A stretch of 63,984 nt of DNA, filler included, from Nemertoderma westbladi (GCA_032718475.1; 3 parts of 3 records of this genome joined end to end with filler, not necessarily neighbours in it); one strand, 5' to 3'. Positions 1 to 63,984 are shown, counted from the first letter of the whole stretch. Notes: generated by a model from the sequence alone, not told the origin. Translations and numbers: made by a program.

Positions 1-2956
1 CCTTTGTTGAGTTTGCCCCCAACGATGTCGCCATAGTGAAACTATATTATTATTGTTTCGTATTCGAATTATTGTGAAATTATATTATTATTATTATATC
101 CTTATATCATTAAATTCAGATAAGGATTAATCAGACTCCGACAAGATATCATTGGACTCATCATAATAATTCATTACCGGTATCTCTCCTTATGTTTCTT
201 CTGCCCGTTATCCTTTCACACAGACACATTCTTTCATTTCGCAGCATAAATTTTCTCAGTTATATCGGCTCAACTCTATATACCAACTCAACGTTTTTTG
301 ACATATTTTCCTCTTCCTTCCTTTTCTCCAATTGAAGATGATTGTAATGCCTCGCCCCTATCACCTTTCTGAATATAATGTCCCTCCTTGTCATTCTGTT
401 AATGGCAGATTCTGGATAGACGGTGCAAACTGCAAACACCCCCCCCCCCCCCCCCCCCTCACCATCAATCAAGAACCACATTTCAATGTAAAAACATAAT
501 TCATCTAACCTCTGGTAGCCATATTCACAAAAGGCAAACACATGGTAAATACCACTGATAGAGGTCTGTTGATTGAGGTCTGATGACCAGTACTGCAGTA
601 GGCCTACAACATAAACAACCAACTGTTTTGAATTTCCCCCTTACATCCGTATCACTGTACCTCATTGTATAAATCACATTTGGTGATAGGGTGTAATAGT
701 GCAATTTGAAATCCATTGTATCAACTATGTTATTATACTATCATTCTCACCCATTTAAAAAAAAACTGATAGAGGTCTTTGCTAGAGGTGTTTACTAGGT
801 AATTACTGGACATGATTGCCAGTAAACACGTGGTATATACCTAATGATATTCACAAAACTAAAAGTATGTATTACCTACCTGTATACCAAATTTGCTGGA
901 GGAGGGGTCGGGCCCAATCAGTATTTTGCAAACACCGAATTTGTAAGCTGTATTGAATTATTAATTATATCAATTATTATTAGTAATTTAGTAATATTAG
1001 TTATTATTATTATTTATTATTAGTACACCGTATTTCTCCCTTAATGATGTCATTTGGTTGAATTATGATGTACAATAAAGGAGCTACAGAAACATAAGTC
1101 AAAATAATTTGAAGTCAAAAAATTTGTAGTGGCGTGATGCGGTCTGCTGTCAAACACCTTAGTAGAGGCAAAAACAATATTTCCCATACGAAAACAATGT
1201 AGTTACTCACTGAGAATGGCTCCCCCTAGCGGTAATGGAAGAGTAACACTACTAGGCCTGTATTAGTCATTGCAAAGATATACTGGTACCGGGTACTGAT
1301 GATGTTGGATACATACATTATCAAAAGTTTCACTTTCCGACTTAGGCCAACTATGTACACGGTACTGTTTTATGATCGTTGCTAGGTAACAATAATAACA
1401 ATTATCTCAAAGAGTTTAAATAATATTACTTATTTTCTTCTTCTTCTTCTTCTTTTGTTACTTCTTTAAATAATATTACTTCTTCTCTTCTTATTACTTC
1501 TGTTACGGTAGATAGCTAGCTGCCAGGTAGGCCTATATCAAAATGGTTTCTAATGCTGCAAAAGCATTGCCATTCGCCGAAGAGGAAAAAAACAAAACTT
1601 GTGGAATTGTGCATCCTTTATGAAGAACGCATTCATCACGCAAACACTTATGACAAGGATAGCCACTGTCGCCCAGAATGAGTCCTTCCCTCTGATTTGT
1701 TTCAAAAGTATCCCAAATATAATTTCAAAAAATACTAGCAGCAAAAAAACAAGCTTTTATAATTTCAAAAATACTAGCAGCAAAAAAACAAGCTATCATA
1801 AAAAACATATCTTCTAATGTTCTAGAACACTCACCAATACCAAAAAAATTTAAAAACTCTGTCTCTAAAAAAAAGGGGGTGTCGACAGGGCGAAGTAGGG
1901 AACCTTTTGCTTAAGGAGTGCCCATTTTAAACGTAACAAAAAAAATTACCGACGTTTGCGACATTTGCGAAATTCGCCACCTTTGCGAAATTCGCGAAGA
2001 ATCCACCAGTTTCTGTGCCCTACTCATACAGTACCGTACATACTATTAATCCATTTTATCAAAGCTACCTACAAAAAAAACAACTAAAACAAAATCATTC
2101 GCAGTATTTGGCACTGACTACATAATTACCACCATAACCTGATGCTTGCAACTCATCCCACATCTGTACACAAGGCACAAACTTTAAAATCATTAAATTC
2201 AAACCTAGGTACGTTTTTAAAAAACATTAAATCACAGTAGGATAAAATAGAAATCTTTAATCCACTGAAGCAACAAATATAATCAAAAATACTGTCCTAT
2301 TCATATGTTGACAAATGTGATGCGCCTTCCCGATTTAACCACCATCTATACTGTGCAAATAAAATTTATAACCTCAAATTTATAATATAAATCCTACTGT
2401 GATAATAACATACTGGTAACTAAATATACTGTATTATTACAGTAGTACTCTATATGTTTATTATTAAATGCTTATTTTAATACCGCAATAATTTTTATTG
2501 TCCATTTTTATCCTTTTTTTGTCAATTTTTTTTGATTTTTTATGTCATCCAAAAGTCTAATGTTAGGTTCCATGCTACCGGTTTCTCTACTGCTGTTCTC
2601 TCAGGCTATCAGTACCGGTTAGTATATATATAGCACTATTTTGCTGTATTGTATGTACAGATGTAGGTATAAAGCAGGTATTTCTGTATTTTAGTACCGG
2701 TACCGGCACTGGTACTGCTATAGGCCTACTGTGTAGCCTACCATTTAAATACGGTAATGGTATGCCTACCGGTTGTGCTAATAAATTTTAAATAATTGAT
2801 AGGCGAAACTGGATTGCAGGATTGTGGAAAATGTGGATATACCTTTCACATAATTTAGGCCTTACTGTATTAGTTTTATAATCAATAATGGATCATGACT
2901 ACTGTCTGAGTAGTGTTACGGATAGCGGCTCCACTACTTCCAACAGCACAGAAGGC

Positions 2957-3465
2957 CCGCCTCTGTAACCTGCCCCTTTCCCTCAATTAGTTAAATGATC
3001 GTTTATTGTTTTGGTTAGAAAATCCCGTCTCTGTAACCTGCTCCTTTCCCTCAATTAGTTAAATGATCGTTTATTGTTTTGGTTAGAAAATCCCGTCTCT
3101 GTAACCTGCTCCTTTCCCTGATTTGGTAAAGTGACTGTTTATTGTTTTGGTTAGAAAATCCCGCCTCTGTAACCTGCTCCTTTCCCTCAATTAGTTTAAG
3201 TGATCGTTTATTGTTTTGGTTAGAAAATCCCGCCTCTGTAACCTGCTCCTTTCTCTCAATTGGTAATGTTATCGTTTATTGTTTTGGTTAGAAAATCCCG
3301 TCTCTGTAACCTGCTCCTTTCCCTCAATTAGTTAAATGATCGTTTATTGTTTTGGTTAGAAAATCCCGTCTCTGTAACCTGCTCCTTTCCCTGATTTGGT
3401 AAAGTGACTGTTTATTGTTTTGGTTAGAAAACTCGGCCTTAACCTGCTCCTTTCCATCAATTGGT
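2957..3465. repeat. Tandem repeat, ~69-bp unit, about 7 copies
   Basis: Recurring gtctctgtaacctgctcctttccctcaattagttaaatgatcgtttattgttttggttagaaaatccc with minor variants. Confidence 0.95.
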
Positions 3466-4262
3466 AATTGTTTTTGGCTATAAAATGAGTGTTTTGCTAC
3501 GTCATGTGGTAATCGATTATCGACAACAACCACAAACTATTAAATATAGAGTCTTTTTACCACAGGCGCATATGGAAATCTATCTCATAGTCTATAAATC
3601 ATGGAATCATGGAATGTTTTGGCACAGGCATAGTGAAATCAACTGTCTGACAGTCCAGAAATCAGCAGTCTGACAGTTTGAAGAAATACATACATAAAAA
3701 GTGACAATAAAAGTCATTAAATGGACAACAAAAGTCATTATGCATAATTCGTAAAAAAAAAGTGACAAAAAAAGTCAAATAAATTGACATAAAAAATCAC
3801 TGCCTTTTAATACCCAACCAATCAGTATAGAAATATAAAAGAACTAAGAACTACATCCCTTACACCTTCATTTAAATATAAATGGCGAATTAAGGCAAAG
3901 CAAGGCATATTCCCAGTTTGCAATGCATTGCATATGGATGATGATTTTATTTGTCCTGTATACCTGTCGGTATTGGATAGACTTAAACTCTGACATTCGA
4001 TTATCTGTAACACTTGGATGATCAATGTAAATAACAACAGTTTCAACTACTCTCCCATCTCCACTTCGGGTCTATTCCCCCAACATATAAAATTGATATT
4101 TTAAAACTACCAACGTTTCATCATTACAGATTAGGTTCCTTAAGACTTGTCTTAAGGAACAGTTGATACCTACCTACTTAAGGAACTTTTACGATCATAA
4201 TGTGGTTAAATATAGCAGGTTAGTGGACACGTTTATTTCCAAAGCTATACGCATCGATATAT

Positions 4263-7230
4263 GTGAGTTGTATGTTAGAATACGTTATTACCAGCGTGAA
4301 TGGCATCACACACAGAAGGATTATGGATTACATCGCAACGGGTTTCTCGACGGTCGTTTCTAGGACCCGAGCCAGGACTTTAACCAAGTTTATTAAATAT
4401 TGGTTAGGAAGGATATACGGACGGGAGTTTACAGTGCGAACACGGATCTTAGATGGGAAATTACTTCGATTAAGGAAGTTCGAGGGGATGCAGCAGGCTA
4501 ATAAATTAAACCCTCATTGGTTGGTCCCAACACAACTGCACTACCGCCCGTTATGTGGTGGAAGGGGAGCAGAAGGTTCGAGCGGACCCAGGCGGAATGT
4601 AGTTAATCTATCGGGCACGGCGATGACGGAAACTCAACGAGACCTACTGGCTTTAGGTTTAAATTTTATCCCAAGGACAACTAGCAAGAGAAGCTGTATG
4701 ATGGAGGCGAACACGGCCGTGTCGATGTTTACTTCGAGGATCAGGAACGCAGTGAAGAGGAAGGAGCAACGCGAGGCGGATACGGTGATCCGCGAGGACG
4801 ACGAAGATGGCGGGGACAGCGACAGAAGTGCGGCAGAGGTTTCCTTCGCGACCCCAGATGACCAGGGGTGGTTCCTACTGGAACGGGACCCAGAGTTCGC
4901 TCGGTGGACCCAGGGGATTACGACGACGTGAATGTAATGGTTATCACACACGACGATGGTGTGGAGGCGCCTTCCGCAAAGCGTAACCTCTTTCAACGTT
5001 TGAGTACACCGATTCGAGGCGATCCCAGTTTTTTACAGCGGGAGGAGGGAGGGGATGGGTTGCCGACATGCGGGGAGGAGTCCCCGGAGAGGGTTAGGAG
5101 GCCCACCACCATCAGGCAAATACCAATCAGTAGGACCGTCCCGGATTTTAACGACAGGAAGAAGGTGGAACCGTTACTGTTTAGGAAGCTTGTCATCCCT
5201 CACAAGCACAGATGGGTCGCTTCTAATTGTCAGGATGAGGCAATGGAAGCACTAGACACAACCTTACATAGGGAGGTAAGTAAGGTTTCAGGAAGTCACC
5301 CGGAACGAAATGTTTCACCGAATTTAAACTATAAGCAATCTAATGCGATTAAACAATTGAAGCGTAGCCCCGCCGTATCGGTGGTAAGGGGTGATAAGAC
5401 AGGGAATTTGATTTTACTGGATACGGTAGACAAGGTAATGAAATGAAGAGGATTTTGGAAGATACCTCATCGTACGAAGTTACCTCGTCGGATCCCACTA
5501 AGGCGTTTTTAACGGATTTGAAGATTATCGTGGATAATTTGGGGTTAGAGGACGAGAAACTGAAGAAATATTCGGTGCCGAAGAACCCGGATGTAGGGTA
5601 CCCTTACCCACTCTACAAGGATCATAAGGACGAAGCTACAAGAATGCCGCGGGAACCAAGAAGCTACCGAAAGCGCGTTTAATAATATCTTCGGAGGGGA
5701 CACTCATTGAGCCAGCGGGAAAGTTACTCAATTCTGTGTTCCAACCCATTTGTTGTAGGATGGATCATTACGTCAAAGACTCTAGGGAGGCGAGGAAACT
5801 GTTACCAAGCGATACTTTCGATGAAGTGACATTCATGACTTTAGATGTTACTGATATGTATCCCTGTATACCACACCATATAGCACTGGCTGCAATGGAG
5901 CAGGTTTTAGTAGAGAACGAAGACATTGTGGAAGCATCGGGTTTAACCATTGCCCAGCTGATAATACTCCTAAGATACGTTCTAGAACATAATTATTTTG
6001 CTTACAAGAAGGCGTTTTACATTCTGATCAAGGGATTAGCGATGGGGGGCGTTAGTGGCAAATCGACGGCTGTGTTGACGGTCAACAAGCTACACAAGGT
6101 ACAAGCATGTGGATCTGATAGCGATTTTCAACGCGGTTTATTTTAAGCCTTTCATGGATGATGGTCAGTCTATTTTCAAGGGGAGACTTACCAAGCAGAA
6201 GATGGAGGAAATTATGTCGACTTACAAAGCAGAAGATAAAGGAAATTATGTCGACTTATAACAATGCTTCGATGGAGTTATTCGGTTCCAGCGAGATCCA
6301 GTTTACCTTCGAGTTTTCGAGTTCCAGTTTAGTGTTTCTCGATTTAAAGATTACGCATGACGTTGAATCGAGGAAGTTGGGCACCAGTGTGTATTTCAAG
6401 CCACTCTCCAACAAACTTCCCATTCCTTACACGAGTGACCATACGGGGGCTACGTTGGACGGCGTAGTCAAGGGGCAACTGTTACATTTCGCCCGCCTCT
6501 CAAGTAGTTTGGAGAACTACATTATGGCCCGGGATCGTTATCTTACAGACTGTTACATTTCAGGTTACCCGATAGGTTCACTAGAAGCGTTTAGGGATGA
6601 TCGTCTGTTTTCGAGAGGTTTGGGGGGGGGGGGAGAAGAATTAAGGAGGCTGTTAACATGATACCATTAGTGGTACCGAAGCTTTATAAAGACCGGTTGG
6701 GTAAGGTTTTAAAGGTATTCATGGATGACTTACGGATTTTGGGCATGGACACCACGGTGATAGCTAAATCGTCGCCGAATATCGGACACCTGTTGATAAG
6801 GAAGCGTGAACTGCCGGCCTGGACAGGCAACAGGCGGTGTGACTGTGACCGGTGTAAAACTTGTGATTCTATCGAGGATTTGAGAACTACACAATGGGGA
6901 GAGTGGATTGTGGGGTCCTTTAACTGTGTCTCTAAGAACGTCTTGTACGTAATTTGGTGCTGTGACCACTTTGATAAATTTTATATAGGGCAGACGGAGC
7001 AGTTACTGAGTGAACGAATGAATGGTCATAGGTCAATAATTAATAGATCGCGGACTGACCCAATGTTCGACCTGTTGGGCAGCGGGGAAAGACTTATTCT
7101 GGAACATTTTTCACAAGTCACTTTGACAAATTGAGGGTAGCTGCGTTTAGGCAGTTCCGCTCTAACAATGAGCGGATCCACGCGGATGCTAACTATATCG
7201 CTGATTTCAAACCGACTTTGAATGGAATGA
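4263..7230 (+). pseudogene. Frameshifted PLE ORF: N-terminal region, reverse transcriptase, Cys linker, GIY-YIG endonuclease
   Basis: VVNLSG..LLALGLNFIP; GDKTG; TLDVTDMYPCIP; GLAMGG; FMDDG near 6151; FLDLKI..TSVYFKP; CDCDRCKTC; VLYVIWC..FYIGQT..RMNGHRS; split across several frames. Confidence 0.9.
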
Positions 7231-8122
7231 GACCCACTACTTAGAAAAGGAACGGGGTTACTGGACGGAAGGGGGGGGGGGGGGTAAGATTAGAGTTACT
7301 TATTCGTTAGCCTTAACATCACCTTTACGGTTTATATGTTTTATAATTTAGCACATTTATACGTTTAGTATTTACATTACTACACTAATATTTCAATGTG
7401 ATACTTAAATGTGAATTAATGTAATGGTTAATGTTTTAATATCGTATATTATTACCGCAGTTAGTAGTTATTTCCCGGAACAGTTATTTAGCCGCAGAGA
7501 GGATACCACCCGAGGGCCGCAGGCCTGAGTGTAGTCTGTAACTGTTTTCAAGTTCCACTACCATTTATAATGCTTGATATTGTATTGATATCTAATGTTT
7601 AATATTTGAACAGTTTAATGAAGAAACAGTTCAATAATGTATATTATTCGATTAATGTACAAAAGATTATGTTTAATAATGTTTATCATTGGATTGGAGT
7701 CCCCAGTTAGAAATCTATATCATTGTATTAATTTTGAATGTATTATGTTTAACAATGTGTGATAGTGGATTAATTCTAAAGTAAAATTTTCACAATGCAG
7801 TTATTTCACTGTGTTATTTCTACTGTATGCAATAACGTTTAATATTTTAGTGGCCGGTTGGTTCAATGCGATGCCAGCTATTATTGGCCTACAGCTGTGA
7901 CATCAGCTTGTATTATATCTCTGACTGTACTGTGCATGCATACCCCGGTAACAACCGCGGTATTGTTTGCAGATTATTATTGCATTACCCGGCATGTTTT
8001 AGGCTTACTGTACCGTAGGTAGGCCTACACATTTGTACTGTACTTACTATAGTTATTAAAGGAATACATAAATTAAATTATAGTTATAGTTTTTGCTGTT
8101 GTATTGTGTCGTGCGTTATAAG

Positions 8123-8161
8123 TACCCTGATGATGGCCCTAGTGGCAATGAAACGTTGGTA
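8123..8161 (+). ncRNA. Minimal type I hammerhead ribozyme in the PLE pLTR
   Basis: tacc-CTGATGA-tg[gcc ctagt ggc]aat-GAAA-CG-TT-ggta: stem I tacc/ggta, stem II gcc/ggc, palindromic ACGT in place of stem III, as known for PLE hammerheads. Confidence 0.8.
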
Positions 8162-9839
8162 GTTTTAACATATTTATTTTTTATGTTGGGGGAATAGACC
8201 CGAAGTGGAGATGGGAGAGTAGTTGAAACTGTTGTTATTTAACATGAACCCCCTCTCCTGGAAGCTGGATGCCGTTTTGTAATAAACTTTAAAATGATCA
8301 ATGTAAGAAGACTCACACAAGAGATCTTGCTTAACCTTGGTATTTTATAGAGTAGAGTTCCGTGAAGGAACCTGCTCTATTTGATATCGTGGAAGCTGAA
8401 AGTCTGTAAATTATAGGCCATTGTGCAGATTTGTAGGTAGGAATTTCTAGAGTGTAAATTTGTAGTAGGATTTTTTGTGGTGTATATTTGTTTGTACCAT
8501 GTTGTTATTTTTGTCCATCTTATCCTATCCTATCCTTATCCTATCCAGTGTAAATAAATTATAAGCCCCAAGAATACTATAGACCCCTAGATCCCTTCCT
8601 ATAATAAAAGAATTCTATAAATTTTGTTGTACTACTTCGGTGGGTCAAAAGGATAATCATTCATGGACTGCGTAAGCAAATGACCTCCAAATTATGACGG
8701 AACTTCCCATGGTATAGCAATGATAGGGGGATTGTTTCTACTCCAATGTTGGTGTTTTCTGTTATATCCCTCTATGTGATAGTCCGCCCCCATCACTGTT
8801 GTGAGTAGTTAAAAAGGAGAGAAGAGTTTTGTTTGGTTCTGTTATCTAACAATTCTAACAATGATATACATAAACTATGAAAACAATATAACAAAACATG
8901 ATAATGAGGTAAACAATACATGACACTACCTTCACCACTGACAGAATTACCCCAAACCGCTGTGTAGAGCCCCTATAACCCCATTACTACTACCAGCTGA
9001 ACTACCTACAACATATAACATATGGACCAATAATGTTACAACTTGTTAGCACAATAGTAGTATGTGATTGGGAATGCAACCAATAAGCGACTAACTGCAG
9101 GGCTCCACACAGCCACCCACAGGCTCCACACTCCAATAGTATCCATGCGATCAACCTATATCCCCAGGCCAGGGGAACCAACCCCAATCTACCAACTACT
9201 ACAATCCACCCATGAAATATTAGCTTCGATTTAGCAACCAAATAGTCAAGTGCCGAGACATCATGCTCTTGGTGTCGTGCAGCTAAATATTTTGGTATAT
9301 ATTTAAAGCATTGTTGTATTTTAGCCCACTTCTTCAGCACGCCATGCCGCACCACAGTGCCCATCCCCCAGGGGTGGCCCATACCTAGTTACGAATATCT
9401 TCATATAATGCAACTTCGGGAACACTGTTGTAAAGTTTGAAAAAGAGCAATCCATGAGTTTCTATGAAGATATTTTGTTTGAAGATATTCTTCTAACTCA
9501 TCATCAGCTATTGAATATCAGAGAGCAATGCTAACTATGTGAAACAACTTCATAAAACATAAGGGGTTACATTAATTAGAACTAAAGTTTGAATTGCAGT
9601 CTGGCCTAATGCGTAGAAGTCATTTGATTGCAACTGTCTGTATTCAATTATTTTAGGAATATCCCATTTCGCTCATTCAGAATATTTCATAGAAGCCAGC
9701 CGTAAGTTCAGTTCTGAAATAGTAAGTACCTTGCACTGTATAATAGATAATAATTTTGAAGGTAAAGTAAAATAATTTTGGAGAATACACATAGTAGAGG
9801 TAATGAACTCTAAAATTTTATTTGAAAATTTGGAGGTTT

Positions 9840-10070
9840 GCTCCGAATAATCCTCACTGCCGCCTTCACCAATTCGTGTTCAATCGAAGGATACATATCC
9901 ACCACATCCATGGCCACTCACTAACCACCGTTATATCAATGTTTCGTTTCCACTGCTCTTATTCAAACTCCTTTCCCCTCGCTTAGACCTTGACGTGAAG
10001 CTCATTTATGAGCCCTTCCACATCTACGTTTCAGCACCTCGGTGCAACGTACCGGCTCTTAAATGGAACA
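9840..10070 (-). pseudogene. Degenerate Penelope-like RT fragment
   Basis: Minus strand reads MDVVDMYPSIEHELVKAAVR, similar to PLE RT motif A. Confidence 0.45.
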
Positions 10071-10123
10071 ACCAGTATTATATTATTATTATAACTTATT
10101 ATTTTCATATTAATATAAATTTT

Positions 10124-10410
10124 GTTGGGCACAGATTTGCAAAGTCGGTAATGACGTCCAGGTGGGATTGATCTGGTGACCTCTGGGATGGAAGTCTGAC
10201 GCTCTAACCATTCAGCTAGCAGCTCAGGTAAAATGTAGACCTGGAAATACTATCTGATACCTTGTATGTCCGCAATTTACATCCTCATGGCCTACAATCT
10301 GTCAATACCATCATATGCTGCCACTGTGCTCAACCCTACAGTACTTGGCCGTCTTTAACCACTCACTCACTACAATAAAAGGTTGGTGTATATTAACCAT
10401 GAACCATCAC
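10124..10410 (-). repeat. Dispersed ~290-bp repeat with a tRNA-like (A/B box) module, copy 1
   Basis: Homologous to 51372-51680; minus strand tagctgaatggttagagcgtcagacttcca...gatcaatccc. Confidence 0.75.
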
Positions 10411-11644
10411 TCCCGTATTATTATAGATACCAGATTTTCACGATCTCAATAGTTGATATCTATTTCATAATGGATAATAATAGTTTATATTAATTAATAT
10501 TATTTGAGATGAAAAATTTTAATTGTAACCATTTTGAGGGACTTGGGATGGTGATTCAGAGAAACTAATTCTATTAATTGTGGCACTAATAGTAGTCTAG
10601 TAGTGTCTATAAACTCGGCAAAATCCGGGGTATTTTCCATATTTAAACTGATCTACAGAGGAACCTTACCCAATGGAGAGTTGCAAAAAATTTAAAGAGG
10701 TTTAAGAATATAAATAATATAATAATACAGTATTTTAGTTGTAAAAGCACGTGAATTTAATCACTCCTTAAACCAGTATTTATTGTAATTATAACATAAA
10801 TGCCAATGAACCAATGAATACTTTATAAATAATTATATAGCCAATAATGTAATAATATAATAAATAAAGAGGTATACCTAGAGTCTTTCACCCCACAAAC
10901 TACCCAAAACCATACAATCAGGACATTAAGCCCATAATAGTACTCAGCCACTAAGGCCATCAAAAAGCTCAAACAAAACAAACGGAAACAACTTAAACAA
11001 AACGCAAACTACAAACTACAAACAAACATGTTAACATGGTCAACATACAGGTATATAACGCAACCCTATCCCTAAACTTAACCGCCCTACACTAAATGAT
11101 ACCGGTATTACACTGCACGAAAGCTAAGCATATTAATCTATAATAAAATATATGACATTTTTGCCGCCGCAAAAGGGAGAACTAAGGCAAAAGTAATTAA
11201 TTTATCAAAAATATGGTTGCGTTTCGGTGTCTGAAACGACACCGAAACTGCTGCTAAAGCTAATCTATACTGCTAATCTCCGACACCAAGTCAGCTGGAC
11301 AGGGAATTAGCCAATTCCTATCTATACTGCACCAATACCCTAAAGTAATTGAACCAATCAACTCAGTTACCAACTATACCAAACAGACGCCAGTGAAACC
11401 ATAAAAATAGGCCTATGGTAATAAAGGGAGATAATGAGAGTGAATCACACCTAATTTGTACATACAGTAGTAACAATAAAGACCGGGTTTGCCATTTTTT
11501 CCATGTGAGGTGAGCTGAATTCCATGAAACCGAATGAATACAGGAGTATCTTTAGTGAAATTAACATTTTCGCTGGATGAAACTTTTCAAAAATGCATTA
11601 TTTGAATCCAAATTTTGACCATCTTTCCTTTAGTACCCTGAAAG

Positions 11645-12176
11645 TACTACTACTACGATCGGCATGCTGCATTGCTGCTGTATTATATACATATTACATA
11701 TACATTAAGAATGCTGTGCCGGCTTGTCGACAACTCCCTATTAACCATGACATTTGCTAGATCAAGGCTATCGTCTTTTAAGAAACGTTTCAAGAAAGTC
11801 ATGGGCTGTCCAGTCCACCATGCTTATTCACTCCATGAGGCCGCCAAAGCACAAGATTAAGCACTGGCTGGTCCTCATGGCGAAAGCAATGTCCTGCAAA
11901 GCGGAGGCAGTTACGTTCAAGTGTCAAGCTAGGGGAGAGTAATGGAACACCTCCAATGTTGCATAGAGTCTGGTTGGAGATGTGTTCATTGTACTTGACA
12001 CAATGAAGCGTAGCATTCTTGTGAATGTGCCATCCAGAGATTTGGTGTCCTCGGCAGTTAGAGCCCAGCATGGACTCCCATAGAGGAGTACTGGAACTAC
12101 TGCTGCTCTACATAATCGAACCATAAGGTTCCGTTTTATTCCATGGGACTTCCAAATCCTGGACAGACTATCGTAA
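11645..12176 (-). mobile_element. RTE-clade LINE, 5'-truncated 3' fragment
   Basis: RIWKS..RLCRAAVVPVLLYGSPCW..LDGTFTRMLR..RLRFAGHCFR; (TAG)n tail; same family as 61210-62685. Confidence 0.9.
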
Positions 12177-12207
12177 GTAACCAACATGTAGACCCCCCAA
12201 TGCCCCC

Positions 12208-12814
12208 TTAATGTATCCCACACTTCAATTTTAGTCTATTATAGACATACAAAGCTTCCTTCCTAATGTTGGCACTGAAACTGAATACAATAATAGGGTT
12301 AGCTAAGAAGTCAAACATGGGAAAGAGTGTACTTGTTAAATGGTATATTAGAAATTGCTTAGAATTCAACAATTCTGCATTTACTTTGTCCCCTAATGTG
12401 TATATAATACTCTGAGATAAATAAGATAAACCAAAAACGATTGTAATTGTAAACAACATCATTGTTGATCGATACGTGTTGATTTTACGCTTTTGACTTT
12501 GTGTGGTGTCTTGTGATGGTCTCCTACACCCTCCACTGATCATAATAACATGCTTGTCGGCTTTATTAGCGAGTTTGATCGCTATAGCAGAGTACAGAAG
12601 TATCATTGTTGTCAATGCTGCCAGGAAACTATAGTGGTAGGTAGATTGTGAAATGGAATAGGATAAAAGGATTACCTCTGTATCTGTGGTATGAGTAATG
12701 GACACAAGTACCCAAATTGAAGACAACAGTGCCACCGACATACACAAGCCTATCAAAGCCATGGCGACCTTTATACTTGGCCCTTGGCTGAAAGGTCTAA
12801 ATACCACTCGAAAT
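12208..12814 (-). CDS. Rhodopsin-like (class A) GPCR, exon 2 (ICL2 to C-terminus, TM4-TM7)
   Basis: Acceptor tttcag|A at 12815; completes the ERF (DRY-like) motif with exon 1; hydrophobic helices; TM7 FDFLANPIIVFSFSANIRK; stop at 12208-12210. Confidence 0.8.
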
Positions 12815-13269
12815 CTGAAAAACAAAAAAATAATTTCTTTAAGATACACGATCATTCAGTCAGTAGCTAGAAATAAATTTAAATCTTTTTTTTCGGATCC
12901 AAAGTGGATCCAAAGCCTAAATGGGTTGACGTTTGACTGTATTATCTCTCTGGGTACCCCTTTACCTGTTATCCTGTCAGAAGCCAACCCATTCCTGATT
13001 GTGCAACATTTTTTGTGTAACTAGATCCAAATCAAAAGCAACCAAAAGCTACCAAAAACTACCATAAATATTTGCAAAAGCGACTGAAAGAGAGCCAAAT
13101 AAGAAAGTTAATTTCATGTTTATTGGCTGATTTGTAGAAAGTTAACCTTGTATGTTTACAAAGTGGCGGCCGAAACACCAATAACTAAAGTTTCATATAA
13201 CCGTAAACCTGCCCGTGCCCATTGACCTGAAGGCCAATTAGAAGCGAAATTCCAAGCGAAATTCCACAA

Positions 13270-14432
13270 ATTTTATTTGATTGGTGGTAGAAAGCGTCAT
13301 GTCATGTCTTAGTGATAGGGCTATATGGCACTTTTCTGGTCGTTCGCTCACCACTGAACCAATGGCTGCTGTGTGTACTCCAGAGGTCGTGAGGAAACTG
13401 GTTGGTTCTTTCCCTTGTGGCAGTGTAGGGAGGCCTGATGGGATGAGACCCCAGATTATCAAAGACCTGATTGATCCATCTACCAGAGAGGCAGGAAATC
13501 GTCTCGTAGGAGCACTGTGTAAGTTCTTGGACAATGGTGGAAAAAAAATTAAAAAAATGTTGGAAAACGGGCAGGATTTGACCAATTGCCATTGGAAACA
13601 CGCTGCGCCGCCTGAGTAGTAAATATGCCGGACACCTAATAAAGGATCAACGAGTACAATCTTATGGCGCGACCCAACTTGGTGTAGGAATCAAAAATGG
13701 TGCTGAAGCAGCCGCACACGCAACCAGGTCAATGACGACGATGCTGAACGACCACAACATGGTGTTGCTGAAGGTAGATTTTACGAATGCCTTCAACTCC
13801 CTCCGCCGAGATTCCATCCTGGAGACTGTCTCTGAGAGTTATCCTGTTAAATACAATTACACTGAATCGGCCTGTGGGAACTCCAGCGTATAAAGTCTGA
13901 GGAAGGTCTTCACCAGGGTGACCCAGAGGGGCCGAGTCTGTTAGGGGACACGATCAACCCCTTCATACAATCTCTTGAGTCGCCTTTCAATGTGTGGTTC
14001 CTTGATGATGGGAAAACCCCACAGTCGTCGTCCTGGAAGACCTGAAAACCATCATTTCCGAAGTGAAGAAGCGAGGGTTGGAGGTCAACCCGTCTAAGTG
14101 CGAACTGCTATTCCTTGGGCCTGTCACAAATGATGAAAGAATTTGTATCCAGGCTGAGTTCAATGCCGTTTGTACTGGGATTCAATTCCCAAAACCGAGA
14201 ACCTTGTAACAATCGAGCACCAATCGGGACAACAGCCATCCAAGACTGCCTCAATAGCAAGGTGAGTGACTTGGCTACACTCAGAAGTCGCCTTCATCTT
14301 ATGGACAGCCACCACGCTTTCTTTCTTTCCTTCGCTATTCCCAGGTTATTATACTTCCTCCGAACGGCCCCGTGTTTTACCTTCTCTAAACTCCTATCGA
14401 GCTATGATGACTCACTGTGTAGCTATTGTTGT
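13270..14432 (+). mobile_element. CRE-like non-LTR retrotransposon, RT half (degenerate)
   Basis: SFPCGSVGRPDGMRPQIIKD; QLGVGIKNGAEAAAH; KVDFTNAFNS; QGDP; WFLDDG; FAIPRLLYFLRTAP. Confidence 0.85.
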
Positions 14433-14437
14433 AGCTA

Positions 14438-15628
14438 TGTATGCGCTTTTGAAGACCTTTAGCAGTTTAACCTGCCAAAATTTATATGTCTTTTGGTTTA
14501 TAAATAGACTTTAGAAATTGACAAATATTTAATACCAATAAACACAACATTAGCAGAAGCCAGCCTAGTGCGCGTCCATTCACCCGCTGGATATACCCGG
14601 GAGACTGGATTCTGAGGGCTTAGATTATTATTGCAGTGTAAGCTTACTGTATTATTCGATTGATCGTTAATAAATAATTTCTGACTAATATTATTCACTT
14701 TCGGGAAATATTAACAGTTCCTTTAGGACGTGGCGCTCTATCTAGGTAAACAGAGATATGACTTGTACTAAACACAACGGTAAGTCGGTAAGGCTTATGA
14801 TTCACGTATGAGGCGCATTCTTTAGGAAATGCTTAGTTATCAGTCACAATCATGCACACTACCGGTAACACACAATACTGCTCACTAATTTGCCGACCGT
14901 CAATGAATTTTATCATATATAAAGAGAACAGCAACTGACTCATGTAGTGCTTATCAAATAGCATTAAATTCACTACAAACCACAATAATATAAGTCGCAA
15001 TCGCTATATGTAACCTGTCTCTCTAACCTGTAGTGTATCAAGAAAATTGGGAAATTTGGGTTCTTTATAAATGTTCTCCAAATAATATTCAACCAACTGA
15101 TACAAAATATGACAACAGTAAAAAGCATTAAGACGGTAGGTTAAGATATGATATGACAAGTGATTGTTATGTTATGGACCGTTATGACTGATAACAGTTA
15201 TACGCTCTATAATCTAAGCCTACTAATGTTTCTTCTAAAGTCTGAAACGAATTGACTCTAGAGCCGGTGTTCCTGGCCTAGATAGAAACAACACAACAGT
15301 ATCAAGAAAAACAGTAAGACTGAACACTCCTAGCACGATCTGCCAAATATCTCCACATCGACAGAAAAAATCGCTCTGATTGGCTGTTAAGCTAAACAAA
15401 GAACCATGTGTCCAATGGCCGTTTCCATGTCAGCAACCAGCTGTTAGATGTCGTAATCTGAATCATCAAGGCTAAGCTGTGCCAGGGTATTTGACGCATT
15501 GCGGGTTTTTTGCCTTACCATGTCCGCCAAAGCACACATACAGAAGAATGACTTTTATGTCCGTTAAAACACCTATAACGGTACTTTGTGGACGAGGGGG
15601 ACTGATTCTATCCGCAAAAGCTTTTACA
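14438..15628 (-). repeat. 3' LTR of the BEL element
   Basis: Near-identical to 24864-26050. Confidence 0.95.
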
Positions 15629-15706
15629 CCGCTCCCAGAAAATGGGATTCAAGTTTATAAATATACAAAAATCACAGTTTCTAATATATGTAAATACTCT
15701 AAACAG

Positions 15707-17096
15707 TTAGCCTTTCTTGCGCGGACGGCGTTTACGCAGTTTTTTAAAACTGGCCAGAGTCCTTTTCTCTTTGGGGCGAGCCACCTTACAAGGAGGGCTA
15801 TAACTCCTGGGTGAAGTGCCGGGTTGATTGACATCAACGTCGGGGGAGCGGGGTCTAACGGCTTTGAGAGCGCGTTTTAAGACAGCCGCTCTTACGGGTC
15901 CTTTACGAGTGGTCTGAACGAGAGCCGTGGGTGGACCATAGGCAGTTAGAAACCTCCGGGGTTTAATGGTTCTTTCCAACTCGCGTTCGCGGGCTCGGTA
16001 TTCGTAAGGCCGTCGATATACTTCCTGTAACTCGGGGTGTGAGTTAACAAATAAGTCTCCATAGTCCGGATCCTGACGGATATAATTGATTAAGTTATAG
16101 GAATGAAGGTCGCTAGGATTAACACTCCTGAGAAATTTGCGTACGAACTTGGTTGAAATACATTCTCCGACGCGCTTCAGTAGTTCGTAACTCGATATGC
16201 GTGATTTCTGTTCGACAGAAGCGAATAGATAAGGATGGAACGCATAAACTCCTTCGTAAGCGCGTCCAGGATAATAGCGATGGCGCGAATCACAATGTAA
16301 ATCAGCGTTCGCTTCCCATGCTCTGATGTAACGTAGTATGATCATTTCATCTACGCTTTCCAAATCGTGATTAAAAGGGCAATCGAAACTGGCGTGTCCC
16401 TTTAGTTGACAATGGTGACATTGAGTCATAAATTGAGGGCAAACCGCAAAAAATGTGCAAGTTATTGAGTCTGCAATACGCACAATAAATTTCCATCACC
16501 GGTTGTTCGTGGAAATAGGAACAGCGGACGTTTGTGTCCATGGGCGTAACATGGTCTCTCGATGCGCATAACCGACAACGTTGCCGAGAAACATAGTTGG
16601 CATGGCGATAATTGTACGCAGTGAGACACTGTGGACCTTGATACCATTCTAGGATGTAATCGTTGTCGCTGTTCCGGGCGCGATAGGCTGAATCTCCTCA
16701 GATTCTAGGCATATTGGTTCGTCTTCCCAGTCTGTTACGAATAGAATTTTCGTGATCTATTCTCGGTTTATCGTTACGACTCTGCTGGGTATGATATTTA
16801 AATAGAACCATTTCCCTTTCGGTGTCTACATCGTCCGTATCATGTAAATCGATAGGATGGCCGGTAGTTAGGAAGTCCATATACGTACTATTACGATGCG
16901 TATAGCAAGCGGTGAATTTTCGATAGTCCAATTCACGCGTAAGTTGCTCTTGGGACATCGGCGGTTCGATATAACGACCATCGTCCTCCGTAATGGTTGG
17001 ATCGGTTTCACCGCGTATCAAGCTATCCACAAATGCTTGTAAAGGTAGAGTATATCGCTCCCTGATACCAAGATCATCTTCTATCAACTCCGTCAT
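15707..17096 (-). pseudogene. Extra ORF in the env position: acidic N-terminus, three zinc knuckles, basic tail (~460 aa reconstructed)
   Basis: ORF 17096-16698 continues in frame past one TGA into CRLCASRDHVTPMDTNVRC and CAYCRLNNLH; removing one T of the T6 run (16448-16453) joins it to CHHCQLKGHASFDC and KKLRKRRPRKKG. Confidence 0.7.
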
Positions 17097-18720
17097 ATCT
17101 GCTATCTGAGTTTATTAATATCGAAATGAGTTTATGTTTAGGCGAGCGGACGTCGCTGCCTACCTCTCTTTGCCCCCGGACAGTGGGATTCTCAGCGCCG
17201 ATGTACCGTCGTCGCGGTGTTTACGCCAACATGTAGCAACAGCACGACAACGATAACCGGCACAAGTCACTCCACTGTCCGTCCCAAAGGCTTGAATCCA
17301 CTTTAGGTTCTTTCTATAGGAGAGTTGGGCTACTTTTACAATTGCGACTAGCTACTGTAAACATACTTTAGCAGTAACATTCACCTATAAACGCACAAAT
17401 TCCACACAACTGTCACCAATTGTACACATACAGGCCATTTGTCCGTTAGTCAGTGCCTTCCAGAATGTCACGTTATTACTGTGTATCTTTGGATACTAAC
17501 AGTGTGCTATGTATTCTCTATGCTATGCAATGTGACAAGCTTTCTATTGTTCCTTTAACTTGCTTCTAATTCTAGCGTGGGTGTTGCTATGGTGACATTA
17601 TGGAAAGCTAGCGGTAGAATTAGGGTAATTCTCATGCATACAGATCTGGAATGCTATTTAATAGTAATTCTTTAATTGTCAATATCCTCTTTATACATGA
17701 TTTTATTAATTTTATCGGCTATTGACTATATATTGGAGATTCTCGCACTCTAATACACTCAATAGGATGAATCTCCGCTCCCATGATCTATTAATTAATG
17801 GAATTTTGGGAATGTTATAAATTGCACAAAATGACAATTTATGAAATTCATTTAAAATATGAATTTAAATTTATTCCCGTGAATTTTATTATTTGATAGT
17901 ACAATTGACACAATTTGATTCCAGAGTAGGTCTGGGGACATAGGATCCTTAATTCTATGAAAATTGTCTTTTAAGAGTATCTGTAAGTGCTACGATATCT
18001 TAATTGACTAGAAATTTTAAAGGATCTGAATTTTACATATTTTAATAAATATTAAGTTAATATTTAAGATAGGCACCTATTTATTCCAGAACTTGTCTGG
18101 GGACGTTAACCACTGATTCTAGAATTTGTCTTTCAAATATATCGGTGGGTGCCGCGATATCTTAATCGACTAGAATTACAGATGGTCAAAAGGTTTAACA
18201 GATTTATTTGCGTTTTACGCTACTGTTATAGGGACATCACGCTACTATATGTATTATTATATATGGTATGAGAGCAATATCGCACGAAGCAATGTCAGTG
18301 TGAAGAGGCAAGTCGTTTCCAAGGTCTACCCAGAGCTTGGTTTAGCCGAGACACGAGGATCTGAACTTTGCATTCCTAATACTCTGCCTACCAATAATAC
18401 TTAAGTATAATAGGAGCTTTATTGTACTTTAATAAGTACGGACATTTCATCTTACTGTAGTCACGTATTTATAATATGATACGGAGGAAAGAGAAAAAAT
18501 AATTATTTCTCGCCGTCGCACTAAATAGATTATAATAAGTAATTACGTACGTAATAAACACTAATATATTGCACTAATCTACTAAATAATCACTAAAATA
18601 ACATTCTACTAAATAAAATTAAAGGAAACGATTATAATAAAATTACATAATAATACATACATAAATATAAAATAAAAACAAATATAAAATGATATAGTCA
18701 CACGCCCACTCCACATGCTA

Positions 18721-19113
18721 TCATGTTATGGAGTCCCTAGATATTTGTCGGATTAGGGAAGTGGTCGTAGGAAGAGTATCTTGCCTTCCATAGTTTCCGG
18801 ACAGTTTTCGGTCTCTTTCCAGTAAACATAAACGACTAGCTGGGCGATTGAGTTGTTGTGTTACTTTCTCCGCTCCCTTGGCCTGTCTAATCTCCGCCGT
18901 GGTAAGATGAGGAGGCCATTCTTCTTCTTCTTTACTTAAGAAGTCGGATCCACCTAACCAGCTTGGAGTATCTATCAGTTCTTGAGGAGTTGCTCCTCTG
19001 GAAGCGATGTCGGCTGGATTAATCGTCCCAAGGTAATGTCTCCATTGATCTACATTGGAGTTAATATCGTCATTATCTGAGGAGTATGTTGTTCCCTCAG
19101 TTGGATCGTCCAC
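18721..19113 (-). pseudogene. Fused pol remnants: end of Pao RNase H plus integrase C-terminal tail
   Basis: QWRHYLGTINPADIASRG..WLGGSDFL joined almost directly to RPASRLCLL; no RT or integrase core. Confidence 0.8.
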
Positions 19114-19122
19114 ATCACTGCT

Positions 19123-22100
19123 CTACACTTCCCATTCCTTTACTTGGTATACCTGTTGTTGAGGTAATCTCTCTTTGAGAGTTCTACGGGAAGGGCCAGT
19201 GAAGTACCAACCTACTCTAGTTCTTACCGCATAGGTTTGTAGTGGCTGCGGTTGAGCAGGCCGTTTCTCCAATGTCTCGAGCGCCTCATGCGCGTTTTGG
19301 CCGATGAGTATTTGCACTCCAGGATAATCTGTCTGGAATCGAGGTATCTTAAGCTGTTGGATGCTCTCATCCTCGTCCCAGTTATAAGGTTCTACTTGGG
19401 TAGTAGCAAAGTTCTTTATAGCCACCATTTTTACTGACCTTATACTTTGTGCTCCTAATTTATCCTGGGGGGTGGACAACGCACCTACATAGTAATCTGC
19501 CGTTATGGTAGATTTCCAAACCTGCATAATTCCGGACATATTCAACTTAGTTTGGAATTTGGGTTGTCCAGCAAAGATATCTTCGGCTAGTTCTTGATCG
19601 ATGAATGTTCCTGTGCTGCCGGAGTCAAGGAGGGCGTTCACTATGTAACTTTTGGTAGGACCGTGAACTCTTACCTGTACTACAGGAAATTCTCTGATTC
19701 CTACGTTGGAAGTTGGAGCTTTCCAAGATGGTTGTCTGTCAAAGGTAGTTGGGGGGAACTCATTGTTGGTGTCCTTTTCGTAAGTAAGTGCTCGATACAC
19801 CGCGGTATTGATTAGGTAACAGGATTCGTTGGCGTCGGAGAATTCGTCATTATAGAATCCTTCCATCTCAGACTCTTGATCAGTGTCATTTACATCACTG
19901 AATTGGACATGTAGTTCGGGCTCACTTACCTGACTCGGGTTGTTTCGTTCGAATTCACTGTGTAACAAGATGTGATGTTTCGCACCGCACTTTGCACACC
20001 TTACGTCGGAGTAACAGGTTCGCCGTTGGTGTCCTTGTCTGAGGCAATTATAGCATAACCGCTTATCCCACATGACTTCACGTCTGTCTACCAGGGATTT
20101 CTTTAGGAATTCAGTACACACACTCAAACGGTGGGGCCCGTCGCACAGCGCACATTTTGGTTTGATGTTACTCACTTTACCTTGGGTAACGTTATGCACT
20201 CTCGTTCTTTCTTCGGGCTTTCTTCCGTGAATTCTCTTAGGAGACGTAGGAGGAGTTGTTGTTACCTGTTCTCTCCTGTCACTGGTTCGAGACTTATATT
20301 TACTTACGTCTTTATAGGTCTTGTTGTCATAGTAAGATTTTGCTGTGTCTTTCCCGCTGTCCTCTTCTTGAGAAGCTTGGCTTTCGCCGTCGTCAGTATA
20401 ACACACTGGTATTATCCTTCTCCTAGAAACGGGTTTCTCACTTACCTTATTTTCCGATGTTTTCTCTCTGGACTGCTTTATGAGTTGTAATTTTACTTCA
20501 CTATCTAAGAAGGACATGATATCAGCCATGGTAGGGCTTCGTCGTTGCTGCTCATTCATATACAACACTTTCTTGTCCCAGCGTGTACATACTCCACCCT
20601 TTGGTAAAGTAGAGACTACTGCTCCAATAACCATGAAACTCTGATATTCATGAGACTTACCTAACCAGTCCAATTGTCTACAGATCTCCTGAATCTCATC
20701 GGAAAACTCTATAATCCCGCTACTAAGGAAGTTTCTGGGGGCTACTAATTTTGCATACAAATACTTAGCTATGTTATCCTTGTTACCATACCTGATGTTT
20801 AATGTATCCCAAACTTGTCTTAATCCTTCTGGATGTCCAATAAACTTTAACGCCATTAACTTGGGAGGTCCTTCCAAGCACTTGATGAGGAATCTAAGTT
20901 TCTCTCCGTTAGATAGTACAGAGTTCTGTATGCTATCTTTGTAATATTCATTGAAAGGTAACCATTTCATCTCATCTCCATTGAATTTGACGATCTCTCC
21001 CACTTTGACCGCTTGGCGGGCTTCTGTTCTAGCCATCTGATGCGTAAAGCTTTCTTGGGCCATTGTGTTATTTAATATCGAATTATCGGTATATAAATTT
21101 CTCGGATCATTATCGGGTCTATAGGGAATATCATTAACAACAGGTTTATAATCACCCTTAATAGGGTTTGCTATAGGAGTTTCTACTTCACTAGCAGTAT
21201 AGATGCGTGTAGGCTCCACACCTTGCGCATGTAATACTTCAGACCTAACAGGTTGACACAATGTTACTGGGGGTATTGGTATACCCTTTTGTATATTGAC
21301 TAATTTGTCGCGTTCCAGCGCGATACTTTGCTGCACTTCTTGCAATTCTGCCCTACCTTCCCTTACTGTTCCCTTAAGTTGGTAGACAGTCTCGTGCATC
21401 TGTCCGAGCAGGAGATTCATCCCCCGCCGTCCCTCCTCTACCCACTCGACCGCCGAAGCGGGAGTCGCCAACATTGTAGCGGGCTGACGTGGGACGACGG
21501 GAGACAAATCTTTGATTTCTCTCTCAGCTTCCAGGACAGGGATATTCTCATGGACTGTTCTACCGGGTACAGGCAGTGTAGTACTGTATAAAGGGAATTT
21601 AGAGTTAAGCTCTGGAAGTACAGGGGTCTCTAGCACAGGAGTGGCTTTGGGAACGACAGGCCCAATTATTTCAGGCTCATCAACTATTGTAGGGAGTCCT
21701 TTGACCTGAATAATTTGTTCTGTGGGTTCTGTACTACCTAAGTCTGTGCTAGCTAGTTGTCTTCTAACCGCTGGGGGCAAATCAGGCAATTTGTGACGGT
21801 GAGATGTTTTTCTACGCCTGCTTAGACGAGATCTATTTCCTCCGCCTTCAGGATCGGTGGTTTCGCTTTCCTCCGATGATGTGTATCCTTGGCGTTTGGG
21901 AGTAGATCTTCTCATCATCTGCATGTGACTAGCAGTTAACTGTTTATTTATGTTGTCTTGCGTCTCTTGCAGATATTCCAACTCCAGTTGGGTAGTCTCC
22001 TCAGACGCTCTCCGTTCTGCTTCTGCCACTGCCTTTGCTGCCTTTCTTTCCACTTCTGCTTCTGCCATTGCCGCTGCCGCTTTTGCCTCTTCCACTTCGC

Positions 22101-22904
22101 TTCTGCCGCTGCCTTTGCTGCTTCTGCTTCTGCCGCCGTTACTGCTGCTGCCTTTCGGTCCTCTATCCGTTTTTTCTTTACTTGTTCTTCTTGGACTCTA
22201 ACGAGGCGGAGTTTTTCATCAAATTTAGCTTGGTTTGCAGCTAACATTTCCGCATCGATTGCGTCCAACACAAGCTTGGTTCCTTCACTATTAGGGCGAA
22301 GTCCAGACAGTCGTCTCCTCAACTCTTCGTCTCCTATGAATCGCTGATAGTCTGACAGATAGATGTCAATGGCGTCTCTAGTTCGCGGCTTCTCTGCTGC
22401 TGTTAATTCGCTTTCCACTTCGCTTTCCACTTCGCTTTCCACTTCGCTTTCCACCTCGCTTTCCACCTCGCTTTCCACCTCGCTTTCCACTTGAGAAGAA
22501 GTGGCGTCGGTTGATTCTTCATAGGTTGGCCGCTCATCATAAACCGTATCCGCCATCTTCGCTCCGCGTTCGGGCGTCCGCTCAACAGTATCCGAACTAC
22601 TGGAGCTATCGGGCCGCTGAGAACTAGGTTCTTGGCTAGGAGGTTGCTGCTGTTTTATAGCTTCTTCTTGATCCCGCTTGACTTGGGCCCGAGTGCCTAT
22701 GGCAGACCAACGGCGCTTCACTAACTTCGCAAATTGCGAAATCTTTTCTACCAACCTAGGTTCTGTCACAACCACTGCAGGGGTTGCCCTTCTTACAGTA
22801 TGAGGGGTTTCAGACCTCGGTCTGGGATTCTCTACACTTTGATCTGAGAAACAGGCTGTTGTTTCTAGGAGACTATCTGACAGAGTTTGCCTTGTGTCAG
22901 CCAT
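19123..22904 (-). CDS. BEL/Pao Gag-protease, with one frameshift near 22100
   Basis: DUF1759-like KFNGDEMKWLPF..EKLRFL; knuckles CALCDGPHRLSVC, CYNCLRQGHQRRTC, CAKCGAKHHILLH; protease ALLDSGSTGTFI; ILIGQN, RTRVGWYFTGP. Confidence 0.92.
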
Positions 22905-23974
22905 GTTTGATTGTACAGTTGAATGCCTACTGCTATATTACAGTTAAAGCAAGTCTAGTAATTCAGTATCACTGTTAGCCTCACAATTAATTACCGATAC
23001 TGCTACTCAGTGTAGCGTGATATATATAATATATTAGAATACCGGTATGCTTATAGTAGATACATAAGTATTATTACAGACTAGATTTGTCACAGAATAC
23101 AGGTATATAATTTTGGCACAAATATATATAAATATATAATAGGCCTATCGTGAATACCGGAATGCAGCTTACACTTATAGTATATAAGTATAATTCTGGA
23201 CTAGAATTAATTACAGAGTAACGGTATGATTTCAGCCTAAATTTATAGAATAAATATAATAAGCCTATTGTAAATACCGGTATGTCAATTATTTTAAAAT
23301 AATTGAATTTCTGAATGTTAGGGGTTACTTGGTTACTTTACTTACTTTATTACCGCTATTTAGTTGATTTTAGGGTAATTTTACAGGAAGTCTACAAACC
23401 AGCCTAACAAAGGGTTAGAATTCTGGTTATTACGACGGACAGGGTACTACGGTATTTGAAATAATAAGTAGTAGTAAATACACTGTGTTGTCCAGATAGG
23501 AAAATACCACCGCCTGACGACCTATAGCCGTATCGCTGTAGGTACTATGTTATGTATCACGGAGTGTTCCTACCTGGAAGTTAATTACCGCGGACTACCA
23601 GATCCAACGTGCCTATTAACCACTTTACAACACAAATATACTGCCTACACACTAATTACCTTTGGAAAGCAATGTACACTAAACCCTAAATTAGGTACAA
23701 ATACTGGTACAACAAATAATCAGTAGTTAAATATACTTGAACAGTTAAAATAACCACGGCATCTGCTGGAGTGACCGGTGCACAAAATCACCAGTCTTTA
23801 CCTACGCCAAGCAGTCCGTGTAGTACCGGGGTTAATTTAACTATAACGGTATGTGTAACAAACACAATTACTGTAGGAATAAACTTGGGGACATGAATGT
23901 TGCGAATAATCGCATAAACTCTGAATAATAAATATTACGCTACCCGTACAGAATACTCAAACAAAATACAAACC

Positions 23975-24432
23975 AAACGCTGGCAGACTACCACCAAGCC
24001 TAAATAAACTACAGTATGTGCAGATTCCAAAATGGTTAGTTAGTATGCGTTCTAACACGGTAGTACGACTTATTCTTTAAGAGGGGATTGACCTTACAGC
24101 TCTGGCTGCCCCAACTTACTAACTGGCACTTTATCAGACAAACTCTACACACGCAGCAATCTCTTCAGACCTAATAATAGCTAGACAACAATCCAGCCTA
24201 CAAAATATCTGAGTAATAACTATTACGGTACCTGAACAGACCACACAAACAAACACAGGCCAAAACGCTGGCAGAATACTGTCAAGCCTAAATAAACTAC
24301 AGTATGTGCAGATTCCAAAATGGTTAGTTAGTATGCGTTCTAACACGGTAGTACGACTTATTCTTTAAGAGGGGATTGACCTTACAGCTCTGGCTGCCCC
24401 AACTTACTAACTGGCACTTTATCGGACAGACT
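23975..24432. repeat. Direct duplication (~165 bp near-identical, period ~287 bp) in the BEL 5' UTR
   Basis: caagcctaaataaactacagtatgtgcag...ggcactttatc occurs at about 23995 and 24283. Confidence 0.9.
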
Positions 24433-24684
24433 CTACACACGCCGCAATTTCTCCAGACACAACAACAGTCCGACAACAGTCCGGCCTACAGTTATCTGAA
24501 CAATCTGAGCAGACTTACACGTCTTCAGCTCAATATTAACTTACTAGGAAATAAAACTGACAGAAATAGACCTAAGTAAAATCCCAATAAAAACCAGGCG
24601 TCCCCGATTTAATATCGAGACCTACCGGTATACAATAATCAAAATCTAATATTACGAATGTACTTATACTGGAAGTACCGGTTA

Positions 24685-24800
24685 GGACAGTTGGGCCTAC
24701 GGATCTACAGCAGTACCGGTTCTGGCAGTTGGGCCTACGGACCTACAGCAGTACTGGTTCTGGCAGTTGGACCTACGGACCTACAGCAGTACCGGTTCAG
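24685..24800. repeat. Three ~37-bp tandem repeats just inside the 5' LTR
   Basis: cagttgggcctacggacctacagcagtaccggttctgg x3. Confidence 0.9.
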
Positions 24801-24863
24801 GTTTACCGGTCAACCGGTACTTTCAACTTTATTGCTTACTGCAATAAAGACAATAACTGTTAT

Positions 24864-26050
24864 TGTACGCGCTTTTGAAGACCTTTAGCAGTTTAACCTG
24901 CCAAAATTTATATGTCTTTTGGTTTATAAATAGACTTTAGAAATTGACAAATATTTAATACCAATAAACACAACATTAGCAGAAGCCAGCCTAGTGCGCG
25001 TCCATTCACCCGCTGGATATACCCGGGAGACTGGATTCTGAGGGCTTAGATTATTATTGCAGTGTAAGCTTACTGTATTATTCGATTGATCGTTAATAAA
25101 TAATTTCTGACTAATATTATTCACTTTCGGGAAATATTAACAGTTCCTTTAGGACGTGGCGCTCTATCTAGGTAAACAGAGATATGACTTGTACTAAACA
25201 CAATGGTAAGTCGGTAAGGCTTATGATTCACGTATGAGGCGCATTCTTTAGGAAATGCTTAGTTATCAGTCACAATCATGCACACTACCGGTAACACACA
25301 ATACTGCTCACTAATTTGCCGACCGTCAATGAATTTTATCATATATAAAGAGAACAGCAACTGACTCATGTAGTGCTTTTCAAATAGCATTAAATTCACT
25401 ACAAACCACAATAATATAAGTCGCAATCGCTATATGTAACCTGTCTATCTAACCTGTAGTGTATCAAGAAAATTGGGGAAATTTGGGTTCTTTATAAATG
25501 TTCTCCAAATAATATTCAACCAACTGATACAAAATATGACAACAGTAAAAAGCATTAAGACGGTAGGTTAAGATATGATATGACAAGTGATTGTTATGTT
25601 ATGGACCGTTATGACTGATAACAGTTATACGCTCTATAATCTAAGCCTACTAATGTTTCTTCTAAAGTCTGAAACGAATTGACTCTAGAGCCGGTGTTCC
25701 TGGCCTAGATAGAAACAACACAACAGTATCAAGAAAAACAGTAAGACTGAACACTCCTAGCACGATCTGCCAAATATCTCCACATCGACAGAAAAAATCG
25801 CTCTGATTGGCTGTTAAGCTAAACAAAGAACCATGTGTCCAATGGCCGTTTCCATGTCAGCAACCAGCTGTTAGATGTCGTAATCTGAATCATCAAGGCT
25901 GTGCCAGGGTATTTGACGCATTGCGGGTTTTTTGCCTTACCATGTCCGCCAAAGCACACATACAGAAGAATGACTTTTATGTCCGTTAAAACACCTATAA
26001 CGGTACTTTGCGGACGAGGGGGACTGATTCTATCCGCAAAAGCTTTTACA
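24864..26050 (-). repeat. 5' LTR of the BEL element
   Basis: tgtacgcg...ttttaca, near-identical to 14438-15628. Confidence 0.95.
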
Positions 26051-26055
26051 AGCTA

Positions 26056-27097
26056 TTTACTATGTAGATATTTCCCGCTTAAATTCCCTGGACGACCCCA
26101 TATCCAGCTGCCGGCTTGATGCTTTACCTTCCAACTCCCTGGGTCTAAAACTCACCAACTTGCAGTTCCACATTTCTCAGTTGCTACCCACCTTGGCTGT
26201 AAAGGCATGGAACCACTCAGCTCCACCAGGTGTGGTAGCGCTGTGCAAGTGGATTGGCTACACGGCCTCTCTTGTTCGAGAAGCGCTGGTCGAATTCCGC
26301 GCAATGCAATGTTAAATGATATTGTCAAACGTGCACTTGCAAGCTGCGCTTTCCCATCCATCCTGGAGCCCCCAGGTCTCCGCAGGGGAGACGGCAAACG
26401 TGTAGACGGGATGTCCTTGATACCTTGGAGCAAAGGTAAGACCTTAACCTGGGATGCCACTGTCGTGGACCCATTAGCGCCCAACCACCTTGCCACCAGC
26501 TATGCCTCTGGTGGTAGCGTTGCGGAGGACCAGGAGAAACTTCAAACTCGTAAATACCGACCAGGATCTAATAGACTGCGGCTACAAATTCCAACCTGTA
26601 GCATTTGAGACGCTCGGTCGCCCTGATCCTTCCACCGCCTCCCGCCTAAAGGATATTGGGAGAAGACTCCACTCGCAGGAACCACGTTCGCACCGCTTCC
26701 TTCTGCAGCGCATTGTAGTGGCCATTTTAATAGGCAACACCGCTTCAATACTTGGAACTGTAGTATCGCCATCTCTGAGAGCCTATTTGATATCCTGGAA
26801 GACCCCCAACCACCAGCCCTAGTACCAGCCGCACAGTAAATTAATCCTGTTTTTCTTGCTCCAGCGCGCCTTCTTATTTAACTAATCAAGGTCTATTTTA
26901 TTTTAATATATATAATTATTTTAATTCCACTCTTTAGGGATTCTTTTAACCTTGCTTTTAAATTATATATATTTTTTTTTAATAAGTTGTGCATTGTGTC
27001 TGGTGTATCATATGTACTATGTAGGTAGCTACGATTTTACTATAGTGAATTAATAATATTTTAATAACATTTTGCAGATATGAATATTAAAAAAAAA
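26056..27097 (+). mobile_element. CRE-like LINE 3' half: Zn finger, restriction-like endonuclease, 3' UTR, poly(A)
   Basis: CGSAVQVDWLHGLSC..LNDIVKRAL..EPPGL..KRVDG..WDATVVD..KY..FQPVAFETLG; A-run ending near 27097. Confidence 0.88.
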
Positions 27098-27329
27098 TGA
27101 GATTCGAGATTATTTACTGATTATTGAATTTTTGTATTGTTTTGTTAATCATTCTTAATTATTCTATCTAACTTGAAATATAGAATTTCAGTCTATTAGA
27201 TTATTTCATAAGGTAAAGAGTTCCAATTTCTAGATCATTTAAAAAAGAAAGTATCAGTTTCAAAGATTTACAATTTGGGAGGTAAACGTTTGAAGCACAA
27301 GCACTGGTACTGTAAGAGTGTGTGTATCA

Positions 27330-27700
27330 CGCGCGTACTCTTGTTGAATTTTCGGTTTAGGTATGAGGGAGGGTGGGGGGCGGGGGGGGGGGGGTGTGCC
27401 ACTTGTTTTACAAGGGGAAGAGCTATAACACTAAAAGTAAGGAATATATTGTGTGCTGTCGTTTTTGACACCACGCTGCATTAGTACCTTTTCTGGGGAT
27501 CTGCCTCTTCCCACTGTTTCAGACTTTTGACAGACTACCGGTACATGTGTACCAAATTTGATCAAATTTTACCAAGCATTCGTAAAAAGGCAAACTGACT
27601 TGCTGAGTTATTACCCTCCATGCATTTGCTGACAGACCAGCACACAACAGAGGAAAAAGCGAAAAGTCAAAGCTAAGCTCGCTACGAGGCTCTCCCCAAG
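27330..27700 (-). mobile_element. DINE/HINE-like non-autonomous (Helitron-type) repeat
   Basis: Shares gcgagcttagc, a ctgt microsatellite, taataactcagc and aa(a/c)ttggtaca with 48625-48860. Confidence 0.5.
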
Positions 27701-27891
27701 TAACCAGTATTGGGTTAAATAAATGTGTATAGTAAAATAAAGGAAGAAAGACAATAAATCAATTATTGTTTTTACTTACATACCATGATGCATACTGTAT
27801 GTCATACACATAAATTACCATACATATATCCTACTACATAAATACAGTCTCACCACATCATTCATTACAACTATAAAGTATATAATCTTAC

Positions 27892-28250
27892 CTTTCGCAA
27901 GCTATTATTATACATAAACCAATATAAAACATCTGGATAATTCGGTCAAAGAATACGGATATCTTAAAATCTATTGAATCGTCTACAATGCAAAGTATTA
28001 CTCGGCGAATCAGATACAATATATATAGGTCTATGGGAGCACTGGATAAAAAAAATACTATTCCAGTAGACAACATTGCCATGATAAAGTAGTCGAAATG
28101 ACAGCGAGTGTGTTTACACAAGAAAATAACAAGAACCATGATATTAGCAAAGAGTCCCAGTAAAGTCATTGGAAAACCTATTAACATAACAACGTCAATG
28201 GTTAATAGGATGTAGTTAGTTTCGTTACAGAGACAGTCAACAACCTCCAT
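27892..28250 (-). CDS. Rhodopsin-like GPCR, exon 1 (N-terminus to TM3)
   Basis: MEVVDCLCNET (N-glycosylation sequon); TM1 LGLFANIMVLVIF; ends IIIACE-AG|gtaag in phase 2, matching exon 2; an alternative ATG lies at 28277. Confidence 0.8.
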
Positions 28251-28586
28251 TTTTTTACTAAATTGTTGTAAATACATGATTGCAAAGAAGCACTTCACAG
28301 TATGAGATTCCCAGTGAATTATCTAACAAAATGGACAAAGTGGGTGAGAATCCAGATATATTACACTGTAAATGTTTATGTAGTTTTATTCCAAAATTTA
28401 AAACGGTTGCACATTATTTGATATGTTTTATATATGAACAATTATATTATCAATTTAAAATATCTGAATATTATCTATAGAAACCTGTCTACTAATATTT
28501 CCGCTAAAAAGGATTTTACGCTATCGAATTTGCACCAACCCAGTGCCGGTACCCTTTCCATCAACTCAAACCCAGCTATTTGGTGT

Positions 28587-28696
28587 CGTCGCGTTACGGC
28601 TAATGTCGCGTTACGGCTAATTTTTTGAGAGATTAGCCGTAACGCGACTTTCAAAAGTGGCGGTACGGCTACTCTAAAAGTCGCGTTACGGCTAAT
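28587..28696. repeat. Cluster of direct and inverted gtcgcgttacggctaat motifs (probable DNA-transposon subterminal repeats)
   Basis: Three direct copies plus one inverted copy (attagccgtaacgcgac). Confidence 0.7.
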
Positions 28697-30303
28697 TGTC
28701 GCATATCCATGGTACCTATTGTAAAAAACAATTTAGGAGATATTACAGCTATTACTAATTATAGGGCCATCGCAATAGCGTCATTGTTACTTAAAGTATT
28801 TGAGTGGGTGCTGCTGATATCTGAGGGAGAAAAACTGGATTTAGACCACTTGCAGTTTGGTTTCCGTGAGAGATCGAGCACAGTAATGTGCTCGTGGACA
28901 GCAACGGAGGTCATTAATTACTATATGCGAAAGTCAACACCAGTCTATGGTTGCTTGTTGGACTTCACCAAAGCTTTTGATTTGGTTGAATGGAGAAAGC
29001 TTTTCCTTGAGCTGATCAAAAAAGGTTTTTCTCCCTTATATCTTAGGTGTTTGTTGTTTATTTATAGAACACAAATGTGTGCAGTGAGATGGAATAACGT
29101 TTTGTCATTTGATTTTTCTATTACTAATGGAGTTAGGCAAGGGTCGGTTATTTCACCGGTCCTGTTCTGTGTTGTTTTAAATGTGCTGATTTCACGGCTC
29201 AGACAGGCAAAAATAGGTTGTTATATTGGTGCTCAGTTTTATGGTTGTCCGTCCTTTGCGGACGATATGTTTCTATTGTGCCCGTCCGTAATTGGCCTAC
29301 AATACATGATTAATATTTGCAAAGATTTTTGTAAAGAGTATAAATTACAGATTAGTACTGATATTGATCCGAAAAAAAGTAAAACTAAATGTATCCCGTT
29401 CCAGAACACATGGAAGCCGCCTAGTGTGAATATTTCAGTAAATAACGTTACACTACCATGGGTTGAGAAAGGGCTACATTTAGGAATTCTGCTTAATTTT
29501 ACGTGTAGTGTCAATATAGATATACAGCGTAAGAGAGGTGCATTTATAGGAAAATTGGCAAATTTAAGGCAGGAATTTTCATTCGCTCACCCGCGGTGCT
29601 TGTCTAACATTCAACGTATTTATGCGACAAGTTTTTATGGAAGCCCAGTTTGGGATTTGGCTTCTGATGAATGCCGTAGAATATACACCGCTTGGAATAC
29701 GAATGTGCGCTACATTTATCATCTGCCGTATAACAGCCATAGGTTCATAGTAGAAGATATTGTTAATTTTCCCCACCCTAAGGTTATGCTCAGTAAACGT
29801 TTAGTTAAATTTGCAACTAGTGTTTTGACTTCTGATAAATTGTGTATAAGATTTCTGGCAAATTTAGTATTTTATGATTGTAGATGTAGAAGTGGTGCGA
29901 ACTTGCGTAACATAGGGAATGAGTGTGGTATAAATGATCTACGTAAAATATCAGTAGGTGACCTTTCTAATTTACGATATGTGCCTTCTCCACCTGATAG
30001 TTACTGGCGAGTTAAATTGTGTACAGAAATTATTGATTGCTATTTCGATGAGACTACAGTACCAGATTTCTCATCTGAAGAACTAATTGAAATTTTGAAA
30101 TATGTATCCTCGTTCTAGATATTTTCTAGTGTCTCAATACTTATTTGTGTTTTTCCTTGTTTTTTTTTTGTGCTACTTACATATTAGTTAATTACTTAAA
30201 TTTACTTTACATTACTACAATTTAGATTTACATTACATTACTGTGCGGTACTAATATATATATATGATATATTATGTATGAATATACAACATTAATTAAT
30301 TAA
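28697..30303 (+). mobile_element. 5'-truncated CR1/L2-group LINE with an uninterrupted RT ORF (28709-30118)
   Basis: NYRAIAI, QFGF, LDFTKAFD, GVRQGSVISP, FADD; (TAAT)n tail; 11-bp TSD ttacggctaat at 28686-28696 and 30304-30314. Confidence 0.9.
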
Positions 30304-31778
30304 TTACGGCTAATCTATTGTCTTGGTTTTACATAGGGAATCACTATCAATATTATTATATGGTGTTTACGTGCAGATCCCATGAGGTCCGAAAAATGTA
30401 ATGTAATATTGTTTTACAGCATGGGAGTCTCCGGGGGGTTGGGGGTGGGAGGGGGGGATTTTACTGTCTTTCATACTGTATGTTCTTCGACAACCTCAAA
30501 TTCAATATAATATTGTATTCTATGGTATTTAGTCACAGCCTCAAGCACAGATACGGATTACAGCGAATAATACCAGTGGAAGAAGCAATGAGTGGTTTTG
30601 TGGAACATATTCCACTACTTCATATCGATGTTGTTAACCAACGCCTGGCTCGCTACATGGACCATATGGCGTTCTGTTTGGGGATTGACAAGCAGGCATG
30701 GCCGTCCTTCCAGCCGCCGATCACCCAGTTGAAAGTCCAGCTGCATTGGGAGGGGGTGGCATGTTCGTGTAGTGAACCACCCCTTCCCGGCTGTTGAACT
30801 ATTTCTTCCCAACCCAACCCCGACCACCCCTCCCCGTGGCCGAACCATTCCAACCAACCCCACCACCGAACCAAATGCCATACGCGGGCGATGACTGGCT
30901 AATTCAAGAGCTTTAGTTTTAGATACTTTTGATTTGGTTATTATAATGATAAATTCAAAGTGCAATATTTCGGCAAAATACTGATATACTTTAGACCAAT
31001 TTACCTATGGTACTGTGTACTGTGGTACTCAATACAACAATAAGAATACAATAATTAATAAATTAAGTTTTTTTAGTTAAAATCCCCCCACCCCCCCCCC
31101 CCCCCATACACAGAAGCTTCGTGGAACACGTGTTAGGCAGGTGCCTACACTGCCAAGGCGTGTCGAAATGTTTTAGAGCCCTTGACTGAGTTGTTAACAA
31201 CCGAACTATACGCGCTAGTGTCCTACGTGTAAAGTATACTCACAGTGGGAGGTTGTCACTTACACCTTGGTACTTTACATAGGTTATTACTATACACATA
31301 ATATTTCTTTACTCCAGTTCCACACTTATCGCACACTTACCATATAACACCCACCGCACCAAGTCCTGGAATATAGTTTCTGACATCACCTTACACAATA
31401 ATAATCCTATTCCCCTAACTTTTCTACTACAAAGATTTGTGATATTGTATGTCTTTTGAAATAGACTTACATAAATAGTTACAGTCCCGCTCGCCAACAG
31501 AGTGCCATCGGATCCGTATACTTTTCTGTCACGTTTTGGAATGATTATTTTTAAAGCGACACACTGCAAAAAAACGGCGAATACAGCCTCGACAATATGG
31601 CAATTAAGCATCTCTATTTTTTTCTCTGGGCGTAACAATAATTATTTACTTCCTAGCCTTACAAATGATATTAGATATGGAGTAGATAACGTGGAGAGTT
31701 TGTTTTCAGATATAATGCGAATGTTAATCATTCGTCATAAATCACACTCGAATAAATGGAATAAATAAATCGAATAAA

Positions 31779-31995
31779 TGTGCCAAAATGGGCTCCATGG
31801 TCCCACGACCTTTACGGAACCCATTCTGATTTCCAAGGAGCAGTCTCTCAATGGGATGCCTGATGCGATTTAATAGAATTCTATTGTATAGCTTTGCAGC
31901 AATCAATAACATTGAGATTCCTCGAAAAGAACCATAGAGTGTTAGGTTGCCCTTCTTGGGAACTGGCACCAACTTATTTGTTTTAATTTCTTGTG
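31779..31995 (-). mobile_element. RTE LINE RT fragment ending at the gap
   Basis: VPVPKKGNL..FRGIS..QNGFRKGRGT; near-identical to 62425-62640. Confidence 0.88.
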
Positions 31996-32095
31996 NNNNN
32001 NNNNNNNNNNNNNNNNNNNNNNNNNNNNNNNNNNNNNNNTTAATTAATTAANNNNNNNNNNNNNNNNNNNNNNNNNNNNNNNNNNNNNNNNNNNN
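31996..32095. other. Assembly gap (Ns with a TTAATTAATTAA linker)
   Basis: 100-bp N block with a central linker; same format at 58052-58151. Confidence 0.97.
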
Positions 32096-32783
32096 ATACA
32101 GGAACCCAATGGTTGAGACTATACAGGAACCCAATGGTTGAGACTATACAGGAACCCAATGGTTGAGACTATACAGGAACCCAATGGTTGAGACTATACA
32201 GGAACCCAATGGTTGAGACTATACAGGAACCCAATGGTTGAGACTATACAGGAACCCAATGGTTGAGACTATACAGGAACCCAATGGTTGAGACTATACA
32301 GGAACCCAATGGTTGAGACTATACAGGAACCCAATGGTTGAGACTATACAGGAACCCAATGGTTGAGACTATACAGGAACCCAATGGTTGAGACTATACA
32401 GGAACCCAATGGTTGAGACTATACAGGAACCCAATGGTTGAGACTATACAGGAACCCAATGGTTGAGACTATACAGGAACCCAATGGTTGAGACTATACA
32501 GGAACCCAATGGTTGAGACTATACAGGAACCCAATGGTTGAGACTATACAGGAACCCAATGGTTGAGACTATACAGGAACCCAATGGTTGAGACTATACA
32601 GGAACCCAATGGTTGAGACTATACAGGAACCCAATGGTTGAGACTATACAGGAACCCAATGGTTGAGACTATACAGGAACCCAATGGTTGAGACTATACA
32701 GGAACCCAATGGTTGAGACTATACAGGAACCCAATGGTTGAGACTATACAGGAACCCAATGGTTGAGACTATACAGGAACCCA
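32096..32783. repeat. Perfect 25-bp tandem array (atacaggaacccaatggttgagact), about 27 copies, cut by the gap
   Basis: Identical units with no spacers. Confidence 0.97.
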
Positions 32784-33199
32784 CAATCGCAATATCATTT
32801 TGCGTCACTGATGTACAAAAATTTAAATTATTCAAAAAAATTACCCTTAAACACAAAAGGAAATAAATTGGCGGATACCAATGGGGCAGCTTCTCACTGG
32901 TACAGTAGAGTTATGGATCAAAGTTCACCAGAGTGAACCTGGGTTCAATAGTCGCCCATATTGTTAGCGATGGACCCCTCACAGAAAGGGTTATCAATCC
33001 TTTCCCATGTAGACTTGGGTGGTTAGACCTTGGAATTGTTGCTGAATGGGGGGAGCCGGAGCTTCATTACTGGACTCGGAGTCCGATACTGGTGACTCGT
33101 CGCCAGGATACGCTACCGACGGCTCCGTATTGCGTCGCTTTATATTGCATTTGCGTTTCTTCAACATAGTAGCCTAGGAAACAGAGTAAATAATTATAA

Positions 33200-35515
33200 T
33201 GTAAAATCAATAACCTTGGTCAATAACGTGTTGGGAAATGGAAATCTCACTTCAACAACTTGCTTGAGCAGACACCAAACATCAACTTGCAGTCAGCCCC
33301 ACAAGGAACATAATAATATATGACAAGGCGCTAACCCATAGCAACTGGGGTCTTAAACACCTGCCGAATTCCAGAGAAGCATTAAAAGCATGTCCAATCA
33401 TAAAGCGAGTGGATAAGACGAAATCCCTGTATACGTATGGAAAACAGGAGTGCGGAACAGACCATTATTAGATTTTTGCAACCGGATGCTGAAAGGGGAA
33501 AGGCTACGGATAATTTGGACTATAAAAAGGCAACTAAAGCCTTCCCTTCCCCTAAGAAAGGAAACCTCGGTGTACCAACAAACTATCGTGGGATCTGTCT
33601 CCTTGTGGTAGCTGTCAAAATAAACAACAAAATGATTCTATATAGAATTAGACTTTACATGACTTTCGACCAAATAGATCATAAATACCTCAGATACTAT
33701 AGCGCTACGGAGGCTGGTTGAAGGAATTAAGTCAAAGAACCTTCCTGCAATTCTGATATTTGTAAACTTCAATAAATTATTCGACTCCATCAGCATCAAT
33801 GAGGTAAAATGCTAGAAATCTTAAGAGGTTATGGAATACCATAAGTAATTGCGCTGGCATTGGATTGTTATATTATTTTCCCGTACGCCTTTAATCTATA
33901 AAATTTTTTCATAAATAGAATAAATACATCAAAATCAAGGGTGAGAAATTCAAATTTAACTACAAGCTGTCTTTACAGAGTATGCTAAGTAAACAACAAA
34001 CAATCCTTTCAGTCTCATAGCCTACCCCCGAGTCTGCGTTAGACAGGATGATCAACGTGTCGGCGATGAACGTCGAACGCGACGGTGACGAACGAATGAC
34101 GACTCAGAACGTTTTCTGGAACCGGTTACCTCAGAAACCAGAAACAGAGACATCCAGACGCGCCTGTTGGTCGATGGACGTGGATCGGCGGTTGAATATT
34201 TCCCGGATATCGGCTGCAAATTCGGTTCCACTGCAACATTGTGGGTAACTACTTCGGTCAGCGTATCGGCTACGAAATCCCGGATCTCGTTATGTCGGAT
34301 TAATGGAAATCCGCCTGTAGGACACGACAGGATATGGTTCACAGAAAATCGTATCCCACAGGCCGGGGTAGACCGGGGTTGCCATCGTAACGCAGGCAGA
34401 CTGCGTCTCGAAATTCCTCCTTGGTAAGATGGGTACCATGGAGGGTGATTGGACGCGAGTTTAACCACGTCGACGCCCCCTTCTCCGCCACTGCTGTTTT
34501 GGATTTAGTTTGGCGCGGATTTCCTCAACCTTTCCGTGTGCCGCCATAAGCGACAGGGACTTTATACGGTTGGCGACGAGTAACTGTGCCTCCCGCACCA
34601 CTGGCATGTTGCTGCTGGATTGTTACATTGTGACATAGAAAGAAGCTCAGATACTCACACCAGGAGTGAGTTCTTCTCAATCCCTGGCCGGCGTACACTG
34701 CAACGCGACACGACGCGATGACGATGGTCACAAAGGGATAAAATCTTGGGTTCACACTACACGAACGTAGAAACAGCAGATACCCGGCCACTACAGTCAC
34801 AGACACGGACTTTTCGGATGACATCGCCCTGCTCTCTAATACGCTAGCAGATACACAGCTACTACTGAATAAAGTGGAGAGGGCTGCTAAGGAGGTTGGA
34901 TTGCATATAAATTCTACCAAGACCGAATTCATGACTTTTAATGTTAATGGAAACTTGACCACAATTGATAATAATCCACTAAGGAATTGATGACTTCCAG
35001 TACCTTGGGTCATGGATAGAGAGTAGCAGAAAAGACTTAGAAGTTAGGAAAGCAAAGGCATGGGTAGCTCATTCGAGCCACAGTGGAAGTGTACATTTAT
35101 ACGGGGATGAGACCTGGACACTGACGAAATCTCTTGAACAACGAATTGATGGTTATTATTACACAAGACTACTAAGGGTAGCCCTAAACATCAGCTAGCA
35201 TTACAAACGCCGAGCTTTATGGTAAAATTAGTACCACCTGTATCATGATCAACCACACGCCGTGAACGCAGATTAAGATTCAGTGAGCACTGTTGGTGAA
35301 GTAAAGACGAGGTCATACCAGATCTACTTTTCTAATAACCAACACAAGGAAAGCGTAGCAGGGAACGACCGGCTATGACAATATAGACCAACTTGAAAGG
35401 GATACTGAACTTGAGAGAAACGAAATTGCTGACAACTATGGAGAATCGGGAAGCCTGGAAGTGGAAGGATCTCATTTCCACTGTGTGTGTGCGCCTGACC
35501 TATAATAGTAGTACT
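33200..35515 (+). mobile_element. Old, degenerate RTE LINE
   Basis: PKKGNLGVPTNYRGICLL; DTDFSDDIALLS; YGDETWTLTK; tagtag tail; many stops. Confidence 0.75.
34030..34470 (-). mobile_element. CRE-like LINE endonuclease fragment nested in the RTE
   Basis: CGIRFSVNHILSCPTGGFPLIRHNEIRD..VAVEPNLQP. Confidence 0.75.
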
Positions 35516-35676
35516 ATAGAGTACTATATAGTAGTATATAGTGGTAAAATCAAGTCTAGGGATAAAGTCTAGAGTAAATATTTAGAATGTAAATCGGTGA
35601 AACAGAGGAAATACATTTTAACTTCTTCGCATCTGCGGAGTTTAAACGTGGCAACAGAGTTACAGCAACTTAGTGT

Positions 35677-35751
35677 TTATGCGGAGCAACTTGATCGGCA
35701 ACTTGAGTTCCTCACCAAAGTAGCTGAGAAAGTTGCCACGTGTAAACTGGC
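35677..35751 (-). CDS. Candidate terminal DGK exon (ASLHVATFSATLVRNSSCRSSCSA*)
   Basis: Phase-0 acceptor ttcttaag|gcc and an in-frame stop; sequence similarity is weak. Confidence 0.25.
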   Translation of the reverse strand, partial: ASLHVATFSATLVRNSSCRSSCSA

Positions 35752-35977
35752 CTTAAGAATGTGAATTTAGTGAAATACAGAATATACTTTAAATCCACAA
35801 TAGTATAACGGGGGACAGCAATAGAGTGTAGCACAACATAGTAAATGGCACGGGGAACATCAATAAATAATAAGAATGTATAGCAACATAATGACAAAGT
35901 ACATAATATTAGTCAGGGGTGGTAATTTGAGTTATTATTTATTTGGTTTAAATGTTTTGTATAAATTTCTAACTTAC

Positions 35978-36076
35978 TTGCAGCGCCGATCTCGTGACAA
36001 TCACCTGACCTGGGCTCTGGGTCCATGGCTCGCCATCGATTTGCACAGGCAGTTCACATTTCATTGTTATCCTTAC
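35978..36076 (-). CDS. DGKQ: Diacylglycerol kinase theta-like exon (accessory domain end)
   Basis: cag|VRITMKCELPVQIDGEPWTQSPGQVIVTRSALQ|gtaagt; 99 bp, phase 0-0. Confidence 0.92.
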
Positions 36077-36162
36077 CTGAGTAAACGAAATTAAATATTA
36101 TATTAAAAGTTAATTAAAACATTTAATATAATTAGTGCTGTTTATATAATAACATAGGATCC

Positions 36163-39100
36163 CTGGGCTTGGCCTATATTCACATTGCAACCCTGGTCTA
36201 TATACTCACATTACAACCCTGGCCTATCTACGCACACTGCAACCCTGGCCTATCTACTCACATTGCAACCCTGGACTATCTACTCACATTGCAACCCTGG
36301 TCTATCTACTCACATTGCAACCCTGGCCTATCTACTCACACTGTAACCCTGGACTATCTACTCACATTGCAACCCTGGTCTATCTACTCACACTGCAGCC
36401 CTGGACTATCTACTCACATTACAACCCTGGCCTATCTACTCACATTGCAACCCTGGTCTATATACTCACATTACAACCCTTGTCTATCTACTCACATTGC
36501 AACCCAGGCCTATCTACTCACATTGCAACCCTGGCATATCTACTCACACTGCATCCCTGGCTATCTACTCAGATTGCAACCCTGGCCTATCTACTCACAC
36601 TGCAACCCTGGCCTATCTACTCACATTGCAACCCTGGTTTATATACTCACATTGCAACCCTGGTCTATCTACTCACACTGCAACCCCCGCCTATCAACTC
36701 ACACTGCAACCCTGTATCTACTCACATTGCAACCCTGGCCTATCTACTCACACTGCAACCCTGGCTATCTACTCAGATTGCAACCCTGGCCTATCTACTC
36801 ACACTGCAACCCTGTATCTACTCAGATTGCAACCCTGGCCTATCTACTCACACTGCAACCCTGGCCTATCTACTCACATTACAACCCTGGTTTATATACT
36901 CACATTGCAACCCTGGTCTATCAACTCACACTGCAACCCCCGCCTATCAACTCACACTGCAACCCTGTATCTACTCACATTGCAACCCTGGCCTATCTAC
37001 TCACACTGCAACCCTGTATCTACTCAGATTGCAAACCTGGCCTATCTACTCACACTGCAACCCTGGCCTATCTACTCACATTACAACCCTGGTTTATATA
37101 CTCACATTGCAACCCTGGTCTATCAACTCACACTGCAACCCCCGCCTATCAACTCACACTGCAACAGCTGTATCTACTCACATTGCAACCCTGGCCTATC
37201 TACTCACACTGCAACCCTGGTCTATCTACTCACATTGCAACCCTGGTCTATCTACTCACATTGCAACCCTGGCCTATCTACTCACACTGCAACCCTGGTC
37301 TATCTACTCACATTGCAACCCTGGCCTATCTACTCACATTGCAACCCTGGTCTATCTACTCACATTGCAACCCTGGCCTATCTACTCACATTACAACCCT
37401 GGTTTATATACTCACATTGCAACCCTGGTCTATCAACTCACACTGCAACCCTGCTATCTACTCACATTGCAACCCTGGCCTATCTACTCACACTGCAACC
37501 CTGGTCTATCTACTCACATTGCAACCCTGGCCTATCTACTCACATTGCAACCCTGGTCTATCTACTCACATTGCAACCCTGGCCTATCTACTCACATTGC
37601 AACCCTGGTCCTATCTACTCACATTGCAACCCTGGTCTATCTACTCACATTGCAACCCTGGTCTATCTACTCACATTGCAACCCTGGCCTATCTACTCAC
37701 ATTGCAACCCTGGCCTATCTACTCACATTGCAACCCTGGCCTATCTACTCACATTGCAACCCTGGCCTATCTACTCACATTTCAACCCTGGCCTATCTAC
37801 TCACATTGCAACCCTGGTCTATCTACTCACATTGCAACCCTGGCCTATCTACTCACATTGCAACCCTGGTCTATCTACTCACATTACAACCCTGGTTTAT
37901 ATACTCACATTGCAACCCTGGTCTATCTACTCACATTGCAACCCTGGTCTATCTACTCACATTGCAACCCTGGTCTATCTACTCACATTGCAACCCTGGC
38001 CTATTTACTCACATTACAACCCTGGCTTATATACTCACATTGCAACCCTGGTCTATCTACTCACACTGCAACCCTGGTCTATCTACTCACATTGCAACCA
38101 TGGCCTATCTACTCACATTGCAACCCTGGTCTATCTACTCACATTGCAACCCTGGCCTATCTACTCACATTGCAACCCTGGTCTATCTACTCACATTGCA
38201 ACCCTGGTCTATCTACTCACATTGCAACCCTGGTCTATCTACTCACATTGCAACCCTGGCCTATCTACTCACATTACAACCCTGGTTTATATACTCACAT
38301 TGCAACCCTGGCCTATCTACTCACATTGCAACCCTGGCCTATCTACTCACATTGCAACCCTGGCCTATCTACTCACATTGCAACCCTGGTCTATCTACTC
38401 ACATTGCAACCCTGGCCTATCTACTCACATTGCAACCCTGGTCTATCTACTCACATTGCAACCCTGGTCTATCTACTCACATTGCAACCCTGGCCTATCT
38501 ACTCACATTGCAACCCTGGTTTATATACTCACATTGCAACCCTGGCTATCTACTCACATTGCAACCCTGGCCTATCTACTCACAGTGCAACCCTGGTCTA
38601 TCTACTCACATTGCAACCCTGGTCTATCTACTCACATTGCAACCCTGTATCTACTCACATTGCAACCCTGGTCTATCTACTCACATTGCAACCCTGGTCT
38701 ATCTACTCACATTGCAACCCTGGTCTATCTACTCACATTGCAACCCTGGTCTATCTACTCACATTGCAACCCTGGTCTATCTACTCACATTGCAACCCTG
38801 GCCTATCTACTCACATTGCAACCCTGGTCTATCTACTCACATTGCAACCCTGGCCTATCTACTCACATTGCAACCCTGGTCTATCTACTCACATTGCAAC
38901 CCTGGTCTATCTACTCACAGTGCAACCCTGGTATATCTACTCACATTGCAACCCTGGTCTATCTACTCACATTGCAACCCTGGTCTATCTACTCATATTG
39001 CAACCCTGGTCTATCTACTCACATTGCAACCCTGGTCTATCTACTCACATTGCAACCCTGGTCTATCTACTCACAGTGCAACCCTGGTATATCTACTCAC

Positions 39101-42100
39101 ATTGCAACCCTGGTATATCTACTCACATTGCAACCCTGGTCTATCTACTCACATTGCAACCCTGGTCTATCTACTCATATTGCAACCCTGGTCTATCTAC
39201 TCACATTGCAACCCTGGTCTATCTACTCACATTGCAACCCTGGTCTATCTACTCACATTGCAACCCTGGCCTATCTACTCACATTGCAACCCTGGTCTAT
39301 CTACTCACAGTGCAACCCTGGTATATCTACTCACATTGCAACCCTGGTCTATCTACTCACATTGCAACCCTGGTCTATCTACTCACAGTGCAACCCTGGT
39401 ATATCTACTCACATTGCAACCCTGGTATATCTACTCACATTGCAACCCTGGTCTATCTACTCACATTGCAACCCTGGCCTATCTACTCACATTGCAACCC
39501 TGGTCTATCTACTCACATTGCAACCCTGGCCTATCTACTCACATTGCAACCCTGGTCTATCTACTCACATTGCAACCCTGGTCTATCTACTCACAGTGCA
39601 ACCCTGGTATATCTACTCACATTGCAACCCTGGTCTATCTACTCACATTGCAACCCTGGTCTATCTACTCATATTGCAACCCTGGTCTATCTACTCACAT
39701 TGCAACCCTGGTCTATCTACTCACATTGCAACCCTGGTCTATCTACTCACAGTGCAACCCTGGTATATCTACTCACATTGCAACCCTGGTATATCTACTC
39801 ACATTGCAACCCTGGTCTATCAACTCACACTGCAACCCCCGCCTATCAAATCACACTGCAACCCTGTATCTACTCACATTGCAACCCTGGCCTATCTACT
39901 CACACTGCAACCCTGTATCTACTCAGATTGCAAACCTGGCCTATCTACTCACACTGCAACCCTGGCCTATCTACTCACATTACAACCCTGGTTTATATAC
40001 TCACATTGCAACCCTGGTCTATCAACTCACACTGCAACCCCCGCCTATCAACTCACACTGCAACAGCTGTATCTACTCACATTGCAACCCTGGCCTATCT
40101 ACTCACACTGCAACCCTGGTCTATCTACTCACATTGCAACCCTGGTCTATCTACTCACATTGCAACCCTGGCCTATCTACTCACACTGCAACCCTGGTCT
40201 ATCTACTCACATTGCAACCCTGGCCTATCTACTCACATTGCAACCCTGGTCTATCTACTCACATTGCAACCCTGGCCTATTTACTCACATTACAACCCTG
40301 GTTTATATACTCACATTGCAACCCTGGTCTATCAACTCACACTGCAACCCTGTATCTACTCACATTGCAACCCTGGCCTATTTAGTCACACTGCAACCCT
40401 GGTCTATCTACTCACATTGCAACCCTGGCCTATCTACTCACATTGCAACCCTGGTCTATCTCCTCACATTGCAACCCTGGCCTATCTACTCACATTGCAA
40501 CCCTGGTCTATCTATCTACTCACATTGCAACCCTGGTCTATCTACTCACATTGCAACCCTGGTCTATCTACTCACATTGCAACCCTGGCCTATTTACTCA
40601 CATTACAACCCTGGCCTATCTACTCACATTGCAACCCTGGCCTATCTACTCACATTGCAACCCTGGCCTATCTACTCACATTTCAACCCTGGCCTATCTA
40701 CTCACATTGCAACCTTGGTCTATCTACTCACATTGCAACCCTGGCCTATCTACTCACATTGCAACCCTGGTCTATCTACTCACATTACAACCCTGGTTTA
40801 TATACTCACATTGCAACCCTGGTCTATCTACTCACATTGCAACCCTGGTCTATCTACTCACATTGCAACCCTGGTCTATCTACTCACATTGCAACCCTGG
40901 CCTATTTACTCACATTACAACCCTGGCTTATATACTCACATTGCAACCCTGGTCTATCTACTCACACTGCAACCCTGGTCTATCTACTCACATTGCAACC
41001 ATGGCCTATCTACTCACATTGCAACCCTGGTCTATCTACTCACATTGCAACCCTGGCCTATCTACTCACATTGCAACCCTGGTCTATCTACTCACATTGC
41101 AGCCCTGGTCTATCTACTCACATTGCAACCCTGGTCTATCTACTCACATTGAAACCCTGGCCTATTTACTCACATTACAACCCTGGTTTATATACTCACA
41201 TTGCAACCCTGGCCTATCTACTCACATTGCAACCCTGGCCTATCTACTCACATTTCAACCCTGGCCTATCTACTCACATTGCAACCCTGGTCTATCTACT
41301 CACATTGCAACCCTGGCCTATCTACTCACATTGCAACCCTGGTCTATCTATTCACATTGCAACCCTGGTCTATCTACTCACATTGCAACCCTGGCCTATT
41401 TACTCACATTACAACCCTGGTTTATATACTCACATTGCAACCCTGTATCTACTCACATTGCAACCCTGGCCTATCTACTCACAGTGCAACCCTGGTCTAT
41501 CTATTCACATTGCAACCCTGGTCTATCTACTCACATTGCAACCCTGTATCTACTCACATTGCAACCCTGGTCTATCTACTCACATTGCAACCCTGGTCTA
41601 TCTACTCACATTGCAACCCTGATCTATCTACTCACATTGCAACCCTGGTCTATCTACTCACATTGCAACCCTGGTCTATCTACTCACATTGCAACCCTGG
41701 CCTATCTACTCACATTGCAACCCTGGTCTATCTACTCACATTGCAACCCTGGCCTATCTACTCACATTGCAACCCTGGTCTATCTACTCACATTGCAACC
41801 CTGGTCTATCTACTCACAGTGCAACCCTGGTATATCTACTCACATTGCAACCCTGGTCTATCTACTCACATTGCAACCCTGGTCTATCTACTCATATTGC
41901 AACCCTGGTCTATCTACTCACATTGCAACCCTGGTCTATCTACTCACATTGCAACCCTGGTCTATCTACTCACAGTGCAACCCTGGTATATCTACTCACA
42001 TTGCAACCCTGGTATATCTACTCACATTGCAACCCTGGTCTATCTACTCACATTGCAACCCTGGTCTATCTACTCATATTGCAACCCTGGTCTATCTACT

Positions 42101-45100
42101 CACATTGCAACCCTGGTCTATCTACTCACATTGCAACCCTGGTCTATCTACTCACATTGCAACCCTGGCCTATCTACTCACATTGCAACCCTGGTCTATC
42201 TACTCACAGTGCAACCCTGGTATATCTACTCACATTGCAACCCTGGTCTATCTACTCACATTGCAACCCTGGTCTATCTACTCACAGTGCAACCCTGGTA
42301 TATCTACTCACATTGCAACCCTGGTATATCTACTCACATTGCAACCCTGGTCTATCTACTCACATTGCAACCCTGGCCTATCTACTCACATTGCAACCCT
42401 GGTCTATCTACTCACATTGCAACCCTGGCCTATCTACTCACATTGCAACCCTGGTCTATCTACTCACATTGCAACCCTGGTCTATCTACTCACAGTGCAA
42501 CCCTGGTATATCTACTCACATTGCAACCCTGGTCTATCTACTCACATTGCAACCCTGGTCTATCTACTCATATTGCAACCCTGGTCTATCTACTCACATT
42601 GCAACCCTGGTCTATCTACTCACATTGCAACCCTGGTCTATCTACTCACAGTGCAACCCTGGTATATCTACTCACATTGCAACCCTGGTATATCTACTCA
42701 CATTGCAACCCTGGTCTATCTACTCACATTGCAACCCTGGTCTATCTACTCATATTGCAACCCTGGTCTATCTACTCACATTGCAACCCTGGTCTATCTA
42801 CTCACATTGCAACCCTGGTCTATCTACTCACATTGCAACCCTGGCCTATCTACTCACATTGCAACCCTGGTCTATCTACTCACAGTGCAACCCTGGTATA
42901 TCTACTCACATTGCAACCCTGGTCTATCTACTCACATTGCAACCCTGGTCTATCTACTCACAGTGCAACCCTGGTATATCTACTCACATTGCAACCCTGG
43001 TATATCTACTCACATTGCAACCCTGGTCTATCTACTCACATTGCAACCCTGGTCTATCTACTCATATTGCAACCCTGGTCTATCTACTCACATTGCAACC
43101 CTGGTCTATCTACTCACATTGCAACCCTGGTCTATCTACTCACATTGCAACCCTGGCCTATCTACTCACATTGCAACCCTGGTCTATCTACTCACAGTGC
43201 AACCCTGGTATATCTACTCACATTGCAACCCTGGTCTATCTACTCACATTGCAACCCTGGTCTATCTATACTCACATTGCAACCCTGGTCTATCTACTCA
43301 CATTGCAACCCTGGCCTATCTACTCACATTGCAACCCTGGTCTATCTACTCACATTGCAACCCTGGCCTATCTACTCACATTGCAACCCTGGTCTATCTA
43401 CTCACATTGCAATCCTGGCCTATTTACTCACATTACAACCCTGGTTTATATACTCACATTGCAACCCTGGCCTATCTACTCACATTGCAACCCTGGTCTA
43501 TCTACTCACATTGCAACCCTGGTCTATCTACTCACATTGCAACCCTGGTCTATCTACTCACATTGCAACCCTGGTCTATCTACTCACATTGCAACCCTGG
43601 TCTATCTACTCACATTGCAGCCCTGTATCTACTCACATTGCAACCCTGGTCTATCTACTCACATTGCAACCCTGGTCTATCTACTCACATTGCAACCCTG
43701 GTCTATCTACTCACATTGCAACCCTGGTCTATCTACTCACATTGCAGCCCTGTATCTACTCACATTGCAACCCTGGTCTATCTACTCACATTGCAACCCT
43801 GGTCTATCTACTCACATTGCAACCCTGGTCTATCTACTCACATTGAAACCCTGGCCTATCTACTCACATTGCAACCCTGGCCTATCTACTCACATTGCAA
43901 CCCTGGTCTATCTACTCACATTGCAACCCTGGTCTATCTACTCACATTGCAACCCTGGTCTATCTACTCACATTGCAACCCTGGTCTATCTACTCACATT
44001 GCAACCCTGGTCTATCTACTCACATTGCAGCCCTGTATCTACTCACATTGCAACCCTGGTCTATCTACTCACATTGCAACCCTGGTCTATCTACTCACAT
44101 TGCAACCCTGATCTATCTACTCATATTGCAACCCTGGTCTATCTACTCACATTGCAACCCTGGTCTATCTACTCACATTGCAACCCTGGTCTATCTACTC
44201 ACATTGCAACCCTGGTCTATCTACTCACATTGCAACCCTGGTCTATCTACTCACATTGCAGCCCTGTATCTACTCACATTGCAACCCTGGTCTATCTACT
44301 CACATTGCAACCCTGGTCTATCTACTCACATTGCAACCCTGGTCTATCTACTCACATTGAAACCCTGGCCTATCTACTCACATTGCAACCCTGGCCTATC
44401 TACTCACATTGCAACCCTGGTCTATCTACTCACATTGCAACCATGGCCTATCTATACTCACATTGCAACCCTGGCCTATTTACTCACATTACAACCCTGG
44501 TTTATATACTCACATTGCAACCCTGGTCTATCAACTCACACTGCATCCCTGTATCTACTCACATTGCAACCCTGGTCTATCAACTCACACTGCAACCCTG
44601 TATCTACTCACATTGCAACCCTGGCCTATCTACTCACAGTGCAACCCTGGCCTATCAACTCACACTGCAACACTGGCCTATCTACTCACAGTGCAACCCT
44701 GGTATATCTACTCACATTGCAACCCTGGCCTATCTACTCACATTGCAACCCTGGCCTATCTACTCACATTGCAACCCTGGCCTATTTACTCACAGTGCAA
44801 CCCTGGTCTATCAACTCACATTGCAACCATGGTCTATCAACTCACACTGCAACCCTGGTCTATCTACTCACATTGCAACCCTGGCCTATCTACTCACACT
44901 GCAACCCTGGTCTATATACTCACATTGCAACCCTGGTCTATCAACTCACACTGCAACCCTGGCCTATCTACACACAGTGCAACCCTGGTCTATCAACTCA
45001 CATTGCAACCCTTGTCTATCAACTCACACTGCAACCCTGGTCTATCTACTCACATTGCAACCCTGGCCTATCTACTCACACTGCAACCCTGGCCTATCTA

Positions 45101-47842
45101 CTCACACTGCAACCCTGGTCTATCTACTCGCATTGCAACCCTGGTCTATCTACTCACATTGCAACCCTGTATCTACTCACATTGCAACCCTGGTCTATCT
45201 ACTCACATTGCAACCCTGGTCTATCTACTCACATTGCAACCCTGGCCTATCAACTCACACTGCAACCCTGTATCTACTCACATTGCAACCCAGGTTTATC
45301 TACTCGCATTGCAACCTTGGCCTATCTACTCACATTGCGACCCTGGTCTATCTACTCACATTGCAACCCTGGTCTATCTACTCACATTGCAACCCTAGCC
45401 TATCTACTCACACTGCAACCCTGTATCTACTCACATTGCAACCCTGGCCTATCTACTTACACTGCAACCCTGGTCTATCTACTCACAGTGCAACCCTGGT
45501 CTATCTACTCACATTGCAACCCTTCTCTATCTACTCACACTGCAACCCTGTATCTACTCACATTGCAACCCTGGTCTATCTACTCACAGTGCAACCCTGG
45601 TCTATCTACTCACATTGCAACCCTTCTCTATCTACTCACACTGCAACCCTGTATCTACTCACATTGCAACCCTGGCCTATCTACTCACAGTGCAACCCTG
45701 GTTTATCTACTCACACTGCAACCCTGGCCTATCTACTCACATTGCAACCCTGGCCTATCTACTCACATTGCAACCCTGGCCTATCATACTCACAGTGCAA
45801 CCCTGGTCTATCTACTCACATTGCAACCCTTCTCTATCTACTCACACTGCAATCCTGTATCTACTCACATTGCAACCCTGGCCTATCTACTCACAGTGCA
45901 ACCCTGGTTTATCTACTCACACTGCAACCCTGGCCTATCTACTCACATTGCAACCCTGGCCTATCTACTCACATTGCAACCCTGGCCTATCATACTCACA
46001 GTGCAACCCCGGTCTAGCTCTCACATTGCAACCCTGGCCTATCTACTCACAGTGCAACCCTGGTTTATCTACTCACACTGCAACCCTGGCCTATCTACTC
46101 ACATTGCAACCCTGGTCTATCTACTCACACTGCAACCCTGGCCTATCAACTCACATTGCAACCCTGGCCTATCATACTCACAGTGCAACCCTGGTCTATC
46201 TACTCACATTGCAACCCTTCTCTATCTACTCACACTGCAACCCTGTATCTACTCACATTGCAACCCTGGCCTATCTACTCACAGTGCAACCCTGGTTTAT
46301 CTACTCACACTGCAACCCTGGCCTATCTACTCACATTGCAACCCTGGCCTATCTACTCACATTGAAAACCCTGGCCTATCATACTCACAGTGCAACCCCG
46401 GTCTAGCTCTCACATTGCAACCCTGGCCCATCTACTCACAGTGCAACCCTGGTTTATCTACTCACACTGCAACCTTGGCCTATCTACTCACATTACAACC
46501 CTGGCCTATCTACTCACACTGCAACCCTGGTCTATCTACTCACATTGCAACCCTGGCCTATCTACTCACATTGCAACCCTGGTCTATCTACTCACACTGC
46601 AACCCTGGTCTATCTACTCACATTGCAACCCTAGCCTATCTACTCACACTGCAACCTTGTATCTACTCACATTGCAACCCTAGCCTATCTACTCACACTG
46701 CAACCCTGGCCTATCTACTCACACTGCAACCCTGTATCTACTCACATTGCAACCCTGGCCTATCTACTTACACTGCAACCCTGGTCTATCTACTCACAGT
46801 GCAACCCTGGTCTATCTACTCACATTGCAACCCTTCTCTATCTACTCACACTGCAACCCTGTATCTACTCACATTGCAACCCTGGTCTATCTACTCACAG
46901 TGCAACCCTGGTCTATCTACTCACATTGCAACCCTTCTCTATCTACTCACACTGCAACCCTGTATCTACTCACATTGCAACCCTGGCCTATCTACTCACA
47001 GTGCAACCCTGGTTTATCTACTCACACTGCAACCCTGGCCTATCTACTCACATTGCAAACCTGGCCTATCTACTCACAGTGCAACCCTGGCCTATCATAC
47101 TCACAGTGCAACCCTGGTCTATCTACTCACATTGCAACCCTTCTCTATCTACTCACACTGCAACCCTGTATCTACTCACATTGCAACCCTGGCCTATCTA
47201 CTCACATTGCAACCCTGGCCTATCTACTCACATTGCAACCCTGGCCTATTTACTCACATTGCAACCCTGGCCTATCATACTCACAGTGCAACCCCGGTCT
47301 AGCTCTCACATTGCAACCCTGGCCTATCTACTCACAGTGCAACCCTGGTTTATCTACTCACACTGCAACCCTGGCCTATCTACTCACATTGCAACCCTGG
47401 CCTATCTACTCACAGTGCAACCCTGGCCTATCATACTCACAGTGCAACCCTGGTCTATCTACTCACATTGCAACCCTTCTCTATCTACTCACACTGCAAC
47501 CCTGGCCTATCATACTCACAGTGCAACCCTGGTCTCTATCTACTCACACTGCAACCCTGGTCTATCAACTCACACTGCAACCCTGTATCTACTCACATTG
47601 CAACCCTGGCCTATCTACTCACATTGCAACCCTGGCCTATCTACTCACATTGCAACCCTGGCCTATTTACTCACATTGCAACCCTGGCCTATCATACTCA
47701 CAGTGCAACCCCGGTCTAGCTCTCACATTGCAACCCTGGCCTATCTACTCACACTGCAACCCTGGACTATCTACTCACATTGCAACCCTGGCCTATCTGC
47801 TCTATTATAACCCTGGACTATCTACTCACATTACAACCCTGG
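36163..47842. repeat. 11.7-kb minisatellite, 26-bp unit (~450 copies), filling a DGK intron
   Basis: Plus-strand unit ctcacattgcaaccctgg(t/c)ctatcta; on the minus strand CCAGGGTTGCAAT|GTGAGTAGATAGR, which is the exon end plus splice donor. Confidence 0.98.
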
Positions 47843-48057
47843 GCGATACGTATTCCGCTACGCAACCCGCTCTGAATCTGCCCCATATGAACGACTCCGT
47901 TAACACCAACTACCTCCAGGTAGCTGTCCCCGTGGGATGGTTTCCGAAACTTATCGTCTTTGTCGGTACCCCAGAGATCCGCACCAGATCCCCAGGATCC
48001 AATGTTGAGAATGATTAATCCCTCGATAGCCGGCATGTTGATAATGTTGTGGTCCAC
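47830..48057 (-). CDS. DGKQ: DGK theta-like exon (accessory domain)
   Basis: tag|VDHNIINMPAIEGLIILNIGSWGSGADLWG..LEVVGVNGVVHMGQIQSGLRSGIRIAQGCN|gtgagt; 228 bp. Confidence 0.93.
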
Positions 48058-48288
48058 CTAAAAATAACCAAAATAAATTTAAGGGGACGCCGTTAAAAAT
48101 CCATGCATTTATTTCACAATATGTTGCCAAAGGTGAATTTATCTCGAGATTGGATATTTGATTTTCAAATATTTGCCGTGAATGTCGCTGTGATTGTCTT
48201 TATGCGTTGAAGCAAAAAAAAGTTTTAACAATTACCAAAATTATAATAATATTTAGAAAAAAGCAGTTAATATAAAATCAAATCTAAC

Positions 48289-48382
48289 CTCTAATATAAT
48301 ATCGCGATGTAGATCCTTACAGGAACTCTGCTTATACATTTTCTTCATTCCTAACCGAAAGTAAACTCCTTTGTTATGTAAC
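48289..48382 (-). CDS. DGKQ: DGK theta-like exon
   Basis: tag|(R)LHNKGVYFRLGMKKMYKQSSCKDLHRDIILE|gttag; phases match the neighbouring exons. Confidence 0.9.
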
Positions 48383-48624
48383 CTAAAAATATACACAACG
48401 GTGCTATAAAATGAATGGAAAGTGCACCAATATCTGATCGGAACAAAGTCCCAGGATAACTATAACATATATATTTTAATTGCGACTTCGTCAACATGTT
48501 TCCAAATTGCAAAAATATAGATTCCCTGAGACCTTTAGTTTATCTTTATATGGTCAAAAATGGCGGTTTTTAAATGTTCGCTAGATGTACACTTTGTTAA
48601 ATTGTAAATCTTTGAGGGCTTTGT

Positions 48625-48860
48625 GGGGCGAGCGACGAAAGTAAGCGAGCTTAGCATACAAGTACCACTAACTCAATCGGTGTGTCTGTTGATCTGTTGT
48701 TCTGTCGTGTTCAATTTTAAACGTTAATAACTCAGCCAAATCTCGATGAAATCTATCCAAACTTGGTACATTATGTAGTCTAGCAAAAGTTTAGAAATTT
48801 TCCAGTTTAGAAATTTTCCAATTCCAATTTGAATTTGTGTGTGGCCTTCGAGAAGCTAAG
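48625..48860 (+). mobile_element. DINE/HINE-like repeat, second copy
   Basis: Motifs shared with 27330-27700. Confidence 0.45.
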
Positions 48861-49756
48861 ATAATAGCAGTCAATTAATTTAATTAAAATTAATTAAGTA
48901 GGTTGGGGTAAAAACAGCATTTTCAACATGATTTTAATGGAAATTAATTATTTTATAGTAAAAGATATAAATAATTATACTTAAAAATTATACAGCTGTA
49001 ATCCCCATACCCCATTCCATTATAGATTTTAATTAGTTCTTAAGTGACTTGCTTTAAGAAATGTGTCTTTAATTGATCTAAACGTAATTAAGTTAAAATG
49101 CATTCCATCACTCTCTACTTCCAGCTCCATCATTCCTTGGCATTTTTGATATTGCCTATTAGATGGGAACCAGTCCAATCATCTCCCCACTCAGCTTGTT
49201 TTATCTTGCAAAATGATTGGCTGAATTGAATCGTGATTCTTTAGAATATTTAGCTAAATAATTTCGTTGAGGTGTTGACATGATAAATTAATATTTCAGT
49301 ATCAATACTCGGCATAAGGTAAGTTGTAATATTTCTTAAAAATTGGGTTGCCTCCACACCTAAAATAATATATTACTTTTAAAACACAAATTTCCTGTTA
49401 ATACCTCTGCCTTTCATTAATCCTCTGTGCTCCTTCGGGTTGGGGTGGTGCAGATTAAGAGGGCGGTTGAAGCGAGGGAGGGAACTTTCCTCTCTTCTTT
49501 GATTTATTCTTATTGGCGGTTTGGTTAAATTTCTTATTTATTTATTTAAATTTCTTAAGTACCGATTTTGGGATAGAATTGCTCAATTTTAATCTGTATC
49601 TGATAACTGAGCCTCGTCCTGAGCGATGGCCCCACGAACGTGTACTGAGCTTATACGTACAGCTTTGCCGTCCCGGCGCCCAAGCTCGAACGGCTCCCAA
49701 CCCCATCCCCAACCCACCCCCCCCCCCCCCACCCCAATAATAACTATCATTCAGAC

Positions 49757-49966
49757 CTGCTGTTGAATTTCTCCGGTTTTTCTTCGCGTTTTAGATGGAA
49801 ACCGAGGCTGATATCCGCATCTATCCCGATCCCGAAGTAGTTGTTCATAACGAGAACATTTGGTATGTCTTCGTTGGTGAGAGACCCGCTGCGAGGGTTC
49901 GCTAAAGCTTTACGGTCCGCCTCGATTTGCAGTTGTTTCTCATCTTGTTGGAAAATTATAGTCCAT
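49757..49966 (-). CDS. DGKQ: DGK theta-like exon
   Basis: (R)[38 protein letters not shown](R); 210 bp, phase 2-2. Confidence 0.93.
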
Positions 49967-50106
49967 CTAAATAGAAGTAAAGAATATTGAGTCTCTCAAA
50001 CTGGTCCATTGCTTGTTGATAAGTAATTTATAATTATTTTTAGGTGACCTCTAGTATTGAATCCGATGTTGATGTTGTTGATAATTTCCAGTTAGATTTT
50101 AATAAA

Positions 50107-50375
50107 TGGCGAAGTTGGTAGAGCGCGAGCGTGGGACTTGGAATCTCTAGGTACCGAGTTCAATCCCCCCTTTCCGGTGAATTTTTTGTAGTAAGATTAG
50201 TAGTAAGCCATTCCAGGAGACAGTTCATCCGTTAGTAGACGCGGCCCTTTGCGCGATTTCGCGCTTGTCTGGTTTGTTCTGGGATGGACCCGTCGCTTGG
50301 CATTGTGGCTAAATCCTTTGTCTTTGAATTCTCACCTCTCCGGAGTTCGTGAGTTCGAATCCGGGAGGGGGCCAG
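50107..50375 (+). repeat. Two degenerate tRNA-derived (A/B box) modules, SINE-like, in an intron
   Basis: tggcgaagttggtagagcg...gagttcaatccc and tggcattgtggctaa...gagttcgaatcc; no full cloverleaf. Confidence 0.5.
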
Positions 50376-50429
50376 GAGGTACTTTTCCATTTTGACAATA
50401 ATTATGTAATCTAAGTTTTCCGCACTAAC

Positions 50430-50687
50430 CTATCTAACTGAGTCTCCTCGGATTTATCGGTCGCTTTGAGTATTTTATATACGTCGTCGCCCTCGCTCCA
50501 TCCTCCACCCCATCTGAGGACGCGGGATAGATCGTTACCCGTTCCCAACGGAAGCACTGCTATCGGGGGAGACACGCAGACAGACTCCTGGCCCACGTCG
50601 TCCAGACAACTCAGTACCCACCCCACAGTACCATCCCCACCGCACACCAGGATCCGGTACTTGGGAACCTTACGGAAGGTATATAAA
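50430..50687 (-). CDS. DGKQ: DGK theta-like exon (catalytic domain, ATP-binding GGDGT)
   Basis: [44 protein letters not shown](R); 258 bp. Confidence 0.95.
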
Positions 50688-50791
50688 CTGCGGGGAAGGA
50701 AATAAAATAAATGTAAATATAGTAAGTGTAAATGTTAGCCATTCTTGTTAGGATTAAAAAAATAAAATAAAAAATAATTGAATGCACATAC

Positions 50792-50943
50792 CCAGGGATG
50801 GGCCCTCCATTATCCAGATCGAAGACCTGATTTGTGTTGAGAAGTCGTCGGAACTGAGTGATAAGGTCGAGGCCCTGGCAGCCACCAGAGCGAACATTTA
50901 CGAACACTAACAGAGGAACATTGTTGGGTGGCAGCAATTCAGT
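50792..50943 (-). CDS. DGKQ: DGK theta-like exon (start of catalytic domain)
   Basis: [41 protein letters not shown](G)|gtatgt. Confidence 0.95.
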
Positions 50944-51371
50944 CTAACAAATAATAATAACAGTTCAATTAATTCGTTGTTTGTTGTGGTTTATTAGCAA
51001 ATATCATATTATTTACTAAAACACTTCAAACATAATTTTGTATGTTGTATTTTTTAATGTTAATGGGCACAAATAGCACCGATTCCAATTGAACGAGTGT
51101 CCAATAGTACCATTTACACATGGCCTTCAGAAAGACAGCAGGGTCCTAATTGCACAGACTAAAGCAAAGGATATGATCCCTTGCTTGCAAAACTCTGCCA
51201 TACGGCAGACTTTGCAATGTGTATGGTTTATATTACATCCACTATCCAGTTGGATATATAAACCATACGAATGTCAATAGCATAGGTTACAGATAAATAT
51301 TAAAAGCCTTAAAAAATATTACACAACGAAATGCAAACATGATAGCAGTATAAAAAAAATTGTTATAACTT

Positions 51372-51680
51372 TTTGTTGTGCACAGCTTTGCAAAGTTGGA
51401 AATTACGTCCAGGTGGGATCGAACTGGTGTCAGACCTCCGGGTTGGAAGTCTGACGCTCTAACCATTCAGCTGCATCTAGCGCCTCAGGTAAAAGATAGA
51501 CCTGAAAATACTATCTGATCTGATACCTTGTATGTACGCAATTTACCTCATCATGGCCTCCCATCTGTCAATACCATCATCTGCTGCCACTGTGCTCAAC
51601 CCTACTAGTGCATGTACTTGGCCGTCTTTAACCACTCGCTACAATGAAAGGGTAGTGTATATTAACCATGAACCATCACG
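51372..51680 (-). repeat. Dispersed repeat with a tRNA-like module, copy 2
   Basis: Homologous to 10124-10410; agctgaatggttagagcgtcagacttccaa...agttcgatccc. Confidence 0.75.
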
Positions 51681-51759
51681 GCCACAATGATTAATTGTAC
51701 ACTCTACTACAAATTTAAAATACCCATACCACCAATAATAAATTATAAAAAAATAGTGG

Positions 51760-52417
51760 CAGGGCCGTTTTAACAATTTCAAGACCCCTAGGCAGTTTAT
51801 TAGATTGAAAGTCCAAATGGGACGAAGGCGCGAAAGAGGCGCAGCTTCGTACAGTCAAAAAGTTAACTCATGTAACTGTGCTATTAACTCTAGTTTATTG
51901 TTTTGGTTAGAATAAGGTGCCACTGTAACATGATCCTTCTCCTTGATCTATCTATTTCGGAACTAATCGTGTTGGAACCCTAGGCTGGACCTTTGTAAAT
52001 TTTTCGTGGAGAAAATAGCACACTTTCTGAGCAGCCTATATACTACACAGGGACAGCTAGGGTATATAACAGGCCAGGCTATGAAAACAACTAGTCTACG
52101 CATATCGTTATACTGCCAATCCACTAATGGAGGAGCTCAGCGACGAAGCTAGCATATTGTCAAAACTAAATGGGTAAAACACTAGAGCTTACACCCCACA
52201 AACTAATAAAATACATAGGATCAAGATTTTGTCAAAAGGGGATCTTGAAGAAAATATTAAAGTAACGGAATTAATCGGGCTTTCGTAACAAAAAATAATT
52301 AACATAATTAATCCGAATTACCCATCCTCTCATCTCATCGGTTAATTTCAAGTTTAGGGCCGATTTCAAACCGGGGTGGTCAGAGTGCAATCTAGCCTAT
52401 GCGTTAAAGCGGCCCTA
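51760..52417. mobile_element. Possible hAT-type MITE
   Basis: Termini cagggccgttttaac / gttaaagcggcccta; no clear TSD. Confidence 0.45.
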
Positions 52418-52795
52418 GACACCCCGACTGCTGGCTTTGATTAGGTTGTGCAATATTAGGCCCACCTGAAGCATACTCAGTCTTTCCTTTTCGCTATTTT
52501 ACTTCGCAATATACCCCCATGTGGTTTTCACTGAAAACCAAGGCAGGTTACAGAAATGTTGAATTTAACCAAAACAATAAACGAATTAGTATGTACACGT
52601 GATAAGATATAAATAGCGCTATAAAACACGTCAAAAGGAAAAATTAAAAATTGTCATATATAAAATTCTAATACAATGTCAACCGAAAGGTAGGTGTAGA
52701 AACCTGGTTTCACATGGGAGCAATATTGGCAGTAAATCAATGAATATTAATTGCAATGTAGTTGAGACTTTGTAGATACATATTGTATTTATTAC

Positions 52796-52959
52796 CTGTA
52801 TTTGAGGAAGCAGCAAAGTAATTAAAGTTTTGTCTTCAACATGTGACTCTCTTAGTATATACATTGCTTCAGTGGCTAATTGTGAGTTCTCGAATTCGAC
52901 AAACACCGACCCAAACTGAGGGTATATAGGGTCCAATTTCTTAAAGTTTAGCTTAAAGT
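52796..52959 (-). CDS. DGKQ: DGK theta-like exon (region just upstream of the kinase domain)
   Basis: tttcag|..DPIYPQFGSVFVEFENSQLATEAMYILRESHVEDKTLITLLLPQIQ|gtaat; phase 0 to the next exon. Confidence 0.8.
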
Positions 52960-53879
52960 CTGAAAAATAAAAAGGTATTGAAAGGGTTTCACGTATTGAT
53001 AATAATAAAAATGGTCTATACTAATAATGTTGCAACCAACGCAACGGTGGTTTTATTGTTTCGTTTGTCATGGTGGTAGGTTTCCGGACATTAATGTGCA
53101 CCTTTTTTTAATTTTCTACGCCAACGACCTTCGTGTTTTACTGTGCAACGAAACATTATCATCGTCCTACACAAACGGTCCGTACGGTGCACCAAGAACT
53201 TCTAGAACATATAATTATTTATAGATTTATTTATTGAATAAATACTATGTTTTAGAATTGTTTTAGAATGCACCGACAATGGAATGGAAGAAACATTTTA
53301 CTGAAGATAGTAAAATTTAGAAAAGTTTGAAAATTAATTAATAAACACGCTAAAACAAAAATTATATACATTTTGTAGTATATAGTATAATAATTGAATG
53401 TTTTCAATATAATTATTGAACGTATTTTCGTGAATTATTTCTCCTAAACCGTTGATATTGATTTGATATTTATTTCCTTTCTGCTGGTTACATATACAAA
53501 TTTTAACAAATACATATTAACAACAGTAACCAATAAAATGTAACCAATATTAAAACCAAAAATGTATAGTGTGAGACGACCACCACAGAAGACTAATAGC
53601 CAGGCTAGTGCCGTCTTGCTGTGGTGGCCAGAACCAACAGGGGGGGGGGGTGCCAGGTCCTTTTGAAATTTCGAATGTAGGCCTATATTACCGAACACAT
53701 ACACGTATGTATTGTGTAACGTAAATCAAATAGTTTAACTATATTGTGGTTCGCATATATTTTAATTCTGTTTCAATTTTTATTGAGATTATTTATTGAG
53801 ACTTTATATGATTGAATATTAAAATTAAAATTAACGGTAAATGTTAGAGCTCTGAAAATAAGTGATTTTTTAAGTTTGA

Positions 53880-56800
53880 CGTAAAAGACGATTTTGATTT
53901 TTTATTGCGAATCTCTAGTGGCACAGAGTTCCAGATTGAGGGTCCCCGAAAACTCACTGATCTCTGTGAGGAAGTTAGGTGACATAGTGGTATTTGTGTG
54001 GTAAAGTATTAAAGTGGTAAAATATTTAATTGTTTGTAAATGGGAATTGATGACGATCTGTAGTGTGAAAATGCAATACAGCGTAAAAGTTTATTGATTT
54101 TGGTACGTAGTAGTTTCAGTGTGGTGGAATGGGTGCTACCCCATACCAGGATCCGATAATTAACGTAGGGATGGATCAGTGAAAAGTAGAGGGTTCTGAG
54201 TATATGTATAGAGGAAATATGTGCCTAAGTTTATAGAAAATACCGCTGGATTTAGAAATTTTTTTGAGTTCCTGATTTATATGTGTTTTCCACTTTAGTT
54301 TTGAATCTATCCAAATGCCAAGTAATTTTGTGTTGTCTGTCTGTTTGATGTCGGTGTTGTTAATTTTAAGTTGTAATCTGTTGCTGGTGGTAGTAGGAAT
54401 AGGAAGGTTAGTAAATATGGTGTACTCAGTTTTCTTCAGGTTTAGTAATAGTTTATTGTCACGTAACCAGTCGTAGATTTTAGTTAATTCACTGTTTGTA
54501 CTAGATATTAATGAGTGGATATCACGATGTGAGTTGAGTAGAGTTGTGTCGTCAGCGAAAAGTGTACTAAGTAAGTTTGTTGCTTTGGGTAAGTCATTAA
54601 TAAAAATGAGAAATAGTATGGGAGAGAGGACCGATCCCTGGGGGACACCACAAATGAGAGGTAATAAAGTTGAATTAATGCCGTCGATGGAGACAAATTG
54701 TTTGCGATTAGAGAGGAAACTAGAAATAAGTTGAAGGGGTAGGCCTCTGATACCATAGGTCTCAAGCTTATTAATAAGGATTTTGTGGTCTATGGTATCA
54801 AAGGCCTTTTTAAGGTCAATGTATAAGGCGCATGTTGAATGATGGCAATCAAACATAGAGTTAATTTTTTCCGTTATAGATAGTAGTGCGTGAGAGGTGG
54901 TTGTTTTTGGTCTAAAGCCGTATTGGGATTCTGTAATTATGGAGTATTTGTTTAAGTAGGATTGTAGTTGTTCATTAATTAATTGTTCTAGAATTTTGCT
55001 TAGTATTGGTAGTAACGATATAGGACGGTAATTATTCGGGTCTGTAGGATCGTCTGATTTCAATAGTGGTATAACTTTAGCAATTTTTAATGAATCGGGA
55101 AAAAAGCCGTACTTTATTGAAAGGTTGAATAAGTAGCACAGGTGTTGGGAAAGTGGTTTGGCAGCAAGTCGGAGTAGTTTGGTGGGGAACGGATCGTTAG
55201 AACTGCAGTTTAATTTGAGGTTGAGGATTCGGTATTGTAATTCTATTGGAGATGTTTCTGTTAATGTAAAAGAGTTCACCCTAGTTAAATAGGTCGGGGG
55301 GATCGGGGTGTGCAAGTCGGTAAGGTACTTTGGAGTTTAGTTCCAATGGTTGAAAAGTGTTCGTTGAATATTTCTGTAATTTGGGTTGGGTCTGATACAA
55401 TTTGTGCGGAGGTATTTGTTTTTATAATAAGTTTTTTGGGTGATGATTTAGAAGTTGTTTTGTGGAGTACAGTATTAATTATCGACCAAGTTTTGCGGGA
55501 ATTTGTAATGTTGTTATTAAATTGTTGCGAATAATATTTTTTTTCGGCAATTTTTAAGGTTTTTGTGAGATGATTACGATAATCGGTAAAACATTTACGG
55601 TTGGTTTCAGTTCGGTTTTTTAAATAGTTCCTATATAATTTGTCTTTAGTTCTGATTGATTTGAGTAGACTTTCAGTGATCCATGCTTTGAGGGGCCGAG
55701 TTTTGTGTGTATATGATTTTGAAGGGATATGAGAGGAGCAAATGTTGGTGAGATTATCGTAAAAACAGTCGAACTTTGAGGTGATGGGTATTGATTTATC
55801 GGTGTAGGACCAGTTGGAGGGTTTATTAATGTCACGAAGGAAAGAAGATTCGTCAAGTTTTGAATAGTCGAAAGTGTGGCGTGGTTTAGGTTCATTGAAA
55901 ATACAGCTAAATTTTTGTAAAATGATAAATGTTGCGTGGTGATCTGAATTACCTATTTTACAGTTAAAAGTACCCGCATTGGAAACTGAGGTGGGTATAT
56001 TGGTAATTATGTGGTCTATCAGTGTTTCTGAGTTACGTTTTGGGTCAATTCGAGTGGCATGGTTTATAAGCTGTATGTACCCGTAAGAGTTAAGAAGGTT
56101 TATATAACTTTTCTGTATTTGGTTGTTGTTCGTTTTCAGTAGGTCAATATTGATATCTCCCGTAATAATGGTGTTTAGGTTCTTTTCTGTCAGTTTGGTT
56201 AAAGTAGAGTCCAGTAGAGTGATGTAGTCGGTGGGTGTAACGGAGTCTGTGCGGTAGATGGTGCCAATAACAAGAGATTTTGAACGCGGGCGGGCAATTT
56301 TTATCCATGAGTTTTCGAGACCAGGGATTTGGAACTCTGCACATTCAGACACCTCTAGAGATTCACTAACATAAATGGCGGTTCCTCCACGTCTAGAATT
56401 ACCTGTTGATCGGTTATGAACAATTGGAAGATGGTAACCATCAATTTTAAAAAATGGAGAGGAGTATCTTCGTTGAAAAATGTTTCGGTGAATGTCAGAA
56501 CTTCAAATTTGTAATTTAAACTTTTTAAAAAGAGATTTATTGCGTCAAAATTAAAAGATAAGCTAAAACAATTTAGGTGGAAAACTGAAAAGGATTGCTT
56601 TTTTGAGTCCGCAAAATCGGTTTGAAAATTTTGGGGAGTGTATGAACCTTTGTCAAAGGATATATTTGTTAAGTTTTGATCCGGGTCTATATTGGTGAAG
56701 ATCTGATTAAGGTGATGAGATTCCGAATCAGATGGGGCTTCATTTGACTGATTAAAACATTTACCGGTAAAAATGTCTTCGTCATCGTTTAAAACTGTGG

Positions 56801-56993
56801 AAAACGGAAACGTCTGGTGTTGGCAGAAAATGCATAGGTGTGTCGCGTAATTTTGGTTTGTAAATTCGGATTGTGTTAGGTGCGAGCCGCAAGGGAGATG
56901 AAAAGTTAATTCACACAAGGTGCAACAAAAATGGGGTCCTGATGAAATAACAAAAGAAAAACAAAAGGCACAGGTAGAATGGCAATTGGACAT
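53880..56993 (-). mobile_element. CR1/L2-group LINE ORF2 (PHD finger, APE endonuclease, RT), frameshifted
   Basis: CTLCELTFHLPC..CIFC; HLNCFSL, TETF, GTIYR, TGDINID, TLIDHI, SDH; NYRPISLL, DLKKAFD, GVPQGSVLSP, FADDT. Confidence 0.93.
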
Positions 56994-57002
56994 GATGGAG
57001 AA

Positions 57003-57258
57003 AGGGGGGTGGGGTGGGGTGGGGTGGGGTGGGGTGGGGTGGGGTGGGGTGGGGTGGGGTGGGGTGGGGTGGGGTGGGGTGGGGTGGGGTGGGGGTGGGG
57101 TGGGGTGGGGTGGGGTGGGGTGGGGTGGGGTGGGGTGGGGTGGGGTGGGGTGGGGTGGGGTGGGGTGGGGTGGGGTGGGGTGGGGTGGGGTGGGGGTGGG
57201 GTGGGGTGGGGTGGGGTGGGGTGGGGGTGGGGTGGGGTGGGGTGGGGTGGGGTGGGGT
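57003..57258 (+). repeat. (GGGGT)n microsatellite, about 50 copies, with G-quadruplex potential
   Basis: Read directly from the sequence. Confidence 0.97.
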
Positions 57259-57673
57259 GAGGTGGATCGATTACTCCGGTATTCTCATTAACTCTAGCGT
57301 GGACGCGGTAGGGTTGACAATGTTATTTTGGCCTTAACTGTGCAGCAATGTGGACCATCTCTCTTTACACACACCCATCCAATAGCATTGTCACTGCACG
57401 ATGTTCCGCCAGATCTACAATGTCCCAGAATATAGTGTCGTAATCCAATGACACGACCCCCCCCCCCCCCCCCCCCGCCCCCCCACAAAAAAAAACATTT
57501 TATTTTGCTACAAATCAATTGGAAACAGATAGTTTCACCTCCCTCCTCCTTGCTGGGTGAGCCAGAATTTGTATTTTCGCTTTCATTCTTTAGCTACAAG
57601 CGTTTAAAAAAGGTGTCTCCGTCGTTATTTCACAGGTCACAGAGCAATCATTCTTCAACCTTGTAGAAAGCTG

Positions 57674-58032
57674 CCATGCAAGGATTCCAAGTATGTAAAA
57701 ATATTTGAATTTGGTTGGGAAATAGCTGAGATATGGGCATTCGAAAGTTGCATGTATTTGCTTCCGCTGCGGGGCGTTTATTCTATTTAATAAATACACA
57801 ATGTTCTAGAACATTTTTCTTTATGTATGAATACCCATATACTACTAGTATTATCATTGGCATTGCATTGTTGCCAAGTTACTTATGAGATAAACAAAAT
57901 ATTCCAGAATATTGTGCATTTATTAAATACAATAAATGGCCTGCAGTGGAAGCAAATACATGCAACTCTCGAACGCTCATATCTCAGCTATTTCGCAACC
58001 AAATTCTGTCTATATTTGGAATCCTTGCATGG
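57674..58032. mobile_element. Palindromic MITE / foldback element
   Basis: ccatgcaaggattccaa...aaatagctgagatatg...gttgcatgtatttgcttcc is mirrored by ggaagcaaatacatgcaac...catatctcagctattt...ttggaatccttgcatgg; arms about 140 bp. Confidence 0.85.
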
Positions 58033-58051
58033 CCCGCTGTCCGTCAATATC

Positions 58052-58151
58052 NNNNNNNNNNNNNNNNNNNNNNNNNNNNNNNNNNNNNNNNNNNNTTAAT
58101 TAATTAANNNNNNNNNNNNNNNNNNNNNNNNNNNNNNNNNNNNNNNNNNNN
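58052..58151. other. Assembly gap
   Basis: N block with a TTAATTAATTAA linker. Confidence 0.97.
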
Positions 58152-58789
58152 TATAAAGGTATTTGAAATAAAAACATTTTATTCTTTTTGATTCGAATAT
58201 CCCCCAAAATCGGGAGAAAAGGCATTGAATTTACTTTTTTCCCGGCGAAAAATGTAAAATATTGAAAATAAGAAAATGTGAGTACTTAAGGAATGAAGCA
58301 ACAAAAAAGTACCAATTTAAGAATAAAATTACGTACAATTTTTTTTAAATATTTCCCTCTAACATTTATAAACCTCGCTTGTGCTCGGTAAATGAAATAC
58401 CTCGAGAAGAATGAAAAAAAGGTATACTTTTTTTAAACGTGCCCCATGTAATAATAATTATTTTTCAAATTTTTGAAAATTTAATATTGTAATTGGTTAA
58501 ATTATTCTAGAAAGCTGTTTTAATGATAACCACGATATATTATAGGCTCGATTTATAATTTAAAACACGCCTTTATAGGTGGTCACTGTAAAAAAAATAA
58601 ATTAAATTTGAAAAAATTTCAAATTTTTTTTATTGATTTTAGATACCTTTTACTGTATAACGCTCCCATGCGATATAAATACAACCCTTTGTTAAAAAAT
58701 TTTTATTGCAGATTCCGAATTTGACACTCAATTTGCTTCAAACGCAACCGAAAATGGACGTACAGGCGGTTTCCCATCCCATACATCAA

Positions 58790-59401
58790 TGACACTTTTT
58801 AGTTACGATCGTGACATAACTTGCCGTTACGCACGTGACACACATTTTTGCTATGATTACTCAACACAAAAGTTATTTAGTACAACATTTTTTGTATGAT
58901 TACAATTCTAAATTCTGATTACGGTATGTAAAAAAATTATGCCAGCAGATTAATAAACAGCACAGATTTTTTAAATTACAATATCGTAAATTTATTGCCG
59001 GTGATTTTCAGGTTACGCCCGTGACTCGACTTCATTAGCTTATTACTTGCTACAACAATTACTTGGGAAGTCGGCAATATCTAAATCTGAATAAAGAAGA
59101 TGTCTGCATGATTGACGCAAAAAAAATTTGAAAAAAAAGTAATTTTAGTGCCCGAAATTATTTCTTACAATTTTCAAAACGTGTCTCAGCGTTACGACCG
59201 TGATGGTGGACTGCCCTTTTCCGTACCATCCCATTTATTTGAATTCCATTGACTTAGGGTGCTTTTAGGAATACCCGTTTCTAGTGAAAGTTCTCTTAGA
59301 CTTATTAGTTCGTCTTTAGATCTGTAGCGACTAATGGCCATCTCAAGGTCATCCTTAGAGTATGATCTCGGGGGTTTCTTTCGCACGTAATGTCGAGGCA
59401 T
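58790..59401 (-). mobile_element. pogo-like DNA transposon remnant (HTH-psq N-terminus only)
   Basis: MPRHYVRKK..YSKDDLEMAI..SLRELSLETGIPKSTL; four GTTACGnnCGTGA motifs near 58802, 58826, 59011 and 59191. Confidence 0.7.
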
Positions 59402-59754
59402 TGCAGCATTGATAAGAATTTACACCAGAATCCTTAATCCTTTATGTGGTAGCAGCAGGATCTACAGCAATAGGTCTATACTACTGCATGTATACACTAC
59501 ACAGGTTTGCAGGTAGGCCTACCTGGTAAAAATATTGAAGGCTTGATGACTAGGCCTACTGCAATACAGAACTACAGTGTATGTAATAAAGTCCTATCAT
59601 AGGGTCTGTGGGTAGCCTATTAAATCTATCTTATTGCCTTGGTCATATATCCTACTGACATTGACAATACTAGTTACTGATAGTATAATAGATTGGTACG
59701 ATTAGATACAGTAAGCCTACTACAGTACTGACCTACTACTGTCCGGAATTTACC

Positions 59755-60600
59755 CAATATATGAGGCAGATTGTCTAGCACAGAATATTGATAGTTTAGA
59801 ATCTGCTTTTATATGTGAGCTTTGGAATACTACACTGTTGCGTTTCAATAGTACCAGTAAAGTCATTGCAGAATAGAATTCATCATTTGAACTCCGAACG
59901 GTTTCAAAATTATTGGCCTCAATGGTAGAATTTTTGAAAGATATGAGTGAATTTCGATTCATTTGAAGAACGAGCAAAGAAAAATATCAGATGTAGATGA
60001 TTATGTTGCATCCAAAAAGCGATTGCGAAATAATAGGTTGGTTGAGAACATTCTAGTTTTTCTAGAACATGTATTTATTTTACCATTTTATCATTTTTTG
60101 TGAAGCAACACGCATAGTAAGCAAGCGCTGAGCTAGGGCAGTTATGTACAGTAATTCGAATCGTTTTTCCTTAGCAAAAAAGTTTAATAGATTAATAAAG
60201 ATCGGAGAGAATAATAGTGAAAAGGTCCTACTTTTTCCCATGCAAAAATTAATTATTTTCTTTCACACTGTAGGTATTTATTTATATTTTATTAAATGCA
60301 TCTTGCTTTTGGTCTAACATGGATTGATTTTCCTAAACCTTAAAATTGCAGATATGATGACCAAAGTGAATCCGCGGATGTCGTCCTAGATGCCAGGGAG
60401 AAGTTTCGTGTCGACGTATTTCTCAACATTATAGATACACTGAACATGGCTGTATCTGAGAGAAAAAAGGAATACGAGGTTGTACACGGTAGGTTTGGTT
60501 TTCTTTCGCACTTTCGGTTGAAAGCCTTAGCCCTACTTTGTATAGAATCTGAACTATAGTACATGAAATTGCTCTAACAAAACTAATTGATAAATTTGCA
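59755..60600 (+). pseudogene. hAT transposase remnant
   Basis: EADCLAQNIDSLESAFICELWNTTLLRFNSTSK and EKFRVDVFLNIIDTL..ERKKEYEVVHGRFGFL; hAT-like terminus ggcggccctg near 63950. Confidence 0.65.
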
Positions 60601-60608
60601 GAAATTAA

Positions 60609-63600
60609 CCCTATTAGTACTGGGCTATAAAATGCTGTACAAATACAAGGGAGGGGGGGGGGGGGGGGGGGGGTGGTGTATTGACCCTTCCCTCTAAAAT
60701 CTACAAATATTAACGAAAACGTCTGATTTTTTGTTTGTACGTAGGTATCACCAGTCTGGATCCGACCGAAAAAATGTACTGGGGTGGTAATATTGCAGCA
60801 CCAACATTACAAGTAATGCACAATTTTCACAAAATTTGAAAGTTACATTTATCGGCTAATTGTTTCTCAATACAGGTTTTCTGGGGCGCAAAATACATTG
60901 GAAAATATTTAAAAATGATATGATTACCATAAATGGCTGTTTAGTCCTCTATGCGTAGGAAAAAAATGAAAAAAACAAGTAACCAGCACTTTTCAGTTAG
61001 AACACAAAATTTTTAATTCACTTATACGATGTTATAAATTCACATTTTCAGGTTTTCTAGGGCGCTGATTCTAATGGAATACATTTCAAATATGCCAGAT
61101 CATTGCTACTAGTATTTTTCGGCGTAATTTGGCAAATTTTGGTGCTAGCACTAAATTTCGTACCCATCACCAAAAATTACAAGTTTGCGATGTAGAAGTA
61201 GTAGTAGTACTACTACTACTAGGATCGGCATGCTGCATTGCAGCTGCATTTTTAAGAATGCTGTGCCGGCTTATCGACAAAATTGCACCGCCACAACTCC
61301 CTATCACCCATGAGATTTGATAGATCATCCGCATCTTCAAGGCCAGTGTCCTTTAAGATGCGTCTCAAGAAAGTCATGGGCTCTCACCATGCTTATTCAC
61401 TCCATGAGGCTGCCAAAGTACAAGATTATGCACTGGCTGGTCCTCACGGCGAAAGCAATGTCCTGCAAAGCGGAGGCGAGTTTGTTCTAGTGTCAAGCTT
61501 GGGGGAACCAATGAGACACCTCCAATGTTATATAGTGTCTGGTTGGAGATGTGTGCATTGAACTTGACACAATGAACCCGGCGTAGCATTCTTGTGAATG
61601 TGCCGTCCAGAGATTTGGTGTCCTCAGCAGTTAGAGCCCAGCATGGATTCCCATAGAGGAGTACTGGAACTACTGCTGCTCTAAATAACCGGACCTTAAG
61701 TTTCCGATTAATTCTCGGTGACTTCCAAATCCTGGAAAGCCTATTCAAGGCTGCCCATGCCTATCCCTTACGTATTCGAAGGTCCTCACCTGACTTCCGG
61801 ATCCATGATCCCAGGTAACAGAAGTCATCCACTTACTCAAGCATACCATCTTTTGAGCTTATGCTCATCCGATCAGAGACTTGCTGAGGACTTTCAAAGT
61901 TAACTGTCAAAACTTTGGTCTTTCTGGAGTTAATAAAAAGACCAACACTAGAAGCAGCATGTTCTAATGAGCTGAGGAGCCGTTGGGCTCCCTCTAGTGA
62001 TTCTGAGAGTACTCCTAAGTCATCAGCAAAGTCTAGATCAGTTAGGTACTTGGCAGGATTTCCTCGACTTCTGGAGCCAGTAGGTGGAGTTATCATCACC
62101 CCATCATCATTATGATGATCTAAGGACATGCGTAGAACATAGTCAACAACAATTATGAACAAGAATGGTGCAAGTGTGTCTCCCTGGAGGACGCCCCATA
62201 ACACTTCAAATGGTTCTGTGTCACCGTCAACAGTAGACACAATGTTGTCGAACCATCGTATACTGATCTGATTGCTGCAATAATTTCATCAGGAATCCCA
62301 TATAATGAAAGTATGCTGAACATACGTGAGCGAGAGACTGAATCAAAGGCCTTGAAGAAGTCAACAAAGATAACAGCCAGATGCCTGTCTTTCTTTTTTG
62401 ATAACTCTTCAATTATCCTTCTAAGTGCCAAAATGGGCTCCATGGTCCCACGACCTTTACGGAACCCATTCTGATTTCCACGGAGCAGTCTCTCAATGGG
62501 ATCCCTGATGCGATTTAATAGAATTCTATTGTATAGCTTTGCAGCAATCGAGATCAATGAGATTCCCCGAAAAGAACCATACAGTGTTAGGTTGCCGTTC
62601 TTGGGAACTGGCACCAACTTATTTGTTTTCATTTCTGGTGGGACTCTTGTTGTACGGTACATGTCTACTATGATGGGATAGATGAGCTACTAGTATTTTT
62701 CGGCGTAATTTGGCAAAATTTCGTACCCATCACCAAAAAGTACAAGTTTGCGATAGTAGTAGTAGTACAAGTTTGCGATGATCAGTGCTGTTTTTATTGA
62801 TTTCATCGGATGAAGGACCCTCATAAACCCGTATAACGCAAGAAACAAGATGATACTATCTACTGATCAATTTACTCATTTTCCAAAATTTGGTGCAAAA
62901 CAACAATTTTCACCCACCGGCGAAAAATACAAGTTTGAAAACTCTTATGAAATTTTTACTGATTCCATTGAATTCAGAACCCCAACAAACCCGTATAACG
63001 CAAAAAACAAGATGACACAATCAATTGATATATTTGATGGTTTTCAAAATTTGGTGCTAGCACCAAATTTTGCACCCACTTCCGAAAAATACAAGTTTGT
63101 GATGTCTAGTTCGATAATTATATATTTCATTTAATTCAGAACAGCCATAAACCTCTAAAATGCAAGAAATAAATTGTCACAAGCAATGAATGGATTTTCA
63201 AAAATTTCGTGCTAGCACCAAAATTTGCACACAGTCTCACCGAAAAATACAAGTTTGATACGCTTGGTGCAATTCGTATATATTTCATCGAAACCAGAAC
63301 CCCAAAAAACCCCAATTGCTTAAAAAACAAGTTTCAAACAATCAATTTACAAAATTGACATATTTCAAAATTTGGTGCTGGCACCAAAATTTGGCACCCG
63401 CCGAAAAAAACAAGTTTGAAATTTCTAAATCAATTTATATGAATTTCATCCAATTGCTAACACCAAAAAACCGGTGTAAATCAAAAATAGAGATGTTACA
63501 ATTAATATTTAATGAAATGTAATTTTCAAAAAACGTCTCAAAAAAAGTGCCAAAAGTAGGGTTAAAAAATGGTGCTATAACTCGAAAACTACCCAATATT

Positions 63601-63764
63601 TTTGAATACGGTTTTCACTACTAGGAAGACAATAGATTTTTAGGAAAAGTCATAAAATTTCAGATTCCCAACTGCGTTTGTTTCAGAATTATAATAAAAA
63701 ACCACGGGGGGGGGGGGGGGGAGGGTCATATTGACCCCCCCCCCCCCCCCCGGGTTTAATAGGG
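60609..63764. mobile_element. piggyBac-like non-autonomous element with internal ~125-bp subrepeats
   Basis: TTAA|CCCTATTA ... TAATAGGG|TTAA; repeated aaatttggtgctagcaccaaattt...aaaatacaagtttg. Confidence 0.7.
61210..62685 (-). mobile_element. RTE-clade LINE, 5'-truncated, frameshifted
   Basis: FRGISL, QNGFR, FVDFFKAFDS, GVLQGDTLAP, DLDFADD, LLYG, RLRFAGHCFR; (TAG)n tail. Confidence 0.93.
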
Positions 63765-63984
63765 TTAAGTGTCGAAAAATAATAATTTAAAAATATATAA
63801 TTTAGTTTATAGTTAAGATTGTAGAGTAAAGTTGTTTGTAAATTTTTGAGGTTTTTTTTCTTCTTTTGAATCACACAGGGGGGGGGGGTGGGGGGGGGGG
63901 GGGGGGGAGGGGGGGGGGTACAATATTAGCCTATGGGCCCATCAAATAAGGCGGCCCTGCGAAAGCGTCTCACAGCATGTCCAC

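Follow-up and report, generated by a model that had tools for sequence, protein, structure and literature searches.

The window analysed here (63,984 nucleotides of Nemertoderma westbladi, filler included) carries on its minus strand a gene that we assign by homology to diacylglycerol kinase theta (DGK-theta). The exon lying 5' of the array described below (47830–48057) matches the accessory domain of Pfam family DAGK_acc (PF00609, positions 66–140 of 158, E 5e-20), and among the 120 matches listed the named ones are DGK or DGK-theta wherever the name is informative, with 64–73% identity. Eight exons are collinear with the homologues, from about 53000 to 33100 (tblastn, 10 of the 120 homologues). 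Four of them are upstream catalytic and accessory exons spanning 48289–50943 (50792–50943, 50430–50687, 49757–49966 and 48289–48382), which a single RNA contig connects; a search of the window for the C1 and RA domains of the DGK-theta N-terminus found neither. Past the array lie a 99-nt exon (35978–36076), which begins with GTAAGG and codes VRITMKCELPVQIDGEPWTQSPGQVIVTRSALQ, and the last exon (32797–33173), coding to about 32994 and with its lower end set from the length of the RNA contig.

The intron between the accessory exon and the 99-nt exon covers 47829–36077 on the minus strand (11,753 nt, phase 0), with the donor GT at 47829 and an acceptor AG ending at 36077; the other introns of the gene measure 104–2,804 nt. 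Across this junction the upstream exon ends in IAQGCN and the next exon reads VRITMKCELPVQIDGEPW. The segment DGEPW is found 15 residues after AQG in 112 of the 120 homologues, and of the eight without it seven break two residues past AQG, at the array junction, and one breaks later. Skipping of the 99-nt exon would keep the frame (QGCN/ATMLKK) with loss of PVQIDGEPW. Its ligation, in turn, recreates a donor-like AAT/GTAAGG with eight pairs to the U1 consensus, unlike in the orthologues, where the corresponding exon begins with ATT.

Almost all of this intron is a minisatellite with higher-order blocks (36172–47842). Tandem Repeats Finder reports a 26-nt period and 451.7 copies over 36180–47842, and wrap-around alignment resolves 452 units (454 segments minus end pieces of one and eight letters) with a mean identity of 96% to the array consensus. 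Each unit joins the last 13 nt of the exon to the first 13 nt of the intron. Unit 1 (47817–47842) spans the exon-intron boundary and carries the authentic donor AAT/GTGAGT (GT at 47829–47828), so that the donor is repeated head to tail inside the intron. The array contains no N. What is left of the intron is an AT-rich 3' remnant of 95 nt (36077–36171) including the acceptor, which opens with an 8-nt match to exon sequence at the opposite end of the array. The original prediction of some 450 copies of the intron's own donor junction, leaving about 90 bp of an 11.75-kb intron as non-repeat, is therefore borne out. Long open reading frames on the plus strand of the array are a by-product of its stop-free unit.

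Counting the true donor, GT is kept in 435 of the 452 units, GTGAGT in 421 and a 9-mer identical to that of the true donor in 315. The copy nearest to the true donor, unit 2 (47792–47816), has lost its GT in the assembled allele, a loss that could reflect selection against the nearest competing donor. As had been foreseen, each of 11 downstream donors that were translated gives V-S-R-stop, and the in-frame TAG of the fourth codon past the donor (47818–47820 for the first) would terminate downstream-donor or intron-retaining products alike. The description of GTGAGT as a strong U1-pairing donor is overstated here. Against the U1 consensus the true donor forms seven Watson-Crick pairs and one G-U pair, with T at position -1, and five other donors of the same gene (that of the intron at 52795 was left out) give 6+3, 7+2, 8, 7 and 8; by this simple pairing count, it is unexceptional among the donors of its gene.

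Comparison with other animals dates the intron relative to its repeat. An intron is found at the same codon and phase (AQGGH/GT) in all five related metagenome loci, which represent two distinct sequences from two other animals with orthologous introns of only 59 and 61 nt, one of them sharing the GTGAGT donor with T at -1. Judged from these alignments, the intron position predates the repeat, and the ancestral intron here probably measured about 108 nt (13 + 95), in line with the roughly 100-fold growth of a small intron that had been proposed. Since the first 13 nt of the unit are conserved coding sequence (AQG in homologues), the unit derives from this exon, which supports a local origin and eliminates insertion of a foreign satellite. 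A new intron gained by tandem duplication (the Rogers/mirage model) is likewise rejected, as the orthologues have the intron and the acceptor lies in non-repeat sequence. Elsewhere in the window the unit has no match beyond 10 nt, and its exact 25-nt form gave no match in metagenome contigs, a collection from which this organism may be absent; the unrelated copies that would have spoken against a local origin did not appear in this search of the window and those contigs, and copies at other genome loci could exist.

The internal structure of the array suggests how it grew. Inside it, one stretch of 1098 nt (shift 2899) and another of 726 nt are each duplicated exactly, and its units differ least from one another in the middle and more toward the ends. 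The variant that unit 1 bears at unit position 26 occurs only in units 1, 3, 443, 445 and 448, a pattern at the edges like that known from amphioxus mirages. Conservation of the donor core does not exceed that of the remaining unit (2.0 against 1.45 substitution alleles per position), in a test with little power (P 0.12 for a more variable core). Tandem arrays can start by duplication at short direct repeats, and the 8-nt exon-side match just past the last unit suits such a start. Mechanistically, a local duplication at short direct repeats flanking a proto-unit would have founded the array, which would then have grown by block duplication with its edges left out of homogenisation, while slippage and unequal exchange likely expand it and vary its length.

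Four sequencing runs (X1–X4) were examined as contigs over 47740–51000. Over three unique contigs run X1 is identical to the window; it may be the window's source and hence cannot count as independent evidence for the sequence. Summed over copies 1–4, its depth is 881–1424 times single copy, to be compared with about 1134 times when a single allele of 452 units is simulated on a k-mer graph. In the graph built from the window, moreover, the unique contig should break off at 47813, since unit 1 recurs as unit 443; the X1 contig does end there. The DNA depth in the window-matching sample S1 thus fits the assembled length and argues against an inflated array.

Sample S2, on the other hand, appears to have a much smaller array. 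Its ratio to single copy is 50–79 in run X3 and 15–41 in run X2, which in the k-mer graph simulation corresponds to about 20–65 units in all, and its contig extends past 47813 to leave the window in unit 2. The X1/X3 depth ratio is 9.8 over the array and 0.39–0.86 in four control bins of dispersed repeats. Depth summed over contigs gives a coarse estimate, open to library bias, and sizes no allele directly; the simplest reading suggested by these values is that S2 has roughly tenfold fewer units than S1, an indirect indication of copy-number variation between individuals. The exons also carry SNPs, at 48040, 48046, 50621 and 50821.

The remaining run informs on splicing. The six runs listed include none recorded as RNA, and DNA and RNA come from different samples among them. 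X4, listed as 'DNA?', contains one contig of 3,572 nt at depth 174 from which four introns with CT..AC ends have been removed, and four intron bins are empty; given these joints and empty bins, X4 is RNA-derived. Splicing of donor 1 to the exon at 36076, whose initial GT gives two shared letters, predicts that the contig leaves the window at 47828, and a skip to the last exon predicts 47829, while use of a downstream donor would extend the match through unit 1. The contig leaves at 47828, confirming the exon end, and the 474 letters left over can be accounted for by the 99-nt exon together with 377 nt of the last exon, with an inferred end (32797) just before another repeat; the acceptor side is deduced from the 2-nt overlap and this remaining length, and the contig's loose end was not among the 24 loose ends listed out of 1151. 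The X4 depth over copies 1–4 is wholly explained by the spliced contig (33.6 = 21/109 x 174.2), with no other contig over copies 2–4 and no repeat contig derived from the intron. The first donor is therefore the one used in the sole RNA-derived run (1/1, at the level of contigs, which drop minor isoforms and may miss stop-bearing ones through degradation). This RNA comes from sample S3, another individual, so the observation concerns S3 and need not hold for the 452-unit allele.

Taken globally, we think it probable that the array is a tolerated, unstable, donor-spanning minisatellite in an old DGK-theta intron, removed whole by splicing from the first donor; since splicing from that donor discards the entire array, the repeat is likely to be tolerated. 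The first donor would be chosen by exon definition or by scanning from 5' to 3', as measured for F7, rare downstream-donor products would be eliminated through the stop four codons in, and the array itself would have no selected function. Several points weigh against this reading, among them the following: an ABCA7 repeat of this size lowers expression and raises skipping of the next exon, the RNA is from S3 only and minor or degraded isoforms escape contigs, and the GT loss in unit 2 could be a trace of selection.

The first of these points leads to a reading that we hold to be possible but unlikely, in which the first donor is used and long alleles nevertheless lower DGK-theta expression or cause the 99-nt exon to be skipped or re-spliced more often. 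The precedent is ABCA7, in which long alleles raise exon 19 skipping 3.2- to 4.1-fold (PMC5954066). Here an intron of about 0.1 kb has become one of 11.75 kb, the skip would be in frame, the ligated AAT/GTAAGG has eight U1-consensus pairs, and two database models from other animals (P0066 and P0105) are without this exon. Against it, the 2-nt overlap indicates that the X4 contig includes the 99-nt exon, the models P0066 and P0105 may be wrongly annotated, and the ABCA7 effect has been ascribed to factor-binding motifs of its own unit (PMC5954066). A more specific form, in which array length from tens to 452 units would act as a heritable dial on DGK-theta by altering loss of the DGEPW exon (through skipping or re-splicing at AAT/GTAAGG), seems to us rather improbable. 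If true, it would yield an in-frame and probably inactive kinase, an ABCA7-like repeat effect outside humans and a built-in re-splicing site.

The original prediction placed the regulation elsewhere, in competition of hundreds of downstream donors with donor 1, so that copy number would act as a rheostat by setting the stop-bearing share destined for nonsense-mediated decay. The 315 identical 9-mers, the V-S-R-stop behind each downstream donor tested, the use of the two nearest extra donors in 6-16 and CBS (cited in PMC1557585) and the ability of decay to hide such products all speak for it. Yet donor 1 alone was observed in X4, F7 chooses only the most upstream functional donor (PMC1557585), and ABCA7 unit retention and its decay effect are unchanged with length (PMC5954066). 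Because the precedents use the nearest copies only, 450 copies would act like three, and we regard competition, and with it a rheostat through extra donors, as very unlikely. By the ABCA7 precedent, any effect of copy number could still come about through reduced expression or through loss of the following exon by skipping, and not via extra donors.

It is about as improbable that the array is real with a length inflated by the assembler. Such an error would be favoured by the exact internal duplications, by a fragmented assembly whose gaps lie 4 kb and 10 kb away, and by the fact that no read or contig spans the array; the X1 depth, in agreement with that simulated for 452 units, and the X1 contig end at the position predicted by the k-mer graph speak against it.

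The remaining proposals, a U1 snRNP sponge or a ladder of stepwise splicing, are highly improbable in spite of the 421 GTGAGT sites on each pre-mRNA. A mammalian cell holds about a million U1 particles, a pool next to which a few nascent transcripts are small, and X4 yielded no repeat contig from the intron; a literature search for a repeat-based U1 sponge turned up no paper describing one. Recursive splicing depends on intronic ratchet points, in which a pyrimidine tract and AG are followed by a donor. No such points were found in the array: its sense strand is 64% purine, AG/GTRAG is absent, and each of the 1250 YAG sites is preceded by at most 8 pyrimidines within 17 nt, compared with 11–15 at the gene's real acceptors. 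Candidate acceptors within the array were rejected on these counts, and an array without usable acceptors leaves recursive splicing inside it unsupported.

Returning to the tolerated minisatellite, the array is likely harmless, an extreme but ordinary example of a repeat class already described. Its significance is that selection of the first donor probably withstands the presence of hundreds of identical ones, and that an intron of 0.1 kb can expand 100-fold by copying its own junction. Since long and short alleles seem to coexist, they offer a natural test of donor scanning at 450 copies, and could also reveal whether exon skipping of the ABCA7 type is general.

That class, the donor-reiterating minisatellites of the F7, CBS and ABCA7 type or 'mirages', is already published, and the array belongs to it by virtue of a unit 1 (47842–47817) that spans the exon-intron boundary; a literature search gave no paper that describes one in a DGK gene. 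In Borensztajn et al. 2006 (PMC1557585), the 37-bp VNTR of F7 intron 7 is spliced from its most upstream functional donor only, and the same arrangement is cited for CBS intron 13, 6-16 intron 2, lamin B2 and PDGF, with the first donor used in F7, lamin B2 and PDGF and the first plus the two nearest in 6-16 and CBS. The DGK-theta array resembles this group in a first unit that spans the boundary and in exact reiteration of the donor, and differs from it in scale and setting, with 452 copies and AT-rich introns here against 5–26 copies in mammalian genes there. Among invertebrates, the amphioxus 'mirage' minisatellites of Adh3, the globins BflGb6 and BflGb9, troponin C and PGBD5 (PMC3087553, PMC3902484, in their available text) are likewise tandem duplications of exon-intron boundaries with unstable length, edges excluded from homogenisation and undisturbed regular splicing. 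They comprise 2–7 units of 60–160 bp (10–72 bp in Adh3) and have been proposed to give rise to new introns, whereas the DGK-theta intron is, from the alignments, older than its repeat.

The closest counterpart in size is the VNTR of ABCA7 intron 18, which according to De Roeck et al. 2018 (PMC5954066) has a 25-nt unit in 12 to about 427 copies (298–10,678 bp). One-unit retention is 2 +/- 1% there, independent of length, while expression falls with repeat length as skipping rises (PMC5954066; review PMC6660495). Both arrays have a donor-bearing unit of near-equal size, a premature stop upon unit retention and a next exon that can be skipped in frame. The ABCA7 unit, however, begins at the donor GT without an exonic part, whereas that of DGK-theta is half exonic; and length effects on expression and exon skipping have been measured for ABCA7 and are hypothetical for DGK-theta. 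The longest ABCA7 allele enlarges its intron eightfold, compared with about 100-fold for DGK-theta, whose array lies at the upper end of the sizes known for the class.

The array sits within a 26-kb piece of the window flanked by two 100-base gaps (31996-32095 and 58052-58151), each made up of 44 N, TTAATTAATTAA and another 44 N, which are likely scaffolding spacers. At one edge of this piece, a 25-nt repeat (32096-32783; 27.5 copies, 100% identical) extends into the assembly gap and begins immediately beyond the inferred 3' end of the transcript of the diacylglycerol kinase theta gene (DGK). Further tandem arrays, of 68 nt x 7.5 (2956-3462), 288 nt x 2 (23920-24504) and 162 nt x 4 (62825-63472), indicate that the genome is rich in minisatellites.

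LINE endonuclease and reverse-transcriptase frames (54176-56502, minus strand; PF03372, PF00078), adjoined by a (GGGGT)51 repeat (57006-57265), are positioned on the upstream side of the last exon located for DGK and probably lie in one of its introns. Within the DGK introns, high-copy dispersed repeats (48612-49700 and 50127-50270) have summed depths as high as tens of thousands times single copy; the contig loose ends at 50127 are tRNA-like in appearance, which points to a SINE.

Elsewhere, the window holds a 1024-aa frame with DUF1759 (19123-22937, minus strand), which we take to be a Pao/BEL-like gag, a reverse-transcriptase frame (28643-30118, plus strand) and a broken run of retroelement-like frames (4224-7134, plus strand). 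Two hydrophobic frames (12208-12855, minus strand; 27888-28322, plus strand) look, by eye, like putative fragments of seven-transmembrane receptors.

Two DGK-theta models in the databases, P0066 and P0105, which belong to a bivalve and a spider, are without exactly the 33-residue exon downstream of the array-bearing intron, reflecting either a real skipped form or an annotation error.

In the window, this 99-nt exon starts with GTAAGG (36071-36076, minus strand). The acceptor of the array-bearing intron thus reads CAG/GTAAGG, and ligation remakes a donor-like site at the junction; re-splicing from it would remove the exon in frame. In the orthologues, by comparison, the matching exon starts with ATT.
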